From NCBI GenBank assembly GCA_963798085.1, contig CAWCRS010000003.1:713573-777572 (forward strand): a stretch of DNA of 64,000 bases. Reading direction: 5' to 3'. Below the pieces are notes generated by a model. The model was given only the letters and a program-made list of their open reading frames with translations. It had not been told where the DNA came from and did not search any database. This DNA is from an uncultured Gemmatimonadales bacterium (GTDB taxonomy: Bacteria; Gemmatimonadota; Gemmatimonadetes; Longimicrobiales; RSA9). Below, one piece after another: positions 1 to 64,000 of the stretch (the first letter of the stretch is position 1; every line of letters starts with the position of its first letter). The position numbers and the translations under genes are program-made.

Positions 1-150
1 AGGTAGATTGAAAGGTAGACTGGCGGATACGTTGAACCGGCAACGACTCAGTCAACGTTTTGTAAAGGCCGTGTTACCAGGGAGGGCGGCTCACGCTGCG
101 ATCGGGCGCTGTTACACAGGCCGGATGGCTGGTGGGGCGGGGGCGTCCGC

Positions 151-2424
151 TCAGAGACTGACCTGCAGGCGATCCCCGTTGAAGGTGACGCGCCGGATGG
201 CGGTCTCACCGGCCAGGCGGACTTCAATGCGGCGACTCGCCGGCGGACGCATGTGCGACCCATCCGCAAGACGGAGTGTCAGTGTACGGTCCGCGTCGCG
301 CCACTCCATGAGCATGCGCATGCCGCCGTCCTTCTGATAATCGAGCGTCAGGCCATCGTCTTCGTACACGCTGGCCTGTCCATCCTGACCAGGATGAACC
401 ATGAGGGTGAGCGGTTCGTCGACGGGCTCGCTCGTGTACTGGCGCACGGGACCGAGCGGCAGGATGGCGCCGGCGCGCACGAAGAGCGGCGTCGTCTGCA
501 GATCGACAGGGCGCACGACTTCGCGGCCGCCTGCGAGGCGTTCGCTGGTCCAGAAGTCGTACCACTCGCCTGCGGGCAGCCAGACGGTGCGCCGGGTGAC
601 GCCTTTCTCGAGTACCGGCGCGACGAGCAGGTCACGGCCCCAGAGGTACTCGTCGGCGCGGGCCGCGGCGGCAGGGTCGTCGGGGTAGTGCAGCCAGAGC
701 GCGCGCATGACGGGCATTCCCGTGTCGTGCGTCTCGCGCGCGGCCGTGTAGAGATACGGCAGCAGGCGGTAGCGCAGCTCGAGGTATTTGCGGCAGATGG
801 GCTCGACCTGCGCGTTGTGCAATTCTTCGGGCGGCGGATTGCCGGCGCCGCCCGTGTAGTTCGCGATCTCGTCGTGACCCAGCTCGCCGGTGTTCCAGCC
901 CCATGGCAGACGCAGGTGCCAGGTGCGACCGTGCGCGCGGAACAGCGTGCAGAAGGCGCCGAACTGGAACCAGCGCACGTGCAGCTCGCCGGTGTACTCG
1001 GGCGTGGGCACGAAACCGCCGATGTCGGTGCCCCACCATGGAATGCCGCTCAACCCCGTGTTAATGGCGACCGCCACGTGCGTGCGCAGCGTTTCCCACG
1101 TCGAGTAGACATCGCCTGACCACAGGAATGCCGCGTACCTGGCCATGCCCGCATACCCGTTACGGTGCAGCGCGAAGGGTCGCTGGCCCGGGCGTAACAG
1201 TTGTGTTCCATCCCAGTACATGCGGATGCGAGCGAGGCGGGATGCAGCGTCGAGGCCATCGCCCTGATCGGGCCACCAGCCATCGATGCCCTGCTGGAAC
1301 ACCTTGCGATGGATGGGCCAGTAGCAGCCGACGCGCTGCTCGTCGGGCCAGTTCTGTCCCGAGCCGGTGGTGGCTGGTGGATCGGGGCAGGGGTCGCCGA
1401 CAGAGCCGATGAGGCGACGGCCTTCCAGCACGACGTGCAGCACGACGTGGTAGTGCAGCGCGTGCAGCTGGTCGAGCATGGCCTGCGGGTCGGGGAACAC
1501 CTTCGGGTTCCAGTCAAACTCGCCGTTACGCGTGTTCCAGCCCGACGGCGTGAAGCCGGTCCCGAGGTAGATCAGCGAATCACAGGGCAGCCGCTTTTCG
1601 CGGAAGGTGCGCGCCACCCACAGCACTTCCCCGGGTCCGGAGAGTGTGCGGTGCGACTGGTGGTAGCCGAACGACCATAGCGGCGGCAATTCGGGCCGGC
1701 CGGTCAGGCGAGCCCACTCGCCCATGATGGCGACCGGGTCCTGTGCTTCGACAATGAAGATGTCGAGCGGCAGCGCGGCGCCCGGGGGCGGTGTGAAGCG
1801 CGCGGGTGCGCTGCTGAGATCGAAGCTGCCCAGCGGCTGGTGCACATAGAGCGCCCAGCCGTCCGTGCTGACCAGCCACTGGATGGGGACGCGGCCACCG
1901 TGCGTGCGCAGCTGATAACCGCCCTGTCCGCTGCGCATGCTGTAGCTCGCGCCCCTGCGATCGAACTGCGGTCCGCCCTCGCCCATGCCGAGGATGGGGC
2001 CGCGGCCGGGATCGAACGTGATTTCGCCGGTGGCTTCGTCAATGCGCAGCTCCTGCACCATGCGCCCGTCCGGCCGCGCGATGCGCAGTCTGAGCGGCGC
2101 TTCCGCGAGCGCCACGCGGAACGCGCCCACGCTAACCGGACTGTTATCGGACGGGGCCACGCGTGTCGCCGGCGGGGGAACGGCTCCGACGAGCGCGCCA
2201 TCGTCCGGGATGGCACTGGCGGATGGGACAGCGGCCTGCACGCGGATGCGCAGGGTTGCGGGACTGACGGCGACCGCGGCGATCTCCACCGCCTGCCCGG
2301 CGATACGCAGCGCGGAGCTGCGCCAGCGCGCGGCAGGGCCGAGCAGGGCGAGCGCGGTGGACGAACCCAGCTGTCTTACGGCCTCGCGGCGCGAAATCGG
2401 GCTGCCTGCCTCGAAGTCTGTCAT
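151..2424 (-). CDS. glycoside hydrolase family 31 (alpha-glucosidase/xylosidase-like) with Tat-type signal
   Basis: 757-aa ORF. It has a twin-arginine-like leader SRREAVRQLGSSTALALL. GH31-type catalytic region motifs are present: GIDGWWPDQGDG, FLWSGDV, WWGTDIGGF. Confidence 0.8.
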   Translation of the reverse strand: MTDFEAGSPISRREAVRQLGSSTALALLGPAARWRSSALRIAGQAVEIAAVAVSPATLRIRVQAAVPSASAIPDDGALVGAVPPPATRVAPSDNSPVSVGAFRVALAEAPLRLRIARPDGRMVQELRIDEATGEITFDPGRGPILGMGEGGPQFDRRGASYSMRSGQGGYQLRTHGGRVPIQWLVSTDGWALYVHQPLGSFDLSSAPARFTPPPGAALPLDIFIVEAQDPVAIMGEWARLTGRPELPPLWSFGYHQSHRTLSGPGEVLWVARTFREKRLPCDSLIYLGTGFTPSGWNTRNGEFDWNPKVFPDPQAMLDQLHALHYHVVLHVVLEGRRLIGSVGDPCPDPPATTGSGQNWPDEQRVGCYWPIHRKVFQQGIDGWWPDQGDGLDAASRLARIRMYWDGTQLLRPGQRPFALHRNGYAGMARYAAFLWSGDVYSTWETLRTHVAVAINTGLSGIPWWGTDIGGFVPTPEYTGELHVRWFQFGAFCTLFRAHGRTWHLRLPWGWNTGELGHDEIANYTGGAGNPPPEELHNAQVEPICRKYLELRYRLLPYLYTAARETHDTGMPVMRALWLHYPDDPAAAARADEYLWGRDLLVAPVLEKGVTRRTVWLPAGEWYDFWTSERLAGGREVVRPVDLQTTPLFVRAGAILPLGPVRQYTSEPVDEPLTLMVHPGQDGQASVYEDDGLTLDYQKDGGMRMLMEWRDADRTLTLRLADGSHMRPPASRRIEVRLAGETAIRRVTFNGDRLQVSL

Positions 2425-2511
2425 CCCGCCGCGCTCCGCTCTCCGGTGTGAGACTGCGATGGTCGGACCGGAGAGTACGCGGCGGCGGTGATGCCTCGCC
2501 AGCGGCGCCGG

Positions 2512-5152
2512 TCAGCGAGCGGGCAGCGTGAAGGAAAAGAATGTTGCCCCGGCCGGGGCCGGAATCGAGCCACAGGGCGCCGCCGTGAGCGCGCACGATC
2601 TGGCGGGCCCGTGCCAGGCCGGTGACCGGCTGATCTGCCTCGCCGGTGAGCGGGTCGAAGATGGCGGCCTGCTCGTCGAGCGGGATCGGCTGGCCGTTGT
2701 CGACCACGGAGAACTGCACGGCGCTGCGCACTTCATCGGCGTACACGGTGACGCGGCCTTCGCGACCAGCGAGGCGGGCGGCGTTAGCGAGCAGTGTTGC
2801 GAACACCGCGGTTATGCGCTCCCGATCGACGAGGACAGCGGGTGCGTCGTCGTCCACTTCCGTATCCACGTGCGGGTGCGGGCCCGGCCTCGCGGTGAAA
2901 GCCTGCAGCGCGTCCTGAACCAGCTGCGCGGGTGAGAGCGGCTTCAATGTGAGTGCGGTGCGTCCTTCCTCCAGTGCCGTGAAGTCCAGCAGCTCATCGG
3001 CCAGGCGGCGCACGCGGGCGAGGTCAATGCTGGCGGCCGCGAGGCGGGCGCGGTCTTCACGGCTGCATTCGGGGGCGAGCGACTGGTCCAGCCGGTCCAG
3101 GTTGGAGGCCAGGCTGGCGAGCGGCGCGCGCAGCTCGCGGGAAGCGCGCGTCACGAACTCGGTCCTGAGCCGATCCATGTCCTCGCGCTGGCGCGCGCGG
3201 CGGGTTTCTTCCTCGAGCCGTTCGCGTTCGATGGTGGCGGCGATCTGGCGCGCGAAGACATCGAGCAGGTGCAGCTGCTCGGGATCGCGCAGGCGAGCCC
3301 CACTGGCCGGTTTCACGGCGAGCACGCCCACGGCGCCGCGCGCCGCCACCAGGGGCACGTGCAGGGCGGCGGCGCTGGGCAGGGTGTCGGTGCCGGCGCC
3401 GGCCGGCTTGCGGTGGTCGAAGGCCCACCGGGCGACGGCTAACTCATGGTTATCGAGTGACGGCCGGCCTGCCGCGGCGGCCACGTCCAGCCGGCCCTGC
3501 GCGTCCGGCAGCAGCACGGCTGCGTCGCTGCCGAACACGGCGGCAATGTGGCGCACGCCGGTCTGCAGGGCGCGATCCAGCTCGGGCGTCTGGCCCAGGT
3601 CGCGGCTCATCTCGTAGAGTGCGGCTGTCCGCTGTTCGCGGTGCCGCGCGCTCTGCGAGCGCAGCTTGAGTCGCGCCGTGAGGCTGGAGATGACGAGCGC
3701 CACGGCCAGCATCACGAGGAAGGTGATCACGTACTGCGTGTCGGAAACGGCGAAGGTGAGGTGCGGTGGCACGAAGAAGAAGTCGAACGCGGCGACGCTC
3801 AGGATGGAGGCCAGAATGGATGGCCGGCGGCCCAGGCGTGCCGCCACCATGGTGATGGCGAGCAGGAATACCATCACGATGTTAACGAGTTCGAACCAGG
3901 GCCGCATCGCGCTGCCGATGAGGGTGCAGGCGACGACCGCGAGCATGGCCCACAGGTAACCGCTGCGCGCGTCCTCGACGGGTGCAGCCACGCGTCGCGG
4001 CACGGCCTCCTCGCCCGGCTCGCCGCTGATCACGTACACATCGACGTCGCCGCTGGCGCGCACCACGTTGTCGAGCAGCGAGCCGAGGAGTCGGTCGCGG
4101 ATGCGCGTGTGCGCGGGCTTGCCCACGACCAGCTTGGTGACGTTGTGCGTGCGCGCGTAACTCAACAGCTCGGTGGCCGTGTCGGTGCCGCTGACACTCA
4201 CCGTGTGGCCGCCCAGCTGTTCGGCCAGGCGCAGTGTTTCCCAGACGCGGGAGCGGTCCGCCTCGGACCAGCTGGTGTACGCCGGTGTTTCCACGAATGC
4301 GGCGATCCATTCGGCGCCGAGCCGTTCCGCCATGCGCTTGGTGGCGCGCACCAGCCGTTGTGAGCTGGGCGCCGCGCCCACGGCGACGAGCACCCGTTCG
4401 CGCACCGGCCAGGTTTCGGCGACACCTGTGGCGCGGCGATACACCTGCATCTGGGCGTCGACGCGTTCCGCGAGGTGTCGCAGCGCGAGCTGGCGGAGTG
4501 CGATGAGGTTTCCCTTGCGGAAGAAGGACTGCGCCGCTCTCGTCGCCTGCTCCGGCACATAGACCTTGCCCTCGCGCAGGCGCTGCAGCAGTTCCCCGGG
4601 TGGCAGATCCACGAGTTCGATCTCGTCCGCCTGCTCGAGCACGGCGTCAGGAACGGTTTCGCGCACGCGCACGTGTGTGATGCGGGCGACGACATCGTTC
4701 AGGCTCTCGAGGTGCTGCACGTTCATCGCCGCGTACACGTCGATGCCGGCATCGAGCAGTTCCTCGACATCCTGCCAGCGTTTGACGTGGCGCGAGCCGG
4801 GTGCGTTCGTGTGCGCCAGCTCATCGACAAGGATGAGTGCGGGGTGGCGTGCGAGTGCGCCGTCGAGGTCGAATTCCGTGAGCGTGACGCCGCCGTGCGC
4901 AATGCTGCGGCGAGGCAGTACTTCGAGGCCGTCGAGCAGCGCTTCGGTCTCGGCGCGGCCGTGCGTTTCGATGACGCCGACCACGACATCGGTGGCGGCG
5001 CGCTGCTGCAGATGCGCGGCTTCGAGCATGGCGTAGGTCTTGCCCACGCCTGCCGCCGCCCCCAGGAAGACCTTGAGGCGGCCGCGCTTTCGTTCGGCTT
5101 CGACCTTCACCTGCGCGAGCAGGGCGTCTGGATCGGGGCGTGCGTTCTCCAC
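2512..5152 (-). CDS. kdpD: KdpD-family sensor protein (KdpD N-domain + Usp-like + 4-TM + GAF + degenerate His-less kinase core); 3' frameshift
   Basis: N-terminal KdpD P-loop (GAAAGVGKTYAML), then a TM block, GAF, DHp and CA-like region. The H-box reads SRELRAPL, with Arg (CGC, 3137-3139) where the phospho-His is expected. The G1 and G2 boxes are degenerate. The track ORF runs on to 2144 into the GH31 gene. The canonical kinase end ...GATFFSFTLPAR* lies in another frame (ORF 2512..2736). One nt at the C4 run 2547-2550 restores it. Confidence 0.8.
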
Positions 5153-5205
5153 GCTAACCGTTCGTCAGAAGTCGGCGTCCCCTGTGCAACCGTGCGCGCT
5201 CTGCA

Positions 5206-5811
5206 TCATTGCGACGGCCCGCCCCTGGCCCCGCCCGCGCGGGCCAGAGAATCGAGCGCGAGGTTCAGGCGCAGCACGTTTACGCGCGGCTCACCCAGAA
5301 AGCCGAACGTGCGGCCCTGCACATGACGATGCACGAGCGCATTCACCGAATCAACAGACAGGCTGCGCGCCATGGCCACGCGGTGCGCCTGGTAGAGCGC
5401 CGCCGCGGGCGAGATATCGGGATCGAGACCGCTGCTCGACGCAGTGACGAGGTCGACGGGCACCGGTCCGGTCACCGTGGGGTCCGCTGCATGCAGCTCG
5501 TTCACGCGCGCAGCAACAGCCTTTGCCAGGTCCTCACTGGTCGGCCCGTAGTTCGAGCCCGAGGAACTCGCGGCATTGTACGGCTGCGGCCCGGTTGCAG
5601 ACAGACGGCTCCAGAACCACTCGGGCCCACTGAAGCGCTGGCCAATGAGCGCGGAGCCGACCACGACGTTGTCGCGGCTGATCAGACTGCCATTGGCCTG
5701 ACGCGGGAACACCAGCTGGGCGAAGCCGGTCATGACCAGCGGGTAGAGGATCCCGGTGAGCAGCGTGAAGGCCGCCAGCATGATAACCGCAGGTTTGAGT
5801 TGTTCGCGCAT
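5206..5811 (-). CDS. kdpC: potassium-transporting ATPase subunit KdpC
   Basis: 201 aa with an N-terminal TM and KdpC-family sequence (LLTGILYPLVMTGFAQLVFPRQANGSLI). It sits between kdpB and kdpD. Confidence 0.9.
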   Translation of the reverse strand: MREQLKPAVIMLAAFTLLTGILYPLVMTGFAQLVFPRQANGSLISRDNVVVGSALIGQRFSGPEWFWSRLSATGPQPYNAASSSGSNYGPTSEDLAKAVAARVNELHAADPTVTGPVPVDLVTASSSGLDPDISPAAALYQAHRVAMARSLSVDSVNALVHRHVQGRTFGFLGEPRVNVLRLNLALDSLARAGGARGGPSQ

Positions 5812-5827
5812 GGTTGTTTCCTCCGCG

Positions 5828-7900
5828 TCACACGAGGCGCAATGTGACGAGCAGCATGTCCACGATCTTGATGCCGATGAAGGGCGCGATCAGACCGCCC
5901 ACGCCGTAGACCAGCAGATTGTCCCGCAGCAGCCTCGCCGCCGCCTTTGCCCGGTACTTCACGCCCTTGAGCGCCAGCGGGATCAGGGCAACGATGATCA
6001 GCGCGTTGAAGATGACGGCGGAGAGGATGGCGCTCTCGGGTGTGGCCAGGTGCATGATGTTGAGCGCATTGAGCTCCGGGTAAGTCGCCACGAACGCAGC
6101 GGGAAGAATCGCGAAATACTTGGCCACGTCGTTGGCGATGCTGAACGTGGTCAGCGAGCCGCGGGTCATGAGCAGCTGTTTGCCGATCTCGACGATCTCG
6201 AGCAGCTTCGTGGGGTTGGAGTCGAGGTCGACCATGTTCGCGGCCTCGCGGGCGGCCTGCGTGCCCGCGTTCATGGCGACCGCGACATCCGCCTGCGCCA
6301 GTGCCGGCGCGTCGTTCGTGCCATCGCCGGTCATGGCGACGAGGTGACCCCCTTCCTGGTGCTTCCTGATAAGCTTGAGTTTGTCCTCCGGCGTGGCTTC
6401 GGCAAGGAAGTCGTCGACGCCGGCCTCCGCGGCAATCGCCGCCGCAGTAAGCGGGTTGTCGCCCGTGATCATGACCGTGCGGATGCCCATGGCGCGCAGG
6501 TCACCGAAGCGCTCGCGGATGCCGCCCTTCACAATGTCCTTGAGGTTGATGGCGCCGAGGACGCGCTCGTTCTCGGAGACGACGAGCGGCGTGCCGCCGC
6601 TGCGCGCAATGCGCTCGACGGACTGCACGACATCCGGCGGCATGGTGCCACCCAGAGTGGTGACGTGGGCGGTGATCGCGTCAGGCGCGCCCTTGCGCAG
6701 CACCCGTCCGTCGAGGTTGGCGCCGCTCATGCGCAGCTGCGCGGAGAAGGGAACGAACTGCGCGTGCAGCTGGTGCACGTCGCGCTGGCGCAGATTGAAC
6801 TGCTGCTTTGCCAGCACGACAATGCTGCGTCCCTCGGGCGTTTCATCGGCGAGCGAGGCGAGCTGCGCCGCATCGCCCAGGCGGCTGGCCTCGATGCCCG
6901 CGGCCGGCACGAACTCGACGGCCTGGCGGTTGCCCAGCGTGATGGTGCCGGTCTTGTCGAGCAGCAGCACATCGACATCACCGGCGGCCTCGACCGCGCG
7001 CCCCGATGTGGCAATGACGTTCGCCTGGATCATGCGATCCATTCCGGCAATGCCGATGGCGGAGAGCAGCGCGCCAATGGTGGTCGGGATGAGGCAGACG
7101 AGCAGTGCGGTCACCACGGTGATGCTGATGGGGCTACCGTGGCCCGCCTGGGCAACACTGAGGAGCGAGAAGGGCACCAGCGTCGCGCAGGCGAGCAGGA
7201 AGATGATGGTGAACGCGGCGAGCAGAATGTCGAGCGCGATCTCGTTGGGCGTTTTCTGGCGCGCGGCGCCCTCGACCAGCCCGATCATGCGATCGAGGAA
7301 CGACTGTCCCGGTTCGGCGGTCACGCGGACCACGAGCCAGTCCGACAGCACGCGCGTGCCGCCGGTCACGCCGCTGCGGTCCCCGCCCGCCTCCCGGATG
7401 ACGGGCGCGCTTTCGCCGGTGATCGCGCTCTCATCGACGGAGGCGACGCCCTGGATCACCTCGCCATCGGCGGGGATCACATCGCCGGCGACGCACAGCA
7501 CCACCTCGTCTCGTTTCAGTGACGATGCCGCGACCAGTTCGTATAACTCGCGGTTATCGGGGTCGAGCAGCTGCCTGGCCTTTGTCTCGGTGCGCGTGCG
7601 CCGCAGCGCGTCGGCCTGCGCCTTGCCTCGACCCTCCGCCATCGCTTCCGCGAAGTTGGCGAACAGCACCGTGAACCACAGCCAGATGGACACGGCGATG
7701 ATGAAGCCGGCCGGTGCCTCGCCGTGTCCGCGCAGCGCCTGCAATCCGAGGCCGGTGGTGAGGGCGGCGCCCACCAGCACCACGAACATCACCGGATTCC
7801 GGATCTGATGTCGCGGGCTCAGCTTGAGGAAGGCGTCGCCGAGCGCGCGACGGGCGATCCGCGGATCGAACAGGGAGCGACGTTCAATGCGTTCAGACAT
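5828..7900 (-). CDS. kdpB: potassium-transporting P-type ATPase subunit KdpB
   Basis: 690 aa. P-type ATPase motifs are present: [30 protein letters not shown]. Confidence 0.95.
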
Positions 7901-7914
7901 GATCAGGTCCGGGT

Positions 7915-9657
7915 TCAGTGAAGCATCTGGAGGTGCTCGACAATGGGACCGAGCGCGAGCGCCGGCAGGAACGTGAGCGCACCTACGATGAGCACGACGC
8001 CGACCAGCAGCGCCACGAACAGCGGCGTGTGCGTGGGCAGCGTGCCGGCACCCGCCGGCACCGTCTTCTTGCGCGCGAGCGAGCCCGCAATGGCGAGCAC
8101 GGGGATCATGAGCCAGAAGCGAGCGATCAGCATGGCGATGCCGCCGATGGTGTCCACCAGCGGAACGGCCGCGTTGTAGCCGGCGAACGCGCTGCCATTG
8201 TTGTTGCCCATGGAGCTGTACGCGTACAGGATCTCGCTGAATCCGTGCGCGCCGGTGTTGTGCAGCGAGGCCGCGCCCGCGGGTGCGGCCGCCGTAATGG
8301 CCGTGGCGAGCAGCACGACCGCGGGCGGGATGAGGATGCAGAGCGCGGCCATCTTCATCTCGAACGGCTCGATCTTCTTGCCCAGGTACTCCGGTGTGCG
8401 ACCCACCATGAGGCCGGACACGAAGACCGCGACAATGGCGAACATGAGCATGCCGTAGAGGCCCGAGCCCACGCCGCCGTACACGACCTCACCCAGCTGC
8501 ATCAGCACCATGGGCACCAGCCCTCCCAGCGGCGTATACGAGTCGTGCATGGAGTTGACGGAACCGTTGGAGGCGGCGGTCGTCGTGGTCGCCCATAACG
8601 CGGAGTTAGTGATGCCGAAACGGACCTCCTTGCCTTCCATGTTGCCGCCGGACTGGAGCTGACTGACGGTCTGGTCGGCGCCCAGCGCGCTGAGCCGCGG
8701 ATTGCCGTGCTGCTCGGCCCGGAAACAGAGCGCGAGAAAGCCGACGAGGATGATGGTCATGGCGGCGAGGAGGGCCCAGCCCTGGCGCGTGTCGCCGACC
8801 ATGCGACCGAACGTGTAGCACACTGCGCCCGAGATCACGAGAATGCTGAGCAGCTCGAAGAAGTTGGAGATGGGCGTGGGGTTCTCCAGCGGGTGCGACG
8901 AGTTCACGTTGAAGAAGCCGCCGCCGTTCGTGCCCAGCTGCTTGATCGCGACCTGCGAAGCCGCGGGTCCGAGCGCGATGGTCTGCGCGCTGATCGCCTT
9001 GCCCGCCGCGTCCGCGGCGGGCTGCACGAGCTGCGCGCTGACGGAACCGTGCAGCGTCTGCACGACGCCCTGCGAGATGAGGATGACCGCGAGTACAATG
9101 GAGAGCGGCAGCAGGATGTAGAGTGTGCTGCGTGTCAGGTCCACCCAGAAGTTGCCGATCGTCTTTTCCTCGCGGCGGGAGAAGCCGCGGAACAGCGCCA
9201 CCATGACGGCGAGGCCGGCCGCGGCGGAGACGAAGTTCTGGACCGTGAGCCCGGCCATCTGTACGAAATGGCTGAGCGTGGTTTCGCCGCCATAGGCCTG
9301 CCAGTTGGTGTTCGTCGCGAAGCTGGCGGCCGTGTTGAAGGCGAGGTGCGACGTGACCGCGGTGAAGCCCTGCGGATCGAGCGGCAGCACGCCCTGCAGC
9401 CGCTGCAGCGCGTAGACGACGAGCAGGCTGAGCATGCTGAAGAGCATCACGGCGATGGCGTACGTCTGCCAGCTCATCTCGGCGTCTTCGCGCACGCCAC
9501 TGATGCGGTAGAAGAACCGCTCGATGGGGTCGAGTGCCGGCGTCAGCCAGGTGCGCCGGCCCTCGTAGACCCGGACCATGTAGATGCCCAGCGGCTTCGC
9601 CAGTGCCAGCAGCACGAGCAGGTAGAAGCCGAGCTGGAGAAATGCGTTCGTGGTCAT
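7915..9657 (-). CDS. kdpA: potassium-transporting ATPase subunit KdpA
   Basis: 580-aa polytopic membrane protein with a KdpA-type N-terminus ([21 protein letters not shown]). The start codon overlaps the kdpF stop (ATGA). Confidence 0.95.
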
Positions 9658-9746
9658 GACAGTCGCTCCGGGTAGAGGAGGGCGACGAAGAGGTAGACGA
9701 GGAGCGCGGCAGCGATGATGATGCCCAGAACGTAGATCGCGGTCAT
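9654..9746 (-). CDS. kdpF: KdpF-like small hydrophobic subunit (30 codons; not in ORF track)
   Basis: Hand translation gives [30 protein letters not shown]. The stop overlaps the kdpA ATG. Position and length are typical of kdpF. Confidence 0.6.
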   Translation of the reverse strand: MTAIYVLGIIIAAALLVYLFVALLYPERLS

Positions 9747-9819
9747 TGTGGTTCCTTCCGTTGCTCGAGAGCGCGGAGAGATCTCACGCGGAGGCGCGGA
9801 GGCACGGAGAACAGCGGAG

Positions 9820-9903
9820 TCACAGGCGCTCGATCAGTTTGATGAAGCCGAGGGACGCTGCGAAGAACAGCAGTGTCAGCGCAATGTAGAGTACGTCGGC
9901 CAT
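9820..9903 (-). CDS. 27-codon hydrophobic ORF upstream of kdpF (hypothetical)
   Basis: Hand translation gives MADVLYIALTLLFFAASLGFIKLIERL*. It would form a single TM helix. It lies between the porin-like gene and kdpF on the same strand. Confidence 0.3.
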   Translation of the reverse strand: MADVLYIALTLLFFAASLGFIKLIERL

Positions 9904-9936
9904 GGGAACGCTCCCGGTAGTGGATCAGGGTTCGCA

Positions 9937-11010
9937 TCAGAGTGTGATCGCAAGGGATGACAGCAGAAAGCCGTCGCGGCGGCCGGGTCCGTTGTGACCG
10001 GGCCAGACGCGCGCGTCCGAGCCGAACAGGCGGGCCTCCACGCGCAGCAGCACGTTAGACGACGGGCTGTGGTCCAGGTTCACGGAGCCGCCGCTGGTCA
10101 CGAAGCCATTGGCGCCGCCGGTGCTGACCACGACCTGGTCGGGATCATGGAAGTATTCTGCGCGCAGTCCCGCGGCCCAGGTCGGGCTCAGCGTGACGTG
10201 GCCGAGCAGCGCGGCCCCATACCACTGCGCGTTGCCCCCGGACGGTCGCTCCTGTGTGCCGAAATCGAAGACGCCGGCGACGGAGACGTGGTCGGACGCC
10301 GTGATCTGGGCATAGGTGTCCTGGAAATAGCGGAGCTGGCGCGGCGGCAATGTGCTGCCTTCCGCGTCTGCCGCTTCGTTGCCGATGTAGTTGCTGTAGT
10401 TGAGCAGCAGCTTCGGTGATGCCTGGTACGTCAGCTGCACGCCCACGGACTTGGCGTTATTCGTCTCGTGGATGTTCTGCCAGCCGTTGAGCACCAGCAC
10501 CGCGGCGGTCAGCTTCGTGGATGCCTGCACGGTCAGGCGGGCGCCGGTCTCGAAGAACGGCGAATAGTCCGCCATGAGCGAGCGGCTGACGGTCCAGTCC
10601 GAAGCCGAGACGGTCGACTCGAAGCCAATGTGGGAAGGCAGCACACCTGCGTCGAGCCACGTCTTCGAGCCGAGCGCAATGCCGCCCCACGCCTCGAGAA
10701 TGTGCTGCAGCAGCTGCGGCTCGGCGGCGTAGTTCGCCTGCACGTAGGTACCCGTTGCCAGCGTCACATTGGCACGGGCGCGCTCGCCCGTGTAGCGCGC
10801 CCGCAGAAGCGCGAGGTTCACATTGAACTCGTTGTGGCGCAGCGGCTGCGTGGTGAACGCGCGATTGCGATCGAGCGGCCGGTTGAAATCGAACGCATAG
10901 TAGAAATCGACGAAGCCATCGAGCCTCGTTGCGGGCTGCGGCGTCTGCGCCGTTGCGCCGGCCGGCACCAGCAGCGCCAGCCAGCCCAGCCCCCGTCCCG
11001 GCCTCGACAT
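9937..11010 (-). CDS. outer-membrane beta-barrel / porin-like protein heading the kdp cluster
   Basis: 357 aa with a signal peptide (WLALLVPAGATAQ). It shows an alternating hydrophobic beta-strand pattern rich in Y, G and N. It is co-directional with kdpFABC. Confidence 0.45.
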   Translation of the reverse strand: MSRPGRGLGWLALLVPAGATAQTPQPATRLDGFVDFYYAFDFNRPLDRNRAFTTQPLRHNEFNVNLALLRARYTGERARANVTLATGTYVQANYAAEPQLLQHILEAWGGIALGSKTWLDAGVLPSHIGFESTVSASDWTVSRSLMADYSPFFETGARLTVQASTKLTAAVLVLNGWQNIHETNNAKSVGVQLTYQASPKLLLNYSNYIGNEAADAEGSTLPPRQLRYFQDTYAQITASDHVSVAGVFDFGTQERPSGGNAQWYGAALLGHVTLSPTWAAGLRAEYFHDPDQVVVSTGGANGFVTSGGSVNLDHSPSSNVLLRVEARLFGSDARVWPGHNGPGRRDGFLLSSLAITL

Positions 11011-11110
11011 CGTTTCCTCCCGACATGGGTGATCCAGCAGGACGCCACGAATCTGAGCTCTGCGCCGTCATGCGGGCACAAACGCGCGGGGCCCTCCGAT
11101 TAAGGAGTTG

Positions 11111-12640
11111 TTAAGAGATGGCGGGCAATGGGGGAAGGTCCTCGACATGCAGGGCGGGAAGTCTCAGTTCGAAGCAGCTGCCGCCACCCGGGCGCGGCTG
11201 GCAGGTGACATCGCCGCCCTGTGCACGCGCCAGGCTGCGGGCAATGGCGAGGCCGAGGCCGGCGCCGCCCGTGTCGGGTGTGACGCTGAAGTGCGCGAAG
11301 GGCTCGAACACGCGTTCGGTCAGATCGGCGGGAACGCCGGGCCCGCGGTCCAGTACGCTGATGAGGAGGGCCTCCGCCTGCTGTTCGACGCGCACTTCGA
11401 CCTGCGATCCCGGCGCTGAGAACTTGAGTCCGTTCTCGAGCAGATTCACGAGGGCGCGCAGCGTCTGCACGAAGTCGAAGCGGGCGAAGACGGGCTCCGC
11501 GGGCAGTTGCGTGGTGATGTCAGCGACCCGCGGGTGGCCGGCGAGTCGTTCGAGTGCAGCGCCCAGCAGATCGTCCACCGCGTTCAGCTCGGCGTGCACA
11601 GGCAGTGCGCCGGCATTGAGGCGGGAGAGGTCGAGCAGGTCCGTGACCATGCGGTTGAGCCGGTCGGCTTCCAGTTCAATGGTGGCGGCGCGCTCATCGC
11701 CCTGGCGGCGGATCTCGTGGGCCAGTGCCTTGATGGTGGTGAGGGGCGTACGCAAGTCGTGGGACACCGCGGCAATGAGTGCTTCCTTGAGGCGGTCGGC
11801 TTCGCCCAGCGCGGCGGCGCGTTCTGCCTCGCGCTCGAGGCGCAACCGCTCCACGCCGAGCGCGCCGTAGTAGCCCAGGGCTTCGATAACACGACGTTGC
11901 GTGTCGTCTGCACGCAGGTTGCTGCTGTCGGCCAGGCGCAGCACGCCCACCGTGCGGGTCCGCACCTGCAGGGGCATCAGGATGCTGCGGGCGTCGGGCT
12001 GGTCGAATGGCGAATCGCTGTGTTCGCCGGGCCGCACCACATGCATGGTGCCGTCCGCGTGCTGCACGGCCGCGCGTCCCTGCTCCGCCACCCAGGTCAG
12101 CAGCTCACCTGCGTGCAGTGTCGCCGGCGACGTGACGGGCGTCGTCGCCTGCCCCACAATGCGGAAACTGCGCGCGGCCGCATCGTACTCGTAGATCTCG
12201 CAACACTGGATATCGAGCATGGTGCGCAGCACGCGGGCCACCGCGCTGACGGCGTCCTCGGCGCGGGCGGCATTCAGTGTTTCCGCGCCCAGTGTGGCCA
12301 GCCGGTCGATCTCCTCCGCCCGGCGGCCGGCCAGAACGGTTTCGCGCTGCGCGCGGTGCAGCAGCTGCGCGGCGAGCAGTGTGGCAATCAGGAAGGCCGC
12401 CAGAACCAGCCAGTCGAGCGGCCGGGCGAGGACTAACGTGTAGTAAGGCGGCAGCAGGAAGAAGTTGAAACAGAAGAAGCACAGTACGGCCAGTGCGGCG
12501 CCGCCTCGGCGGCCGGTGCGCGCGCTGCCCGCGAGCACAACGAGCAGGTAGGCGAGCGCGAAGTTCGCCTTGTCGAGTGTGTCGCGCAGCAGCACGAGGG
12601 CGAGCGTGACCACGGCCACGACGCCGATCCAGGGCAGCAC
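11111..12640 (-). CDS. sensor histidine kinase, truncated KdpD C-terminal type (DUF4118-like TM + GAF + HisKA + HATPase)
   Basis: It has a canonical H-box (AAVSHDLRTPLT), N-box (LVNLLENGLKF), G1 (DRGPGVP) and G2 (GGAGLGLAIA). The TM block resembles the KdpD membrane domain. The track ORF starts at 12799 inside kdpE, so a GTG at 12640 is the more likely start. The start remains uncertain. Confidence 0.75.
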   Translation of the reverse strand: MLPWIGVVAVVTLALVLLRDTLDKANFALAYLLVVLAGSARTGRRGGAALAVLCFFCFNFFLLPPYYTLVLARPLDWLVLAAFLIATLLAAQLLHRAQRETVLAGRRAEEIDRLATLGAETLNAARAEDAVSAVARVLRTMLDIQCCEIYEYDAAARSFRIVGQATTPVTSPATLHAGELLTWVAEQGRAAVQHADGTMHVVRPGEHSDSPFDQPDARSILMPLQVRTRTVGVLRLADSSNLRADDTQRRVIEALGYYGALGVERLRLEREAERAAALGEADRLKEALIAAVSHDLRTPLTTIKALAHEIRRQGDERAATIELEADRLNRMVTDLLDLSRLNAGALPVHAELNAVDDLLGAALERLAGHPRVADITTQLPAEPVFARFDFVQTLRALVNLLENGLKFSAPGSQVEVRVEQQAEALLISVLDRGPGVPADLTERVFEPFAHFSVTPDTGGAGLGLAIARSLARAQGGDVTCQPRPGGGSCFELRLPALHVEDLPPLPAIS

Positions 12641-12674
12641 GCCGCGCAGGCCGCCCTGTGCGCGGGCGGCGGCA

Positions 12675-13370
12675 TCAGTCGAGCGCGCGAAACCGGTAGC
12701 CAACGCCAGGCTCGGTGAGGATGAGTCGAGGCCGCACGGGATCCTGTTCGATCTTGCGGCGCAGATTGGCGACGTGCACGCGCAGGTACGCCTGGGCATC
12801 GCCCGCGGGCTGGCGCCAGACTTCGCGGAAGATCTGCTGGTGCGTGAGCGTGCGGCCCGCGTGGCGCAGGAAGGTGCGCAGCAGATCCCACTCGGTGGGT
12901 GTCAGGTGGATTTCCTCGCCGTCGCGCGTGAGTGTGCGCCGGCCGGAGTCGATGCGCAGTCCGTCAATGCCGATTTCGTCGCGCGCAGGCGAGGCGCCCA
13001 GTTGTGCGCGGCGCAGTTGCGCACGCACCCGGGCGCGCAGCTCGGGAGGACTGAACGGCTTGGTGACGTAGTCGTCGGCGCCGGCATCGAGCAGCTCGAT
13101 CTTTTCGCGCTCGGAATGACGGGCGGAGAGCACGATGATGGGTGCGCCGGACCACTTGCGCACTTCGCGGCAGACGCTGGCGCCGGGCGCATCGGGCAGG
13201 CCGAGGTCGAGTATGATCAGCGCGGGTCCTTCGGCGGCGGCGAGGTCGATGCCGGCGCGGGCCGAGTCGGCCTCGAGCACGTGCAGCCCTTCCTCTTCCA
13301 GCACGTGGCGCACGACGCGGCGGATCTGCGGCTCGTCATCAATGACGAGGACCCTGCCGGTTTCCGTCAT
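12675..13370 (-). CDS. kdpE: OmpR-family response regulator (KdpE-like)
   Basis: Receiver domain (VLVIDDEPQIRR ... LIILDLGLPD) plus a winged-helix C-terminus (LTPTEWDLLR ... GVGYRF). The internal ATG at 13370 is taken as the start. The track ORF extends to 13493. Confidence 0.85.
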   Translation of the reverse strand: MTETGRVLVIDDEPQIRRVVRHVLEEEGLHVLEADSARAGIDLAAAEGPALIILDLGLPDAPGASVCREVRKWSGAPIIVLSARHSEREKIELLDAGADDYVTKPFSPPELRARVRAQLRRAQLGASPARDEIGIDGLRIDSGRRTLTRDGEEIHLTPTEWDLLRTFLRHAGRTLTHQQIFREVWRQPAGDAQAYLRVHVANLRRKIEQDPVRPRLILTEPGVGYRFRALD

Positions 13371-13716
13371 GGTCGAACTCCGCTCGGATGAAGCCTGCGC
13401 GGGAGATGTTAGCCGGTTCGGGGGTTGCCGCCAGTCAGGCGGTGGCTCGGCGCGCCGAATCGTGATCTTGCGGCCCCCCTCCACCCGATACATATGTTGA
13501 GGAGTCCGGACTGAGTTCCGGCGTCATGCCCGTGAGGAAGCCCGCCTCCCGGCGTACGGACTGTGCGCAAACTGCGCCCGGTCCGTTTCTTTCCGCGCGA
13601 CATCGTTCATCCCGAAGTCGGGCTGAGGCCTGTCCATGGCGGCTTCCCGGTCGAAATGCGTCCGGGATCGCTGGTAGTGGCGGCGCGGTTCCTTCACCGG
13701 TGTGGAGGATGGTCCT

Positions 13717-16700
13717 ATGAGTGGCAGGTGGCGGACGGGGAGCCGCTTCCGGCGGGTCGCGGCGATTTCGCTGGCGGCACTGTCGGTGGTGGTGGCGACG
13801 GCACTGTCCGCGATCTCGTGCGCGCAATCGGTAACGGACGAGCGCGGCGGACCGGGCCTGCGCATTGTTCCGGATTCAGTCGACCTTTTCCTCGGCGATA
13901 ATGTTCAGTTAAGCGTTCTCGGGTCCACGCAATCCGCAGTCTGGTCGAGCAACAACGCACAGGTCGCCACCGTCGTCGGCAGTACCGGTTACGTGACTGC
14001 GGTGGGACCGGGCACCGCGGGCATTACCGCTGTGGCCGGCTCCGCGTCGGCAACAGCCAGAGTGCGAGTCGATCTGCGGCCAGCGATCGGTTTCTCCAGC
14101 CCGGGCGTGGATTTCACCGTCGTGCGCGGACAGGCGGACCCTCCGCCGCAGACGGTTCACATTGGCAACACGGGTGGCGCCACACTCAGCGCGCTCTCGA
14201 TTACGGGGATCCAGTACGGCGAGGGGCAGCCGAGCGGCTGGCTGCAGGCGACACTGACCAGCGCCAATCTGCCCAGCGACCTCGTGCTCACAGCCAGGTC
14301 AGCGGGGCTGGATGCCGGCACGTACACGGCTTCGGTGCGGGTCCAGGCGGGCGCGGCATCCAACTCGCCGCAGAACATCGGCGTCAGGCTAACGATCACC
14401 CCCGCGGCCACGATCGAGCTGAGCACGACCGACGTGAACTTCTCGGCCGTCGTGAACGGGCCGGATCCCTCGCCACAACAAGTGACGGTGAGCAATGGCA
14501 CGACAGCAACGACGCTCGACGGGCTGGACCGCAGTATTACCTACGGCGCGGGCCAGCCCGCAGGCTGGCTGACGGCGACACTGAGCGGTGCACAGGCTCC
14601 GTCGATCCTGCGGCTGCAAGCCGCAGTCGCGGGGCTTCCGGCCGGCACGTATGCAGCCACCGTGACGCTGCATACGAATCAGGCGGGTGTGGCTGCGCGT
14701 TCACTGACCGTTGGTTTGACGGTTTCCAGCGTGCGAGTCGCCAGCACCGCGATTGCTCCCAAGAGCGTAACGCTCGACCTGGGCGGCACGTTCCAGTTCA
14801 CGGCGACGGCCCGGGATGGCGCAGGTAACACGCTGTCAGGCAGGCAAACGACGTGGACAGCGCGGGATCCGGCCATCGCGCGGGTCGACAGCGGTGGCCT
14901 GGTGCGGGCCGTGGCGGCAGGTGTGACGTTCATCGTGGCCGATGTCGAGGGAGTGCGGGACAGCGCCGAGGTCACGGTGTCCGCCCCGGCACTCACGGTA
15001 GCGCCCGCACAGGTCCAGCTTTCGGCGCAGATGGGCAGTAATCCGCAGCCCGTGACTGCCACGATCGCGAGTGCGGGCAACAGTGTGATCCAGGGATTGC
15101 GAGTGGCGGCCATCGCGTATGGTGGCGCGGCGCAGGGCTGGCTGCTGCCAACGCTCAATGCAGCGACCACGCCGGCGCTGCTCCATCTGTCCGCGAATGT
15201 GGCCCAGCTCGCGGCCGGCACGTACACGGCCTCGCTGACGATCGCCTCGGACCAGCCCGGCGTCACACCGGCCACGCTGAGCGTCAGCCTCGTGCTCACG
15301 TCACAGTCCAGCCCACCGCACATTCACGTGACGAGTGCAGCGCTCGTGTTCAGCGGTGCAGCGGGAGGCACGGATCCTCAGCCACAATCGATCGGGATCA
15401 GCAATAGTGGCGGCGGCGCGCTGACGGGTCTCAGCGTCGACTATGCCGGCAGCAAGCCAGCGTGGCTCGATGCGTCGCTCAGCAGCAGTAATGCGCCGGC
15501 GAATCTCACCGTGCAGACGCATGTTACCGGGTTGGCCGCGGGAAGCTACACGGCCGGCGTGCTCATCTCTTCAGCGCTGGCCGACAATTCGCCGGTGCAG
15601 GTGGCGGTGACACTGAACGTGACTGCGGCAGCGACCACGACACTCTCGGTCACGGGGGGCGGCGCGGGTAACGGCAGTGTTGGTTCGGCGCCGGGCGGCA
15701 TCAGCTGCACGATCACGGCGGGCGCGGCGGGCGCGAGTGGCTGCAGCGCAGCCTTCCCCACGGGCACGTCGGTGACCCTGACCGCCACACCCGCAACAGG
15801 ATTCGACTTCGTCGGCTGGAATGGCGGGTGCGCGGGGCCGGCGGCCGCATGCGTGGTCACGATGAACAGCAATCAGTCAGTGAGCGCGACGTTCGAGTCG
15901 TCGAGCGCGACGTCGTTCCCGGTCACGATCGGTGCCAACAGCAGCGATGGCGCAGGCGAGGTCTATAGCACGTCTGGCTCCGGCTTCATCGACTGCTTCT
16001 TCCGCGACGGCGGGGGCGCGGGCACGGGCAACTGCACGGGCGATTTTCCGCGCGGTGACACGGTGGTGCTCACGGTGTATCGCGTGCCCGGATTCGTCGG
16101 GAGTCCTGATGACGAGTTCCTGGGCTGGGGCGGTGATTGCGCGGGAGCGGGCGCGGCGTCGGACTGCAGGCTCGTGATGGATCGCAGCCACAACGTGACG
16201 GCGAGATTTCGCGCGGTGTACGGCATCCACGTGAAGCGGCCGACGACGCAGCTTGCCGGGCTCACATCCGAGGCGGGCCGGATCGTCTCCGATCCAGCGG
16301 GGATCGATTGCACGTTCGTGGAGGACTTTCTGCACCTTCAGACCAGTGGTACCTGCGACCTGGCAGTGTACAGCCATACGCCCGTCCGGCTCACCATGAT
16401 CGGCGCGGACACGACAGCGTATGTCGGGTTGTTCCGCGGCCCAGGCTGCCAGACCGTGGCGAACCCGTGCTCCTTCGTCAGCACGGATGTCGATTTCTAT
16501 CCGATCTTCGCGCTGACCGACATCACTCTCTGGCCCGGTGTGACGGTGGGCACGGGCCATGTCACGTCGACGCCCGCGGGTGTGGATTGTATCGTGCCCG
16601 GCTTGTGCACATCGCCGCCCTTCAAGCGCGGCACGAGCGTGACGCTGATGGCGCAGCCGGACGCGAGCTCATTGTTCATCAGCTGGACCGGCGACTGCAC

Positions 16701-17379
16701 GGGCACGGCGCTGACGTGCACCATGGTGATGGACGCGCCCAAGACCGTGAGTGCGAACTTCGGTCCACTCACGCCGCTGATTCATCTTTCCAGCCCATCA
16801 CTCACGTTCGAGGCGAGGCCGGGCACGGTGACGGCAGCGCAGATCGTGAACATCACGAACGCGGGCATCGACACGGTGCGCGGTCTCACGGTGACAGTGC
16901 CGTCCTGGATCACGGCTTCGCTGAACAGCACGAAAACGCCGGCCACGCTCACCCTCACCGCCAATGCCGCGGGTCTGCCCAACGGCACGCAGAACGGCAC
17001 AGTCAGCGTGTCCTCGAGCAACGCGAGCAATTCGCCGCAGCCGATCCTGGTCCGCTTCGACATCGGCTATTCGTTCTCGCAGGACATTCTCCCGGCACTG
17101 GGCGCCACCACATTCAGCGGGTATCCGGGCGTGGCGGTGGTCGCGTGTGCGAGCTGCCACCGCTCGCCGCCGGTCAATGGTGCGCATTCCGACTTCACCA
17201 GTTATGCGGGTGTGCTGACGCAGGTCAGTCCGGGTGACCCGAACAGCAGCCCGCTGGTCCAGCGGATGGTGCTGCCGGCCGGGTCGGCGGGCGCGATGTC
17301 GCCGAGCGGGCAGCGCCATCCCCAGGGCATCATCGACATGATCAGGGACTGGATCCTGCAGGGTGCACGGGCCAACTGA
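13717..17379 (+). CDS. large secreted/lipoprotein-like repeat protein: Big_2 domains, five ~105-aa Ig-like repeats, four Cys-containing ~90-aa repeats, C-terminal CxxCH haem domain
   Basis: A GGAGGA sits 8 nt upstream of the ATG at 13717. The signal ends in ...LSAISCAQS. Repeats share the pattern P.P(Q)..V.(I/V)SN.G...L.GL...I.Y..G...GWL.A.L......P..L.L......L.AGTY.A.V.... The other repeat type has the pattern G.V.S.P.GI.C...C...F..GT.V.L.A.P...F..W.G.C.G...C...M. The tail carries CASCH (17146-17160) and ends ...IDMIRDWILQGA, like the planctomycete-type cytochrome c domain. Confidence 0.7.
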   Translation: MSGRWRTGSRFRRVAAISLAALSVVVATALSAISCAQSVTDERGGPGLRIVPDSVDLFLGDNVQLSVLGSTQSAVWSSNNAQVATVVGSTGYVTAVGPGTAGITAVAGSASATARVRVDLRPAIGFSSPGVDFTVVRGQADPPPQTVHIGNTGGATLSALSITGIQYGEGQPSGWLQATLTSANLPSDLVLTARSAGLDAGTYTASVRVQAGAASNSPQNIGVRLTITPAATIELSTTDVNFSAVVNGPDPSPQQVTVSNGTTATTLDGLDRSITYGAGQPAGWLTATLSGAQAPSILRLQAAVAGLPAGTYAATVTLHTNQAGVAARSLTVGLTVSSVRVASTAIAPKSVTLDLGGTFQFTATARDGAGNTLSGRQTTWTARDPAIARVDSGGLVRAVAAGVTFIVADVEGVRDSAEVTVSAPALTVAPAQVQLSAQMGSNPQPVTATIASAGNSVIQGLRVAAIAYGGAAQGWLLPTLNAATTPALLHLSANVAQLAAGTYTASLTIASDQPGVTPATLSVSLVLTSQSSPPHIHVTSAALVFSGAAGGTDPQPQSIGISNSGGGALTGLSVDYAGSKPAWLDASLSSSNAPANLTVQTHVTGLAAGSYTAGVLISSALADNSPVQVAVTLNVTAAATTTLSVTGGGAGNGSVGSAPGGISCTITAGAAGASGCSAAFPTGTSVTLTATPATGFDFVGWNGGCAGPAAACVVTMNSNQSVSATFESSSATSFPVTIGANSSDGAGEVYSTSGSGFIDCFFRDGGGAGTGNCTGDFPRGDTVVLTVYRVPGFVGSPDDEFLGWGGDCAGAGAASDCRLVMDRSHNVTARFRAVYGIHVKRPTTQLAGLTSEAGRIVSDPAGIDCTFVEDFLHLQTSGTCDLAVYSHTPVRLTMIGADTTAYVGLFRGPGCQTVANPCSFVSTDVDFYPIFALTDITLWPGVTVGTGHVTSTPAGVDCIVPGLCTSPPFKRGTSVTLMAQPDASSLFISWTGDCTGTALTCTMVMDAPKTVSANFGPLTPLIHLSSPSLTFEARPGTVTAAQIVNITNAGIDTVRGLTVTVPSWITASLNSTKTPATLTLTANAAGLPNGTQNGTVSVSSSNASNSPQPILVRFDIGYSFSQDILPALGATTFSGYPGVAVVACASCHRSPPVNGAHSDFTSYAGVLTQVSPGDPNSSPLVQRMVLPAGSAGAMSPSGQRHPQGIIDMIRDWILQGARAN

Positions 17380-17445
17380 TGGCTGTACTAACTAACTGTC
17401 AGGAATACGCGGTGGCGGCGGGGCGCGAATCGTGAGGCGTGCACG

Positions 17446-18135
17446 TCAGCGGCGCAGGAAGATCTCGTCGGCCACGGCCTGGCGGCTGGTGCGATCGGCA
17501 ATGGACGCTCCGGGATCGAAGACATCGTGTTTGACAGCCGGGATCGCGGTTCCGGCTGGTGCGGGCGCTTCCGCGGGCGTTGCGGATGCGGCGTCGGCAT
17601 TGGCGGACGGGACGTCGCCCAGCAGCAGGTTCTGATCAATGAGACCGGCCAGCTCCTGCATGCGGTCTTCCAGATCCTTGAGTACGGCGCCGGCATAACC
17701 GAGCTGTTGTGCCGCAATGTCCTGGAACTGCAGTGCACCGATGGCGTGGTGCAGCTCATCGCGGATCTGGCTGGGAATGGCGCCGGCCTCGGCATCCTTC
17801 TGTTCGAGCCGGTCGACGTGCCGCAGTGCGCGGTCGAGTGCATTGAGGATGTTGTTCGCCGCGGTCTCGGTGACGGAGGTGACTTCGGCCAGTTTCGAGT
17901 GAGTGCTCTGGATGCGATCCCCGGTAGCATGCTCGATCATGGTGCGGCTGCGGTGCAGCGCCTGGTGCATGTTGAGGATTTCGGAGTATGCGCGCTGCAG
18001 GACCTTGAGCGAGCCGCCGGCGGTGCTGGCTTCGTCCGACGCAGCGCCGCCCAGTTCCCGCGCGATTTCGTCGGCCAGTCGCAGGCTGACAGCCGAATCG
18101 AGCAGCTTGTCCTCGGGCACATTGCGCTGGCTCAT
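17446..18135 (-). CDS. CheZ-like CheY-P phosphatase (remote)
   Basis: 229-aa helical protein directly downstream of cheY. It contains the motif IGALQFQDIAAQQL, which matches the CheZ active-site D-x3-Q context (FQDLTGQ in E. coli). Confidence 0.5.
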   Translation of the reverse strand: MSQRNVPEDKLLDSAVSLRLADEIARELGGAASDEASTAGGSLKVLQRAYSEILNMHQALHRSRTMIEHATGDRIQSTHSKLAEVTSVTETAANNILNALDRALRHVDRLEQKDAEAGAIPSQIRDELHHAIGALQFQDIAAQQLGYAGAVLKDLEDRMQELAGLIDQNLLLGDVPSANADAASATPAEAPAPAGTAIPAVKHDVFDPGASIADRTSRQAVADEIFLRR

Positions 18136-18140
18136 GGGGC

Positions 18141-18503
18141 TCAGTTGCCGAAGACCTGGTCCATCTTCTCCTTCAGCACTTCAGGCGTGAAGGGCTTGAC
18201 CACGTAGTTGTTGACGCCCGCCTGTGCCGCCTGGAGAATGTCTTCACGCACACTGCGCGTGGTGACCATGATGATCTTGACCGCCGCCGCGTCGGGCCGC
18301 GCGCGCAGCGCGCGCACGAGGTCGAGACCGCTCATGTTGGGCATGTTCCAGTCCGCCAGCACGCAGGTGACGGACGGGTCGAAGCGTTCCAGGGCTTCCG
18401 TGCCGTCGGAGGCTTCGACGTAATCATCGTACCCCAGGCGTTGCAGGGTGTTGATGATGATGCGCCGCATGGTTGCGGAGTCATCGACGACGAGCACACG
18501 CAT
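18141..18503 (-). CDS. cheY: chemotaxis response regulator CheY
   Basis: 120-aa single receiver domain with DD (VVDDS), phospho-Asp (LADWNMP), T (MVTT) and K (VVKPF). Confidence 0.9.
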   Translation of the reverse strand: MRVLVVDDSATMRRIIINTLQRLGYDDYVEASDGTEALERFDPSVTCVLADWNMPNMSGLDLVRALRARPDAAAVKIIMVTTRSVREDILQAAQAGVNNYVVKPFTPEVLKEKMDQVFGN

Positions 18504-18526
18504 GACTGGCCTGTCTGCCCTGAGGG

Positions 18527-18838
18527 TCAGAGATCGCCGCGCTCCACGATCCGACGCATCACTTCATCGGCGACAGTGCTGCTATCGTGTGCGCGTTCCT
18601 GGATGCGACGACGCAGTTCGAGCAGCTGCTCGCCGGGGAGTGTGCCGCTGGGCACGTCGCTGCCTTCGCTGCCAGCCGCGCGGGCGCGGGCTTCGTCGGA
18701 GATTTCGACGCGGTCATCGACTTCGCCGCGAACCGCATCAGCGGCTGTGTTATCGGCGCGCGCGTCACTGCGCACGGGCCGGGCCGGTGTCAGCGGCCGG
18801 GGCTCGACTGGATCGGGACGAAGGTTCTTGATGTCCAT
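18527..18838 (-). CDS. flgM: anti-sigma-28 factor FlgM-like
   Basis: 103-aa acidic, disordered-looking protein with a C-terminal helical segment (LLELRRRIQERAHDSSTVADEVMRRIVE). It lies in the late flagellar operon. Confidence 0.5.
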   Translation of the reverse strand: MDIKNLRPDPVEPRPLTPARPVRSDARADNTAADAVRGEVDDRVEISDEARARAAGSEGSDVPSGTLPGEQLLELRRRIQERAHDSSTVADEVMRRIVERGDL

Positions 18839-18885
18839 GGCTCCTCCTCGGACTCCATCTTCGGCGGCTGTATCCGAATCTGTAG

Positions 18886-19248
18886 TTACAGGCTGAAATC
18901 GACGCGGGCGCCGGTGGGCGTGGCTCCCGCGTACGACTTGATGGCCGCGCGATTCCCATCGACCTGCTTCGCCGCGGCCAGACTCCGGGCGTGCAGTGCC
19001 TCCATGCGGGCGCGCAACCGAACATCGGCTTCCAGACAGGACTCGATCTGGCGCCGTACTTCGACCGCTTCTTCGGCCGATACTTCGTCTTCGTCCTGCA
19101 ATGTCATGATGGCCGCGGCGAGGCGGTCGCGCTCGTCGGCCAGCGATTCGAAGCCTGACTCATCGCCCGCCTCGACGGCGGCCAGCTGGGCCGCGATCAG
19201 TGTGGCGTAGCGGCCGTACGCATCGGCAATGCGTCGCGGCGCGCGCAT
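18886..19248 (-). CDS. small helical flagellar-locus protein (FliT/FlgN-like position)
   Basis: 120 aa. Its start overlaps the fliS stop. The call rests on synteny (fliD-fliS-X) only. Confidence 0.35.
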   Translation of the reverse strand: MRAPRRIADAYGRYATLIAAQLAAVEAGDESGFESLADERDRLAAAIMTLQDEDEVSAEEAVEVRRQIESCLEADVRLRARMEALHARSLAAAKQVDGNRAAIKSYAGATPTGARVDFSL

Positions 19249-19649
19249 CAGATGGCGCCTTCTGCGATGGGTGCGCTGGTAGAGCTGGCGGCGCGCTGCC
19301 AGGACTCGTGCAGTGAAGCGACGAGTGCAGTGACGCGTTCCAGCTGCGGGACATCAGGCTTGCGCGCCACGGCGCCGATCTCGCCGAGGAAATACGCGTA
19401 CAGTGCCGCCAGGCGAGAGGACAGCTCGCCACCCGCCTGGAAGTCGAGTGAGGACAGCAGCTCGGCGACAATATCGCTCGCCCTGGCCAGACTGTTCAGG
19501 CGGCCCTCAATGTCGTTGGCGCGGATCTGTTCCGCAGCCTGACGCAGCGAGACCAGCAGGTGCTCGTAGAGGAGCACGACCAGCTGCTGCGGATTGCTGC
19601 TCATCACGCGGGACTGCCGGTATGCTGCGACGCCGGTCGGGTTCTTCAT
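19248..19649 (-). CDS. fliS: flagellin-specific chaperone FliS
   Basis: FliS family sequence (AYRQSRVMSSNPQQLVVLLYEHLL ... LYAYFLGEI). The ATG at 19649 is preceded by GGAGG. The track ORF extends to 19709. Confidence 0.85.
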   Translation of the reverse strand: MKNPTGVAAYRQSRVMSSNPQQLVVLLYEHLLVSLRQAAEQIRANDIEGRLNSLARASDIVAELLSSLDFQAGGELSSRLAALYAYFLGEIGAVARKPDVPQLERVTALVASLHESWQRAASSTSAPIAEGAI

Positions 19650-19660
19650 GGCTCGCCTCC

Positions 19661-22600
19661 TCAGGATTTCTTGGAGGCGGTGAACTGCGCCAGCTGGGTG
19701 GTCAGCCATGCGGACTGCGACTGCGCGCGCGCAATCGCCTGCTCCATGGCCGTGAACTGCGCGATCAGCGCGGTGCGGTGGCGGTCGAGCCGTGCATTGA
19801 TCGTATCAATGCGGCTCTGCATGCCGGACACGGAACCGCTGATGCGATCGGTAACCGCCTTGATGGACGTGGCGCTGGTGCCGAGCAGGTCAGCGGTGAT
19901 GTCGGACACGCGCGCGGCCATGCCGCGGCTGAAGCTGACGGTCCCCACCGCACCTGTGCCCGTGCCCGTGTAGCTGACCAGCAACCCGTCGATGGGTGTG
20001 CCGGTGGCGCCGGTGAGCACGCGGCCGGAGCCGCTGGCGGCGAAGCCGCCGATGGTGCCGGCGACATCGGTACCCACGTACGTGCCGGCGCTCAGACCCA
20101 GTGAAGCGGAGCCATCGGCGCCGCCCGCGGCGAAAGAGATCTCGAAGCCTGCGGCGGCGCCCGCATTGGCGTCCACGAGCTGCAGCTGGCCACCGTTGTC
20201 GAGCGCTGTAATGGGCGCCGTGCCGCGGCCCTGCTGCGTGGTGCCGAAGGCGCCGAAGTCGAGTGAGCCGCCGCCCGCGTTGTCGGAAGTGACGGAGAGC
20301 GTGAAACTGCTCGAGCCCGGCGTCTTCGCGGTGGCGGTCAGTTTGCCGTTGACCCACTGCACGTCGACAGCGCTGCCCAGCGCGCTCTGCACGGCATTGC
20401 GCAGCTCGCCCAGGGTACCGCCCGCGCTCACGCTCAGCGAGGTGAGGAAGCTGCTGCCATCCGTGCGGTTGCCGGCAATCGTGATGACATCGCCGGCGGT
20501 GACGGCGGGGCTGGTGCCGCCCGCAACGGTCAGCGCGCTCCAGGCCGTGTTGTCATCGGCTGCCACGGTGCCGGCGGGGTTACTGAACAGCGCGTTACCG
20601 GCGGCCACTGTGTGGGCCAGCGGCTTTGCGAACTCGGCTGTCAGCGCATCCACGATCTGGGACAGCGTCATGCCGTTGGACAGCGCCACACTGTACGTGC
20701 GGTTGCTGCTCAGGTCGCGCACGCTGAGGGTATCGGCGCTGCCGTCGTCCACGTAGGTGCCCGCGAAGCCGGCGCCGGTGACATCGGCCGCAGCCGGCGG
20801 CTGCGTGATGTTGACGGTCCAGGTGCCCGAGCTGGTGGCCTTCGAGGCATCGACGTACGTCAGATCGGCGACGCTGCTGGTGCCGTACAGGCCGAACAGC
20901 CGCGAGACCGCGTCGCCGCCGTTCTGCAGGGCACTGCGCAGCTTGTTGCTGTCCAGCGTGTAGCGCCCGGTCTTGTCGATCTCGATGCCGATGTCGGCCA
21001 GGCGGGAGTAGCCGCCGATCACGGTGGTGTCGAGGGACGAAGCCAGCGCGCCGCGCAGGGACTGGCGCATGCTGCGCAGGGTGGAGTCGTTGTACAGGGG
21101 CGCCGCCGTGCCGCCGGTGGGCGGAGGCGTCAGCTGCGCATCGACGAAGCTGGCCAGGCTGTTGTAGGCATCGACCAGCCCCTGCACGGCGGTAACGGCC
21201 GCATCGATGTCGCGCGAGACCGTGACCGTCGCAACCGTATTGGGGTCCGCCGCCGCCAGGTTCAGCGTCAGGCCGGGCACCGAGTTCGTGATCGTGTTGC
21301 TGCTGCTGGTGAGGTACGAGCCGTCGATCTCCAGCTCGGCATCAGCCGCGGCGTTGATGACGCGCGAGCGTCCCGCCTGCGTGACGCCGAAGGCGCCGAA
21401 GTCGAGGGTACCGCCGTTTTCATTGTGGGCGACAATGTTCAGTCCCAGCCGGCTCTCGCCGCCGCTGTCGTCGCTCACCACCAACTCGCCGTTAGCGGAG
21501 ATGGAGGCGGTGGCCGTGCGCGTGCCCAGCTTGAAGCCGTCGACCGCGCTGTTGAGCCGGCCGACCAGGGTCTGCAGCGTGTCGCCCGCGCCAATGGTGA
21601 CGTCGAAAGAGAACGTCGAGCCATCGGCGCGCGTGCCGCTGATGGTCAGCGAATCGCCGGCCTGCACCACGGCGGCCGCGCCCTGCGACCAGAGACTGGT
21701 GAGCAGTGTACCCGCCGAGGCCGGCGTGGCACCCGCATCACCCAGCGCCGCACTGGCGATCTGCTGCGTGACGGCGCTGCGCCCGCCCTCGAGCACACCC
21801 AGCGACTGCAGAATGCTGTTGGCGTCGGTGAAGGAAGTGGCGCCGTGGATTTCCAGGCGCTGCTTCGAGCCGTCGGCAATGACCTGGGCGCTCACGCCCC
21901 GGCCGGCCGCGGCTGCGGCGGTATTGATGGCGCTCGCCACATCGGTCAGCGACATGCTGGCCAGGTCGAGCGTCACGTTGACGCCGCCCATGGTGACGCT
22001 TCCCGAAGCGGGCGGACTCGTGAAACCCAGCAGTGTGGCGACGGCCGTGGCCGAGTCCGCGAACGCATCGCTCTTCGCGCCGTTGGTGGTCGCCGTCTTG
22101 ATGGCAGTGGTGTTATCGAGCAGCCCCATGGACTGCAGCACGGCGCTGGCGCCATCCACCAGGTCGATGCCGGCCGCGCCCGTCTTCGTGCTGGAGAGCA
22201 CCAGGCGGTTGGCGGCACTGCCTGTGGTCAGCACGGATGCGGTGACACCGGTCGCGCCGCCCACATTGGCGTCATTGAAGCGCTTGACGATCGTGTCCAG
22301 GCTGTCCGTGGCGAGGATCTCGATGCGCTTGCCGTTGATGCGGAATTCGCCGGACAGTCCGAGTGCGCTGCTGCGGGTACTGAAAACGTCGCCACTCAGG
22401 GTTTCCGCGGAAGCGAGTCCCAGCACGCGCACGGTGTGCGTGCCGACGGCCGCATCGACCGTGGCGCTGGCCGACGACAGGGGACTGCCACTGCCGGCCG
22501 CCAGGCCCAGCGCCACCTTGTTGGTGCGCAGTGCCGTGGACGACAGTGCCGCCGCCGCTGTCTGCAGTGTGGAGACCTGCGAGTTGAAGCTGTTCCACAC

Positions 22601-22747
22601 GCTGGTACGCTGGCCGGCCGCGTCGATCTTGCTCTGCAGGGAATTGGCAGGCGCCGCCTCCGCTGCAATGAGCTGATCGATCAGGTCCCGCCACTGGATA
22701 CCGCTGGCGACGCCGCTGACCGAAGCGAGTGGATTGGTTGTGCTCAT
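19661..22747 (-). CDS. fliD: flagellar filament cap FliD (about twice the usual length)
   Basis: 1028 aa. The FliD N-terminus is present (GIQWRDLIDQLIAAEAAPANSLQSKI), as is the C-terminus (LIAQFTAMEQAIARAQSQSAWLTTQL). It contains an internally duplicated central module. Confidence 0.9.
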   Translation of the reverse strand: MSTTNPLASVSGVASGIQWRDLIDQLIAAEAAPANSLQSKIDAAGQRTSVWNSFNSQVSTLQTAAAALSSTALRTNKVALGLAAGSGSPLSSASATVDAAVGTHTVRVLGLASAETLSGDVFSTRSSALGLSGEFRINGKRIEILATDSLDTIVKRFNDANVGGATGVTASVLTTGSAANRLVLSSTKTGAAGIDLVDGASAVLQSMGLLDNTTAIKTATTNGAKSDAFADSATAVATLLGFTSPPASGSVTMGGVNVTLDLASMSLTDVASAINTAAAAAGRGVSAQVIADGSKQRLEIHGATSFTDANSILQSLGVLEGGRSAVTQQIASAALGDAGATPASAGTLLTSLWSQGAAAVVQAGDSLTISGTRADGSTFSFDVTIGAGDTLQTLVGRLNSAVDGFKLGTRTATASISANGELVVSDDSGGESRLGLNIVAHNENGGTLDFGAFGVTQAGRSRVINAAADAELEIDGSYLTSSSNTITNSVPGLTLNLAAADPNTVATVTVSRDIDAAVTAVQGLVDAYNSLASFVDAQLTPPPTGGTAAPLYNDSTLRSMRQSLRGALASSLDTTVIGGYSRLADIGIEIDKTGRYTLDSNKLRSALQNGGDAVSRLFGLYGTSSVADLTYVDASKATSSGTWTVNITQPPAAADVTGAGFAGTYVDDGSADTLSVRDLSSNRTYSVALSNGMTLSQIVDALTAEFAKPLAHTVAAGNALFSNPAGTVAADDNTAWSALTVAGGTSPAVTAGDVITIAGNRTDGSSFLTSLSVSAGGTLGELRNAVQSALGSAVDVQWVNGKLTATAKTPGSSSFTLSVTSDNAGGGSLDFGAFGTTQQGRGTAPITALDNGGQLQLVDANAGAAAGFEISFAAGGADGSASLGLSAGTYVGTDVAGTIGGFAASGSGRVLTGATGTPIDGLLVSYTGTGTGAVGTVSFSRGMAARVSDITADLLGTSATSIKAVTDRISGSVSGMQSRIDTINARLDRHRTALIAQFTAMEQAIARAQSQSAWLTTQLAQFTASKKS

Positions 22748-22768
22748 GGCCTTGTCTTCGAGTGCTCG

Positions 22769-22796
22769 GCCCGGGACCGGCGAACCGGCCCCGGGC
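22769..22796 (-). terminator. GC-rich hairpin between fliC and fliD (attenuator/terminator-like, no U tract)
   Basis: Arms gcccgggaccgg and ccggccccgggc pair at 11 of 12 positions around the loop cgaa. Confidence 0.35.
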
Positions 22797-22823
22797 TTCT
22801 CTCAAGCGACCGCTCTACGCGGA

Positions 22824-23963
22824 CTACTGGAGGAGCTTCAGCACCAGCTGCGGTGCCGCATTGGCCTGCGCCAGCATCGCTACGCCGGCCTGCTGCAGGA
22901 TCTGGTTCTTCGTGAACTCCGTCATTTCGTAGGCCATGTCGGCGTCGCGAATCGTGGATTCGGCAGCCGCCATGTTCTCGATTGTGGTCTTGACGTTGGC
23001 CGACGCGTAGTCGATCCGGTTCTGCGCCGCGCCGATTTCACCGAACGCGCTGTTAACCGTGCCGATCGCGGTGTCCAGACCGGTCAGTGCCGCCTGCCAC
23101 TCCGCACCCGTGCCGTTGCCGGTGAAGGTGAGGGCAGTCAGGTTCAGGCCGGTGGAGCCCGTCGTCAGGTCGAGCCCGCTCAGCGTGATCAGGTCGTCCG
23201 TCGTGTAGGCACCGCTGGAGCGGACCAGGAACGATCCACCGCCGCTGCCCGCCGTCACGTCGAAGGACGTGCCGTCGAGCGAACCAGTCGCCGCCGTCTC
23301 GTCGAAATTGGCGTCGAGCTGCAGCGTCACGCCGAACGAACTGAAGGAAACAGACTGCTTGCCGGCCACGAGACCCGAAACGGTCTGCGTGTTGCCGTTG
23401 CCGTCGTCGATCGTCAGCTCGCCGTCAACCGCCTGTGTGAAGCTGTACGTGGCTGCGGCTGTGCCTGCGATGTTGACAGCGTAGAGCCCTGTGCCCGCCG
23501 CCAGCGCCGTGCTGTTCGCGACGTTGGTGTCGACGGCGTTACCGAACGAACCGTTGATCAGCGCCTTGCCCTGGAACTTGGTCGTGTCGGCGATCTTCTG
23601 GATTTCCGTCTGCAGCTGATCCCACTCGGCCTTGATTCGGCCGCGGCCAGCGTCGTCGACGTTGTCCGAACCCGCTTCCGTCGCCAGTTCCTTCATGCGG
23701 TCAATGATCTGGCTGACCGTCTGCACTGCGCCTTCCGCCACCTGCAACAGCGAGGTGGCCTGCTCGGCGTTACGCGAGGCCTGCTGCAGCGAACGAATGT
23801 CCGCGCGCAGCTTGTTCGCGATGCCCAGACCGGCGGCGTCATCTGCCGCGCGATTGATGCGGAAGCCCGAGGACAGACGGCCGATGCTCCGGCTGACGTT
23901 CATGTCCGTGATCCCGAGCTGACGCTGGGTGTTCATCGCCGAGACGTTCGTGTTGATGCGCAT
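22824..23963 (-). CDS. fliC: flagellin
   Basis: 379 aa. N-terminus is MRINTNVSAMNTQRQL...RINRAADDAAGL. C-terminus is ...TKNQILQQAGVAMLAQANAAPQLVLKLLQ. Confidence 0.95.
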   Translation of the reverse strand: MRINTNVSAMNTQRQLGITDMNVSRSIGRLSSGFRINRAADDAAGLGIANKLRADIRSLQQASRNAEQATSLLQVAEGAVQTVSQIIDRMKELATEAGSDNVDDAGRGRIKAEWDQLQTEIQKIADTTKFQGKALINGSFGNAVDTNVANSTALAAGTGLYAVNIAGTAAATYSFTQAVDGELTIDDGNGNTQTVSGLVAGKQSVSFSSFGVTLQLDANFDETAATGSLDGTSFDVTAGSGGGSFLVRSSGAYTTDDLITLSGLDLTTGSTGLNLTALTFTGNGTGAEWQAALTGLDTAIGTVNSAFGEIGAAQNRIDYASANVKTTIENMAAAESTIRDADMAYEMTEFTKNQILQQAGVAMLAQANAAPQLVLKLLQ

Positions 23964-24055
23964 GGTGTAGCTCCTTACAACGAAACTGCTATCGAGTGGT
24001 GGGGCGTCCGTACCCCTGATTGGATCCCGGTCCAGGCTCCGACCGACGGGGGGTG

Positions 24056-24082
24056 TTATCGGCGATGTCAGGAGAAACTTTA
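24056..24082 (-). promoter_or_regulatory. sigma-28 (FliA) promoter of fliC, perfect consensus
   Basis: The minus strand reads TAAAGTTT-ctcctgacatc-GCCGATAA with an 11-nt spacer. It lies about 90 nt upstream of the fliC ATG. Confidence 0.85.
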
Positions 24083-24104
24083 GGGGGAATGCGGGGGCGT
24101 TTCC

Positions 24105-24190
24105 GGGCTCGGGCTCGGGCTGCTTGCTGGGGTTTACGGATCGGACAGCGTTGCCGGGGCTGGTTGCTGGGGCTGGTTGCTCGGGAACGG
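24105..24190 (+). repeat. GGGCTCGGGCTCGGGCTG / GGGGCTGGTTGCT(C/G)GGG repeat block
   Basis: Contains gggctcgggctcgggctgcttgctgggg (24105-24132) and ggggctggttgctggggctggttgctcgggaacgg (24157-24190). Related copies lie at 44498-44535 and, inverted, at 55223-55246. Confidence 0.7.
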
Positions 24191-24288
24191 CCTGAACGGA
24201 TTGATCGGTGGGGTTTCGCGGATTTCACGGATTACAGGCGACGATGGGTGGTCGGAGCGCCGGCGGTGGGTGCTGGCTCCCGCGCGGG

Positions 24289-25224
24289 TCACGGGTCAGG
24301 CTGGCGATGGGTGCCAGACGCCGGGGTTGTGCCGCCGGGCAGGGGGTGTTCGGGCAGGTTGAGGTGCACGGGCACGCCGGGCACGGGTGGCAGGACGTTG
24401 GTGGTGTCCTGGCCGGCCGGTTCGGTGCCTGCCTCGGGCGTGGCTGTCTCGAACGGCAGAAGAATCGAGACGCGGCGATTGGCCGGGTCGAGCGGACGGT
24501 CCGGGAAACGGAGGTGGCGGTCCGCGTAGCCACGCACTTCGGCGACGCGATCGGAGACCACACCGGAATCGACGATCACTCGCCGCGCCGCATTCGCGCG
24601 CGCGGCGGACAGCTCCCAGTTGCTGTAGCCCAGAGTGCCGTACTGCCGCGCGTCGGTGTGTCCCTCGAGGATCACGGGGTTGCCGATCTTGCCCAGCTCA
24701 TCGCCGATGAGGCCGAGCGCGCGCATCGCCGGCTCACGCGGACTGGCGGACCCGATGGCGAAGAAGGTTTCGCCGCTGCCGGCATCCGTCATCTCAATGC
24801 GCAGTCCCTCGCTGGTCACACTGATCTCGAAATTGCCGGAGAGGCTCTTCAGCTCGTCATCGGCGGCGATGCGCGCGCGAATCCGCTCGGCCACGTTCTG
24901 GAACTGCGCCTGCTGCGACTCGCGCGGTGCCACCGCAATCGTGTTCACGCCCTGGTGCCGCATGGCGTTGCCATTGGCGAGCGGATTGGTGCCCGCGCCG
25001 AAGCCCTTCTTGAAGCCGACCGGATTCTGGAAATAGCCCTGGATCAGGTCCTTCGTCTCAGGCGACATGCCCATGATCCACATGACCATGAAGAACGCCA
25101 TCATGGCGGTGACGAAGTCGGCGTACGCGACTTTCCAGGCGCCGCCGTGATGGCCGTGGTCGCCGCCGGATACGCGGCGAATGATGATCGGGCGGGCTTT
25201 TTCGTCCTTGGGCGGCGCGCTCAT
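24289..25224 (-). CDS. motB: flagellar stator protein MotB
   Basis: TM/plug segment with the conserved Asp (AWKVAYADFVTAMMAFFMVMW). OmpA-like PG-binding domain (LEGHTDA...SNWELSAARA). It has a Pro-rich C-terminal tail. Confidence 0.9.
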   Translation of the reverse strand: MSAPPKDEKARPIIIRRVSGGDHGHHGGAWKVAYADFVTAMMAFFMVMWIMGMSPETKDLIQGYFQNPVGFKKGFGAGTNPLANGNAMRHQGVNTIAVAPRESQQAQFQNVAERIRARIAADDELKSLSGNFEISVTSEGLRIEMTDAGSGETFFAIGSASPREPAMRALGLIGDELGKIGNPVILEGHTDARQYGTLGYSNWELSAARANAARRVIVDSGVVSDRVAEVRGYADRHLRFPDRPLDPANRRVSILLPFETATPEAGTEPAGQDTTNVLPPVPGVPVHLNLPEHPLPGGTTPASGTHRQPDP

Positions 25225-26093
25225 GCGGCCTGCGCTGCCCGTGACTTCTTGCGCGTCATCTCCTCCAGCTCGCTGAAGGAGGGCCGGTCCTGCGGCTCGA
25301 TGTTGCGGCGCGCGAATTCAACCGACGTCATGGGTGGATCGCCGCGGCCGAACGAGAGGATGGCGGTGCGGATGCAGCGCATGTACGAGTCTTCGCCCTT
25401 CACCCGGCCTTCCATGGCCTGTGCGATCGGGCCAATGACGCCGTAGGCGAGCAGCACGCCGAGGAAGGTACCCACCAGCGCCGCAGCCACGCTCTTGCCG
25501 ACCTCATCCGCCGCGCCGCCAATGTGCGCCATGGTAATGATCACGCCCAGCACCGCAGCCACGATGCCGAAGCCCGGCATGGCGTCGCTGACCTTGGAGA
25601 GCGCATCGGGCACAGCCATCGCCTCGTGATGATGCTGATCGAGGTCGAGATCGAGGATCTCCGACAGATGGTGATCCTCGACCGTGCCTGTCAGCATGAC
25701 CTTCAGCGTATCCGTGAGGAAGCTCACTGCGTGGTGGTTCTTGCAGAACTCGGGATACTTCGCGAACAGGTCGCTCTTTTCCGGCTCCTCAATGTGCTTC
25801 TCGATGCCCACCAGCCCGTCCCGCCTCGCCGCGTAGAACAACTCGTACAGCACCTGCAGCAGCTCCGCGTACGCCTTCTCGCTGTAGGGCGATGGCTTCA
25901 GCAGCCCGAGGATCCCCGTGCTGATGCGAACGAGCATGCCCATGCCATTGCCCAGCAGCAGCGAGCCAATGGCCGCGCCTCCGAGAATGATGAACTCGGA
26001 AACCTGCATGAGCACCATGACACTGCCACCGTGCATGGTGTAGCCCAGCAGGACGCTGCCGAGAACAATTGCGAGTCCAATCGCGAGGAACAC
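25221..26093 (-). CDS. motA: flagellar stator protein MotA
   Basis: 290-aa, 4-TM MotA/TolQ/ExbB-family protein. Its stop overlaps the motB start. Confidence 0.9.
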   Translation of the reverse strand: MFLAIGLAIVLGSVLLGYTMHGGSVMVLMQVSEFIILGGAAIGSLLLGNGMGMLVRISTGILGLLKPSPYSEKAYAELLQVLYELFYAARRDGLVGIEKHIEEPEKSDLFAKYPEFCKNHHAVSFLTDTLKVMLTGTVEDHHLSEILDLDLDQHHHEAMAVPDALSKVSDAMPGFGIVAAVLGVIITMAHIGGAADEVGKSVAAALVGTFLGVLLAYGVIGPIAQAMEGRVKGEDSYMRCIRTAILSFGRGDPPMTSVEFARRNIEPQDRPSFSELEEMTRKKSRAAQAA

Positions 26094-26148
26094 TTTACAA
26101 TGCCCGTTCTGCCTTCTGGCTCCGGGGTGGTTTTCCAGACTGGCCCGA

Positions 26149-26175
26149 GTATCGGCGGGTTCCAGAGGAATTTGA
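26149..26175 (-). promoter_or_regulatory. sigma-28-type promoter of motAB
   Basis: The minus strand reads TCAAATTC-ctctggaaccc-GCCGATAC with an 11-nt spacer. It lies about 55 nt upstream of the motA start. Confidence 0.65.
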
Positions 26176-26290
26176 GCTACGGATTCACTGCGGAGGGCGC
26201 TGTGGGGGTGAGGTCGTGGCCCGGCTCAGCACGCGCGGCCTGGCTGCGGCGCGGCGCCAGGCAATCCGGTCACGCGGAGGAGCGGAGGAC

Positions 26291-26713
26291 GGAGAACGAC
26301 ATCATCACACAGGGGGCACAGGGGGCACGGAGGGGCGCTGACGTTTGAGGTCGCGGTGTTTCTTGAGGATGATTTGGAATCGCGGGCAATGGTTCCGGGG
26401 GGACGACATCATCACACAGGGGGCACAGGGGGCACGGAGGGGCGCTGACGTTTGAGGTCGCGGTGTTTCTTGAGGATGATTTGCATCACGGGCGATCGTT
26501 GCGGGCTATTGCAGGGTCGGCATCGAGTCGGTGAGGGCACCCGGATCCGTTGAATTCAATTCCTGATGGCTGTAATCAACTGTTTGGAACTTCTCTCAGT
26601 CAGACCCTCTGACGCCAGCAACCCCACCCCGCTGAAGCGCCCCGGCGAATCCGTCCTCAGTGCCCCCCGTGACTCCGGCAGCCTCTGAGTGATGATGCCG
26701 TGATCCGTTCTCC
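26291..26713. repeat. inverted-repeat (MITE-like) noncoding element, copy 1, containing a perfect 81-nt direct duplication
   Basis: The left end is ggagaacgacatcatcacac. The reverse complement of the right end is ggagaacggatcacggcatcatcac. Segments 26296-26376 and 26403-26483 are identical over 81 nt, with a 107-nt period. Confidence 0.6.
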
Positions 26714-26756
26714 TCGCCCTCCTCGCCCTCCTCGCCCTCCGCGGTGGAAGGGCGGT

Positions 26757-26993
26757 TTACGCGGGGTCGGGCGCGGTTTCCGCGGGGCCGAGGAGTTCGC
26801 GCAGGGAATCGGTACGCGTGGCGCGGCGGTTCTCGTCGGCGATCTGCTGGGCGATTTCCTCGCGCACGATGCCGACGCTGCTGGGCGCTTCGATGCCGAT
26901 GCGTACGCCGCGGCGGCCGCACTGCAGGATGATGATGCGGATGCCGCCGGCGATGAGCACGGCGCTGCCCGGTTGGCGATTCAGAACCAGCAT
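26757..26993 (-). CDS. csrA: carbon storage regulator CsrA
   Basis: 78 aa reading MLVLNRQPGSAVLI...GIRIIILQ...VRIGIEAPSSVGIVREEI. It is the last gene of the flgK operon. Confidence 0.9.
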   Translation of the reverse strand: MLVLNRQPGSAVLIAGGIRIIILQCGRRGVRIGIEAPSSVGIVREEIAQQIADENRRATRTDSLRELLGPAETAPDPA

Positions 26994-27003
26994 TCAGGCT
27001 TCC

Positions 27004-28416
27004 TCAGCGCTTCATGTCGAGTAGACTCTGGAACATCTCATCTGCAGTGGTGATGACGCGGGCGGCGGCGGCGTAGGCGTTCTGGAAACGCATCAGGTTG
27101 ACCATCTCTTCATCGATGTTCACGCCGCTCACGCTCATGCGCTGCGTATCCGCCCGGGAGGCGAGGGAGGCGTGCACCTCGGTGTTGTCCTGCGCGTCCT
27201 GCACAGCCGTGCCCAGCTGGGCAACCTGCTGGCTGTAGGCTTCGCCAATGCTGTGATTGCCGAACGCTGCGATGGGCGCGTCGCGCAAAGCCGCGAGCGA
27301 GAGGGCCGTGTCGTTGCGCGCCAATGCGTACACCGGATTGCCGGTGATGGGATCGGTGCCCGGCGTGCCCGCTGCGATGGCCTGCGGGTCGGCGGCCACG
27401 GCGGCGGACAGCGAGAGCGAAGCCGCGGTGATGGTGGCCGGATTGCCCTGGTCATCGAAAAACAGCACGTTAGTCTGACCCGCGGCGTTCATGCCCTGCG
27501 TGTGCACGCCATTGACGGCAATGGCCAGGTTCCGGGCCAGCGCGTCCAGGTCCGCGTGTCCCTGGGGCAGGTCGTTGTTGAGCACACCGATCGTGGCGCC
27601 CAGTGAGCCGCCCGCCGCGCCGACGGTCAGGCCATTGGCGTTCTTCAGGCTGTAGACGCCGCCCGTGCTGTCCACCTGCAGCGGAATCGACGTGGGGCCG
27701 TCCACGACATTGATGCCCTGTATGTTCACGGCCACCGTGTGGTCGCTGCGCTCCAGCACCTGCACATCGGCCAGCTTGCTGATCTGGTCAATGGCGACAT
27801 CGCGCGCATCGCGCAGGTCGCCCGCGGTGCGGCCACCGGCCTCTTCCGCCACGATGCGAGTGTTCAGCGAGGCGATCGTGCTGCTCAGCTTGTTCAGCTG
27901 ACTCACGTCCTGGGTCAGCTGCTGGGCGCCGCCGGCGGCAATGCGATCCAGGCCGGTCGACATGCGGTGCAGGCTGTCCACCAGCTGCTGCGCGGTCTGC
28001 TTGACGACCCCGCGTGCGGTGGAACTGGCGGGGTCGTTCGACAGATCGCTCCACGCGTTCCAGAACGCGTTCAGCGAATCGGACAGACCGGGCGTCGAGA
28101 GATCGCCGTGCAGACCCTGCACCTGACCCAGCAGCCCGGCGCGCGTCTGATAGAAGCTGTTGCTGGCGGTCTCCTGGCGGAACCCGACGTCCAGCAGACT
28201 GTCGTGCACCCGTGCAATGTCGGCAACGGTGACGCCCGACCCGATAACACCGGAGGGCGTGATCTGCGGGGTCGCAGCGGCCAGGTCGACGCGTTGCCTC
28301 GAGTATCCTTCCGTCGCCGCGTTCGCCACGTTATGGCCGGCTACCGCGATCGCCGTCTGGCTCGCGTTCATCGCCGACCTGGCAATGGAAAGAATGCTGC
28401 CGATGGACCCACCCAT
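27004..28416 (-). CDS. flgK: hook-associated protein 1 FlgK
   Basis: N-terminus is ILSIARSAMNASQTAIAVAGHNVANAATEGYSRQ. C-terminus is VNIDEEMVNLMRFQNAYAAAARVITTADEMFQSLLDMKR. The ATG at 28416 was chosen as start. The track ORF extends to 28470. Confidence 0.9.
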   Translation of the reverse strand: MGGSIGSILSIARSAMNASQTAIAVAGHNVANAATEGYSRQRVDLAAATPQITPSGVIGSGVTVADIARVHDSLLDVGFRQETASNSFYQTRAGLLGQVQGLHGDLSTPGLSDSLNAFWNAWSDLSNDPASSTARGVVKQTAQQLVDSLHRMSTGLDRIAAGGAQQLTQDVSQLNKLSSTIASLNTRIVAEEAGGRTAGDLRDARDVAIDQISKLADVQVLERSDHTVAVNIQGINVVDGPTSIPLQVDSTGGVYSLKNANGLTVGAAGGSLGATIGVLNNDLPQGHADLDALARNLAIAVNGVHTQGMNAAGQTNVLFFDDQGNPATITAASLSLSAAVAADPQAIAAGTPGTDPITGNPVYALARNDTALSLAALRDAPIAAFGNHSIGEAYSQQVAQLGTAVQDAQDNTEVHASLASRADTQRMSVSGVNIDEEMVNLMRFQNAYAAAARVITTADEMFQSLLDMKR

Positions 28417-28417
28417 A

Positions 28418-28915
28418 TCAGACCTGCCGATCCAGGAGCGCGCCGTGATCAGCGCCTCCCAGCCCTCCACCCGAAGTCACTGCGCCGCTCAGGACCTGGA
28501 TCAGTCGATTGCCCTGCTCCAGCGCGCCCTCGAGCACGCGGCGGTTGATGCGGATCTCACGGGCCAGAATGCGGGCTTCGTGACTCACCCGATCCCTCGT
28601 TTCCGCGAGTTCCAGCGTCATCTCATCTCCCAGTATCGTCTCCAACTGGTGCAAAGGCGTAGTTTCCGAGCCGGTCAGGATCGCCATCAGGGTGCGGCGG
28701 CGGATCTGCGCCTCGCGCAGCGTGCCCAGCACGCGGTGCGCGGCGAAGACGCTGCCATCCACCACTTCGAGGTCATCCGCGGCAATGCCTTCCCGCTGGC
28801 GGCGCAGAATCCCGTGCAGCTCGCTCAGCAGCCGCTCTTCCGCGGCCAGCGCCTCGGTGAGCAGCGCGCTGTCAGGCGGCGCCAGCTCCAGCACGGTGTT
28901 GTCCGCGCGCATCAT
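28418..28915 (-). CDS. FlgN-like export chaperone (hypothetical)
   Basis: 165-aa helical protein between flgI/J and flgK. The call rests on synteny and composition only. Confidence 0.4.
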   Translation of the reverse strand: MMRADNTVLELAPPDSALLTEALAAEERLLSELHGILRRQREGIAADDLEVVDGSVFAAHRVLGTLREAQIRRRTLMAILTGSETTPLHQLETILGDEMTLELAETRDRVSHEARILAREIRINRRVLEGALEQGNRLIQVLSGAVTSGGGLGGADHGALLDRQV

Positions 28916-30261
28916 TGGCCGCCTCCGGGGTTCTGCTGCTGCGATGGCAGCTTGTCGACCAGCTGGCGATACAGCGCATCACCGATCCGGTGCTGCTTCA
29001 CGGCGGCCGCCTCGGCGACGTGCTCGTCCATCATGCTCGTGAACATGGCTTCGCCTTCGCCGCCGTCGAGCGCGCCGTCCTGTGGCACCGTGTCGCGCAT
29101 GGCCTTGAACAGCTGTTCCATGAACACACCCTCCAGCTGGCTCGTCGCCTTGCGCAGCCGGGCCTTGTCATCATCCGGTCCGCCGGCACCCAAACCCGGC
29201 GTTAGCGAGTCGAGTGGGCGGATCATTCGGACTTTCACCTCCGCCGTCAGCGCGCCCACGCGGTGCAGCGATTCGAAGATCGCCGCGATCACCGGTGCGG
29301 GTGCACCTACGGCCTGCAGCGCGGACGCGACATCCTGCACACTCGCGCCTGGCGCCACTCGTACTTCGCCGGCCGCAGGCTGATCCGTACGGGTCGCGCC
29401 CACGGTCAGGGTCAGGCCGCCGTGGCTCACCACGCCCGGCCCCACTGTCACTTCGCCACCAACCACGACCGTGCCGTCGCGTGTATCCACCAGCACCGTC
29501 GCCGCGGCGTCGCGCTTCACGCGCAGGTCCGCGATCTTCGCCAGTGTCACCGCAGTGCCACCGGCCGAGTCCTTCAGCGTCAGAGCCACCGCGCCGGGGT
29601 CTTCCACCTGCGCGCTGTTCTCGCCGATCGCCGTGTTGATCGCTTCCGCGATTTTCACGGCGGTCCCTATGTTCGGCTCACGCAGCAGCAACCTTGAGGG
29701 CGAAGTGACGGCCGGTTTGGGCAGGTCTGCCAGCAGCAGCGCGCCATCCGGAATTCTCGCCGTCGTTTCCACGCTGTAGCCGCCGCGCGCAACTTCGCCC
29801 TCGCTCAGCAGTAACGGTCCCTGCGCCGTGGCCACGGCGGGACTGCCGGGATCGAAGACGAGTGGCGTCGCCCAGAGCACACCGCCGCGCAGGGAAGAGG
29901 CATCGCCCACGGAGGCGACGTGCACCTCGAAGCGACCGCCCGGCCGCAGGAACGGCGAGGCCTCCGCCGTGACCAGCACGGCGGCGACGTTGCGCGTGCG
30001 CAGCACTTCCGCCGGCACCTCGATGCCGAAGTTGCGCAGCAGGTTCACGACGGACTGCACGGTGTGCCGCGCGCCGAAGCTGCCAATGGCGCGATCGCCT
30101 GTGCCGTCCAGACCCACGACCAGGCCGTAGCCGACGACGCGCACCGGCACGTTCACGTCGGTTATGGCCAGATCGCCAATGCGCGCGTCCTGCGCGCGTG
30201 CCTCGCTGCCGCCTGCAATGAGGGCGGCCGCGAGCACAACGGGGAGAAGCGTTTGCCTCAT
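28912..30261 (-). CDS. flgI: P-ring protein FlgI fused in frame to a FlgJ-type rod-binding domain
   Basis: It has a Sec signal (MRQTLLPVVLAAALIAGGSEARA). The FlgI body runs through ...HRVGALTAEVKV. There is no stop, and then come 104 aa from an internal ATG (29224-29226): ...KATSQLEGVFMEQLFKAMRDT...GEAMFTSMMDEHVA...IGDALYRQL. That segment matches the Rod-binding / FlgJ N-domain pattern. Confidence 0.8.
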   Translation of the reverse strand: MRQTLLPVVLAAALIAGGSEARAQDARIGDLAITDVNVPVRVVGYGLVVGLDGTGDRAIGSFGARHTVQSVVNLLRNFGIEVPAEVLRTRNVAAVLVTAEASPFLRPGGRFEVHVASVGDASSLRGGVLWATPLVFDPGSPAVATAQGPLLLSEGEVARGGYSVETTARIPDGALLLADLPKPAVTSPSRLLLREPNIGTAVKIAEAINTAIGENSAQVEDPGAVALTLKDSAGGTAVTLAKIADLRVKRDAAATVLVDTRDGTVVVGGEVTVGPGVVSHGGLTLTVGATRTDQPAAGEVRVAPGASVQDVASALQAVGAPAPVIAAIFESLHRVGALTAEVKVRMIRPLDSLTPGLGAGGPDDDKARLRKATSQLEGVFMEQLFKAMRDTVPQDGALDGGEGEAMFTSMMDEHVAEAAAVKQHRIGDALYRQLVDKLPSQQQNPGGGQ

Positions 30262-30902
30262 GGCCAGAGCATTCCCAGGATGCGGGCGAAGATTCCCTGC
30301 TTCGGCTTGCCCAGATCGCCCTTGGATTCGTACGCCAACTCGGCGTTAGCCAGACGCCACGACTCGACAATGTTGCGGGCCGAAATGTCCTGCGCGCGTA
30401 CCCAGCCCGTGATGGTGACCTTCTGCACCGCCTTGTCCAGCTTCAGCGTGCGCGTGCCTTCGATCTTCAGCAGACCGCCCGGCTCGACCGAGACCACGCG
30501 CGCCGAAAGCTCGGTGGTCAGGCCGTCGCGCCGGTCCGCCTGCCCCTTCACATTGGACGAATTGTCCAGCGATGTGCGGAAATCGACGTTCTTCTGCGTG
30601 CCGCTGGGCAGATTCGCGCCCAGGCTGCCTGTCGTGGAGCGGCCCGCCTGATCGACGTTGGACTTCTGTGCCAATGCGATCGTCTGCGCATCCACGAGCA
30701 GCGTCACCACATCGCCCACGCGGAAATCGCGGCGGTCCGTGGTCCAGTTGCCCAGGCCCGGCCGCAGCGCGGGCTTCGTGCTGTCCGCCTGCTGCGTGGC
30801 CGCCTGTCCGCCCGTCTGTCCCGCGGCCTGCGCCCTTGCGGGCGAGGCGCTTGCGGACAGTGCTGTCAGCAGCAGCAGCCAGCGTCCTGCGTGCCTGCTC
30901 AT
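30258..30902 (-). CDS. flgH: L-ring protein FlgH (no Cys, so not lipidated)
   Basis: 214 aa with a signal peptide and FlgH family core (RDFRVGDVVTLLV ... LKIEGTRTLKLDKAVQKVTITGWVRAQDI). Confidence 0.85.
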   Translation of the reverse strand: MSRHAGRWLLLLTALSASASPARAQAAGQTGGQAATQQADSTKPALRPGLGNWTTDRRDFRVGDVVTLLVDAQTIALAQKSNVDQAGRSTTGSLGANLPSGTQKNVDFRTSLDNSSNVKGQADRRDGLTTELSARVVSVEPGGLLKIEGTRTLKLDKAVQKVTITGWVRAQDISARNIVESWRLANAELAYESKGDLGKPKQGIFARILGMLWP

Positions 30903-31642
30903 GTGTCCTCCCTGAGGTTGCCGCGACCGCCTTCATTGCCTGCATGGTCCGCGCTGGCCGGTCCCTGCCGCACGACACCGGGCGCGATGACCGTACCTTC
31001 GAGCAGTCTGCCCGTCGCCGCGCGCACCGAAACCCGTCCGCCCAGCGGCGCCGCACCCGCGGCCCGGCCGGACAGTGTGATGGTGACCTGTCCACGTGTC
31101 ACGATGAGCTGCACGGTATCACCCGGCCGCACCGCCAGCGGCGGCTCCACCGCGGGCGAGCGCAACGGCTCTCCCGCGCTGATGCGACGCTTCACGGTCC
31201 ACCCTGAGACTGGCTCCGTGGTAGTGCGGGGTGGCCCCCATTGCAGCTCGCTGTCCAGCCGCATGTCTGCGGCGCTCAGTGTGGCGCCGCGCTCGAGGTC
31301 GTGGGCCGCCACCTGCACGGTGGCCAGCACACCGGCGCGCACCAGCAGCCGCTTCTCGACGCCGGCCGCAGTGCAGGCGACGATCCAGGTACCGTCCTGG
31401 CCGTCGCCCAGAAGCCGCACTGCGTCCGCCGCTGCCGGCCATTGCGCCGGGGGCGAAGGTTCGACGCGCACGCGTGCGGCGGCCACGCCCCAGCGCGCCG
31501 CCACCGCCTGCGCCACTGCCTCGGCAATGGCCAGACCGGCCGGTGCCCCGGCGGGCCGGACCGCATCGCCTGCATCCTGCGCGCGCAGCGGTCCGCCGGC
31601 CAGCAGCAGCACGGCAAATAGCGTGTTAGCGAAGCAGCGCAT
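30899..31642 (-). CDS. flgA: P-ring assembly chaperone FlgA
   Basis: Signal peptide plus a SAF-like C-terminus (VRPGDTVQLIVTRGQVTITLSGRA...GGRVSV). The ATG at 31642 was chosen as start. Confidence 0.75.
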   Translation of the reverse strand: MRCFANTLFAVLLLAGGPLRAQDAGDAVRPAGAPAGLAIAEAVAQAVAARWGVAAARVRVEPSPPAQWPAAADAVRLLGDGQDGTWIVACTAAGVEKRLLVRAGVLATVQVAAHDLERGATLSAADMRLDSELQWGPPRTTTEPVSGWTVKRRISAGEPLRSPAVEPPLAVRPGDTVQLIVTRGQVTITLSGRAAGAAPLGGRVSVRAATGRLLEGTVIAPGVVRQGPASADHAGNEGGRGNLREDT

Positions 31643-32414
31643 TCGTCTCCTGTGACATGTCATCGCCCGCCTTCACCGCCTTGGAGTTGACCTCGTAGGC
31701 GCGCAGGGCCGCGATCATGTCGACCATTTCCTGCACCACTTCCACGTTGCTGGCCTCGAGCGAGCCCTGGATCAGGCGGCCGAAGCCGTTCTCCTGGGGC
31801 AGTCCCTCGGTCGGCTCACCGGACGCGACGGTCTGCACGAACAGGTTCTCACCCATGGCGCGCAGACCCGTGGGATTGGCGAAGCGCACCAGCGAGAGGC
31901 GGCCCAGCTCGACGGGATTGGCGACGTCACTGGTCACGGCCGTGATGACGCCGGTCTGTGAGACCGAGACCTCGCGTGCATCGGGCGGCAGGGTAATGCC
32001 GGGCTCGACGATGTAGCCGCCGTGTGTGACGATGGTGCCCTGGTCGGACACCGAGAGGTTGCCATCGCGCGTGTAGGCCTGCGTGCCGTCCGGCATGGTG
32101 ACGGCGAAGAAGCCTTCGCCATCAATGGCCAGGTCCAGCGGCCGGCCCGTCTGCTCGAGTGCGCCCTGCTCATCGATGCGCTGCACCGCGGCCAGCCGCG
32201 TGCCTCGCCCGATCTGCACGGCTTCCGTGGTCTGTGCGGCGCTGCCGCCCACGGTGGCCGGCGCTTCGACCATCTGATAGAGCAGATCCTCGAAGTGCGC
32301 GCGGCTGCGCTTGAAGCCGGTCGTGTTCACGTTTGCCAGGTTGTTGGCGATCACTTCGACGCGCAGCTGCTGCGCCGTCATGCCGGTGGCCGCCGTGCGA
32401 AGTCCTGGATCCAT
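31626..32414 (-). CDS. flgG: distal rod protein FlgG
   Basis: N-terminus is MDPGLRTAATGMTAQQLRVEVIANNLANVNTTGFK. C-terminus is ...SNVEVVQEMVDMIAALRAYEVNSKAVKAGDDM. Confidence 0.9.
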   Translation of the reverse strand: MDPGLRTAATGMTAQQLRVEVIANNLANVNTTGFKRSRAHFEDLLYQMVEAPATVGGSAAQTTEAVQIGRGTRLAAVQRIDEQGALEQTGRPLDLAIDGEGFFAVTMPDGTQAYTRDGNLSVSDQGTIVTHGGYIVEPGITLPPDAREVSVSQTGVITAVTSDVANPVELGRLSLVRFANPTGLRAMGENLFVQTVASGEPTEGLPQENGFGRLIQGSLEASNVEVVQEMVDMIAALRAYEVNSKAVKAGDDMSQETNALLR

Positions 32415-32448
32415 GGCTCTCGTCCTCTGGTTGCCGGTACGGTCGCGA

Positions 32449-33150
32449 TCAGCCCACACGGCCAATGCGGTTGACGACGGTGTCCATGACGCCGTCGAGC
32501 GTGCGCACGCCGCCCAGGACCGAGGCGTAGGCGCGCTGGATCGTGATCAGCTCGACCATGGAGTCGAGTGTGTTGGTGTTGCTGTCTTCGAGGTGGCCCT
32601 GGCGTACGCCCGAGTCCGGTCCCTTGATCGGCGTGGTCGGCCCCCTGGCGACGTAGAGGGAGCCCGCCTGGTGCTCCAGCTGATCCATCGAGCCCACGGA
32701 CTCGATGCGCAGCCGTCCCAGCCTGTTGCCGTTGGCGCGCACCGTGCCGTCCTGCTCGATGGCGAGGGTCGCGCCCTCGGGCACGGTGATGGGGCCGTCC
32801 TCCCCTAACAGTGCGTTACCGGATGTGTCGACAATGCGGCTCCGGTCATCCAGCTGGAAGCCGCCGCCGCGCGTCAGGCGCTCGCCCTGCGGTGTGGAGA
32901 CGACGAAGAAGCGGTCGTCACCCACGAGCGCGAGGTCGAGCGGATTGCCGGTGGGGCGCAGCCCGCCACTGCGCGCATCCGTGCGCGCGCCAATGTCGAC
33001 GGTTGCGTCCCCCAGCAGTCGCGCAAACACCCGCTCAGCCTTGAAGCCTGGTGTCTCCGCGTTGGCCAGGTTGTTGGTGGCGACCTGCTGACGCAGCTCC
33101 CAGTAGCGGAGCGCTGCGGCCGCGTCGCCCAGTGATCCGGGTCCGTTCAT
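32449..33150 (-). CDS. flgF: proximal rod protein FlgF
   Basis: Contains QVATNNLANAETPGFKAE and ...SNTNTLDSMVELITIQRAYASV. The ATG at 33150 is preceded by GGGAGGA. Confidence 0.85.
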   Translation of the reverse strand: MNGPGSLGDAAAALRYWELRQQVATNNLANAETPGFKAERVFARLLGDATVDIGARTDARSGGLRPTGNPLDLALVGDDRFFVVSTPQGERLTRGGGFQLDDRSRIVDTSGNALLGEDGPITVPEGATLAIEQDGTVRANGNRLGRLRIESVGSMDQLEHQAGSLYVARGPTTPIKGPDSGVRQGHLEDSNTNTLDSMVELITIQRAYASVLGGVRTLDGVMDTVVNRIGRVG

Positions 33151-33175
33151 CGTGATCCTCCCGGTGAGGCAGGGG

Positions 33176-33190
33176 GCAACGGTCGTGCCA
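33176..33190 (-). promoter_or_regulatory. sigma-54 promoter of the flgF operon (consensus)
   Basis: The minus strand reads TGGCAC-gaccg-TTGC. It lies 25 nt upstream of the flgF ATG. Confidence 0.75.
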
Positions 33191-33230
33191 TTGCGCAGGG
33201 TTCTCGCCGCATCAGCCATCCCTCGCCATA

Positions 33231-34361
33231 TCAGTGTGTTAGAGCAGTTGCCGCAGTCCTGGCCTGACCCTGCCGCGGCCCCCGTCGAGGGGAAGTTTCT
33301 GCCGCAACCGGCAGCTTTGGCCGACCCGTCACCAGCAGCACGGCCGCGTCACGCGGCAGTCCGGTCTGGCGTGCAATGGCCTCCGCGTCCAGCCCCTTCT
33401 GCGCCAGTGTGCGCGCCGCCCACACGCGCGCGTCCGCATTGATGGCGGCGGCCGGCACTGCCGTCGACCGCCGTGGCCGCCGCAGCCAGGTCACGCCCAG
33501 AGCCAGCAGCGCGAGCGCGATGGCGCCCGAGACAATGGGCAGAACGGGCAGCCTGCCCGGCACGGTCGCGATGCGCCTCGCCGCGGCCGCGAGGGTCGAG
33601 CCTGCTGCGCGTATGGCCCGTGTCAGCCGCGCGGGCACGCTGCGCAGTGTTGCCAGCACCGTGGCTGTCGCGCTGCTGCGTGTGGGCGCTGCCTGCTGTG
33701 GCGGCTGACCCTGCGTGGCGCCCGCCCTGCCCTGCATCCCGCTGTTCGGGTTGTCGGTCGCTTCCCTGCCGGACCCGGCCGAGCGGGCGGCGGCGCGGGC
33801 CGCGGTAACGGGCAGCACCGGTGTTATTGCAGTGTTAGCACGGCCGCTGCTGTCGGGTTCGAGCCAGAGGCTGGCGCCGGCGTCGTCGTCTATCATGCCA
33901 TAGGCGCGCAGGCCGGGCGCATCCACGATGAGGCGCAGCGTGTCGGCGCTCGTTTCCGCGTTGAGCGCCAGCAGACCGGCCGCGCTCACGGCTGCTTCAT
34001 CCGCGGCGGCGGGTGCCGGTGTGCCCGTGAGGGTGACATAGAGACGGACCCGGCCTTCGAGCAGGAACGGCTCGCTCAGCACGGGCAGGGCGCTGGTGTG
34101 CATGCCGGTGTGCACGTAGACGCGGTCCGCGTCGCGTTCCACGCGCAGCCGTGCCGTGGCGGGTGCCCCGCCCGAGCGATGCGTCGCGGCCGGGACGGGC
34201 GCCGGCGGCACGTGCACCCTGATGTGCGGCATGGCAATGACGGGCAGGCCCACACCGAGCGTGTCCTGCGCCGCCAGCTGTGCCGCCAGGCAGCAGAGTG
34301 CGGTAATGGCCAGCAGTGCCACGCGCGTGGCGAGGCCGGTGGCAGATTCGTGCTTCCGCAT
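33231..34361 (-). CDS. hypothetical bitopic membrane protein translationally coupled to fliA
   Basis: 376 aa. It has a signal peptide, a domain of about 235 aa outside the membrane, a TM helix (LPVLPIVSGAIALALLALGVTWL) followed by RRPRR, and a cytoplasmic helix-turn-helix-like tail (GLDAEAIARQTGLPRDAAVLL). Its ATG shares one nt with the fliA TGA. Confidence 0.55.
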   Translation of the reverse strand: MRKHESATGLATRVALLAITALCCLAAQLAAQDTLGVGLPVIAMPHIRVHVPPAPVPAATHRSGGAPATARLRVERDADRVYVHTGMHTSALPVLSEPFLLEGRVRLYVTLTGTPAPAAADEAAVSAAGLLALNAETSADTLRLIVDAPGLRAYGMIDDDAGASLWLEPDSSGRANTAITPVLPVTAARAAARSAGSGREATDNPNSGMQGRAGATQGQPPQQAAPTRSSATATVLATLRSVPARLTRAIRAAGSTLAAAARRIATVPGRLPVLPIVSGAIALALLALGVTWLRRPRRSTAVPAAAINADARVWAARTLAQKGLDAEAIARQTGLPRDAAVLLVTGRPKLPVAAETSPRRGPRQGQARTAATALTH

Positions 34362-35134
34362 CAGTCTTCCTCCCGCAGGTGGCGCATGCGCGTGCGCAGC
34401 GTCTTCAGCGCCTTGGTGCGGATCTGTGATACGCGTGATTCGGTGATGCCCAGGACTTCCGCGATCTGGCGCAGCTTCAGCTCGTCGTAGTAGTAGAGCA
34501 TGAGCACGATGCGCTCGCGGTCGCCCAGCTTGAGGAACTCGCGGCGCATGGCCAGCCGCTCTTCGTCGAAGCCGATGCGCTCGTCCACTTCATCGCCGGA
34601 AGCGCCCGCGATCAGCTCGCCGATCGTGGGGCCTTCGCCTTCCGCGTTGCGTGTGGGCTGGTCCAGCGACACCTGCGATGCGCGGCGTGCGGCGGACTTC
34701 CAGCGGTGCAGCGTTTCCAGATCGATCTGCATGCGCTCGGCCGTCTGCCGGGCGCTGACCTCGCCGTCCTGCTCCGCCGCCACCTCGCGCTCGGCGCGCG
34801 CGATCAGGCGCTGGCGCTTGCGCACGGTGCGTGCGGCAATGTCGGACCTGCGCAGGTCATCGATGATGGCGCCCCGTATGCGCGGCACGGCGAAGGTGCT
34901 GAACGCGAGGCCGCGCTCGGGCTCGTAGGTGTCGATCGCGCCGAGCAGGCCGATGCAGCCGGCATTCACCAGGTCGTCCAGCTGCACATTGCCGCTCAAA
35001 CGCCGCATTATGGTGCGCGCCACGTGGTAGACGAGGGGCAGATGCTTTTCCACTATGCGATCGCGTGTCCCCGCATTGCGCGAGGCCACGTAGTCATTCC
35101 AGAGCGTCGTCGCTTCCGATTCCATGTTCTGCAT
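34361..35134 (-). CDS. fliA: flagellar sigma-28 factor FliA
   Basis: 257 aa with sigma-70 regions 2, 3 and 4 (LPLVYHVAR..., FSTFAVPRIRGAIID, LKLRQIAEVLGITESRVSQI). Confidence 0.9.
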   Translation of the reverse strand: MQNMESEATTLWNDYVASRNAGTRDRIVEKHLPLVYHVARTIMRRLSGNVQLDDLVNAGCIGLLGAIDTYEPERGLAFSTFAVPRIRGAIIDDLRRSDIAARTVRKRQRLIARAEREVAAEQDGEVSARQTAERMQIDLETLHRWKSAARRASQVSLDQPTRNAEGEGPTIGELIAGASGDEVDERIGFDEERLAMRREFLKLGDRERIVLMLYYYDELKLRQIAEVLGITESRVSQIRTKALKTLRTRMRHLREED

Positions 35135-35937
35135 CAGGTCACGTGCAGGGGCGCGAAGCTGCGTCGCGCGGGCCGGCCCAGCAGCAGTTCAGCGAGCAGG
35201 CGGGCAGCCAGTCTCGCGGGACCATCCGTGGTGGCGGGGGACTGTCCGGTTTCGGTGGCCGAGCGCAGCGCTCCATCTTCCGGAATCACGCCGGCCGGCG
35301 TCACCGTACGACTGAGGAACTCCTCGACACCGGCGGCCACCGCGGCGAACGCGGCACTGCCTTCCGCCGGATCACAGCGGTTGAACAGCACCGCGACCGG
35401 CAGCGCCGTGAACTTCTCGCTCACGTACTTGACGAGCGCGTAGGTGGCCACGGTGCTGAGACGGTCGTGGCTGCCCACGGCGAGGAAGATGCCGGCGCCC
35501 GCGGGCACGGCCGCACCCACCGCCTCGCAGGTTGCGCCCGCATCGACCACGACGAACGCGTAGTCGTCGTAGCGGGTGGCAATGCGGCGCAGTGCGGCCC
35601 GCCGTTCGCCGGTGCTCAGCTGCCCGCCTGCCTCCACGCTGACGAGGGTCAGGTGGGGCGAGAGCGTGCGGTACGCGGGTAACCCTGCGTTAGCATCGTC
35701 GCCTGCCATGACCGGCAGACCCAGCAGCGAGCTGATGGAGCTGCCCGAGGGCGAGGCATTGACGAGCAGCGTGTCGCGACCGAGCTGGGCGCCGCCCATG
35801 GCTACGAGCGTGCTTACGGTGGACACGCCCACGCCGCCCTTGCCGCCGCCCACGACGACCGCCTGCGTGACCGGGCGCCACGCACCGGTCGGGCGGGCGC
35901 CAACGAAGGCGCGCAGTGTTTCCAGCTGGCGACTCAT
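35134..35937 (-). CDS. flhG: FlhG/MinD-like ATPase homologue with degenerate P-loop
   Basis: ParA/MinD fold in the flhF-flhG-fliA position. Deviant Walker A reads GGGKGGVGVST, with Val (35824-35826) replacing the canonical GK[ST] Lys. Walker B is FVVVDAG. Confidence 0.7.
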   Translation of the reverse strand: MSRQLETLRAFVGARPTGAWRPVTQAVVVGGGKGGVGVSTVSTLVAMGGAQLGRDTLLVNASPSGSSISSLLGLPVMAGDDANAGLPAYRTLSPHLTLVSVEAGGQLSTGERRAALRRIATRYDDYAFVVVDAGATCEAVGAAVPAGAGIFLAVGSHDRLSTVATYALVKYVSEKFTALPVAVLFNRCDPAEGSAAFAAVAAGVEEFLSRTVTPAGVIPEDGALRSATETGQSPATTDGPARLAARLLAELLLGRPARRSFAPLHVT

Positions 35938-36722
35938 GGCCGGCTCACCGCGTTCACGGTGCGTGCCTGGCGCCGTACGGCTGCAGGCCTGGCCGCGGCC
36001 AGGTCATCGGGAACGCCGGGACCGTCGCTGAGCCAGCGCGCGGGCAGCGCCAGCGCTTCCGCCAGCTCGGTCACGCCCGCGCGGCCCGGCACTTCATTGA
36101 GCATGGTGAGCAGCGCGTGTGTGGGCCGGCAGCGGCGCAGTGCGTCGCGCATGGCGACGGCCACGTCGGCGCGCATGCTCGCGGGAATCACGAGGTGCAC
36201 TTCGTCGGCCTGCAGTGCGGCGAGCGACGCCTGCCAGTCGAGATCCAGCACACCGCGGAGTCCGCGTCCGGGGGTGTCCACGATCACGACATCGCAATCA
36301 CTCAACCGGTGCATCGCCTGACTCACGCCGGCGGCGTCGTACGCCACTTCCAGCGGCAGTCCCACGATCTCGGCAAACACCTGCAGCTGTTCCACCGCGG
36401 CCGCGCGGTAGGTATCGAGCGTCAGCAGACCCACGCTGCGGCCGGCAAAACCCGCGCTGTGCAGGGCCAGCTTCACGGCGGTGGTGGTCTTGCCCGCGCC
36501 GGGTGGACCAATGAGTGCGACGACGTACACGCCGCGTTCCTGGCGCAGCTGCTCGCCGGCTTCTTCCGCGAGTGCCGCGGGTGCGGCCATCACCTCGTAG
36601 CCGGACCGTCCGGTTTCGGCGGGGCCGCGCACGGAGACGATGACGACGTCGTCGCCCAGCGCCTGCCGTGCTTCCTCGAGCAGCCGCGTCAGATCGGGGC
36701 CGCGAAAGATTTCAGCCTGCAT
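35934..36722 (-). CDS. flhF: flagellar SRP-type GTPase FlhF (short; altered G4 motif)
   Basis: G1 is GPPGAGKTTT and G3 is DTPGR. G4 reads TMLN (36096-36107) instead of TKLD. Confidence 0.8.
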   Translation of the reverse strand: MQAEIFRGPDLTRLLEEARQALGDDVVIVSVRGPAETGRSGYEVMAAPAALAEEAGEQLRQERGVYVVALIGPPGAGKTTTAVKLALHSAGFAGRSVGLLTLDTYRAAAVEQLQVFAEIVGLPLEVAYDAAGVSQAMHRLSDCDVVIVDTPGRGLRGVLDLDWQASLAALQADEVHLVIPASMRADVAVAMRDALRRCRPTHALLTMLNEVPGRAGVTELAEALALPARWLSDGPGVPDDLAAARPAAVRRQARTVNAVSRP

Positions 36723-38805
36723 CGTTCCAGTCCCAGACAGCCACGGTGTCGAGCGTCACCTGCGGTGGCAGCTCGGCCAGTGACAAAACAGGAATGTTAG
36801 GGAGCACGGGCTCGAGCAGGCGGCGCACGCCGACACGCAGTGTGGGCGGCGTCACCAGCACGACCGGGTGGCCATCGCCACCGTGCTTGCGGGCCAGCGC
36901 ATCGAGCCGGCGCATCAGGTCGGTGAGCTGATCCGGCCCGGGCAGGGAAGCCGGCCCCTTGTTGCCGCGCGGGCTGAAGAAGCCCATGAGCGTGGCCTCG
37001 AGACGGGGCGAGAGCACGATGCCGCGCAGTGTGCCGGCCTCGTCGACGTGCTGCTCGCTGATGACCTTGCCCAGCGAGCGGCGAACGTGCTCGACCAGAA
37101 TCTCCGGGTCCTTCGTCGAGTCGGCGACATCGGCCACCGCCTCGAGGATCGTGACCAGGTCGCGAATGGGCACACGCTCGCGCAGCAGGCGCTGCAGCAC
37201 GCGGTGCAGCACACCCAGCGAGACCCTGGCCGGCACGATCTCGTCGACCAGCGCCGGGTACGTGCGCTTGAGCGAATCCAGCATCGCCTGCACGTCCTGC
37301 CGGCCCAGCAGCTCGGCGGCGTTGGACTTGAGCGTCTCCATCAGGTGCGTGGAGATCACCGTGCCCGGCTCGACCACCACATAACCCGCTGTTTCCGCCT
37401 GCTCCTTCTGGGGCGGCATGATCCACACGCCGGGCATGCCGAAGCTCGGATCCTGCGTGGGAATGCCATCGACGCGCTGCGAGGTGCCGCCCGCGTCCAG
37501 CGCCAGCAGCATGCGCGGCATGATCTCGCCGCGCGCCACTTCGGACCCGCGCAGGCGGACCACATATTCGCTGGCGCCCAGCCGGATGTCGTCGCGGATG
37601 CGGATGCGGGGGACGAGAATGCCCAGCTCCGTAGCAGCCTGTTTGCGCAGCATGCGGATGCGCTCGAGCAGATCGCCGCCGTGGCGCTCATCCACGAGCG
37701 GGATCAGGCCGTAGCCCACCTCCAGCTCGACGGGATCCACCTGCAGCAGATCCTGCACGGTGGTGTCCACCGGCACCGGCGCCTTGGCCTCCGCCTGCGG
37801 CGTGACCTGGACCGTGCGCTGCGCCTCTTCATTGTGACGCGTCGCGGCGCGTGCGCCCAGCGCGGCGACCGCAGCCAGCGCGAGGAACGGAATCGTGGGC
37901 ATGCCCGGCACAATGGCGAGGCCGGCCAGGAACGCGGAGGACAGCCACATGGCGCGCGGCTGGCGCGCCACCTGCGTGATCATGGCCGCACCGAGGCGCA
38001 CACCACCCGCGGAGTACGTCACCATGATGCCCGCGGCGGTGCTGACGATCAGCGCCGGCACCTGGTTGGCGAGACCGTCGCCCACGGTCAACACGGTGTA
38101 TTGCGAGACCGCGCGCGAGAAGGGCAGTCCGCGCTGCACCACACCAATGAAGATGCCGCCCAGGATGTTGATGGCGGTGATGAGCAGTCCGGCAATGGCA
38201 TCGCCGCGCACGAACTTGGCCGCGCCGTCCATGGCGCCATAGAAATCGGCCTGGCGCGAGATCTCCGAGCGCCGGCGCCTGGCTTCCGTGTCATCGATGA
38301 GGCCGGCGCTCAGGTCGGCATCAATGCTCATCTGCCGGCCCGGCATCGCATCCAGCGTGAACCTGGCCGCGACTTCGGCAATGCGGCCCGCGCCTTTCGT
38401 GATCACCACGAAGTTGATGATCACGAGGATGACGAACAGCACGATGCCGACGGCGTAGTTGCCGCCCACCACGAACTGGCCGAACGCCTGGATGACGTGG
38501 CCGGCCTGGCCCCGGCTCAGGATCAGTCGCGTGCTGCTGACGTTCAGCGCCAGCCGGAACAGCGTCATCAGCAGCAGCGCAGTAGGGAAGACACTGAACT
38601 CGAGCGGATCCGTGGTGTGCAGTGCCACCAGGAACATGATGAGCGACGACGTGATGCTCGCGGCCAGCAGCAGATCCAGCACGAAGGGCGGCAGGGGCAG
38701 CACGAGCAGTGCGACAATGAAGACGATGCCGGCGACGACCGTGATTTCCGGCCAGCGGCCGCGCAGTCCGGGCGCGAGAGGCAGGGCGGTGGCGGTCGTG
38801 CTCAT
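36712..38805 (-). CDS. flhA: flagellar export gate protein FlhA
   Basis: About 697 aa. It contains the FHIPEP region (ISRQADFYGAMDGAAKFVRGDAIAG) and the cytoplasmic domain. The ATG at 38805 overlaps the flhB stop (ATGA). The track ORF extends to 38826. Confidence 0.95.
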   Translation of the reverse strand: MSTTATALPLAPGLRGRWPEITVVAGIVFIVALLVLPLPPFVLDLLLAASITSSLIMFLVALHTTDPLEFSVFPTALLLMTLFRLALNVSSTRLILSRGQAGHVIQAFGQFVVGGNYAVGIVLFVILVIINFVVITKGAGRIAEVAARFTLDAMPGRQMSIDADLSAGLIDDTEARRRRSEISRQADFYGAMDGAAKFVRGDAIAGLLITAINILGGIFIGVVQRGLPFSRAVSQYTVLTVGDGLANQVPALIVSTAAGIMVTYSAGGVRLGAAMITQVARQPRAMWLSSAFLAGLAIVPGMPTIPFLALAAVAALGARAATRHNEEAQRTVQVTPQAEAKAPVPVDTTVQDLLQVDPVELEVGYGLIPLVDERHGGDLLERIRMLRKQAATELGILVPRIRIRDDIRLGASEYVVRLRGSEVARGEIMPRMLLALDAGGTSQRVDGIPTQDPSFGMPGVWIMPPQKEQAETAGYVVVEPGTVISTHLMETLKSNAAELLGRQDVQAMLDSLKRTYPALVDEIVPARVSLGVLHRVLQRLLRERVPIRDLVTILEAVADVADSTKDPEILVEHVRRSLGKVISEQHVDEAGTLRGIVLSPRLEATLMGFFSPRGNKGPASLPGPDQLTDLMRRLDALARKHGGDGHPVVLVTPPTLRVGVRRLLEPVLPNIPVLSLAELPPQVTLDTVAVWDWNDAG

Positions 38806-39902
38806 GCGCTGGTGCTCCCCTGCCACGCCTCAGTCGCCATGCCGCGGCGCCGCTTGTAGACGAATGCCAGCACCTCGGCGACGGCCACGTACAGCTCGGG
38901 CGGAATGGGAAGTCCTACGCGGCCGGCGGCGAACAGCGCGCGCGCCAGCGGCTTGTCCTCGATGACCGGCACGCCCGACTCGTACGCCAGCTTCTTGATG
39001 CGCTCCGCGACCTTGCGCTCGCCCATGGCCAGCACAATGGGTGCAATGGAAATGAGCGGATCGTACTGCAGCGCGACGGCGATGTGCGTGGGGTTCGTCA
39101 CCACGACATCCGCTTTGGTCACGTCCTTGAACATCTGCTTGCGCACGAGTGCGCGGCCCAGATTGCGCAGGCGTGCGCGGTTCTGCGGGTCGCCTTCCGA
39201 TTCCTTCAGCTCCTGCCGCACTTCATCCTTCGTCATACGCAGCTGCTTCTCGTGCTGCCACAGCTGGAAAGCGTAGTCGGCGGCGGCGAGGAACAGGTAG
39301 GTGCTGCCGGCCGTGAACAGCAGCCGTATCGCGAAGCGGCCCAGCCAGTGCGCCAGCACGGCGGGATCCTGCTGGCCCAGCGTGAGAATGTCGGACCACG
39401 CGTGACGCAGTGTCAGGAACAGCGCGCCGCCCACAATGCCGAGTTTGAACAGCGACTTGGCCAGCTCGGCGAGCGCGCGCACACCCCAGATGCGGCTGAT
39501 GTTCTTGTGCGGCGCAATGCGCGACCAGTCGGGCTGGATGGGCTGTGCGCTGAGCACGCCCCTCGCCTGTGCCGCGGCCAGTATCAGCCCCGTCAGCGCG
39601 AGTCCGCCGAAAAGCGGTGCGGTCGCAGTCGCAGTCTGCCGCGCGATGCCGCGGATCCACTCCGCATTGGCGCCGGCGCCGGCCAGCGGTGTGCCCGCGC
39701 GCATGGTGCCTTCGCTCAGCAGTCTGGCGAAGGTGCCCGTCATGAACGGTCCCATCGCCCACAGCAGTCCGCCCGCTGCCAGCAGCAGCAGTGCAGTGGT
39801 CAGCTCCTGGCTGCGCGGTACCTGCCCCTTGTCGTGCGCATCCTTGCGCTTGCGCGGGGTCGCGGCTTCGGTGCGGTCCTGGAGTGATTCGCCGCCCGCC
39901 AC
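38802..39902 (-). CDS. flhB: flagellar export switch protein FlhB
   Basis: 366 aa. N-terminus contains TEAATPRKRKDAHDKGQVPRSQEL. The NPTH autocleavage site is present (VVVTNPTHIAVAL). Confidence 0.95.
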   Translation of the reverse strand: MAGGESLQDRTEAATPRKRKDAHDKGQVPRSQELTTALLLLAAGGLLWAMGPFMTGTFARLLSEGTMRAGTPLAGAGANAEWIRGIARQTATATAPLFGGLALTGLILAAAQARGVLSAQPIQPDWSRIAPHKNISRIWGVRALAELAKSLFKLGIVGGALFLTLRHAWSDILTLGQQDPAVLAHWLGRFAIRLLFTAGSTYLFLAAADYAFQLWQHEKQLRMTKDEVRQELKESEGDPQNRARLRNLGRALVRKQMFKDVTKADVVVTNPTHIAVALQYDPLISIAPIVLAMGERKVAERIKKLAYESGVPVIEDKPLARALFAAGRVGLPIPPELYVAVAEVLAFVYKRRRGMATEAWQGSTSA

Positions 39903-39903
39903 G

Positions 39904-40680
39904 CTACCTCGCTCCCAGCGCGCCCAGCAGGTCGCGCACCACCGTCTGGTAGTATCCGGGAAAACCGCTGACGGAAACGCCCAGCAGCGGCAGCGACAGC
40001 GCCAGCACGCCCAGGCCCATCACGATCTGCAGCGGATACGCCAGCATGAAGACCTGCAGCTGCGGCGCAGTGCGCGCCAGGACACCCATCGCGATGTTGC
40101 CCACGAACACGGCCGCGATCACGGGCGATGCCAGCTTGAGTCCCATTGCGAACAGCGCGCTGCCCAGGTGCACCATGGCCATGGTGCCCTGCTGCAGCTC
40201 AATGGGCGAGCCGGGCGGCAGCAGTGTGGTGCTGTCGGCCAGCGCCTGCAGCATCAGCAGGTGGCCGTTCATGGCTAACACAAGTGTTATAACCACCAGC
40301 TTCATGAAGTCGCCCATGGTCTGCGACTGCTGACTGGTCAGGGGATCGAGGCTGCCTGCGCCCGAGAGACCGGTCTGCAGTGCCAGCACATCGCCAGCGA
40401 CTTCGGCGCCGCCCACGAACACGGCGGCGCCCATGCCCAGAGCGAAGCCGATCAGCAGCTCGGACATCAGCGTGCCCGGACCCACGGCAGGAAAGGGGCC
40501 GCCCGCGAGCACGACCGGTGCGAACGCGGCTGTCAGCGCGACCATCAGTGCCGCGCGCACACCGGCCGGCACCGTGCGCGCCGAGAAGACGGGCGCGACC
40601 AGCATGAGACCGCCCAGGCGGGTGGCGACCAGCGCAATGCCCGCGGCCGGGCCCGGCTCGAAAGGATTCAGCACACTCAC
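39904..40680 (-). CDS. fliR: flagellar export gate protein FliR
   Basis: 258-aa polytopic protein in the fliQ-fliR-flhB order. Confidence 0.85.
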   Translation of the reverse strand: MSVLNPFEPGPAAGIALVATRLGGLMLVAPVFSARTVPAGVRAALMVALTAAFAPVVLAGGPFPAVGPGTLMSELLIGFALGMGAAVFVGGAEVAGDVLALQTGLSGAGSLDPLTSQQSQTMGDFMKLVVITLVLAMNGHLLMLQALADSTTLLPPGSPIELQQGTMAMVHLGSALFAMGLKLASPVIAAVFVGNIAMGVLARTAPQLQVFMLAYPLQIVMGLGVLALSLPLLGVSVSGFPGYYQTVVRDLLGALGAR

Positions 40681-40946
40681 GAGACCAGGCCGGGCAGACT
40701 CTGGAACAGCTCGACCGTGTAGCGCACGATCGCCTGCAGCATCCAGTTGAGCGTGAGCAGGAACACCGCGCTCACGGCCACCAGCTTCAGCACGAAACCG
40801 ACGGTCTGCTCCTGGATCTGCGTCACTGCCTGGAACACGCTCACCACCACGCCCACGGCGAGCGCCACGAGCAGCAGCGGTCCGCCCAGCATGAGCGCCA
40901 GGAACAGCGCGTTGCGCGCGAGGTCGACGACGACCGAATAGTTCAC
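40677..40946 (-). CDS. fliQ: flagellar export gate protein FliQ
   Basis: 89 aa from a GTG at 40946 (VNYSVVVDLARNALFLALMLGGPLLL...QIQEQTVGFVLKL). The track ORF is extended to 41003. Confidence 0.85.
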   Translation of the reverse strand: MNYSVVVDLARNALFLALMLGGPLLLVALAVGVVVSVFQAVTQIQEQTVGFVLKLVAVSAVFLLTLNWMLQAIVRYTVELFQSLPGLVS

Positions 40947-40956
40947 GTGTTGTCCT

Positions 40957-42315
40957 CTACACGAAGCTGTGGACCAGGCTGCCCACCAGCAGGGACCAGC
41001 CATCCACGAGCACGAACAGCAGCAGCTTGCAGGGAAGCGCGATCATGGTGGGCGGCAGCATGAACATGCCCATGCTGGTCAGCACCGCGGAAACCACGAG
41101 ATCGATGACCACGAACGGCAGGAAGATCGCGAAACCCATCTGGAACGCCGCGCGCAGCTCGCTGGTCGCGAACGCCGACATCAGCACGGGCAGCGACACA
41201 TCCTCCGGCGCATCCGGCATGGGCTGTCCACTCAGCTCGACGAAGTGGGCCAGGTCCTGCTCCGGCACCTGCCGCAGCATGAAGGCGCGCAGCGGCTGAC
41301 TGCCCGTCTGCATCATCTGCACTTCATCGATTTCGCCGTGCATCCACGGCTGGATCGCGGTGGAATTCACTTCCGCGATCGTGGGCGCCATGATGAAGCC
41401 CGTCAGCAGCAGCGCCAGCGCGGCCAGCAGCTGCGCCGGCGGCACGCTCTGTGTGCCCAGCGCCTGCCGCATGAAATGCAGCACCACGAGCACGCGCGTG
41501 AAGCTGGTCATGAGCAGCAGCAGCGTGGGCAGTGTCGCCAGCAGGCCGATGAAAAGCACGGTGCCCACGGTACCGCTGATGCGCAGATCGGATTTCGAGC
41601 CGTCACCGAACTGCAGCGCCAGGCGAGGCACACTGCCCTGCGCCGGCAGCTGCGCGATCTGGGCGGGGTTCAGCTTCTGTGTACTGGCGGTTGCGGCCGG
41701 CGCTGCGCCGCGGCCGCCCTGGTTCGGCTGTGCCGCCGGATTCGTGTTCGCCGAGCTGCCGCGACCGCTCGCATTCTGCGTCTGGTTCTGCGCGGCGGCG
41801 CCGCCGCTCTGCGCGCCGCGGCCCGCCTGATTCCCCGTACCGCCATTCTGTGCTGCCTGCACCCGCGCGGGCGCCGCGGACAGCGGCTCGGCGTGCACGC
41901 GTGCGCTCGCGAAGGACAGGGAGAAGCCCGCGGCGGCCAGCACGCGCAGCAGCCCGAGCGCGCGCAGACCGCGCGCGGTGGCTCCCGTCGCGCCGGCGGC
42001 CGAGGCGGTGTCGTCGCCTGCATCACCGGACGCGTCCCGCAGTCCGGCCTTCAGCGATTCCTGCGGTGTCAGCTCGGTGAGCAGGTGGACGCCGCCATCG
42101 CCTACGGAGACGACCAGCACGCGATCGGCCACGCGCACCGCGGCCACGCCCTGGCGCGGCCCGATGGCGGTGCGCTGCAGCACGTTGAGGCGCAGGCCGG
42201 AGCGGCCCGCACCGGTCACACCGGCAAAGCGGCGGGCCGCGCCCACCGCCAGTCCCAGCAGTCCCAGCACCAGCCCCAGCGCCAGGATCAGACCTAACAC
42301 GGCGCTAACGGTCAC
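40957..42315 (-). CDS. fliP: FliO-FliP fusion protein
   Basis: Residues 1-95 form a FliO-like TM plus domain (LNVLQRTAIGPRQGVAAVRVADRVLVVSVGDGG). A signal-like segment follows (LGLLRVLAAAGFSLSFASARVHA), then a stretch of about 100 aa rich in Q, N, G and A. The FliP core comes last (LLLMTSFTRVLVVLHFMRQALGT ... FLPFVVIDLVV). Confidence 0.8.
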   Translation of the reverse strand: MTVSAVLGLILALGLVLGLLGLAVGAARRFAGVTGAGRSGLRLNVLQRTAIGPRQGVAAVRVADRVLVVSVGDGGVHLLTELTPQESLKAGLRDASGDAGDDTASAAGATGATARGLRALGLLRVLAAAGFSLSFASARVHAEPLSAAPARVQAAQNGGTGNQAGRGAQSGGAAAQNQTQNASGRGSSANTNPAAQPNQGGRGAAPAATASTQKLNPAQIAQLPAQGSVPRLALQFGDGSKSDLRISGTVGTVLFIGLLATLPTLLLLMTSFTRVLVVLHFMRQALGTQSVPPAQLLAALALLLTGFIMAPTIAEVNSTAIQPWMHGEIDEVQMMQTGSQPLRAFMLRQVPEQDLAHFVELSGQPMPDAPEDVSLPVLMSAFATSELRAAFQMGFAIFLPFVVIDLVVSAVLTSMGMFMLPPTMIALPCKLLLFVLVDGWSLLVGSLVHSFV

Positions 42316-43664
42316 GGCTGCTCGTCAGCGACGTTCTGTGAGTGCAGCCGGGTGATGCGAATGCCGAACTGCTCGCCGATCACCACCACTTCGCCCTCGG
42401 CGAAGGGCCGGTCGCCCACGATCACGTCGACGGGCTCGCCCACCAGCCGGTTCAGGGCGATGACCGAGCCGCGACCCAGCTCGAGCACGTCCTGCACGGT
42501 CATGCGCGTGCGGCCCAGCTCAATGGTCACCGGCAGTGTCACCTGAAAGACGTTGCTCAGGGATCCGGCCCCGCCCGTCGGCTGCGCTTCCAGCTCGGCC
42601 AGCTCCATTCCGCCCTCGCCCTTCGATTCCGGTTGTACAATGGTTGCCATTATGCTCATTCTCCGGTGCGGTTCTTCCTGCTCGTTGTCCTCCGCCATCA
42701 CACCGATGACGCGCGCCGCCAGCGTGCGGCCCTCGCGTCCGGGCAGCGCCACGAAGCGCGGTGTGCCTTCGATGCGCACAGCCAGCTGCGTCTGTGCCGG
42801 CAGGCCCGTGTGCCACACCGTGCCGGGCACGGTGCTGGCCATGTCGCCCAGCGCGATGCCGAACAGTGGTGTTCGCACTGTGATCTCCACCGTCGCCGTG
42901 CGTACTGCCTTTTCCGCGGCCACGCGGTCCAGCTCGCGATCGCGCGAGGCGCCGCGCGGCTGGTTCACGCGCTGCGTGCTCGAGGCGCTGAAGAATTTCT
43001 CCAGCACCACGAAGGGCACGCAGATGAGCAGGCTGCCCTCGAAGTTGGCCGCCTTCACCTCGATGTTGGCCACCAGCATGGGATCTTCGCGGTTGGCCGT
43101 GCGCAGCAGCTCGGGCACCGCCTCGAAGCGGTTCATGGTGAGGCCCAGCGGTACGTTGTCCTTCCAGATCTCGTTGAGCTGCGCCGCCGTCTGGTCCGCC
43201 GCCATGCGCACCACCATGCGCTCCAGCACGGTGAGCGAACGCTCGGGCGCGGGCGGTTCGTCGTTCGAGCCCAGCAGCCGGTCCACGAGGAAGAAGGCGA
43301 AGGCGCGGCCGAAGTCGATAACAACCTGTTGGCCGCTGCCGTTGGCCACGTCGAATACGAAGCTGGCCGTGGGATTCGCCAGCGACAGCGTGAACTCGCC
43401 GAAGCTCAGCTGCTCCACACCCAGCAGACGCAGATCGATGGAGGTGCGCACCCTCGCCGTCAGCCAGCTCTCCAGCGCCTTGCACAGCATGCCGTACTTG
43501 GCGCCCAGCGCGCGCAGCTTGTCCTTCGATACCAGGTTGGGGCGGCGGAAATCGTAGACCTGCACGTCTTCGCGTGCGTCCGCCGGCGTCTCGACGTTCG
43601 GCGACGGCTCGCCCCCGCTGAAGAGGCGGTCGATCTCCTGCTGGGAGAGCGTTTCTGATGTCAC
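42312..43664 (-). CDS. fliM: FliM with C-terminal FliN domain (FliM-FliN fusion)
   Basis: 450 aa. It has the CheY-P binding N-terminus (LSQQEIDRLFSG), the FliM middle domain and a first SpoA-like domain. The last 115 aa, from an internal ATG (42657-42659), form a FliN-type SpoA domain (LPVTIELGRTRMTVQDVLELGRGSVIALNRLVGEPVDVIVGDRPFAEGEVVV). No separate fliN is present. Confidence 0.8.
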   Translation of the reverse strand: MTSETLSQQEIDRLFSGGEPSPNVETPADAREDVQVYDFRRPNLVSKDKLRALGAKYGMLCKALESWLTARVRTSIDLRLLGVEQLSFGEFTLSLANPTASFVFDVANGSGQQVVIDFGRAFAFFLVDRLLGSNDEPPAPERSLTVLERMVVRMAADQTAAQLNEIWKDNVPLGLTMNRFEAVPELLRTANREDPMLVANIEVKAANFEGSLLICVPFVVLEKFFSASSTQRVNQPRGASRDRELDRVAAEKAVRTATVEITVRTPLFGIALGDMASTVPGTVWHTGLPAQTQLAVRIEGTPRFVALPGREGRTLAARVIGVMAEDNEQEEPHRRMSIMATIVQPESKGEGGMELAELEAQPTGGAGSLSNVFQVTLPVTIELGRTRMTVQDVLELGRGSVIALNRLVGEPVDVIVGDRPFAEGEVVVIGEQFGIRITRLHSQNVADEQP

Positions 43665-43668
43665 GCGA

Positions 43669-44202
43669 TTACTGCAGCACGAACTGCGGCATGAGGATGT
43701 TCGCCACAGTGCCCTTGCCCATCACCGTCTCCACCGCGGCACGCAGCTGCACCTTCAGCGAATCGCGGATCCCGGGATTGGAAAGCTGCTGCACCGTGCG
43801 CGACGCCAGCAGGCCCAGCAGCGCATCGCGGATCTCCGGATCGTGCGCCACCAGCTGTTCCGTCGTTGTCTTGTCGGAAACGCGGATCGCCAGGCTGACC
43901 ACCAGGAAGCGTGTGCCCTGGGTGCCGGACGGGTTTACCACGAGGTTGTCGATCGTGTAGAGCGGCGCGCCATCCGTCTTCTCGCCTTCGCCGCCGTGAC
44001 CGGCGTGCTTCTCGCCCTGCGGTTTGCCCGCAGCCTCGGCGCTCGATTTGGGCCCGAGCATCGGGCCCAGCGCAAAGAGCCCCGCCCCGGCACCCGCTCC
44101 CAGGCTGGCCACCGCTGCAAGGAGAAGCATCACCAGGCCGCTGCCCTTTTTCGGAGCAGGCGGCTCGCTGGTCTCCTCCGCTTCCTTCGCCTCATCCGCC
44201 AC
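43669..44202 (-). CDS. fliL: flagellar basal-body-associated protein FliL
   Basis: 177 aa with an N-terminal TM and FliL core (PLYTIDNLVVNPSGTQGTRFLVVSLAIRV...). It starts at a GTG. Confidence 0.85.
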   Translation of the reverse strand: MADEAKEAEETSEPPAPKKGSGLVMLLLAAVASLGAGAGAGLFALGPMLGPKSSAEAAGKPQGEKHAGHGGEGEKTDGAPLYTIDNLVVNPSGTQGTRFLVVSLAIRVSDKTTTEQLVAHDPEIRDALLGLLASRTVQQLSNPGIRDSLKVQLRAAVETVMGKGTVANILMPQFVLQ

Positions 44203-44278
44203 GGCGGTATCCCTCCACGCTGCATCGCGTTGCCGTATTTCGTCCCGGTCCCGGCCGGGTATCTACGCCCGGGCAAGG

Positions 44279-44293
44279 GCATGCCCCGTACCA
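44279..44293 (-). promoter_or_regulatory. sigma-54-like promoter upstream of fliL
   Basis: The minus strand reads TGGTAC-ggggc-ATGC with correct GG-N10-GC spacing. It lies about 75 nt upstream of the fliL start. Confidence 0.5.
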
Positions 44294-44497
44294 CGCGTGA
44301 GCGGCCCGCGCGCAGAGCCCGGGCTTCCCCCATAATTCATTGCAGTAAAGTCAATTACGGACTATGCGACGACATCGCCTCGGGTCTGCTTCGCACCCCT
44401 TCTTCCCGTCGCGTCCGGCAGATCTTGCCGGGAGGGAGGAGAGGATTGCCGGTGCAAGCCGGCGGGTGGAGCGTGAATGGCGGGCGGGCCGAACGGC

Positions 44498-44535
44498 GTT
44501 GCTGGGGCTCGGGCTCGGGCTGGTTGCTCGGGAAC
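44498..44535 (+). repeat. GGGCTCGGGCTCGGGCTGGTTGCTCGGGAACG repeat copy
   Basis: Reads gttgctggggctcgggctcgggctggttgctcgggaacg. It is near-identical to motifs at 24105-24190. Confidence 0.7.
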
Positions 44536-44828
44536 GACCGCATCCATCACGGGGAACGGGTTTGCGGGGAGGGGTGAGGTTCAGGGGTCGGACGCGGGCA
44601 AGGGGCACCCGTTGAGGGGTGGGGACGAGGGAGTGGATGCGGCCGGGATGCGCGAAGGCTTGCCTCCCCGCTCCCCCAGCCCTCAACGCCAACCCGCGCC
44701 CGCGTCCATCCCGGACCCGGACCCTTTCCTGGTCCCTTCCACACGCGCCTAACGCGTAGTTACAGGCCGGGGGAAGGGAGCGGCCTCATCCCGCCCCTTC
44801 CCCTGCCCCTCAACCTGCCCCGCGAAGC

Positions 44829-46086
44829 CTACCGCTTGAGGTTGACCAGCTCCTGGAGCATCTCGTCGCTGGTGGTGATCACGCGCGCGTTGGACTGGAA
44901 GCCGCGCTGCGCGGTGATCAGGTTCGTGAATTCCTGCGCCAGGTCGACGTTGGACATTTCGAGCGCGCCGGACGTGACGACGGACTGGCTGCCTTCGCCG
45001 GCGAAGCCCAGCACGGCGGCGCCGGAGTTGGGCGATACCGTGTACATGTTGTCGCCCACGCGGATCAGGCCCGACGGATTGTTGAAGTCGGCCAGCACCA
45101 GCTGCGCCAGCGTCTGTGTCGTGCCGTTGCTGAATGCGCCCACGATCGTGCCCGTCGGATCAATGCTGATGCGCTCGAGCAGACCCATCGTGTAGCCGTC
45201 CTGCTCTTTCAGCACCGCGGTCGAGGGCCCGGCGAACTCGGAAAGGCCGTTGATCTCGCCTGCCGTGCCGAACGTCAGCGTGACTTTCTGCGAGGCGGCG
45301 AAACCGGCGGGCGTGAACTCGAAGTCCACGGTCTCGGGATCCAGCAGCGAGCCATTCGTGTCGAACGTCACGGTACCGGTGTCGTTCACGTACGTCGAGC
45401 CGGGCTCGTTGTTGGTCGTCGTGATCGCGTAGTCCCACTCGTTGGCGTTGGCGTTCTTGGTGAACTCGATGTTCAGGTCGTGCTTGCCGCCCTGCTCGTC
45501 ATACACGGTGATCGAATGTGTTGCGCGTCAGGCCCTGCGCCGCGCCCGCATCGAGGTTGCCGCCCAGGACCGCGTTCTCGGTGGCGTGGGCCGGCGCCTT
45601 CTGGCCGAAGGGCAGCTTGATGTCGTCGATCGTGTCGGTCAGCACGCCGTTCACAGGCACGCGACCCTGCACGATGAAGCCGTTCGTGGACGCCACCAGC
45701 TTGCCCGACGCGTCCAGCTGGAACGCGCCCGAGCGCGTGTAGAAGCGCTGCGTGCCGTCGGACACGACGAAGAAGGAATCGCCCTGGATGGCCAGGTCGG
45801 TGTCCACGCCGGTCGTCTCGAGGTTGCCCTGCGTGAACATGGCGTCGATGCTGCCGATGTTCATGCCCAGGCCGATCTGGATCGGGTTGCGGCCGCCGGA
45901 CACGTTGGTGGCGCCGCCCGGCGGACGGCTCGCGCCCTGCACGATCTGCGCGAACGCTTCCTCGAATGTCACACGACTCGACTTGAACGCCACCGTGTTC
46001 ACGTTGGCGATGTTGTTGCCGATCACGTCCATTTTGACCTGGTGATTGCGCAGGCCGGACACGCCGGCGAACAGAGAACGCATCAT
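44829..46086 (-). pseudogene. flgE: flagellar hook protein FlgE, one frame disruption
   Basis: The N-fragment is ORF 45499..46086 (MMRSLFAGVSGLRNHQVKMDVIGNNIANVNT...). The C-fragment is ORF 44829..45506 (...ITVYDEQGGKHDL ... NLITAQRGFQSNARVITTSDEMLQELVNLKR). The junction lies at about 45510-45525. Confidence 0.85.
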
Positions 46087-46109
46087 TTCGGATTCTCCTC
46101 GTTGCCTGT

Positions 46110-46787
46110 TTACTGGCTGATTTCGATGACGTTGCCGAGCGGGATCGTGATCGAGCCGCTCGACAGCACCGGCCCGCTGGCGGTGTACCTGACTCCGTCG
46201 ACGCGCAGTCGCGAGTACGTGGTCACGCTGACCGCCGTGCCCGCGCTGTCCTTCACATCGAGGCTGTAGGTGTACTGACCGGCCGGCACGTTGCCGACCA
46301 GCTTGCTCAGGTCGATGTTCTGGTCACCGGCATCCAGCCGGCCCACATCGTAGCGCGCCACTTCCTTGCCCGTGTCGTCCTTGATCACGACCTGACCGAC
46401 GCCACCCTCGCCGCCCACATTCACCTTCACATCGAGCGGGCCGCTGGCCGGCATCTGCAGCGCATCACCCTGAATGAGCACGCTCTTGCCCAGCAGCTGG
46501 GCTGCGGTGCTGGCATTGATGCTCTGGATCAGCGAATCATTGCCTGCGCTCTGCGCCTTCAGCTCGTCGCCGATGTTAATGAGCTGTTCGACCGCCGAGA
46601 ACTGCGCCAGCTGAGCCGCCATTTCCTTGGGATCCGCGGGATTCATGGGGTCCTGGTTGCGCAGCTGGGATACCAGAAGCTGCAGGAAGTCGTCCTTGCC
46701 GAGGACGCTGCCTGCTGTGGCCGCCGCCGCGCTCGACGTCGAGCTGGCTGTCGTGCTGCCGCCGGCACTCGTGATGGGATCGATCAT
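46110..46787 (-). CDS. flgD: hook capping protein FlgD
   Basis: Contains LGKDDFLQLLVSQLRNQDPMNP plus an Ig-like C-domain. The ATG at 46787 overlaps the fliK stop (ATGA). The track ORF extends to 46856. Confidence 0.9.
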   Translation of the reverse strand: MIDPITSAGGSTTASSTSSAAAATAGSVLGKDDFLQLLVSQLRNQDPMNPADPKEMAAQLAQFSAVEQLINIGDELKAQSAGNDSLIQSINASTAAQLLGKSVLIQGDALQMPASGPLDVKVNVGGEGGVGQVVIKDDTGKEVARYDVGRLDAGDQNIDLSKLVGNVPAGQYTYSLDVKDSAGTAVSVTTYSRLRVDGVRYTASGPVLSSGSITIPLGNVIEISQ

Positions 46788-48877
46788 TTGCCATTCTCCT
46801 TGCCATGTCTCCGGGCGTTCCGGTGTTCCTGCTGCGCGCCGCCCTGGCGGGCCCACGCGCTTTCGTTCTGGTTGCTGCCATTGCCTTTGTTGCGCGACGC
46901 GTCCCTGCCCGCCTGCGGCATCACCAGCGGCGAGGCCTCGCCTGCTTCGCGGATCAGTACCGAAGCATCCAGCCCCCGCCGTTCGAGGATCTGACGCAGT
47001 TCGCCGGTGTGCGTGGCCAGCTGCGCCGCGGCCGTCGGATCAGTCACATCAATGGCCGCATTCACGCTGGTGCCGCGCAGGCCCACGCGGATGCGGGCGG
47101 CATCACTGCCATCGGCGCCCGTGATGTGGAGTGTGACGCCGGAGGCAGGCGAGGCTTGCGCCGCATCCTGCAGCGCGAGTACACGCGCCACGCGTGCGCC
47201 AATGTCCACGCCCTGCGCTGCGCCCGCGCCCGCCGCCTGCTGCGGCTGCGATCCGGCCACGGCGCGCCAGAGCGCGCGGGCCGCGTCGTCGCCCTGCAAA
47301 CCTGCGGTCAGCGGATCCGCGCTGCTGCGACCATCACCATCACTGCTCGTGCCCTGCTCGCGCAGAGCGGCCGCCAGCTGGCTGGCCCGTGTGTTGCGCG
47401 CGGTCAGACTGCCCGTGTCCGTGGTCTGCGGCGCACCGGCGGTCGTGTTGACCGTGGCCCCGGATGCGGCCGCGAGTGCGCCTCGCGCCGCCGCAGTGAC
47501 CGCGGCCGGTGCCTCCAGCAGGCTGGCCACGCGCGCCACCTGCGCGGTCGCCGCCACTGTCGCCACCGGCGCGGGCGCCGAAGCGTCTCCGCTCATGACC
47601 GGCGGGGCTGCGGAGCGGCCGCCTTCCAGCGCACCGTCAGGAGCCAGCTGGCGAATGGTCTGCATGTCGCCCGCCGCGCCGCGCAGTTCGATGTGACCGG
47701 GATCGGACGGGCCCAGTGTGCTCAGTCCTTCCTGTGCGCAGAGCTGCGCCAGGCGGGCGTACTGGGCGTCGTCGCCTCCCTCGATGACGACATTGGCCGC
47801 GAGGCCGGCAGTGTGGTTCGAGTGCTTCGTCCACGTCACCGTCTGGCCCGGCTGCGTGCGACCCTGCGCGTACAGCGCATCCTGCCGCGGCTGCGAGCGC
47901 CAGGTCTCGACCACGTGCACATCCTCGCCGAATTCCTGCTTCATGCGCTCGATCACACGCTCCAGCTTCGTGCGGAACTCGGGCGCCAGTGCGTCCAGCG
48001 AACGTTGCACGTGTGTGCTGTCCGTATCCGTCGCCACCGGTTGCGCCAGCGCCGCGGCTGCGGCCTGTGCGGCAGCCGCGCTGTCCGCGGCATTGGAGGC
48101 GACACTGTTCTTCTGTGCGCCGGCGTTGTCAGAGGCGGCCGCACCGCTGCCAGCGGTCGGGGCCGGAGTGCGGTTGTCTGACTGGCTGTTAGGATCGTCC
48201 GTCGCCGTGCCGCCGCTGGCGCGGCCTGCCGCGGAGGCGCTGCGGCGCGACCCCTGGTCCGTGGCTGTGGCATCATCCAGCGCCTGCGCGGTGGCCCGTA
48301 TGGCTGCCCGCCGCGTGCCCGGGTCGCCCGGCTCACTCGCCGTTGCCTCCGGCTGCATCAGGCCGGCCGGCCTTGCCGTGCCGCCATGGCCCGCGTCGCT
48401 GGCCGGGGCCCGTGCGCGGGCCAGCAGCAGTCCGAAGTCCGGACTGCCTGACACGGTATTATCGTTGCCCGGGTACGCCGCCGCCTGGGCGAGGCGTCCG
48501 TTGGCATTGCTGCCGTGGGCGCGCGTCTCGACGGACGCACTCGCGCCCGACAGCAGGCCGGCCACGCCGGCTTTGAGACGTCCCGCGGCTGCACGCGCTT
48601 CACCCGCATCCTGCATTGCGTCACCGCCTGTGTCATTGGTACTGCTGCCTGTTGCTGACGCGGCACCCGTCGCCCCGTCACCCACCACCTCCGCGTCATC
48701 CATGAAGCGGGCGAGAAGACTGCCAAACCCCGGTACCGCCCTGCCCCGTTCAGCGCGCAGGCGGACGTCTGACGACGTCGCCTGCAGACCGGCCAGGGCC
48801 CGCTGCCCCGCGTGCTCACGCAACGGTGCAGAGTTCGGCGATTGCGCGCCGATCGCGGAGCCCGGGATCATCGCCAT
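46784..48877 (-). CDS. fliK: hook-length control protein FliK with an embedded M15/LAS peptidase-like domain
   Basis: 697 aa. The N-terminus is FliK-like (GFGSLLARFMDD) with low-complexity ruler sequence. Residues 293-400 carry the peptidase-like pattern. The C-terminus is a T3S4/Flg_hook-type domain (GVTLHITGADGSDAARIRVGLRGTSVNAAIDVTDPTAAAQL...LRQILERRGL). Confidence 0.8.
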   Translation of the reverse strand: MAMIPGSAIGAQSPNSAPLREHAGQRALAGLQATSSDVRLRAERGRAVPGFGSLLARFMDDAEVVGDGATGAASATGSSTNDTGGDAMQDAGEARAAAGRLKAGVAGLLSGASASVETRAHGSNANGRLAQAAAYPGNDNTVSGSPDFGLLLARARAPASDAGHGGTARPAGLMQPEATASEPGDPGTRRAAIRATAQALDDATATDQGSRRSASAAGRASGGTATDDPNSQSDNRTPAPTAGSGAAASDNAGAQKNSVASNAADSAAAAQAAAAALAQPVATDTDSTHVQRSLDALAPEFRTKLERVIERMKQEFGEDVHVVETWRSQPRQDALYAQGRTQPGQTVTWTKHSNHTAGLAANVVIEGGDDAQYARLAQLCAQEGLSTLGPSDPGHIELRGAAGDMQTIRQLAPDGALEGGRSAAPPVMSGDASAPAPVATVAATAQVARVASLLEAPAAVTAAARGALAAASGATVNTTAGAPQTTDTGSLTARNTRASQLAAALREQGTSSDGDGRSSADPLTAGLQGDDAARALWRAVAGSQPQQAAGAGAAQGVDIGARVARVLALQDAAQASPASGVTLHITGADGSDAARIRVGLRGTSVNAAIDVTDPTAAAQLATHTGELRQILERRGLDASVLIREAGEASPLVMPQAGRDASRNKGNGSNQNESAWARQGGAQQEHRNARRHGKENGK

Positions 48878-48888
48878 GCCGGAACCGA

Positions 48889-49446
48889 CTACCGCCCGGC
48901 CAGCAAAGCCTTCGCGATGGCCGTGCCCCGTTCACCCTTGAACTTGGCCAGGATCGCTGCGGCCTTGCGTTCCGAGAGAGTCAACAGCACTGCCTTCACC
49001 GGAGCATCCTCCAGCGGTTCCAGGATGCGTGCCGCTTCTTCCGGCCGCATCGCTGCGAGAATGCGCGCCAGCCGCGCGGGAGGCGCATTGTGCGCGCTGA
49101 GTGAATCGAGGCGCATGCTGTCCGCGGGCGAGGTCTCCGGTGGCTTCGCGCCCGCGCTGGCCGCTGCGTGCTGCGCCTCGCCGGCTGCGGCTTCGTGCGC
49201 CTGCGCGCTGTCGCCCGTCATGGCGCTGGCCGCCGCCGAGTCAGGCTGCGCGTCTTCTGCCTGCCCCGTCGCGTTCGCCGCGGAATCCGCGGCCAGCGAG
49301 TCGGCGCGCAGAGAATCGGCCTTGAGCGAGCCGGCCGCCATTTCGGCGGCGTACCGGGTCGCGGCCTTGCGCATGGAAACGGTGGTGCCGCCGCCCGCGC
49401 CCAGCGCGAAGCACACGGTCGCGGCAATCACGACTTTCATGTTCAT
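48889..49446 (-). CDS. flagellar-locus protein with MgtE-N-like domain (YlxF/FlbB position)
   Basis: 185 aa with an N-terminal TM and the C-terminus [44 protein letters not shown]. It lies between fliJ and fliK, as in the Bacillus fla/che operon. Confidence 0.5.
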
Positions 49447-49904
49447 GAAACGTCATCCTCCTGCTGGCGGCGCGTGAACCGGGCGAGCGCCACAGCATCC
49501 ATCGTCGTGCGGTCCAGCCGCTCCTCGCCTTCCCGCCACAGTGTGAGATAGCGCTCGCGCAGCCGGTCCATGACCTGACGCTGCGTTAGAGCGTGCCGGA
49601 ATTCATTGCGCGCCGTGTCCACGCGCGCGCCGGCTTCTTCCTGCGCCTTTTCCGCAACCGCCAGGTGTTCGTCGAGCTGCGCAATGAACAGCGCCATCTG
49701 CTGCAGCGTCCCTGCCGGCGCGGGTGTGCCGCTGCCACGGCTGGTGCCTTCGACCCCGCGATTGCGCGCGGCTTCGATGGCCAGGCGCTTCTGTTCGGCC
49801 AGTACCGCCTCGTTGTGCGCTTCCGCGAGCCGGGTGGCACTTTCCTTTTCCCGCTGCTCCCGTACTTCGAGCACCTTCTGCAGGCGAAACCGGAATCCAC
49901 TCAC
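49443..49904 (-). CDS. fliJ: flagellar export chaperone/stalk FliJ
   Basis: 154-aa coiled-coil protein ([26 protein letters not shown]...). The GTG at 49904 overlaps the fliI stop (GTGA). In the track it is hidden in the 3' part of ORF 49443..50798. Confidence 0.65.
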
Positions 49905-51238
49905 GATGCACCACCCGCCACGATTTTCGCCGCCAGCTCCAGCACGGCCTTTCTCGTATCGCCGAAACCCGTGCGCTCTGTCGGCGACTGCACCAGGAAC
50001 GATTCCAGCGCGGGCCGCACGCGCAGTGCGGTGTCCAGCAGTGCGTCCGTGCCCGGCTGGTAGGCGCCCACGGCGATCAGGTCTTCCTTTTCGCGGTAGG
50101 CCGCCATGCATGCGCATCACCAGGTCGGCCGCCCGCCGGTGCTCGGCATCGGCCACGTGGTCGCGCACACGGCTGCTGCTCTCCAGCGCATCGATCGCGG
50201 GGAAGTGCGACGCCATGGCCAGCTTGCGCGTCAGCACGATGTGCCCGTCCAGGATCGAGCGCGCGGCGTCGGCCACCGGCTCGTTGAAGTCATCGCCTTC
50301 GACGAGCACCGTGTAGATGCCGCTGATCGCGCCATCGGCCGCGTTGCCGGCGCGCTCCAGCAGCCGGGGCAGTGCCGCGAACACGGAAGGCGGATAACCC
50401 TTCGTCGTGGGCGGCTCGCCTACCGCCAGTCCGATCTCGCGCCAGGCCATCGCCACGCGCGTGATCGAGTCGACCATGAGCAGCACGTGCTTGCCCTGGT
50501 CGCGGTAATACTCGGCGATGGCCGTGGCGAACTGCGCGCCGCGCGCGCGGATCAGTGCGGCCTCGTCGCCCGTCGCCACGATGACCACCGAGCGCGCCAG
50601 GCCTTCCGGGCCCAGCGAGTTCTCGATGAAGTCGCGCACCTCGCGGCCGCGCTCGCCCAGCAGCGCGATCACGTTGACGTCGGCCGACGTGTTGCGCGCG
50701 ATCATGCCGAGCAGCGTGCTCTTGCCGACGCCGCTGCCCGAGAAGATGCCGACGCGCTGGCCCCTGCCGATGGTGAGCAGGCCGTCGATGGCGCGCACAC
50801 CGGTCGTGCAGCGGCTCGCCGATCATGCGGCGCTCGAGCGGGTTCGGCGGGTTGGTCTGCCATGGGCACGCGCGCGGTTGCCGCGCGGACCTGGCCCTTG
50901 CCGTCGATCGGGATGACCGAGGCCGTTGAGCACGCGGCCGAGCAGCGCCGGGCCCGACGTCCGGCGCCCAGGGAGCGGCCCAGCGGCTGCACGCAGGCTG
51001 CCGGGGTGCAGGCCATCCAGCTCGCCCAGCGGCATCAGCAGCACGCCGCGCTCGTGGAAGCCGACGACTTCGGCGAGCACCGTGTGACTCGCCGCGCGTC
51101 GCGCGCACACGGCACAGCTCGCCCAGTGCCACGTCCATGCCCGAGGCCTCGATGACGAGCCCGACCACGCGCGTCGTGCGGCCGAGGCCAATGGAAGCGC
51201 GTCGACGCTCTCCACCTGCGGATCAGTGACTCAACCAT
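49901..51238 (-). pseudogene. fliI: flagellar ATPase FliI, at least 6 frame disruptions
   Basis: Conserved pieces are scattered over all three frames. In order they read MVESLIRR / VESVDALPL / GRTTRVVGLVIEASGMDVALGELCRV / HTVLAEVVGFHERGVLLMPLGELDGL...LLGRVLNGLG / PIDGKGQVRAATARVP / [15 protein letters not shown] / [31 protein letters not shown]...(Walker A, B) / [18 protein letters not shown].... The fragments lie in ORFs 50823..51215, 50290..51168, 50702..51016, 49443..50798 and 49901..50107. Confidence 0.85.
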
Positions 51239-51916
51239 CGACCAGCCGGTGGTAGATGCGTTCCAGCCATGGTCGACGCGGCCGTCGATCACGCGGTGTC
51301 GGCCCTTCGACCATGCAGCCGCCCGGCTGGATGTCGGGGTCGGCGACCCAGCGCGACTTCGCGCCCCGGTGCGATCGAGATGTTGCCGCCATCCGCGGCT
51401 GTGGCGGAGAGTCATGGACAGATCCTGCGGGTGCAGGCGCACGCGCAGCGGCTCGTCCACCGGGAACTGCGCCAGCGCCCGCCGTGTCAGATCGGCGACA
51501 ATGTGCGCGTCACCGGTCAGCTCGCGTCCAACCAGCTGTTTGGCCACGGCCACGGCCAGCGCGCAGATGTTCTCGCGCGCGTTGTCCACCCATGTGCCCT
51601 CGCCGGCGCTCAGCTGTTCCATCACGCTGGCCAGCGCACCGAGCGCCGAGCGCACGCCCGCGGCTTGACGCTGCATGGTCTCGGCGGCGCCTTCGTCGAA
51701 GCCGCGCTGATAGGCTTCTTCCAGCTCGGCCTGGCGCTCGAGGGCCGCGCGCCGGTCGGCTTCGCGCCGCTCGCCCACGCCACGCAGTGCTTCGCCCGGT
51801 GCGGGCGGCATGGGTTGCGCGGCCACCTCGTCGGGCGACCACGTGTCGGGCACCACGCCGACCTTTTCCGGCAGCGGCGCCAGCGATGTCGCGATCCAGT
51901 CAGAGGACCATGTCAT
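51231..51916 (-). pseudogene. fliH: flagellar export regulator FliH, about 4 frame disruptions in the 3' end
   Basis: ORF 51035..51916 reads as FliH up to ...LRVRLHPQDLSM. The rest is recovered only by frame hopping: LSATAADGGNISIAPGREVA / WVADPDIQPGGCMVEGPT / RVIDGRVD / WLERIYHRLVDG*. The predicted stop is at 51231-51233. Confidence 0.75.
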
Positions 51917-52893
51917 CGTCGCTGCCTCCGATCACGATCTCGCCCGCCGCCTCCAGTGCACGCACCATCTTCACGATCGCCGTCTGCGCGCTCTCCACAT
52001 CGCGCAGCCGCACGGGTCCGAGGAAGCCCATTTCCTCACGCAGCGCGTCGGCCGCGCGGCTCGACATGAGCGACAGGATACGCTGTTTGAGCGGATCGCT
52101 CGCCGCCTTGAGCGCGAGCGCCAGTTCTTTCATCTGCACGTCCTTCAGGACGCGCTGCAGCGAGCGATCGTCCAGCCGCACAATGTCCTCGAACACGAAC
52201 ATCAGGTTCTTGATCTGCTCGGACAGTGTCGGATCCCTGGCGGCGATGCTCTCGAGCAGTTCCTTCTCCACCGAGCCGGTCATCCGGTTGAGCACGGTGG
52301 CGACCGCCTGCGGTCCGCCGGCCACGCTCAGGTCCTTCGTGATGGACACGGTCGACTCGCTGCCGTAGCAGCGTTCGAGCACCTGCAGCACTTCCGGCAG
52401 CACCTTGTCCAGGCGAGCCAGGCGCAGCAGGATCTCGCCGCCCAGCTCGGTGGGTAACTGCTTGAGGATCGCGGCCGTCTGGTCCGCCTCGAGGTGCGCC
52501 ATGAGCAGCGCCACTGTCTGTGGATGCTCGGCACGCAGCAGTGCGCTGATCTGTGTGGGATCGGCGTTGCGCAGATTGCGGAAGCCCGCGTTCTCACGCA
52601 GCTGTGCTTCGATCCGCTTCAGGATGCCTGGCTGCTTTCTGTGGCCCGATCGCCTGCTCCAGCACCTGACGCGCGTAGTCGACGCCGCCTTCCGCGATGG
52701 AGTTCGCCGCCGTCTCCATCTGGCCCCACTCACCCAGGACCTCGGTCACGATTTCCGTGGGCACGCGCTCGATGCGCGCGATCTCGAAGGAGATCTCTTC
52801 GATCTCCTGCGGCGTGAAAGTCCTGGTCACTTCGGCCGCCGTCTGCGGCCCCATGGCCATCAGCACGATCGCGGCCTTCTGTTTGCCGGACAT
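51900..52893 (-). pseudogene. fliG: rotor switch protein FliG, one frame disruption
   Basis: The N-fragment is ORF 52594..52893 (MSGKQKAAIVLMAMGPQTAAEV...). The C-fragment is ORF 51900..52733 (...ILKRIEAQL...MFVFEDIVRLDDRSLQRVLKDV...). The junction lies at about 52636-52642. Confidence 0.9.
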
Positions 52894-52937
52894 GTCCTCG
52901 ATCGGCGAGCGCCTGCGCGACGCGGCGGGTTGTCACG

Positions 52938-54405
52938 TCACGACTCCTTCATCCAGGCGCGCAGCATGCGCGCGGCCGTTTCCGGACTGTCCGCCGAGCG
53001 TTGCAGCATGGCCGCGAACGGCGAGGGCGCTATGACCGGCGCTTCCGGAAATTGCAGCGCTTCGGCTCTGCCGCCAGCCGCCGCGGGCAGTGCGCCGCGC
53101 GCCGCCGGAGAGGGCACGGCCGCAGCCGCGCGCAGTGCCTTCATCAGCTGCAGTGCGACCACAAACGCGAGCGCCAGTCCAATGCTCATGAAGATCTCGT
53201 TCCTGTAGCGCGGCACCATCATGAGGACCGATGGCTTGCTGACCGGTTCCTGGGTGGGCACGCTGACCGAGAACGGCGCCGACATGACGGTGATCGCATC
53301 GCCGCGCGTCTTGTCCAGGCCAATGGCGTTGGAGACCAGCTGGTCCACGCGCGACAGCTCATCCGGCGTCCACGGCTGCGGCGTCTTGCCATCGGCCGCC
53401 GTGCGCTCATTCAGCATCACCGCGACCGTCAGCCGGTGCACCGTGCCGGCGGCGCCGGAGAAGGTCTCGATGCTCTTCGTCGTCTCGTAACTCGCCGATG
53501 ATGCCGATGACGCCGCGCCCACCTGGCCTGGACTGGGCATGATATCGGAGCGCTCTTCCTTGGTCGTGACCTGCTCGTCCGGATTCAGCTTCTGCGTCGT
53601 GCGATCGATCTTGTCGAAGTTCAGGTCGGCGGCCACGCGAACACGCGCGTTACCCGTGCCCACGGTCTGCCCGACCAGGTCTTCGGCCTTGTGCTCGAGG
53701 TAGGCTTCCACGTCGCGGCGCATCTGCAGCTGGCGCTTGCTCAGTCCCGCCGCCGAGCCCGGCTCCACCGCGGCCGTCAGCAGGTGACCCGCATCATCCA
53801 GCACCGTCACGCGATCGCTTTCCAGGCCGTCCACGCTGCTCGCGACGAGCGAGGAGATGGCATCCACCAGCTCTTCGCCCGGCCGCGTGCCGCCCCGCGT
53901 AGCGTCAGCACCACCGACGCAGCTTCCGGCTGACTCGTCTTGCGGAACCCCGACGACTCGTTGATCGCAATGTGCACCGCGCAGACTGCACACCGCGCAT
54001 CTCGCCGATCGTGCGCTCCAGCTCGCCTTCCAGCGCCCGCCGGTAGTTGATGCGCTGCGTGAAGTCGGTCATGCCCCAGGCCGGCTTGTCGAACAGCTCG
54101 AAGCCCGGGCGGCCCTTGGCCGGCAGACCATCCCGCGCCAGTGCGACTCTCGCCTTGGCCAGGTCGCTTTCCGCGACCAGGATCCTGCGAGCCGCCATTT
54201 CCAGCTGGTATTTAATGCCCTGTTCGTCCAGCTTGGTCGTGACCTGGCTCACTTCGTCCAGCGAGAGCCCGGGCATGAGCGGCACATAGTCGGGCCGCGC
54301 GGCAATGCGCGCGATCCACAGGATCCCCACAATGGAAGCGGCACCTGCTGCCAGGATGACAAAGGAACGCCCGCGACCGGCGCGCTCCATCCAGTTCCGA
54401 AGCAA
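52938..54405 (-). pseudogene. fliF: MS-ring protein FliF, two frame disruptions
   Basis: The N-fragment is ORF 53905..54405. The segment VHIAINESSGFRKTSQPEAASVVLTLRG is in the third frame. The C-fragment is ORF 52938..53993. The junctions lie at about 53977-53982 and at the C4 run 53893-53896. Confidence 0.9.
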
Positions 54406-54442
54406 TCCGGCATCGTCGCCACGGCTCAGGAATTCTCTCTGA

Positions 54443-54780
54443 TCAGGTCTGCATGTTGATCACCGTGCGGTATGCCTCGGTGATCTTGTTGCGGATCTCG
54501 ATGAGCAACTCGAGGGCGAGGCCGGCTTCTTCACTCGCCGCCATCACATCGTGCAGTTCCACGGGATCGCCACGCACGAACGCGGCAATCGCGTCGCTCG
54601 CCGTGTCCTGCAGCTCACTCACTTCTCCAATCGCCTGCTTGAGCGCGTCGCCGAACGAAGGGCCGGGCGTGAAGCCCAGCTCCAGCTTGCGGAAATCCTG
54701 CGGCCGCGGACCGCCGACGCCCTGCGGACCCTGCAGCGTGCCGCCACTCTGCACCGCGCCCACACCCTGATCGCGCTCAT
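54443..54780 (-). pseudogene. fliE: flagellar rod/MS-ring adaptor FliE, frame disruption at codon 5
   Basis: The ATG at 54780 gives MSAI. The frame is then lost. The next frame gives QGVGAVQSGG...FGDALKQAIGEVSELQDTASDAI...LIEIRNKITEAYRTVINMQT. The span is 338 nt, which is not a multiple of 3. The missing base is at about 54769. Confidence 0.8.
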
Positions 54781-54782
54781 GC

Positions 54783-55115
54783 TCAGACCGTCCGATCAAT
54801 GCGCGCGCCGCGCACCAGGCCCGGCGGAATGTTGGCGCTGCCCGGTCCGTAGGTGAGCGGCCCCGACGACTGCAGCCGCGAGAAGAACTGCCGCTCCTCC
54901 GCCGACAGCACACTCCACAGCTCGGGATCCGTGCCCGGCGGCGCTTCCGCCGGAATCGCGCCATTGTCGGCGACGATGCCCGTCGGTGTCTGCTTCGTTG
55001 CCGGCACATTCGCCGGCAGCCGCTGCAGCCCCGTCGACTCCGGCCTCGCCGGCCGAGGCCCGATGCCGCCCGGCCCGTAGCTGCCAAACCCGCCGTTAAC
55101 CCCCTGAATCGCCAC
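54783..55115 (-). CDS. hypothetical 110-aa protein between flgC and fliE
   Basis: It starts at a GTG preceded by AGGAGC. It is Pro- and Gly-rich and contains PELWSVLSAEERQFFSRL. No family was recognised. Confidence 0.4.
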   Translation of the reverse strand: MAIQGVNGGFGSYGPGGIGPRPARPESTGLQRLPANVPATKQTPTGIVADNGAIPAEAPPGTDPELWSVLSAEERQFFSRLQSSGPLTYGPGSANIPPGLVRGARIDRTV

Positions 55116-55222
55116 TGTTGCTCCTCGTTCCTTCGTCTGCCTTACAGTCTGTTATGGCAATCCCGCGCGCCCGTCTCTCTCGTTTCCTTCTGCCCGACAT
55201 TGCGTTTCTGGTTCAATCTGTT

Positions 55223-55246
55223 CCCCAGCCCCAGCCCGAGCCCCAG
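55223..55246 (-). repeat. inverted copy of the GGGCTCGGGCTGGGG repeat
   Basis: The plus strand reads ccccagccccagcccgagccccag. Confidence 0.55.
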
Positions 55247-55267
55247 AAACGTTTCTGCCGTTTCCGT

Positions 55268-55793
55268 TCAGATCTGCGTCGCCCGCTGCAGCATGTTCTT
55301 GATCGCCTGGAACACCGTCGCGTTCGCTTCGTACATGCGCCTCGACTCCATCAGGCGAACCGTCTCCTGCGTCAGGTCGACATTGGGCATGTGCACGTAG
55401 CCATTGGCGTCGGCGTCCGGGTGGCCCGGGTCATAGACCATGGGTCCGTGCGTCTGGTCCTGCGCAATGCCCGTCACCGCCACACCGCCTTCCTGCTCCA
55501 CCTGCGGCAGCGGCAGTTCGCCTGCCAGCTCGCCCGACGGGTAGAATGCGACCCGCCTCGAGATAGCCCGCCTGCGGCACGTAGACCTGCTCCGCCAGCT
55601 GCGCCTCGCGCCGCTGATACGGTCCGCCCTGCGGCGTGCGCGTGGTCTCGGCGTTGGCAATGTTCGAGACGATCATGTCAATGCGCTGCCGCTGCGCGCT
55701 CAGTCCGCTCGCCGAAATGCTCAGCGAACGGAACATCGGGCGGATCGCGCCCGGCAGCTGCATCAGCGAAGCACCGATACGACGAATGTCCAT
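55268..55793 (-). pseudogene. flgC: proximal rod protein FlgC, one frame disruption
   Basis: The N-fragment is ORF 55431..55793 (...FRSLSISASGLSAQRQRIDMIVSNIANAETTRT...). The C-fragment is ORF 55268..55660 (...GYVHMPNVDLTQETVRLMESRRMYEANATVFQAIKNMLQRATQI). The junction is at the C3 run 55552-55554. Confidence 0.9.
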
Positions 55794-55795
55794 GA

Positions 55796-56116
55796 CTAGC
55801 GCTCCCGTACGCTCGAGCGTACCTGCGTATACGTCTGCTGCAGCAGCCGGGTCAGTGCCTCGTACCGGATCTGCTCATCCGCCAGCGACACCATCTCCTG
55901 CTCCACATCGACGCCTTCTTCCGGCAGTCCCGCATTCGCCGCGTTCGCGGGATTCGCGGGATCCGCCGTCTGCGCCGCGTTCAGCGCGCCCGCGAAGCCC
56001 GGCGTCGAGGCATTCGCCACGCGATGCGCAATGCCACGCGCTCGCGCACTCGAAGCATCGAGGCCGCTCCTGAGCAGCGCAGCTGCGGACTCCGGTCCCA
56101 TCAGCCGTGTGAACAT
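55796..56116 (-). CDS. flgB: proximal rod protein FlgB
   Basis: 106 aa. It contains ARARGIAHRVANASTPGF and the C-terminus VDVEQEMVSLADEQIRYEALTRLL. It is the first gene of the operon. Confidence 0.8.
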   Translation of the reverse strand: MFTRLMGPESAAALLRSGLDASSARARGIAHRVANASTPGFAGALNAAQTADPANPANAANAGLPEEGVDVEQEMVSLADEQIRYEALTRLLQQTYTQVRSSVRER

Positions 56117-56152
56117 CGTCGTTCATCCTCCGAACAGTCGCCATCCCCCGAA

Positions 56153-56168
56153 GGCAAGCGCCATTCCA
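56153..56168 (-). promoter_or_regulatory. sigma-54 promoter of the flgB operon
   Basis: The minus strand reads TGGAAT-ggcgc-TTGCC. It lies about 35 nt upstream of the flgB ATG, and a GGAGGA RBS lies between them. Confidence 0.65.
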
Positions 56169-56428
56169 GTGGGCAGAAACCGCGGCGGCAACTCCTGGCA
56201 TCCGCCGGAAGTCGCCGCATGGCAACACGTTGCGGGTTCAGACATGGCGCCATCACAAGCCCCGCCAAACAGCCGGTTCCCACGAATGGCGGCAAGTTCT
56301 GCCGCCTCCAGACGGGTCGTTCTTGCCGGTTGAGGCAGACGCGAGGCTGCTGCGGCGAGGCAGACTCCGGCCGGTTGTTTGCTTGTCGCTGATCTTCCTG
56401 CCGGTATCGTGGTTCCGCGCGAACGACT

Positions 56429-56773
56429 AACGGAATACTTCATCATCACACGGAGGCATCGGGGGGCGGAGGGGCGCTGCTGTGGCGTGAGGGCTGAACC
56501 GCAGCGGACCGGTTGTGATGGGTTGCCTGCTGGGATTGAAGGCGATTTCGTGCGGTGTTCTGCTGCAGGCGCATCGCTGTGATTTCAAACGATCCGGACT
56601 GTCGCTGAATTCCTCCGATCAACCGCCTCGATCACTCGATCGAGCAGTGCCCGATCCGCGCCTCGTGCGATTTCCTTGTCGTGCGTTCACGCCCCGGGGC
56701 CACGCAGCCGCAATCCGTCCCCCGTGTCCCCCGTCCCTCCGACCACCTCAGTGTGATGATGCAGTTATCCGTT
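56429..56773. repeat. inverted-repeat (MITE-like) noncoding element, copy 2
   Basis: The left arm is 56429-56456 (aacggaatacttcatcatcacacggagg). The reverse complement of the right arm, 56746-56773, is aacggataactgcatcatcacactgagg. It shares catcatcacac and cggaggggcgctg with copy 1 at 26.3 kb. Confidence 0.6.
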
Positions 56774-56862
56774 TCCGCACCAGATCACATCTCGGCAAGA
56801 CGTCGCCGCCATGCCGCTTACACCAGGACTCACTGCATCCTCGAGCCACGCCCCAGACACCT

Positions 56863-58264
56863 TCAAGCCTCCCCCACAACCTCGTCTTCGAGGCCGTCGG
56901 GGCGATTGAGCTTGTTGCGCAGTGTCCGGACGCTGATGCCGAGCAGGGTGGCGGCGCGGGTGCGATTCTGTTTCGCGGTCTCGAGCGCGGTCTCGATGAG
57001 ACGGCGTTCGGCCTCTGCGATATTCAGTGTGGACAGCACCACCGCGTCTTCAATGCCCGTGTGTCTGGTCCGTGCGGGACGCGCCTCGGCCATGACGTGC
57101 GTGGTACCGGGCAGATCGAAGGCGTCGGGCCCGATCACTGTCGTGCGCGTCATGATCACGGCGCGCTCAATGGCGTGCGCCAGCTCGCGGACATTGCCGG
57201 GCCAGGCGTGTGCGCGCAGCCGTTCCATCGCTTCTGCTGACACGCCGGTTATTTCGCGCCCGGATTCCTGGGCGGCGCGGGTCACGAAGTGCTGCACCAG
57301 TGCGGGCAGGTCTTCCAGTCGCTCGCGCAGTGGCGGCACGCGGATCTGCACGACGCCCAGACGATAGTAGAGGTCTTCGCGGAAGCGGCCTTCCTGGATC
57401 TCGCGGCGCAGGTCGCAGTTGGTCGTTGCGATCACGCGCACGTCGACGCGTACGGGCGAGTGCCCGCCCACGCGCTCGAACTCCTGTTCCTGCAGCACGC
57501 GCAGCAGCTTCGGCCTGCAGGTCGAGACGCATCTCGCTCACTTCATCCAGCAGCAGCGTGCCGCGGTGCGCCCGCTCGAACACAGCCTTGGTCTGGCGGA
57601 TCGCGCCTGTGAAGGCGCCGCGCTCGTGGCCGAACAGCGTGCTTTCCACCAGGGCTTCCGGCAGTGCGGCGCAGTTGATCGCGATGAACGGACCATTGCG
57701 CCGGTCGCTCCGTTCGTGAATGCCCCTCGCCAGCAGTTCCTTGCCGGTACCGGATTCGCCGTGCAGGAGCACGGTGGCGCGCGCCGTGGCCACGGTCTCC
57801 ATGGCTTCCACCACCTGCTGCAGCGCTTCGCTCTCGCCCACGATGGTGCGCTCGGCGCGCTCGCTCACGCGTGCGCGGAGGCGCGCGGTCTCTTTCCGCA
57901 GGCGGTTCGATTCAATGGCCTGGTTGACCACGACCAGCAGCTGGTCCGAGCGAATCGGCTTGGACAGATAGTCCACCGCGCCCGCCTTCATGGACAACAC
58001 CGCGTGCTCCACACTCGGCGCGCCGGTCAGCATGATGAGCGGCACCGTGGCGCCGTTCTGGGTCAGGTAATGCAGGAATTCGAGGCCCGAGCTGTCGGGC
58101 AGGCGATAGTCGGATACAATGAGATCCACCGTCTCGGCTTCCAGCACATCGATTGCCGACTCCACATCGGCCGCCGTGAGCGCGCGGTGGCCGGCGCCGG
58201 CCAGCGTCCGCCGCAGAACGGAGAGCACTGCGGGTTCGTCATCGACACAGAGAATCGTCGCCAT
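56863..58264 (-). pseudogene. NtrC-family sigma-54 activator (receiver + AAA+ + HTH; FleR/FlrC/FlbD-like), one frame disruption
   Basis: The N-fragment is ORF 57167..58264. It carries the receiver DLIVSDYRLPD, Walker A GESGTGKE and the GAFTGA loop. The C-fragment is ORF 56863..57498 (LQEQEFERVGG...WPGNVRELAHAIERA...TRAATLLGISVRTLRNKL). The junction lies at about 57509-57514. Confidence 0.85.
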
Positions 58265-58310
58265 TCGCTTCCGTCGGGCTCAGGATCTCGAAGATCCTTT
58301 GCATCCGGTC

Positions 58311-58337
58311 TCAAGTTTCAATCGGCGCCGCCGAGAA
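58311..58337 (+). promoter_or_regulatory. sigma-28-type promoter of flgL-fliW
   Basis: Reads TCAAGTTT-caatcggcgcc-GCCGAGAA with an 11-nt spacer. It lies about 45 nt upstream of the flgL GTG. Confidence 0.7.
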
Positions 58338-58382
58338 TACCGGCCAGATGGACCGGTTCTGTCTCAGGCAACGCGAGGATCC

Positions 58383-59264
58383 GTGAGGATCACAAATCAG
58401 ATCATCGATCGCCGCGCGCTCGAGGCCATTCAGCACAACATGTCTGGTCTCGCGGAGGCGCAGTCACGCGTGTCAACGGGTACGCGTGTGCATACTGCTT
58501 CGGACGACCCTTCGGCTTACGTCGGCATTCAGACCGCCGACCGCCGGCTGGCCGCCCTCGATCAGTATCGACGCAACATCAGTTCGGCAGGAGCCCGCCT
58601 TTCTACCGAAGAAGGCGTACTCGATCAGGTGACGGACCTGCTGACCCGCGCGCGCGAGGTTGCCACATCGCAGGCGGCGTCGAACGGCACAACCTCCACC
58701 CGCCTCGTCGCCAAGTCCGAAGTCGATCAGCTGCTTTCCGAGGTAGTGGCACTCGGCAACACGCGTCAGAGCAACGCCTTCCTCTTCGGTGGGGATTTTG
58801 CCGACAGTGCGCCCTTCACCACGGCAGGCGTGGCCAACCCGAACCGGCCGCCAGCCGGCGGCGGCAGTGTCGAGTACGGCGATGGCCAGACCATGACCGT
58901 GAACCATGACGGTACGCAGGTCTTCCTCGACACCGGCGTCATTGCGTCGCTGCAGCAGCTCTCCACTGCGCTCGGCACGGATGACACCGCCGGCATTGCC
59001 GCCTCGCTGACCAGTCTGTCTGCGAGCTTCGACGGCGTGCAGGGCCTGCTGGGCGAGGTTGGAGCGCGCACGCGGCAGCTGGACACCGCGTCGGCCAACA
59101 TCGATTCCCTCCAGAATACGCTCCAGACCCAGCGGTCCGACCTCAGTGATGCCGATATTGAGAAGGCAGTGTCGGATCTCGCCAGCCGCCAGACCGCCTA
59201 TCAGGCGGCTCTGCTGGCCACGGCGCGCCTGAATTCGCTCTCGCTAACGGACTATTTGCGATGA
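58383..59264 (+). CDS. flgL: hook-associated protein 3 FlgL
   Basis: A GTG start gives (M)RITNQIIDRRALEAIQHNMSGLAEAQSRVSTGTRVHTASDDPSA.... The C-terminus is ...RQTAYQAALLATARLNSLSLTDYLR. The track ORF begins upstream at 58119. Confidence 0.85.
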   Translation: MRITNQIIDRRALEAIQHNMSGLAEAQSRVSTGTRVHTASDDPSAYVGIQTADRRLAALDQYRRNISSAGARLSTEEGVLDQVTDLLTRAREVATSQAASNGTTSTRLVAKSEVDQLLSEVVALGNTRQSNAFLFGGDFADSAPFTTAGVANPNRPPAGGGSVEYGDGQTMTVNHDGTQVFLDTGVIASLQQLSTALGTDDTAGIAASLTSLSASFDGVQGLLGEVGARTRQLDTASANIDSLQNTLQTQRSDLSDADIEKAVSDLASRQTAYQAALLATARLNSLSLTDYLR

Positions 59265-59725
59265 ACGTAAGGAGTGAGGTCGCCGCCGCCGCCACGCTGG
59301 ATGCGCAGCGTGGTGACGCCGGAGCGCCGCTCGCCATGCCCATCGAATTCGATCGTGGCCTTTTCGGTTTTCCCCAGGCTACCTCTTTCCTGCTCGCACC
59401 CACGTCGCGCGAAGGCTTCTACTGGCTGCAGTCGACCGAGCACGACGCGCTCTGCTTCGTGCTGGCCGATCCCTTCGTGTTCTTCCGTGGCTATGTCGTG
59501 GACCTGCCGGACATCGAGGCCGCGTACCTGGGCGCTAAGGTGCCCGGCAATGTGGTGATTCTCGTGACCGTGACGCTGCCTGATGGCAGCGGTCGCGCCG
59601 CATCGGCGAATCTGCAGGGTCCCATCGCCATCAACGTGCGCAACCGCGTCGGCCGCCAGGTGATCCTGAATCAGCCCGGCTTCGGTGTACGCGAGCCGTT
59701 CGACATGACCGTGCGTCAGGGCTGA
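59261..59725 (+). CDS. fliW: flagellar assembly factor FliW (CsrA antagonist)
   Basis: 154 aa. Contains PIEFDRGLFGFPQATSFLL...FYWLQS...FVLADPFVFFRGY...ANLQGPIAINVRNRVGRQVIL. Its start overlaps the flgL stop (ATGA). Confidence 0.85.
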   Translation: MNVRSEVAAAATLDAQRGDAGAPLAMPIEFDRGLFGFPQATSFLLAPTSREGFYWLQSTEHDALCFVLADPFVFFRGYVVDLPDIEAAYLGAKVPGNVVILVTVTLPDGSGRAASANLQGPIAINVRNRVGRQVILNQPGFGVREPFDMTVRQG

Positions 59726-59754
59726 TCGCAGACGCGAGAGGCGAGCGCAGCAGA

Positions 59755-59786
59755 AAGGGGCGGCTGGTTCATTCCGGCCGCCCCTT
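59755..59786 (+). terminator. hairpin after fliW
   Basis: Perfect 10-bp stem aaggggcggc/gccgcccctt with a 12-nt loop. It lies 30 nt after the fliW stop. There is no clear U tract. Confidence 0.45.
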
Positions 59787-59956
59787 CACGCATTCCGGCC
59801 CGGCGTACACCGGCAGTATCGCGGCCGCAGCCGGCTGCGCATCTTCGTCGCGGCCTGCGCTCGGGTCTGAACCTCGAGTTGATCGCGGCAGTGTCTGAGG
59901 CGACTCCCGGCACAACCTGAAGGCAGGTCGCAGAAGACTGTTGTGTCCCTCGATCC

Positions 59957-61098
59957 GTGGAGGCGATGATGCTACTCAACTACCTCGACAGCGCCATCGG
60001 TTTCGCCGTGATCATGCTGCTGCTGAGTCTGCTGATCACTGTGTTCGTGCAGGCGCTCGTCGTCGCGCTCGGGCTGCGCGGCATCGCGCTTCGAAAGGGC
60101 GTCGCACTCCTGCTGGACCAGTTCGCAGACCTCGGCCCCGGCCTGAAGGACCGGGCCGAGGACATTGCCGATGGCGTCCTCAACCACCCCGCCATCCGGC
60201 GGCAGGGTTGGTTTCTCACTTCGCTGTGGCAGCGAGCGAGCGACATCCGCAAGGACGAACTTCTCGCGCTTCTCTCGAATGCCGATGCCATTGCAGACAT
60301 GCCCGGACTCGATAAGGAGAAGGACACCATCGCCGCGGCGGTGAAAGCGAAGCAGGATGCGCTCGAGACGTGGTTCGACCACGTCATGGATCGCACGACC
60401 GAGCGCTTCGTTTCCTGGACCCGTGGCATCTCGCTCGCCGCGGCACTCCTGCTCGCGCTCTTCCTTCAGGTCGATTCCATTGCGCTGATCAAGCGCATCC
60501 AGTCGGACAGCACGCTGCGTGCGAAGCTCGTCGGCCTGGCGCCCACCGTCCTTGCGCTCGCCGACACCGTGGACCAGGGCCGCTATGTCGCCACCGCCGC
60601 GCTCGACAGTCTGCGAAACAGTCGGGACCAGGTCATTCGCACGGCCGTTGCCGCGAAGCACGACTCGCTCGCGACCCGCGATCAGGGCCGAGTCTTCCTC
60701 ATCAACAACGTGAGCGACAGCACAAGGCGAGCGACAGCCCTCAAGACGTACGAGGCGAGGTTCGACTCCATTCCTCGAATCGGCGCCTGGCAAGACTCGA
60801 CTCCACCAGCAAACGCATTCTCACGACACTCGGCGATTCCCTGCCCGGCGTCTTCCACCTGCCGCCCGCGCTGCCCGCATGGCCATGGAACGGGATGCAG
60901 CTTCTGGGCATCCTCCTCAGCGCGGTCCTCATCAGCCTGGGCGCGCCCTTCTGGTACAACCTGCTGCGCCAGGCCACCAACCTCCGCCCCATTGTCGCGG
61001 GCAAGATCGACGAGCAGCAGTCGCAAGAGGCGTCACAGCAGGGCGCAAGCGCCATAGCAGACACAGCCGCGACAGCGGCCGGCAACCCGAACGCCTGA
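59957..61098 (+). pseudogene. hypothetical polytopic membrane protein, one frame disruption
   Basis: ORF 59957.. gives the N-terminal TM (LNYLDSAIGFAVIMLLLSLLITVFVQALVV) and is plausible up to ...FDSIPRIGA. The natural-looking end (LARLDSTSKRILTTLGDSLPGVF...LLGILLSAVLISLGAPFWYNLLRQ...) is in the frame of ORF 60370..61098. The junction lies at about 60786-60790. Confidence 0.6.
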
Positions 61099-61133
61099 CC
61101 GGCGTGTGAGACTGTGGCAGCCTGGATGCGAGA

Positions 61134-61162
61134 AACGCCCGGCGCAAGCAGCGCCGGGCGTT
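61134..61162. terminator. bidirectional hairpin between convergent genes
   Basis: Perfect 12-bp stem aacgcccggcgc/gcgccgggcgtt with the loop aagca. Confidence 0.6.
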
Positions 61163-61186
61163 CCCCGAACAACACGTTAGCAAGCG

Positions 61187-63409
61187 CTACGCCGCCCGGT
61201 GCTCGCCGGCGGAAGTGCTGCGCGCCGAGAAGCGCGAGACCGACAGCAGCTCGTTGACATTGAGGATCAGACCTACGCGGCCATCGCCCAGAATGGCGCC
61301 GCCGCTGATGCCGCTGATCTTGCCCACGCCGGCGCCCAGAGCCTTGGCCACCACCTGCTGCTGCCCCAGCAGCTCGTCCACCAGCAGCGCAGTGCGCCGT
61401 TCGCCGCTCACCACCACCAACAGCAGCGCTTCCGTCGGATCCGTGGCCGCACCCGGCACGCCCAGCACTTCGTGCAGCCGCAGAATGGGCAGCACCTGGT
61501 CGCGCAGCAGCACCATTTCACCGCGGCCGGCAACCGTCGACAGTGACTCGCGTGCCGGCCGGAAGCTGAGATCAATGCTGACCGTCGGCACGATGTATCG
61601 CTCACTGCCCACGCGCACGAGCATGCCGTCTGTTATGGCAAGCGTGAGCGGCAGGCTGATCGTGAACGTCGTGCCGCGGCCTGCCGCGGAAACGATCTCG
61701 ATGCGGCCGTGCAGCGCTTCGACATTGCGCCGCACCACGTCCAGGCCTACGCCGCGACCGGAAAGATCGGTGACCGTTTCGACTGTCGACAAACCGGGCG
61801 CGAAGATCAGCTTGTGGATCTCGCTGTCCGCGGGTACGTGGTCTTCGGCAATGAGTCCGCGCGCTACCGCCTGGGCGCGGATGCGCTCGCGATCGAGCCC
61901 GCGGCCGTCGTCCCCCAGTGTCAGCACGACACTGCCACCCGCGTGCTTCGCGGTCAGCCGCACTGTGCCGCGCGCCGGCTTGCCAGCCTGCTGGCGCTCC
62001 GCCCCGGACTCGAGTCCGTGATCCACCGCGTTGCGCAGCATGTGTACGAGCGCATCGCCGATCATCTCCACCATGTTGCGGTCGAGCTCGGTGTCCTCGC
62101 CTTCGGTCACGAACTCCACCCACTTGCCGCTCTTCCGGGCTGTGTCGCGACACAGTCGCGCCAGCTTCTGGAACAGCGCCTTCATGGGCACCAGGCGCAT
62201 CGTCATGCCCAGGTCCTGCAGCTCGCGCACGATCTTGCCCGCGTGCGTGACCTTGCGGCTCAGGCCGTCGCCCTGCGCGACGGAATCGGCTTCGGCGATC
62301 ATCGCGTGCGCGATCACCAGCTCGCCGATCGCGTCGAGCAGCCGGTCCAGCCGGTCGGTGCGCACCCGCGTGAACGGCTCCGCACTGCCCTCCATCGCAG
62401 CGGGCGAGCTGGCTTCCACCCCACGGGACGCCTCGCCGGCCGACTTCGCCTGCGCTCGGGTCGCCGCCGCAACATCGGCGTTGCTCTCTGCCAATGCCGC
62501 GGCTTCCAGCTCGGCCAGCAGCTCGGCATAACCCTGTGTTGGCTGCGCGCCCGGGCGCCGCGCTCCGCCCACGCCCCGCACCAGCGCGCCCAGCATGTCG
62601 ACCGACCGCAGCGCCAGGTCCGCGACCGCGCCCTCCAGCTTCAGCGTGCGATCGCGCACACGGCTCAGCAGCGACTCGGCACGGTGCGCCAGCTCGCAGG
62701 TCTTCTCCAGGCCCAGGAATGCGCTCGTGCCCTTGATCGTGTGGAAACACCGGAAAATGCCGTTGATCGATTCGACGTCGAAGCTGCCCGATTCGAGCTG
62801 CAGCAGCGACTCCTCCGCGCTGCGCAGGTACTCATCGCTTTCCGCGATGAATCCCTCGATCAGCTCGGCGTCATTCTCGGGTTGTGTCTCCGCGGCCCGC
62901 CCGGCCGGCGTCCGTTCCGCGAGGGCCGGCGCCACCACCACCGCTGAAGGCGCTCGTGCGGCCGCTTCCGCCGCCTCCTCCGCATCCAGCGCGGCCAGTG
63001 CGGCGAGCATCAGCGGATCAATGGCGAAGCCTGCCGGCGCGGCGCTCGCGGGAGCACTCCCCACCCACAGATCGTCGGCCTCGTCGTCGCCTGCAACCGT
63101 TCCGGCAACTTCCTGTTGCTGCATGGCCGCTTCCAGGCAGCGACCTGCCTCGGCCAGTGCCGCGTCGCCATCCATTCCGCGCAGCAGACCACCGAGCGCG
63201 GCAGCGGCCGCCTCGACCTTCGTGGATGCACTTCCGGCCTTGCGCGCCAGGCGCTTCAGCCGATCGCGCAGCTTGCGAACACCAATGTTATCAGAAGCCA
63301 CGAGCTGCATCAGCTCGACGGCCGCGTCATCCAGCGTGCATCCGGACCTGGCCATTGCTCGCATGTCTGTTGGACACGCACTCGCCCGCTGCGACGAGTG
63401 CGCCCTCAT
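61187..63409 (-). CDS. cheA: chemotaxis histidine kinase CheA
   Basis: 740 aa. It has HPt (FRCFHTIKGTSAFLGL), a dimerisation domain, HATPase (HMLRNAVDHGLE ... GRGVGLDVV) and a CheW-like C-terminus. About 190 aa precede the HPt domain. The start is uncertain. Confidence 0.9.
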   Translation of the reverse strand: MRAHSSQRASACPTDMRAMARSGCTLDDAAVELMQLVASDNIGVRKLRDRLKRLARKAGSASTKVEAAAAALGGLLRGMDGDAALAEAGRCLEAAMQQQEVAGTVAGDDEADDLWVGSAPASAAPAGFAIDPLMLAALAALDAEEAAEAAARAPSAVVVAPALAERTPAGRAAETQPENDAELIEGFIAESDEYLRSAEESLLQLESGSFDVESINGIFRCFHTIKGTSAFLGLEKTCELAHRAESLLSRVRDRTLKLEGAVADLALRSVDMLGALVRGVGGARRPGAQPTQGYAELLAELEAAALAESNADVAAATRAQAKSAGEASRGVEASSPAAMEGSAEPFTRVRTDRLDRLLDAIGELVIAHAMIAEADSVAQGDGLSRKVTHAGKIVRELQDLGMTMRLVPMKALFQKLARLCRDTARKSGKWVEFVTEGEDTELDRNMVEMIGDALVHMLRNAVDHGLESGAERQQAGKPARGTVRLTAKHAGGSVVLTLGDDGRGLDRERIRAQAVARGLIAEDHVPADSEIHKLIFAPGLSTVETVTDLSGRGVGLDVVRRNVEALHGRIEIVSAAGRGTTFTISLPLTLAITDGMLVRVGSERYIVPTVSIDLSFRPARESLSTVAGRGEMVLLRDQVLPILRLHEVLGVPGAATDPTEALLLVVVSGERRTALLVDELLGQQQVVAKALGAGVGKISGISGGAILGDGRVGLILNVNELLSVSRFSARSTSAGEHRAA

Positions 63410-63508
63410 TTTCGACCATGGAGGAGGTTACTTGAGGTTACTTGAGGCAGGACGGGCGGAAAATGGCGCAACCACTCCGCGTGCGGGACGCTGCGCGACC
63501 GGCCTCGC

Positions 63509-63541
63509 CTGACGCCGGCCTCATTGCGGGGCCGGCGTCAG
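63509..63541 (-). terminator. hairpin after the upstream gene, before cheA
   Basis: Perfect 12-bp stem ctgacgccggcc/ggccggcgtcag with a 9-nt loop. Confidence 0.5.
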
Positions 63542-63551
63542 CGTCTGCCGC

Positions 63552-63992
63552 TCAACGCCGGCTGTCGCAGGGAGATACGCGGATGTCGGCGATCTCGAGT
63601 CCCGGATAGAGGCGCAGCACCCGGCCATCCAGACCGTAGAGCGTCACGCTCTCGCCACGCGACAGGCGCTCGTCAATGGCGAGGTCCAGGTCGGAGGCGC
63701 GGGCCAGGCCTACCGTTTCGAGACCCACCGGCACGTCGTAGCGCACGCCGTTCGCCAGTTCCACGCTCACGCGCGCGCACTCGCCTGTGGCCATTCCCGG
63801 CCAGGAGAAGCGGTAGCCTCCTGCGGGGCCCGACTGGAAGCCGAACGGGTAGAGCGGCATGTAGCCGTAGTAGCCCCAGCCGTACGCATCGACGCCGCCC
63901 CCGATCCCGGGAAAGCCGGCCCCCGGGTAGCCCCACCCATAGCCGGTCGCGTCGCCAACGCCGCCACCAGGTCCACCCCAGGGCGAGTACAT
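63552..63992 (-). CDS. hypothetical protein with a Gly/Tyr/Trp-rich N-terminal region (5' end may lie beyond the window)
   Basis: 146-aa ORF. The N-part reads GYGWGYPGAGFPGIGGG..YGWGYYGYMPLYPFGF. The C-part looks like a small beta-rich domain. Confidence 0.4.
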   Translation of the reverse strand: MYSPWGGPGGGVGDATGYGWGYPGAGFPGIGGGVDAYGWGYYGYMPLYPFGFQSGPAGGYRFSWPGMATGECARVSVELANGVRYDVPVGLETVGLARASDLDLAIDERLSRGESVTLYGLDGRVLRLYPGLEIADIRVSPCDSRR

Positions 63993-64000
63993 CCAGGGAT

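Follow-up and report, generated by a model that had tools for sequence, protein, structure and literature searches.

Does the flagellar gene cluster described here encode a P-ring protein fused to a rod-binding protein, or two separate proteins whose genes appear joined through a single base? In the window, by which we mean the whole 64-kb stretch of DNA that was analysed, one open reading frame of 449 amino acids on the minus strand (28912..30261) carries both a FlgI and a Rod-binding domain by Pfam. The 449-aa protein is already public as a two-domain FlgI and Rod-binding entry (P0001), and is mistakable for a new architecture.

Results

The frame is uninterrupted across the junction and Pfam recognises a domain on either side of it, which confirms the original prediction that FlgI here runs without a stop into a FlgJ-type rod-binding tail. 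Residues 27-344 match the whole FlgI profile (PF02119, positions 1-343 of 343) at 248.6 bits (cut-off 25.3), and residues 386-433 match the whole Rod-binding profile (PF10135, positions 1-51) at 46 bits (cut-off 25.1). Read as codons, the junction is GTG AAA GTC CGA ATG ATC (V K V R M I), and the TGA in cgaATGAtc is, as had also been claimed, out of frame and unread. The tail of the 449-aa ORF extends from M346 to Q449 and so has the predicted length of 104 aa, but the predicted end of FlgI at ...VKV has to be moved by one residue: the arginine before the methionine belongs to FlgI, because FlgI in the relatives ends in ...AEVKVR. A C-terminus of the form ...VKVR, ...VTVR or ...VRVR was found in all eight relatives. 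The 449-aa ORF is a complete FlgI followed, with no linker, by a complete 104-aa FlgJ. By eye, the FlgI N-terminus, MRQTLLPVVLAAALIAGGSEARA/QD, resembles a putative Sec signal peptide.

The tail has the features of a single-domain FlgJ, being about 100 aa long, directly after flgI and without a C-terminal peptidoglycan hydrolase domain. NCBIfam FlgJ models match it at their N-terminal 80 or so positions only and score far under their cut-offs, and the equivalog model for dual-domain FlgJ (TIGR02541) gives 44.3 bits where 193 are required, over profile positions 17-97 of 294 only. Neither a muramidase or glucosaminidase half nor any other hydrolase half was detected in the 449-aa ORF with Pfam and NCBIfam profiles.

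Taken apart at the junction, the frame consists of flgI proper (29227..30261, minus strand), with 345 codons to ...AEVKVR, and of flgJ (28912..29226, minus strand), which encodes the single-domain rod-binding protein of 104 aa plus a stop and begins at the ATG of an ATGA overlap. The extra A of an AA doublet (29226..29227, minus strand), where the relatives have a single A (cgATGA), shifts the TGA of flgI away from its reading frame. Both neighbouring genes on the minus strand are joined to the pair by ATGA overlaps, flgN (28418..28915) at the stop of flgJ, and flgH (30258..30902), whose stop overlaps the flgI start. That such an overlap is usual in this locus, as originally stated, is borne out by the presence of NTGA stop/start overlaps at 15 of the 48 minus-strand stops in the window, those of flgA/flgH, flgH/flgI and flgJ/flgN among them. 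In the 3' end of flgI lies a Shine-Dalgarno-like GGAGGTGA (29235..29242, minus strand), 8 nt upstream of the flgJ ATG (7 nt in relatives), and GGAGG-type motifs also lie upstream of flgH, flgN and flgB; from its sequence and position, GGAGGTGA is a putative Shine-Dalgarno element serving flgJ.

Comparison of this junction in relatives, which had been proposed together with the prediction, showed that flgI there ends at a stop codon and that flgJ is offset in frame from it, the outcome named beforehand as refuting a genuine fusion. The junction reads (C/A)GATGA in seven of seven relatives read as DNA (L001-L007, 55-85% amino acid identity), and the window alone reads CGAATGA, with exactly one A more than all of them. 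In the alignment to L001-L003, CCGAATGATC stands against CCGATGATC, that is, GTC CGA TGA T.. against GTC CGA ATG AT.. in the window, while L004-L007, four Gemmatimonadota metagenome-assembled genomes at 55-64% identity, have CGATGA or AGATGA. Three more contigs, for which gene coordinates only were used, have a 4-nt overlap of flgI and flgJ. Relatives among the GTDB species representatives reached 64% identity at most. The nearest homologues, at 85%, 78% and 76% identity and below, are proteins of 333-357 aa with FlgI only, and their flgI is followed, with a 4-nt overlap, by a separate Rod-binding gene of 97-98 aa. A 488-aa ORF in L004 was considered as a second fusion and rejected; the flgJ frame is merely open upstream in GC-rich DNA, and flgI stops at CGATGA.

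The Gemmatimonadota flgI-ATGA-flgJ pairs (L001-L007, and P0002-P0014 with their neighbouring Rod-binding proteins of 97-119 aa) are like the window in the end of FlgI at ...AEVKVR and in the start of flgJ. The SD-like GGAGGTGA is likewise common to the window and its closest Gemmatimonadota relatives, and the gene order flgG-flgA-flgH-flgI-flgJ-flgN-flgK-csrA is common to the window, L002 and JGI contigs. The relatives differ in having no counterpart of the extra A, so that the TGA is read and the two ORFs are separate. Judged from these sequences, the ATGA stop/start overlap is the ancestral and conserved state of the flgI/flgJ junction.

A conserved FlgI-Rod-binding fusion architecture was not found. 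Among the best 120 homologues, PF02119 and PF10135 occurred together only in the query itself (the singleton cluster P0001, on one contig of 1.10 Mb). A HMMER search of 1.84 billion proteins gave no match past query residue 345 in the best 150 representatives, the ten longest of which are FlgI only. A 199-aa query spanning the junction gave 86 matches, each of them FlgI-only or Rod-binding-only and none both; this search missed P0001 and the FlgJ of L008, and is a weak negative for near-identical FlgI fragments. No two-domain protein besides the query was present in the approximately 350 homologues listed. A junction with A or AA was absent from the JGI metagenome contigs scanned, and exact look-ups with the fused protein, with FlgH and with a 110-aa ORF (54783..55115) returned no exact match on record.

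The junction is not the only place in the window where a single base alters a reading frame. A codon-usage HMM run over the window flagged frame changes that lacked a proper gene boundary, and the breaks were confirmed by Pfam and by reading of motifs. At least 14 other single-base frameshifts lie in conserved genes within the 64 kb, affecting kdpD, flgE, fliI, fliH, fliG, fliF (twice), flgC and a sigma-54 activator. All indels that could be pinned to a base are one nucleotide in size, and the majority of those located lengthen an A or a T (in kdpD, flgE, flgC, probably fliG, and the intergenic site 56378), the junction insertion being of the same type.

All the sites that follow are on the minus strand. 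In kdpD, an insertion of A to AA (2544..2545) removes the canonical end ...GTFFSFTLPAR and its stop; the frame reads ...DSGPGRG, and TFFSFTLPAR with the stop follows in the next frame. The flgE gene (44829-46323) is split at about 45505-45513 into an N-terminal motif with D1 and a part with D2 and the C-terminus, a split that likely comes from a T to TT insertion in ...AACACATTCGATCACC.... An extra C at 50109 throws fliI out of frame and gives rise to what looks like a FliI-FliJ ORF (49443-50822), with ATP-synt_ab at residues 8-217 and FliJ at 327-449. In fliI and at the fliH/fliI boundary (50806-51420) there are at least eight shifts in about 650 nt, with conserved motifs intact between them. 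In fliG the break at about 52640 leaves FliG_N in one ORF and FliG_M with FliG_C in another, and fliF runs through three frames, with changes at about 53899 and 53980 (GVQSAR / VHIAINESS...TLRG / GTRPGEELVD). An extra A at 55545 splits flgC between its N- and C-terminal rod motifs. The sigma-54 activator, a response regulator, is broken at 57511-57513 inside its AAA+ domain (...EMRLDLQA / KLLRVLQEQEFERVGG), with Sigma54_activat positions 1-112 on one side and 110-167, the lid and the HTH on the other. These frameshifts are unevenly distributed, with about 13 in 12.8 kb (44.8-57.6 kb) versus one, the junction, in about 25 kb of other flagellar genes (19.6-44.8 kb).

Further irregularities were observed alongside these. 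In kdpD (2144-5164, minus strand) the insertion lies 11 codons before the natural stop, and the ORF runs on for about 350 nt into a GH31 gene (151..2511). At the start region of fliE (54754-54800, minus strand), the ATG (MSAIRV...) comes after an upstream stop and is in a frame other than that of the FliE body (GVGAVQSGG...); from the sequence, this may be another one-base indel. On the plus strand, a stretch at 59921-61098 switches from frame +1 to +0 at about 60771 with no start codon nearby and no Pfam match to either ORF, and may represent a further indel in a gene without a Pfam match. A response regulator and histidine kinase pair (12675-12901) was rejected as a frameshift, as the two genes have a normal 29-nt overlap.

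Searches for exact protein matches retrieved three independently assembled Logan contigs that represent the same population, each of them from run ERR11718635. L009 (window 55221 to approximately 56790) carries an intact FlgC of 174 aa with both rod domains, and has neither the window's extra A at 55545 nor its extra T at 56378. L010 (47342..50279) is without the extra C at 50109; in it the 3' part of fliI is unbroken up to a GTGA overlap with fliJ, which is a separate gene of 153 aa. L008 (27860..29226) has flgJ called as a separate 104-aa gene and covers about 1.4 kb on the flgJ side of the junction, with two synonymous differences and no indel relative to the window. Across the 5.9 kb compared there are three indels, and in all three it is the window that has the additional base. 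In flgC, the substitutions that separate the window from Logan are for the most part non-synonymous and depart from the consensus residue. More widely, a patch of poor consensus at 50070-57600 (minus strand), worst at 50806-51420, has many non-synonymous differences from the Logan contigs, versus differences of 0.15% or less, all synonymous, in its flanks.

L008 begins at the first base of the flgJ ATG (window 29226), immediately beside the extra A. A chance contig break at that precise base has a probability of roughly 1 in 1000, and a start exactly at the ATG would follow if the reads contain both G/ATGATCC, the normal form, and A/ATGATCC, the form with the extra A, as expected of a de Bruijn unitig. 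The break suggests heterogeneity between reads at the critical base, in which either allele could be the true one.

Discussion

It is very likely that the extra A at the junction is a consensus insertion (assembly) error, and that the true arrangement is a FlgI of 345 aa and a FlgJ of 104 aa with an ATGA overlap. The real DNA would then have the junction of all relatives, ...GTC CGA TGA TCC.... Translation of a Sec-type FlgI, 345 aa long, would stop at this TGA, and a separate single-domain FlgJ of 104 aa would start at the ATG, overlapping the FlgI stop by 4 nt, its initiation presumably by termination-reinitiation coupling and/or the SD-like GGAGGTGA. A spurious change of A to AA at 29226/29227 would put the TGA out of frame and merge two complete ORFs. 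That the junction A itself is an erroneous base is inferred from the relatives, the other indels and the independent contigs taken together: the junction indel is found in none of seven relatives by DNA (with three more by coordinates), the contig has other indels, and the Logan contigs lack those that could be compared. The alternative that had been offered from the outset, an error of 1 nt immediately before the ATGA, is thereby supported, the relatives differing by exactly one A. The apparent fusion is almost certainly spurious, and flgI and flgJ themselves are unremarkable representatives of families already described.

The extra A may instead be a real and recent strain-specific +1 insertion, perhaps polymorphic, with the fused ORF neutral or deleterious and the other flagellar lesions also real; we regard this as unlikely, and it is the best of the remaining explanations. 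FlgJ could in that case still come from the internal Shine-Dalgarno and ATG. The window sequence itself reads CGAATGA, and the contig is otherwise clean around the junction, where the local error rate should be below the window average because most frameshifts cluster at about 50.07-57.6 kb. The break of L008 at the junction base fits two alleles, an A/AA polymorphism, in the reads, and the off-consensus non-synonymous substitutions in flgC are such as relaxed selection would give. The junction is also the sole position at which an insertion spares both proteins whole, and selection on a true mutation would favour such a site. Against a real insertion, the frameshifts are strongly clustered and not spread across all flagellar genes, and the non-flagellar kdpD bears the same A to AA lesion. 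Pseudogene decay in real bacterial genomes is deletion-biased and varied in size, whereas the indels pinned here are all single-base and most of those located are insertions. The many shifts in fliH and fliI, at least eight in some 650 nt, nevertheless leave conserved motifs intact between them, and in the nearest independent assembly flgC is whole and the 3' part of fliI is free of the shift.

A functional FlgI-FlgJ(N) fusion, in which a Sec-exported FlgI would carry the rod-binding domain to the periplasm, possibly alongside a free 104-aa FlgJ, is far less probable. The open frame with both domains complete is what such a protein would require, the strong SD-like GGAGGTGA before the internal ATG would permit both products, and the peptidase-like module in the FliK-position ORF discussed below could mean that cell-wall functions are unusually arranged in this lineage. 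The fusion is, however, conserved in no relative, the closest being at 85% identity, and has no other example in the roughly 350 homologues listed; its origin is a single base within an ATGA overlap that is conserved. With fliF, fliG, flgC, flgE, fliH and fliI frameshifted, moreover, the contig as written could build no flagellum for a fusion to act in. After its type III export, FlgJ works at the end of the rod as this grows, a role that fits poorly with tethering to a P-ring subunit. The genuine Sec-delivered fusion, one of the two alternatives originally put forward, is not upheld; every relative has separate flgI and flgJ genes. Programmed frameshifting or readthrough at the junction was rejected, as a slippery site is absent and the relatives simply have the stop.

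Under the assembly-error explanation, this Gemmatimonadota flagellar cluster encodes FlgI and a single-domain FlgJ that stands alone, which is nothing out of the ordinary, and the value of the case is mainly cautionary. One base inserted at a 4-nt ATGA overlap silently fuses two whole genes rather than breaking one, and since errors of this kind break no gene, they escape the usual checks for truncated genes. Given the many frameshifts, the contig should be polished before its gene calls are relied on, above all at about 50-58 kb. In the very improbable event that the extra A is real and the product functional, it would be a newly arisen fusion re-routing a type III substrate through Sec, with free FlgJ also made from the internal Shine-Dalgarno and ATG. 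Indels that fragment genes are a recognised problem of long-read assembly (PMC12007338, PMC8442456), and the window resembles such assemblies in its pattern of indels, namely clustered single-base changes that split genes or remove stops and that, wherever a comparison could be made, an independent assembly of the population lacks. A fusion made at a 4-nt overlap is a less noticeable variety of this error.

A stand-alone single-domain FlgJ accompanied by a separate lytic enzyme is known from delta- and epsilon-proteobacteria and spirochetes, and dual-domain FlgJ from most beta- and gamma-proteobacteria (PMC8517470). The suggestion that the halves of classical FlgJ have been redistributed through a fusion is not supported; the stand-alone single-domain protein is an already known state (PMC8517470), and every relative has it. 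The FlgJ of the window is like the single-domain FlgJ of Borrelia burgdorferi and the delta- and epsilon-proteobacteria (PMC8517470) in being about 100 aa long, with Rod-binding only and no glucosaminidase half. In the dual-domain FlgJ of Salmonella and E. coli, a rod cap joined to a beta-N-acetylglucosaminidase, the N-terminal rod-binding region is homologous to the FlgJ of the window, which differs in the absence of the hydrolase half.

Systems with single-domain FlgJ work with a peptidoglycan-lytic partner, and in the window the FliK-position ORF, with its M15-like module, is no more than a lead to one. This ORF (46784-48931, minus strand; 715 aa) lies upstream of flgD, and its peptidase-like module, of the M15/VanY-like (LAS-type) kind, spans residues of about 320-430. 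The peptidase module originally predicted in FliK was recovered as a weak match, reaching PDB 2vo9 (L-Ala-D-Glu peptidase) at E 7.8e-6 and scoring 16.8 bits with Pfam VanY, which is under the cut-off. The motifs SNHTAGLAAN and DPGH are present, with Asn in place of the usual Asp of H-x(6)-D. The ORF has only a faint match to Flg_hook (E 0.035), and its sequence is identical in the independent contig L010. On these sequence similarities, the module is a candidate for the peptidoglycan-lytic enzyme with which the single-domain FlgJ would work.

Other parts of the window were noted in passing. A second flagellin-like gene with fliW (58110-59725, plus strand) and csrA downstream of flgK (26757-26993, minus strand) are parts of a FliW-CsrA-flagellin regulatory set. 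Between the kdp and two-component genes and the che/flagellar cluster lies a gene (13678-17379, plus strand) for a protein of 1,233 aa with Big_2 and InlB B-repeat (Flg_new_2) domains.

Follow-up and report, generated by a model that had tools for sequence, protein, structure and literature searches.

The window, by which we mean the whole 64-kb stretch of DNA analysed, carries a large set of flagellar genes from a Longimicrobiales-like member of the Gemmatimonadota, together with motor and chemotaxis genes and kdpD. Flagellar, motor and chemotaxis genes occupy about 27 kb at 17-44 kb, among them flhA, flhB, fliPQR, fliM, flgK, fliD, the flagellin gene and motAB; flhA, flhB, fliPQR and fliM are located at 36.7-43.7 kb. 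These genes are intact, as is cheA at 61-63 kb. The stretch between them, 44.8-61.1 kb, contains flgE (44829-46086), fliI, fliH, fliG (51900-52893), fliF, fliE (54443-54780), flgC (55268-55793) and the gene of a sigma-54 activator (56863-58264), all on the reverse strand, as well as a forward-strand gene (~59966-61098) encoding a membrane protein with no family assigned. The ORF at 48889-49446, which the preliminary description of this DNA had taken for fliJ, encodes an MgtE_N/FlbB-like protein, and fliJ corresponds to 49446-49910. A 750-nt gap at 56.1-56.9 kb was analysed with an Rfam scan and a sigma-54 promoter search, and nothing was found in it.

Junctions between reading frames were called by frameshift-aware protein-to-DNA alignment against two to three independent orthologues from other Gemmatimonadota genomes, combined with an HMM of codon-position composition, which recovered every one-base indel simulated in the clean segments (150 of 150). 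This identified 21 frame disruptions in the window, 20 of them in nine otherwise conserved genes within the 16 kb of 44.8-61.1 kb and the remaining one in kdpD, at its 3' end. Each of the 21 is exactly 1 nt in size, with approximately 15 insertions against six deletions. Intact sequence flanks every junction in both frames, and no in-frame stop was present in the corrected frames at any of the 21 sites. Both methods reproduced every junction listed in the preliminary description, which had reported nine disrupted genes at 44829-61098 with kdpD as the sole case outside, at least six frame changes in fliI and about four in fliH (we found eight and four), no in-frame stops, and clean flagellar genes at 26.7-44.2 kb; the latter show full-length Pfam matches and no disruption. 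Full-length Pfam matches were likewise obtained for all other genes of the window, the rest of which is clean. After correction, FliI, FliH, FlgE, FliF, FlgC and the sigma-54 activator give end-to-end Pfam matches, whereas the uncorrected ORFs are truncated or chimeric. At every junction, the orthologues of L001, L003, L005 and other related loci continue in one frame, and the shifts are therefore not conserved. Several further calls were discarded: an apparent frameshift at ~40.95 kb, flagged by three queries, corresponds to the ordinary fliP/fliQ/fliR gene boundaries; extra calls at 52933, 54404 and 51264 are artefacts of stop-to-stop reference ORFs that extend upstream of the true start codons; and pairs of frameshift calls within the variable FliF region of distant loci are alignment false positives.

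Ten of the junctions are isolated. In flgE, a one-base insertion at 45515..45518 (reverse strand, junction 45516) splits the gene into ORFs of 195 and 225 aa, and every FlgE domain is present in the corrected protein. One insertion in fliI (50104..50108, reverse strand) lies between the ATPase and C-terminal domains; past it, the old fliI frame continues into fliJ, which gives a chimeric ORF at 49443-50798. The insertion in fliG (52626..52629, reverse strand) leaves a 200-aa fragment, P0071, in the source genome's own gene calls. Two one-base deletions were found in fliF on the reverse strand, at 53898..53905 and 53981..53982 (junction 53982), and another one in codon 5 of fliE (54767..54768, reverse strand), where the restored start MSAI(Q)GVGAVQ agrees with MSSIQGMGALQ in L042; a nearly full-length FliE could still be made from an in-frame GVG start slightly downstream. 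The event in flgC is a net +1 insertion in a variable linker and can be placed only to the interval 55523..55574 of the reverse strand. In the sigma-54 activator, a one-base insertion at 57511..57513 (reverse strand) falls within the AAA+ domain, and the corrected LDLQAKLLRV is identical to the consensus. The membrane protein gene shows a one-base deletion at 60785..60797 (forward strand), best read as TGGGCA to TGGCA, and the source genome's gene call, P0121, ends in an out-of-frame tail. Finally, kdpD has a one-base insertion at 2540..2556 (reverse strand, ~2548), in a G4/C4 run 13 codons ahead of the stop; removal of the inserted base restores the end of the HATPase_c domain, GPGRG(A)TFFSFTLPAR, with the stop at 2512-2514.

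The other 11 one-base indels are packed into ~600 nt of the reverse strand (50800..51420) that cover the 3' end of fliH and the 5' end of fliI, a density of ~18 per kb. Seven affect the N-terminal part of fliI, which together with junction 50108 make up its total of eight. They are one-base insertions at 50805..50820 (junction 50820), 50856..50860 (a non-run base), 50909..50913 (junction 50912; the corrected NGLGHPIDGK equals the orthologue consensus), 50993..50999 (a non-run base; corrected HPGSLVQPLG against the consensus HPGSFVQPLG), 51084..51099 (junction 51087, a non-run base) and 51186..51194 (junction 51187), the last one near the N-terminus, and a net -1 change at 50946..50962 that represents either one deletion or two insertions. 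The four junctions of fliH comprise a one-base deletion near the 3' end (51267..51270, junction 51268) and one-base insertions at 51299..51307 (junction 51305), 51351..51356 (junction 51354, a non-run base) and 51411..51413 (junction 51412). Correction extends the FliH Pfam match from profile positions 5-85 to 5-123 of 128.

Clustering of the disruptions is highly significant, both for 20 of 21 events falling within 25% of the window (P = 2e-11) and for 11 events falling within 621 nt (P = 2e-17). When the dense patch is left out, nine of the ten remaining events still lie inside the 44.8-61.1 kb span (P = 3e-5), and the rate in this stretch (44829..61098) is ~0.6 per kb compared with 0.02 per kb elsewhere in the window. 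Bacteria that lost motility recently often carry frameshifted flagellar genes, and most of the affected genes here are flagellar, which would agree with a genuine and very recent inactivation, in which a newly non-motile lineage carries young pseudogenes with real frameshifts. The lesions, however, are not spread over the flagellar module: no disruption falls in the ~27 kb at 17-44 kb that encode flagellar, motor and chemotaxis functions (P = 5e-8 at the rate of the span), and two non-flagellar genes, kdpD and the membrane protein gene, are also disrupted. Because 20 of the 21 events fall in one stretch, the other flagellar genes are clean and the same 16 kb include a disrupted non-flagellar gene on the opposite strand, we consider the distribution positional and not functional. 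The idea that early flagellar genes are the common factor is not sustained either, as flhA, flhB, fliPQR and fliM are intact.

The kind of lesion also argues against recent inactivation. Under neutral decay, substitutions greatly outnumber indels. Of the FliI columns with at least 90% conservation in 30 orthologues, 71 of 76 are retained within the dense patch (93%), compared with 187 of 197 (95%) in the clean part of the protein, and the patch part of FliH keeps 20 of 22 conserved columns. Eleven indels have therefore accumulated in 600 nt without a measurable substitution load, a comparison that has power in the dense patch alone and none for the nine isolated events. This retention and the lack of stops are incompatible with neutral decay. 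In bacterial pseudogenes, furthermore, deletions prevail and indel sizes are mixed, whereas only 1-nt events were found here, insertions predominate, and there is no mixed spectrum of lesions and no excess of stops or substitutions. The flagellar pseudogenes of Shigella, Yersinia pestis and Burkholderia mallei resemble the window in that structural and export genes are frameshifted within a recognisable operon; however, they carry few lesions per gene, of mixed types (IS elements, deletions and nonsense mutations) and distributed over the whole regulon, while the window has only +/-1-nt indels, up to eight in one gene, bounded by position and not by function. We thus regard recent inactivation as very unlikely. 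A localised burst of +/-1-nt chromosomal mutations over ~15 kb, for example by error-prone repair synthesis, that knocked out nine genes in an organism whose loss of motility is just starting, appears similarly improbable. If the indels were real, they would capture the loss of flagella at an unusually early stage, with an odd mutation spectrum made up of indels only.

Sequence context of the junctions was analysed for homopolymers, motifs and base composition. The preliminary description had placed several junctions at short G/C runs, which does not exceed the background: a run of at least 3 nt is found within +/-12 nt of 10 of the 21 junctions versus 53% of random positions, and no junction has a run longer than 4 nt nearby. 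The best placement of the inserted base is a run of length 1 in 10 of 14 insertions, so that they fall mostly on non-run bases, as random read noise would. No 4-mer is enriched at the junctions after multiple-test correction over the 256 4-mers; CATG, considered as a possible motif association such as a methylation site, occurs near five of the 21 junctions, with an uncorrected P = 0.007 that is not significant. G+C content was also rejected as a cause: the dense patch reaches 72% (94th percentile), yet the richest stretches, at 41.6-42.2 and 47.0-47.7 kb, have no frame change. These contexts also bear on recoding, that is, on real frameshifts bypassed by programmed ribosomal frameshifting, transcriptional slippage or RNA editing. 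The frames are intact on either side of every junction, and in the known systems (prfB, dnaX and the poly-A tracts of endosymbionts) two intact frames likewise abut at a defined site; nothing else speaks specifically for recoding. Those systems, however, depend on a slippery motif or a long homopolymer, and they are conserved in relatives, whereas here no homopolymer exceeds 4 nt, the junctions share no motif and contain no slippery heptamer or simple-sequence repeat of the kind seen in phase-variable tracts, and every orthologue examined is in one frame throughout. We know of no bacterial precedent for twenty recoding sites, eight of them in one gene, and consider the probability of recoding negligible.

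Taken with the size, clustering and positional limits of the indels, residual consensus indel errors, left where a long-read assembly had low depth or was unpolished, are very probably the explanation of the disruptions. This agrees with the consensus-error part of the cause favoured in the preliminary description, local consensus or homopolymer error, on the basis of indel-only, 1-nt events, no excess of substitutions or stops, a positional distribution and a similar case in a related locus (L045, below); the homopolymer part did not hold. From the sequence patterns, we infer that the disruptions would be errors of the deposited consensus and not mutations in the organism, and the sequencing platform and the technical cause are suggested by the same kind of evidence. 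The contig that bears P0071 and P0121 is 1,100,689 bp long, a size typical of long-read assemblies and an indirect hint at single-molecule long reads, from which it was probably built. Effective depth of reads, or polishing, may have been too low over ~15 kb, so that random one-base indels of the raw reads would survive into the consensus at ~0.6 per kb, and at up to ~18 per kb in the 600-nt sub-patch; gene callers would then split or fuse the ORFs. A MAG of uniformly low coverage would not usually have its errors confined so sharply to ~15 kb while the remaining window is clean, which calls for a local cause; a coverage dip, bridging by one or few reads, or local strain heterogeneity are candidates.

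A mixed origin, in which the dense patch is an artefact but at least one isolated frameshift (for instance in kdpD, flgE or the membrane protein gene) is a real mutation or a strain polymorphism, is unlikely. In its favour, the isolated events are beyond the reach of the substitution-load comparison, those of kdpD and the membrane protein gene lie in short G runs, which are also sites of real slippage mutations, and the fliE event keeps a usable in-frame start close downstream. The isolated events nevertheless share the 1-nt size of those in the dense patch, and nine of the ten also share its location in the same 16 kb, for which a single technical cause is simpler.

Residual indels that fragment genes are well documented in low-depth long-read MAGs (PMC9262707; bioRxiv 10.1101/2021.08.23.457338; PMC12007338). 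As in the window, the indel errors described for Nanopore and PacBio data (PMC9262707; proovframe, 10.1101/2021.08.23.457338; Kastor, PMC12007338) are one-base events in conserved genes that split or fuse ORFs, depend on local depth and polishing, and can be mended by deleting or inserting 1-2 bases with proteins as a guide. This literature stresses genome-wide homopolymer errors, whereas the events described here are mostly outside runs and confined to ~15 kb, with one extreme 600-nt sub-patch.

The pattern thus points to a poorly polished patch of assembly rather than to gene decay, and matters for annotation and data quality only. ORF-based annotation of this contig will give fragments, as anticipated in the preliminary description, and chimeras, examples being the 200-aa FliG fragment and the FliI-FliJ fusion ORF. 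The organism may be wrongly scored as lacking FliI, FliH, FliF, FlgE and the flagellar sigma-54 activator, or as bearing flagellar pseudogenes. Before motility, genome decay or the load of pseudogenes is inferred for this lineage of Gemmatimonadota, 44.8-61.1 kb should be corrected or re-polished and the rest of the contig scanned for patches of this kind.

The collections searched contain no conspecific sequence: the closest FliG relative is 79% identical and the best match in the genome collection is 67% identical. The metagenome collection was also scanned twice for exact DNA matches spanning junctions, the suspect base being optional, and gave none. Among 77 related loci, no convincing frameshifts were observed in short-read MAGs. 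L045 (CAWGKG010000004.1), from the Nanopore-sequenced Gemmatimonadales MAG MFD05684.bin.2.267, belongs to the same phylum and has the same flagellar operon as the window. It differs in that other genes are affected and the events nowhere reach the density of 11 in 600 nt; however, its fliG, fliF and sigma-54 activator genes have single-base insertions at conserved positions, and these are patchy too, with fliI and flgE of that locus clean.

A GC3 frame plot was used to locate frame changes, together with a seven-state codon-position HMM. In addition, stop-to-stop ORFs of orthologous loci from other Gemmatimonadota were searched against the window by tblastn, and for each gene two or three independent orthologues were aligned with our own protein-to-DNA dynamic programme, which permits skips of one or two bases. 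The preliminary description, which had read nine genes as full length only if the frame is changed, was accurate in nearly every detail: the plot and the HMM showed abrupt intragenic same-strand frame changes where it had placed them, and the frameshift-aware alignment it had proposed recovered its junctions. The independent orthologues gave concordant junctions in flgE (45516), fliI (50108, 50820, 50860, 50912, 50946-50962, 50993, 51087 and 51187), fliH (51268, 51305, 51354 and 51412), fliG (52626-52629), fliF (53898-53905 and 53982), fliE (54768), flgC (55523-55574) and the sigma-54 activator gene (57511). The corrected N-terminus of FliE, MSAI(Q)GVGAVQ, matches MSSIQGMGALQ of the orthologous locus L042. 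A membrane protein gene on the plus strand has its junction at 60785-60797, which is crossed by homologues of 350-400 residues. In kdpD there is one extra base in a G4/C4 run near 2548, and its removal brings back the canonical HATPase_c end (GxG-TFFSFTLP) and a stop at 2512-2514.

Each of the 21 events changes a single base; about 15 are insertions and 6 are deletions. Once corrected, the translations are free of stop codons and give end-to-end Pfam matches, whereas the raw ORFs are chimeric or truncated. Thus, coverage of the 128-position FliH profile extends from 5-85 in the raw ORF to 5-123 after correction, and the raw ORF 49443-50798 encodes the FliI ATPase domain, an out-of-frame stretch and then FliJ. 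The true FliJ (49446-49910, minus strand; PF02050 full length) is in frame with the out-of-frame fliI tail; the gene previously called fliJ (48889-49446, minus strand) instead encodes an MgtE_N/FliG_M-like (FlbB-type) protein.

The span 44829-61098 holds 20 of the 21 events (P = 2e-11), and 11 lie within 621 nt (P = 2e-17) in a dense patch at 50800-51420, minus strand, covering the 3' end of fliH and the 5' end of fliI. With this patch removed, nine of ten events are still in the span (P = 3e-5). Rates per kb are about 18 in the dense patch, about 0.6 in the rest of the span and 0.02 elsewhere. This contrast is real, since the HMM detected every one of 150 simulated one-base indels, all lying 150 nt or more from the ends of clean coding segments (median placement error 3 nt). 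Between 17 and 44 kb, flagellar, motor and chemotaxis genes make up about 27 kb and show zero events (P = 5e-8 at the span's rate), and a non-flagellar gene on the opposite strand, that of the membrane protein, falls in the span and is disrupted. The events track position rather than gene function. All other genes of the window are in a single frame with full-length Pfam matches: kdpFABC, a two-component pair, cheYZ-like genes, fliS, fliD, flagellin, motAB, csrA, flgK, flgN, flgI, flgH, flgA, flgG, flgF, fliA, flhG, flhF, flhA, flhB, fliR, fliQ, fliOP, fliM, fliL, flgD, fliJ, flgB and cheA.

In neutral decay, substitutions are several-fold commoner than indels, so eleven real indels per 600 nt would bring a substitution load expected to erase much of the conservation and create stop codons; neither was seen in the dense patch. 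At columns at least 90% conserved in a reference set of 30 orthologues, FliI retains 71/76 (93%) in the patch versus 187/197 (95%) in its clean part, and FliH retains 20/22 in its patch. Bacterial pseudogenes carry indels of mixed sizes with a deletion bias; the events here, only ±1 nt and insertion-rich (15:6; two-sided P = 0.08 against 1:1), show the opposite spectrum. Real recent pseudogenisation of these genes is contradicted by the indel spectrum, the lack of accompanying decay and the positional distribution of the events. The spectrum resembles raw single-molecule read noise; for PacBio reads, the proovframe preprint (bioRxiv 10.1101/2021.08.23.457338) gives rates of about 8% for insertions, 3% for deletions and 2% for substitutions.

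Runs of at least three bases are not enriched, lying within 12 nt of 10/21 junctions versus a background of 53%, and no 4-mer was significant at the junctions after multiple-test correction. When each possible one-base removal was scored against the orthologue profile, the best placement fell outside any run for 10 of 14 insertions. The errors thus look like random indel noise rather than homopolymer-length miscalls. The local consensus error favoured in the preliminary description is supported, but not its emphasis on homopolymers. Programmed recoding or phase variation is contradicted, as the junctions have no slippery or repetitive sites and the orthologues read in a single frame.

The cluster of frame breaks is most probably not biological. 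Judging from the sequence, its most likely cause is about 15 kb of consensus built from too few or unpolished long reads, in which one 600-nt segment would be particularly poor; such failure is well described in low-depth long-read assemblies and MAGs (PMC9262707, PMC12007338, bioRxiv 10.1101/2021.08.23.457338). Whereas the indels and their statistics are shown directly, what is said of the technical cause, of the sequencing platform and of why the boundaries are sharp is inferred. For the nine isolated events, where the substitution test is powerless, the same cause is put forward because they are alike in size, type and location; one or two, for example the short G-run events of kdpD and the membrane protein gene, could be real polymorphisms. 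In practice, the region should be frame-corrected before motility or gene decay is inferred, and other patches of the contig possibly need the same.

The window has a G+C content of 68%, and its flagellar proteins have their nearest relatives in Gemmatimonadota, above all Longimicrobiales MAGs. FliG shows 67% identity to the top genome-collection match (L001) and 79% to the top match among 5.8 billion proteins. In the protein collection, only fragmented gene calls stand for the source genome: a 200-residue FliG piece (P0071) and the membrane protein, whose tail is out of frame (P0121), both on a contig of 1,100,689 bp. The metagenome collection was scanned twice with sequences spanning junctions, in which the doubtful base could be present or absent, and gave zero matches. 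As a control, the same aligner was applied to five genes in 77 related loci, and no convincing frameshifts were found in those from short-read MAGs. A locus from the Gemmatimonadales Nanopore MAG MFD05684.bin.2.267 (L045, CAWGKG010000004.1, 5200-10200) shows several single-base insertions at conserved positions; like the window it is patchy, with fliG, fliF and the sigma-54 activator gene broken and fliI and flgE clean. These insertions are an artefact of the same patchy kind.

Other features of the flagellar genes were also recorded. An ORF at 28915-30345 (minus strand) encodes, in one frame, FlgI (P-ring) in full, about 41 residues of linker and a Rod-binding (FlgJ N-terminal) domain with no muramidase domain after it; it is either a natural fusion of FlgI with FlgJ or the result of losing a stop codon. 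The 455-residue ORF at 40960-42324 (minus strand) encodes FliO (residues 31-92) and FliP (260-450), an apparent fusion. In the fliK position, a 697-residue protein (46784-48877, minus strand) has no above-threshold Pfam match; only 47.64-48.02 kb is conserved in relatives (52-58% identity). Sub-threshold matches to VanY/peptidase M15 in this part (E = 0.009) and to Flg_hook at the C-terminus (E = 0.012) suggest that it may be hook-length-control-like with a cell-wall peptidase domain.

Between the sigma-54 activator gene and flgB there is a gap of about 750 nt (56120-56860) with no coding signal, Rfam family or -24/-12 sigma-54 promoter match; its counterpart in the orthologous locus L003 is only about 260 nt. 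Divergent from the activator gene, 58110-59725 (plus strand) carries a short flagellin-family gene (Flagellin_N, Flagellin_C) and fliW, separate from the main flagellin (22.8-24.2 kb) and csrA (26.76-26.99 kb); the parts that make up the FliW-CsrA-flagellin regulatory circuit are present but divided between two sites. Finally, cumulative GC skew peaks at about 26000-28000, the skew being positive from 1 to 28 kb and negative from 28 to 64 kb, with genes on the minus strand throughout 17-58 kb; the peak could mark the terminus or origin of replication, or a point of rearrangement.

Follow-up and report, generated by a model that had tools for sequence, protein, structure and literature searches.

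A cell-wall peptidase domain within the flagellar hook-length control protein FliK of Gemmatimonadota

Only in a few lineages is it known how the growing flagellar rod gets through peptidoglycan. In beta- and gamma-proteobacteria, the hole is made by the muramidase half of FlgJ, while separate lytic transglycosylases serve rod crossing in alpha-proteobacteria, spirochaetes, and Helicobacter. The locus analyzed here, part of a 64-kb stretch of DNA (hereafter the window) from an uncultured Gemmatimonadales bacterium, raises the question of whether a wall hydrolase may be carried by the hook-length ruler FliK. An initial annotation had placed an LAS/M15 cell-wall peptidase fold inside the fliK reading frame. 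We therefore consider whether this domain is real, whether the reading frame is FliK, whether the domain has the makings of an enzyme, and what it could do for the rod. The parts of the gene are as follows.

46784..48877, minus strand: fliK, encoding a hook-length control protein of 697 aa that contains an M15 domain (ORF call, stop codon included)
48011..48877, minus strand: residues 1-289, a disordered N-terminal stretch of low complexity that presumably serves as export signal and ruler (AlphaFold2 pLDDT mostly <50)
48704..48736, minus strand: FliK N-terminal motif VPGFGSLLARF, residues 48-58 (conserved)
48413..48445, minus strand: N-terminal motif repeated as SPDFGLLLARA, residues 145-155 (short helix at 149-152 in the model)
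47666..48010, minus strand: LAS/M15 (Ply500/CwlK-like) peptidase domain, residues ~290-404 (phmmer, family profile, AlphaFold2, Foldseek)
47522..47566, minus strand: VATVAATAQVARVAS, residues 438-452, a degenerate run of (Val-Ala-x)n tripeptides (predicted unstructured)
46934..47212, minus strand: C-terminal T3S4/Flg_hook domain, the substrate-specificity switch, residues ~556-648 (Pfam in relatives, AlphaFold2, Foldseek)

FliK residues 293-400 resemble LAS/M15 peptidases far more closely than expected by chance. These residues read exactly as the initial annotation had quoted them and map to 47678..48001, as it had stated, inside the M15 domain. When residues 280-410 were compared with PDB sequences using phmmer, the L-alanyl-D-glutamate peptidase Ply500 (2vo9) was matched at E=5.1e-7 and LysB4 (6akv) at 6.2e-6, and a profile built from 150 relatives reached the same two structures at 6e-12 and 8e-12, respectively. 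AlphaFold2 modeled residues ~290-400 with a pLDDT of 91-98, and Foldseek returned 2vo9 as the top match to this model (E=1e-7, TM 0.61; ~30% identity to Ply500 across 130 columns), followed by LysB4, ChiX, and VanX (6akv, 5opz, 1r44), the L-Ala-D-Glu peptidases of RB49 and T5, and hedgehog N-domains. The LAS fold was reproduced in the model of a relative, P0042 (2vo9 at 5e-7, 2mxz at 1e-3). Whole-protein Pfam and NCBIfam scans of FliK gave nothing useful because of its low-complexity flanks, and in Pfam the isolated domain reached VanY only below threshold (E=0.006; 16.8 bits, cut-off 25). Since VanY and M15_3 both scored under their gathering thresholds, the FliK domain represents a divergent branch. 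Two of the checks that the initial annotation had proposed, a profile search and a structure prediction superposed on known LAS enzymes (here by Foldseek, with VanX and the T5 peptidase among the matches), both came out in favor of the fold, with single-sequence Pfam scores remaining sub-threshold.

Three lines of evidence identify the reading frame itself as FliK: its gene neighborhood, its N-terminal motif, and the T3S4 fold at its C-terminus. Its neighbors are the following.

46110..46787, minus strand: flgD, hook cap (Pfam FlgD, FlgD_ig, FLgD_tudor)
48889..49446, minus strand: small MgtE_N-like gene in the ylxF-like position, directly upstream of fliK (weak MgtE_N/FliG_M match)

The gene order fliI-fliJ-ylxF-like-fliK-flgD-flgE-fliL was found in the window and in 80/80 related loci, with the ylxF-like member, the equivalent of the MgtE_N-like gene, kept in most; fliK lies between the ylxF-like gene and flgD in all 80 (the best 80 of at least 391). 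The flgD ATG overlaps the fliK stop codon (ATGA) and is preceded by AAGGAG, an arrangement in which the two genes are predicted to be translationally coupled. A protein identical to the window FliK, P0022, is present in the public protein collection. The G+C content of the peptidase domain (~0.68-0.72) is near that of its surroundings, and the domain occurs throughout the phylum, which gives little reason to suspect a recent horizontal insertion. When GC3 was plotted by frame along the ORF, Ala/Gly-rich sequence masked the codon-position signal.

At the N-terminus, relatives carry PGF-x-x-LL-x-RA near residue 30-37, predicted to be helical in P0042 (H30-40), and a similar sequence, DFLALLAGAL, occurs close to the N-terminus of Salmonella FliK. 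Two copies of the motif, as in the window protein, occur in only 4/150 relatives. Most of residues 1-289 and 405-555 had a pLDDT <50, and among relatives the N-terminal region showed a family conservation of 0.08 and a length ahead of the domain of 0 to 362 residues. At the C-terminus, the window sequence alone matched Flg_hook (PF02120) below threshold (E=0.012, 15.8 bits vs 29.8), and 65/80 relatives gave Flg_hook matches, the best at 9e-11. The modeled C-terminal domain had a pLDDT >90 for the most part (residues ~580-640); by Foldseek, residues ~575-645 matched the PscP SS domain (5cuk, 7e-3) and FliK-C (2rrl, 3e-2), as did the C-terminal domain of P0042 (5cuk, 2.3e-3; 2rrl, 3e-3). Between peptidase and T3S4 domains, at least four consecutive [VIML]-A-x triplets were found ~50 residues past the DxGH motif in 128/150 relatives, with up to 14 copies. 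In one relative the (Val-Ala-x)n repeat is long and perfect, and AlphaFold2 did not model it with confidence. Cysteine is absent from 139/150 FliK relatives, and this near-absence would suit export of FliK in an unfolded state. That the domain lies in frame between a FliK-like N-terminus and a T3S4 domain, as had been read from the sequence, is thus supported by synteny, motif, and fold, with the M15 and C-terminal matches falling in the same frame.

Could a small M15 gene have been joined to fliK by an assembly or frameshift artefact? The surrounding sequence gives some grounds for asking, since at least five frameshifts interrupt essential flagellar genes near fliK and other ORFs in the window are run together (flgI-flgJ, fliM-fliN, fliO-fliP). 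The frameshift sites are listed below.

~50104 and ~51086-51183: fliI (three frames)
~45515-45541: flgE
~53905-53993: fliF
~57167-57498: sigma-54 activator

An exhaustive homologue search returned 282 cluster representatives at E<=1e-30, mostly 400-860 aa long, and relatives were located in at least 391 genome loci, the best 80 of which are essentially all labelled Gemmatimonadota. In every locus where the motif was found (78/80), a single ORF runs through the domain; in 70 of the 78, this ORF continues for at least 277 residues beyond the motif before reaching a stop codon, and in the other eight it is cut by a contig end. The peptidase domain sits mid-ruler in every orthologue and forms a separate gene in none of the 80 loci. 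With the same single-ORF architecture in 78 independent assemblies and 282 representatives, synteny in 80/80 loci, and the M15 and C-terminal matches sharing one frame in the window, we rejected a chimeric ORF as hardly credible: the FliK-M15 fusion is real. The search for orthologues with the same insert, another check put forward at the outset, thus succeeded, and the architecture is no one-off. A word-indexed search with the domain alone had suggested rarity, since apart from a fragment it chiefly brought up small CwlK-like proteins that stand alone, but the exhaustive search overturned this. Judged by these sequences, the M15-bearing form is the standard FliK in many Gemmatimonadota.

We then turn to whether the domain could be catalytic. 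The initial annotation had pointed to an LAS signature; all the residues it named are present, but the pattern was loosely written, and the actual motif reads R327..R331-Q332-x2-L-Y-x-Q-G-R340, S353-x-H355-x2-G-x-A-x-[D/N]362, D392-x-x-H395-x-E397. The predicted active-site positions are as follows.

47813..47815, minus strand: His355, first predicted zinc ligand (invariant in 150/150; aligns with the His of Ply500 SNHNYGVAVD)
47792..47794, minus strand: Asn362, codon AAT, second zinc-ligand position (Asp in all relatives)
47693..47704, minus strand: D392-P-G-H395, with Asp as predicted general base and His as predicted third zinc ligand (both invariant in 150/150)

The roles of D392 and H395 are inferred by analogy with the published Ply500 D-x-x-H arrangement, as the sequence alignments end before this motif. 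D392, R327, R331, Q332, and S353, that is, the predicted general base and the substrate-binding motif, are invariant in 150/150 representatives. Because metal ligands and catalytic base are conserved family-wide, the FliK domain is predicted to be catalytic, and the family looks like an active L-Ala-D-Glu endopeptidase; this bond specificity is a prediction extrapolated from the nearest solved relatives.

The window copy departs from this pattern. As had been noticed, the last residue of its HTAGLAAN (residue 362, codon AAT at 47792-47794) is Asn, so that the zinc triad His-x6-Asp...His retains H355 and H395 and is incomplete. From this substitution, the initial annotation had suggested that the module may bind peptidoglycan rather than cut it, and a non-catalytic binding module that anchors or positions the ruler at the wall would fit the presence of hedgehog domains among the fold matches, as hedgehog N-domains include LAS folds whose metal sites are degenerate and which serve as binding modules. 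It would also fit TagX, an enzyme of the same type, in which an active-site Asp-to-Asn change abolished zymogram activity (PMC5061870). However, position 362 is Asp in 149/150 representatives and 77/78 genome loci, where the triad is accordingly complete; Asn is found in the window sequence only (1/150 representatives), and each of the 77 genome loci for which position 362 was read carries Asp, none Asn. Together with the invariance of the other catalytic residues, this is the pattern of an enzyme, and the sole Asn case sits where adjacent genes carry at least five frameshifts. We therefore consider a binding module unlikely for the family, and the idea is limited at most to the window copy. 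Since the neighboring flagellar genes are frameshifted, Asn362 is more likely to stem from an error in sequencing or from decay of the local genes than from adaptation. The window copy also has Cys380 where 99% of relatives have Ala; carrying both residues, it may be non-working, and its sequence suggests that it is probably inactive or weakly active.

Conservation also bears on whether the domain is merely structural, either a spacer able to fold or a ratchet, which would make the ruler longer or keep it from sliding back after leaving the channel, its peptidase ancestry being irrelevant. The domain does add ~110 residues between the N-terminus and T3S4, and hook length in other species is set by FliK length. 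Yet mean column conservation was at its family maximum in the M15 domain (0.70), compared with 0.53 in the C-terminal domain and 0.08-0.22 in the true linker regions, and all 19 invariant columns lie within the M15 domain, where they correspond to LAS metal ligands, general base, and substrate motif (H355, D392, H395, R327, and R331 among them). A purely structural role is thus improbable, and a conserved enzyme remains the preferred reading.

What, then, does the locus offer for opening the wall? The only FlgJ in the window is the following.

28912..29226, minus strand: flgJ-like gene of ~104 aa with a rod-binding domain only (Pfam Rod-binding)

The Rod-binding match covers residues 386-433 of the 449-aa flgI-flgJ ORF, in frame and without an intervening stop; this FlgJ lacks a hydrolase domain and is too short to hold one. 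The 64-kb window showed no further wall hydrolase that could be recognised, and FliK has neither a rod-binding nor a glucosaminidase/muramidase domain, so the earlier statement that the locus lacks a FlgJ muramidase or other wall hydrolase is borne out over this range. This genome could hold a gene for a dedicated flagellar lytic enzyme outside the 64 kb. According to one study, the functions of FlgJ are split over two proteins outside beta- and gamma-proteobacteria (PMC8517470).

We consider it fairly probable that Gemmatimonadota FliK, built from a disordered N-terminus, a ~110-residue zinc peptidase of the Ply500/CwlK/TagX type, a (Val-Ala-x)n linker, and T3S4, delivers local wall hydrolysis for the rod. 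As an early flagellar type III substrate, FliK would pass through the nascent rod as an unfolded chain and reach the periplasm while the rod is still growing; its peptidase domain would fold on emerging at the rod tip, then bind zinc and cut the peptide stems of peptidoglycan locally, thereby making or widening the hole for the rod. More tentatively, and with somewhat less than even confidence, we propose that Gemmatimonadota open their own wall with this ruler-borne L,D-endopeptidase at the rod tip, either released or held on the threaded chain, so that FliK would drill the wall and later measure the hook.

The peptidase might conversely be cargo for a non-flagellar job, such as lysis of neighbors or general wall turnover, with FliK a mere vehicle. 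Salmonella FliK is outside the cell after hook completion, and phage endolysins are the nearest solved relatives of the domain. Against such a use, the domain is mid-ruler in every orthologue and never a separate gene in 80 loci, FliK is secreted in small amounts only, and a diderm target wall would need a part that crosses the outer membrane, of which none is evident in FliK. We regard cargo as quite unlikely and keep to a role in rod passage.

Comparison with known systems places the protein more precisely. With Salmonella/E. coli FliK (PF02120, 2RRL), it shares flgD-flgE adjacency, a disordered N-terminus with F-x-x-LL, a T3S4-type fold, and a basic tail; it differs in adding the folded zinc peptidase and (Val-Ala-x)n before T3S4, and the window copy is only weakly similar to PF02120. 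The needle-length rulers YscP/PscP share the logic of ruler plus T3S4, and in structure the FliK C-terminal domain matched no entry better than the PscP SS domain; we know of no enzymatic domain reported in them, and injectisomes use separate lytic transglycosylases. With Ply500, LysB4, EndoT5, CwlK, and ChiX (MEROPS M15), the peptidase domain shares the fold and the motifs (Y/W)RSxxxQxxLYAQGR, SxHxxGxAxD, and DxxH, but it is embedded in a type III-secreted ruler, whereas those enzymes are stand-alone or joined to a wall-binding domain; it also scores under the Pfam gathering thresholds, with Asn for the Asp ligand in the window copy.

The likeness to the dual-domain FlgJ of beta- and gamma-proteobacteria, an early type III substrate carrying a peptidoglycan hydrolase to the rod site (PMC8517470), would be one of functional analogy only: FliK is a ruler and not a rod cap, its domain is predicted to be a stem-peptide peptidase and not a glycosidase, and the two share no homology. 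Another parallel is TagX of the Acinetobacter type VI machine, a Ply500-like L,D-endopeptidase encoded within the cluster of a trans-envelope machine that needs it to cross peptidoglycan (PMC5061870). TagX, however, is a separate inner-membrane-anchored protein of a different machine, whereas the FliK domain is fused to a secreted substrate.

In the literature searched, we found no description of a FliK with a cell-wall peptidase domain, in agreement with the initial annotation, which knew of no described FliK of this architecture; the fusion therefore seems to be undescribed. Public annotation labels the orthologues 'hypothetical protein' or, for some, 'M15 family metallopeptidase', and given these labels, FliK is probably counted as absent when the flagellar genes of Gemmatimonadota are inventoried. 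If the proposed role is true, a natural FliK can bear an enzymatic payload, which to our knowledge has so far been seen only in engineered FliK-beta-lactamase fusions, and the (Val-Ala-x)n repeat beside the domain could be a new regulatory or tethering element. It would also mean that a whole phylum has a hydrolase riding on its secreted ruler, a third way for the flagellum to pass the wall, next to fused FlgJ and to lytic transglycosylases that FlgJ recruits.

The fliK open reading frame (ORF) carries every residue and coordinate on which the initial annotation had based its proposal of an M15/LAS-type peptidase fold inside FliK:

46784..48877, minus strand: fliK ORF, 697 residues
47678..48001, minus strand: peptidase segment, residues 293-400
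47792-47794, minus strand: codon AAT, Asn362 of HTAGLAAN

Scanned at its whole length against Pfam and NCBIfam, the protein was nearly silent, and the isolated middle domain gave only sub-threshold Pfam matches (VanY, E=0.006). When the domain was compared with PDB sequences using phmmer, it matched 2vo9, the L-alanyl-D-glutamate peptidase domain of the Listeria phage endolysin Ply500 (E=5.1e-7), and LysB4 (6akv; E=6.2e-6), in an alignment spanning WRSQPRQDALYAQGRTQPG and SNHTAGLAAN; with a profile from 150 relatives, these values improved to 6e-12 and 8e-12, respectively. An AlphaFold2 model, with the 150-relative alignment as input, contained a confident domain at residues ~290-400 (pLDDT 91-98). 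Searched with Foldseek, the modelled domain found Ply500 as its top match (E=1e-7, TM 0.61), with further matches to LysB4, ChiX, VanX, the RB49 and T5 L-Ala-D-Glu peptidases, and hedgehog N-domains, i.e., essentially the whole LAS superfamily. Together, these approaches agree on the proposed fold, and, as judged from sequence and model, the middle segment of FliK is a LAS/M15 peptidase domain.

Four lines of evidence uphold the further claim that this domain lies in frame within a genuine FliK. The first is gene position, since the window forms a single large minus-strand flagellar region, in the order sigma-54 activator, fliE, fliF, fliG, fliH, fliI, fliJ, an MgtE_N-like gene, the fliK ORF, flgD, flgE, fliL, fliM/N, fliO/P, fliR, flhB, flhA, flhF, flhG, fliA, flgF, flgG, flgA, flgH, flgI, flgJ, flgN, flgK, csrA, motA, motB, flagellin, fliD, and fliS. 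This is the Bacillus fla/che order, in which ylxF is followed by fliK and then flgD. The flgD ATG overlaps the fliK stop (ATGA), with AAGGAG upstream. Second, the C-terminal Flg_hook domain (PF02120) scored only E=0.012 in the window copy but was matched in 65 of 80 relatives (best, 9e-11); residues ~575-645 were modeled confidently and matched the PscP substrate-switch domain (5cuk) and FliK-C (2rrl) in Foldseek, as did the model of a relative, P0042 (2.3e-3 and 3e-3, respectively). Third, a PGF-x-x-LL-x-RA motif is conserved near the N terminus, and fourth, disordered segments of variable length flank the peptidase domain on both sides. On these sequence and model grounds, the protein is FliK.

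Within these flanks, relatives (P0023-P0051, alignment A1) carry a conserved (Val-Ala-x)n tripeptide repeat, e.g., ARVADVARVARVADVARVAEVARVA, ~50 residues after the peptidase domain. At least four copies occur in 128 of 150 relatives, with a maximum of 14; Arg, Gln, or Thr predominates at the third position, and Pro-Gly usually closes the repeat. The repeat is predicted to be unstructured, and in the window protein (47522..47566) it is degenerate. We know of no counterpart in other FliK proteins. The N-terminal motif occurs twice in the window protein, as PGFGSLLAR (48704..48736) and PDFGLLLAR (48413..48445), ~97 residues apart, and this suggests that the N-terminal region has duplicated internally; two copies were found in only 4 of 150 relatives. 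Between fliJ and fliK, in the position of Bacillus ylxF, lies a small gene (48889..49446) with weak MgtE_N/FliG_M similarity, and an MgtE_N-like gene is kept there in most of 80 related loci. Elsewhere in the region, fliD (filament cap, 19661..22747) is unusually long at 1028 aa; it matches FliD_N, Flagellin_IN, and FliD_C, but a large part of it has no assignment. A 376-aa ORF between flgF and fliA (33231..34361) gave only a weak DUF2802 match in Pfam (E=0.0018). Both csrA (26757..26993) and fliW (59261..59725) are present, 32 kb apart, and fliW comes after a second, flagellin-like plus-strand gene (58119..59264).

The window protein has an identical database entry (P0022), and its protein cluster has a single member, from one 1.1-Mb contig. 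An exhaustive homologue search over 1.84 billion representatives returned 282 representatives at E<=1e-30; the 150 listed are 276-861 aa long (mostly 400-860), and many match the window FliK in one stretch, from query position ~240 to ~690. When one genome per species was scanned, at least 391 loci proved to encode relatives, and the best 80 are almost all labeled Gemmatimonadota (Gemmatimonadaceae, Gemmatimonas, Longimicrobiales), with the same gene order in all 80. A single ORF runs through the peptidase domain in all 78 loci where a motif search located the gene; in 70 it ends at a stop codon, at least 277 and usually at least 330 residues beyond the motif, the other 8 being cut by a contig end. 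In the window, M15 and C-terminal matches to relatives share one frame. The breadth of the family, its synteny, the uninterrupted ORF, and the shared frame refute a chimeric or artifactual ORF, and the FliK-peptidase fusion is a phylum-wide family, more general than the initial annotation supposed. One locus, L067 (CALQGY020000005.1), is a metagenome-assembled contig labeled 'Candidatus Kuenenia stuttgartiensis', yet it carries a Gemmatimonadota-type fliI-fliJ-fliK(M15)-flgD-flgE-fliL block and was probably mis-binned.

Around fliK, at least five frameshifts, which break essential flagellar genes, cluster at ~44.8-58.3 kb of the window: FliI of relatives aligns in three frames (fliI, 49904..51183), FlgE in two (flgE, 44829..46095), and FliF (52938..54405) and the NtrC-like sigma-54 activator (56863..58264) are each two overlapping ORFs. 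The pattern suggests either poorly polished metagenome assembly or a decaying operon; long genes elsewhere (kdpA, kdpB, kdpD, flhA, cheA, and a GH31 enzyme) look intact. Run-together ORFs occur at flgI-flgJ (28912..30261), fliM-fliN (42312..43664), and fliO-fliP (40957..42315). A relative's fliM ORF ends separately, unlike that of the window. The flgI gene and the ~104-residue flgJ share a frame with no stop between them (...AEVKVR-MIRPLDS...); either the two are naturally fused or a stop codon has been lost.

The 150-sequence alignment contains 19 invariant columns, all within the peptidase domain and including H355, D392, H395, R327, R331, Q332, G339, R340, W349, and S353. Conservation is highest in this domain (0.70), compared to 0.53 in the T3S4 domain and 0.08-0.22 in the linkers. 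Such a pattern, with the catalytic set retained where conservation peaks, marks an enzyme under selection, and we therefore regard the family as a predicted active L,D-endopeptidase. From the Asn at position 362, the initial annotation had proposed a module that binds rather than cuts. That residue is present in the window sequence, but 149 of 150 sequences have Asp, the window protein being the sole exception; 77 of 78 genome loci also have Asp, the last being a pattern miss. A noncatalytic binding module could thus apply to the window copy only; family-wide, the invariant catalytic residues argue against it. At two columns where at least 95% of sequences agree, the window copy departs (N362 and C380); two such departures occur in only 4 of 150 sequences. 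Whether it reflects assembly error or real decay, Asn362 offers little support for an adaptation toward binding in place of cutting, and on this point the finding is less special than the initial annotation supposed.

No other wall hydrolase was recognizable in the 64-kb window, where FlgJ (~100 residues) has the rod-binding domain only, in line with the absence remarked on initially. According to PMC8517470, the rod-binding and wall-hydrolase functions of FlgJ reside on separate proteins outside the beta/gamma-proteobacteria. When beta-lactamase is fused to FliK, the hybrid arrives in the periplasm and confers resistance; an enzyme carried by FliK can therefore be exported and fold in that compartment (PMC13344023). 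The fusion family has almost no cysteine, which would fit export of an unfolded chain. We infer that the FliK-borne domain would emerge at the rod tip, fold there, bind zinc, and remove stem peptides locally, which would open the wall for the rod, the same protein afterward measuring the hook. A peptidase carried as cargo for another purpose, or serving as a mere spacer, is disfavored by its fixed internal position in FliK and its conservation pattern. Type VI clusters encode TagX, a Ply500-like L,D-endopeptidase that the type VI machine needs. TagX cuts between L-Ala and D-Glu, and a D287N change in its active site leaves it inactive (PMC5061870); like the FliK domain, it is a Ply500-type peptidase in the gene cluster of an envelope-crossing machine.

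Overall, the initial observation is confirmed and its interpretation upheld in part. The initial annotation knew of no FliK with such an architecture, and likewise none of the papers retrieved in our full-text literature searches connected FliK with an M15/VanY/L-Ala-D-Glu peptidase. Orthologues are publicly named 'hypothetical protein', 'M15 family metallopeptidase', 'VanY/endolysin', or 'YcbK (DUF882)', and many carry a precomputed PF02120 match; both halves of the fusion are visible in databases, but their combination seems to have gone undiscussed. The fusion combines two known kinds of protein, FliK rulers and machine-dedicated wall hydrolases.
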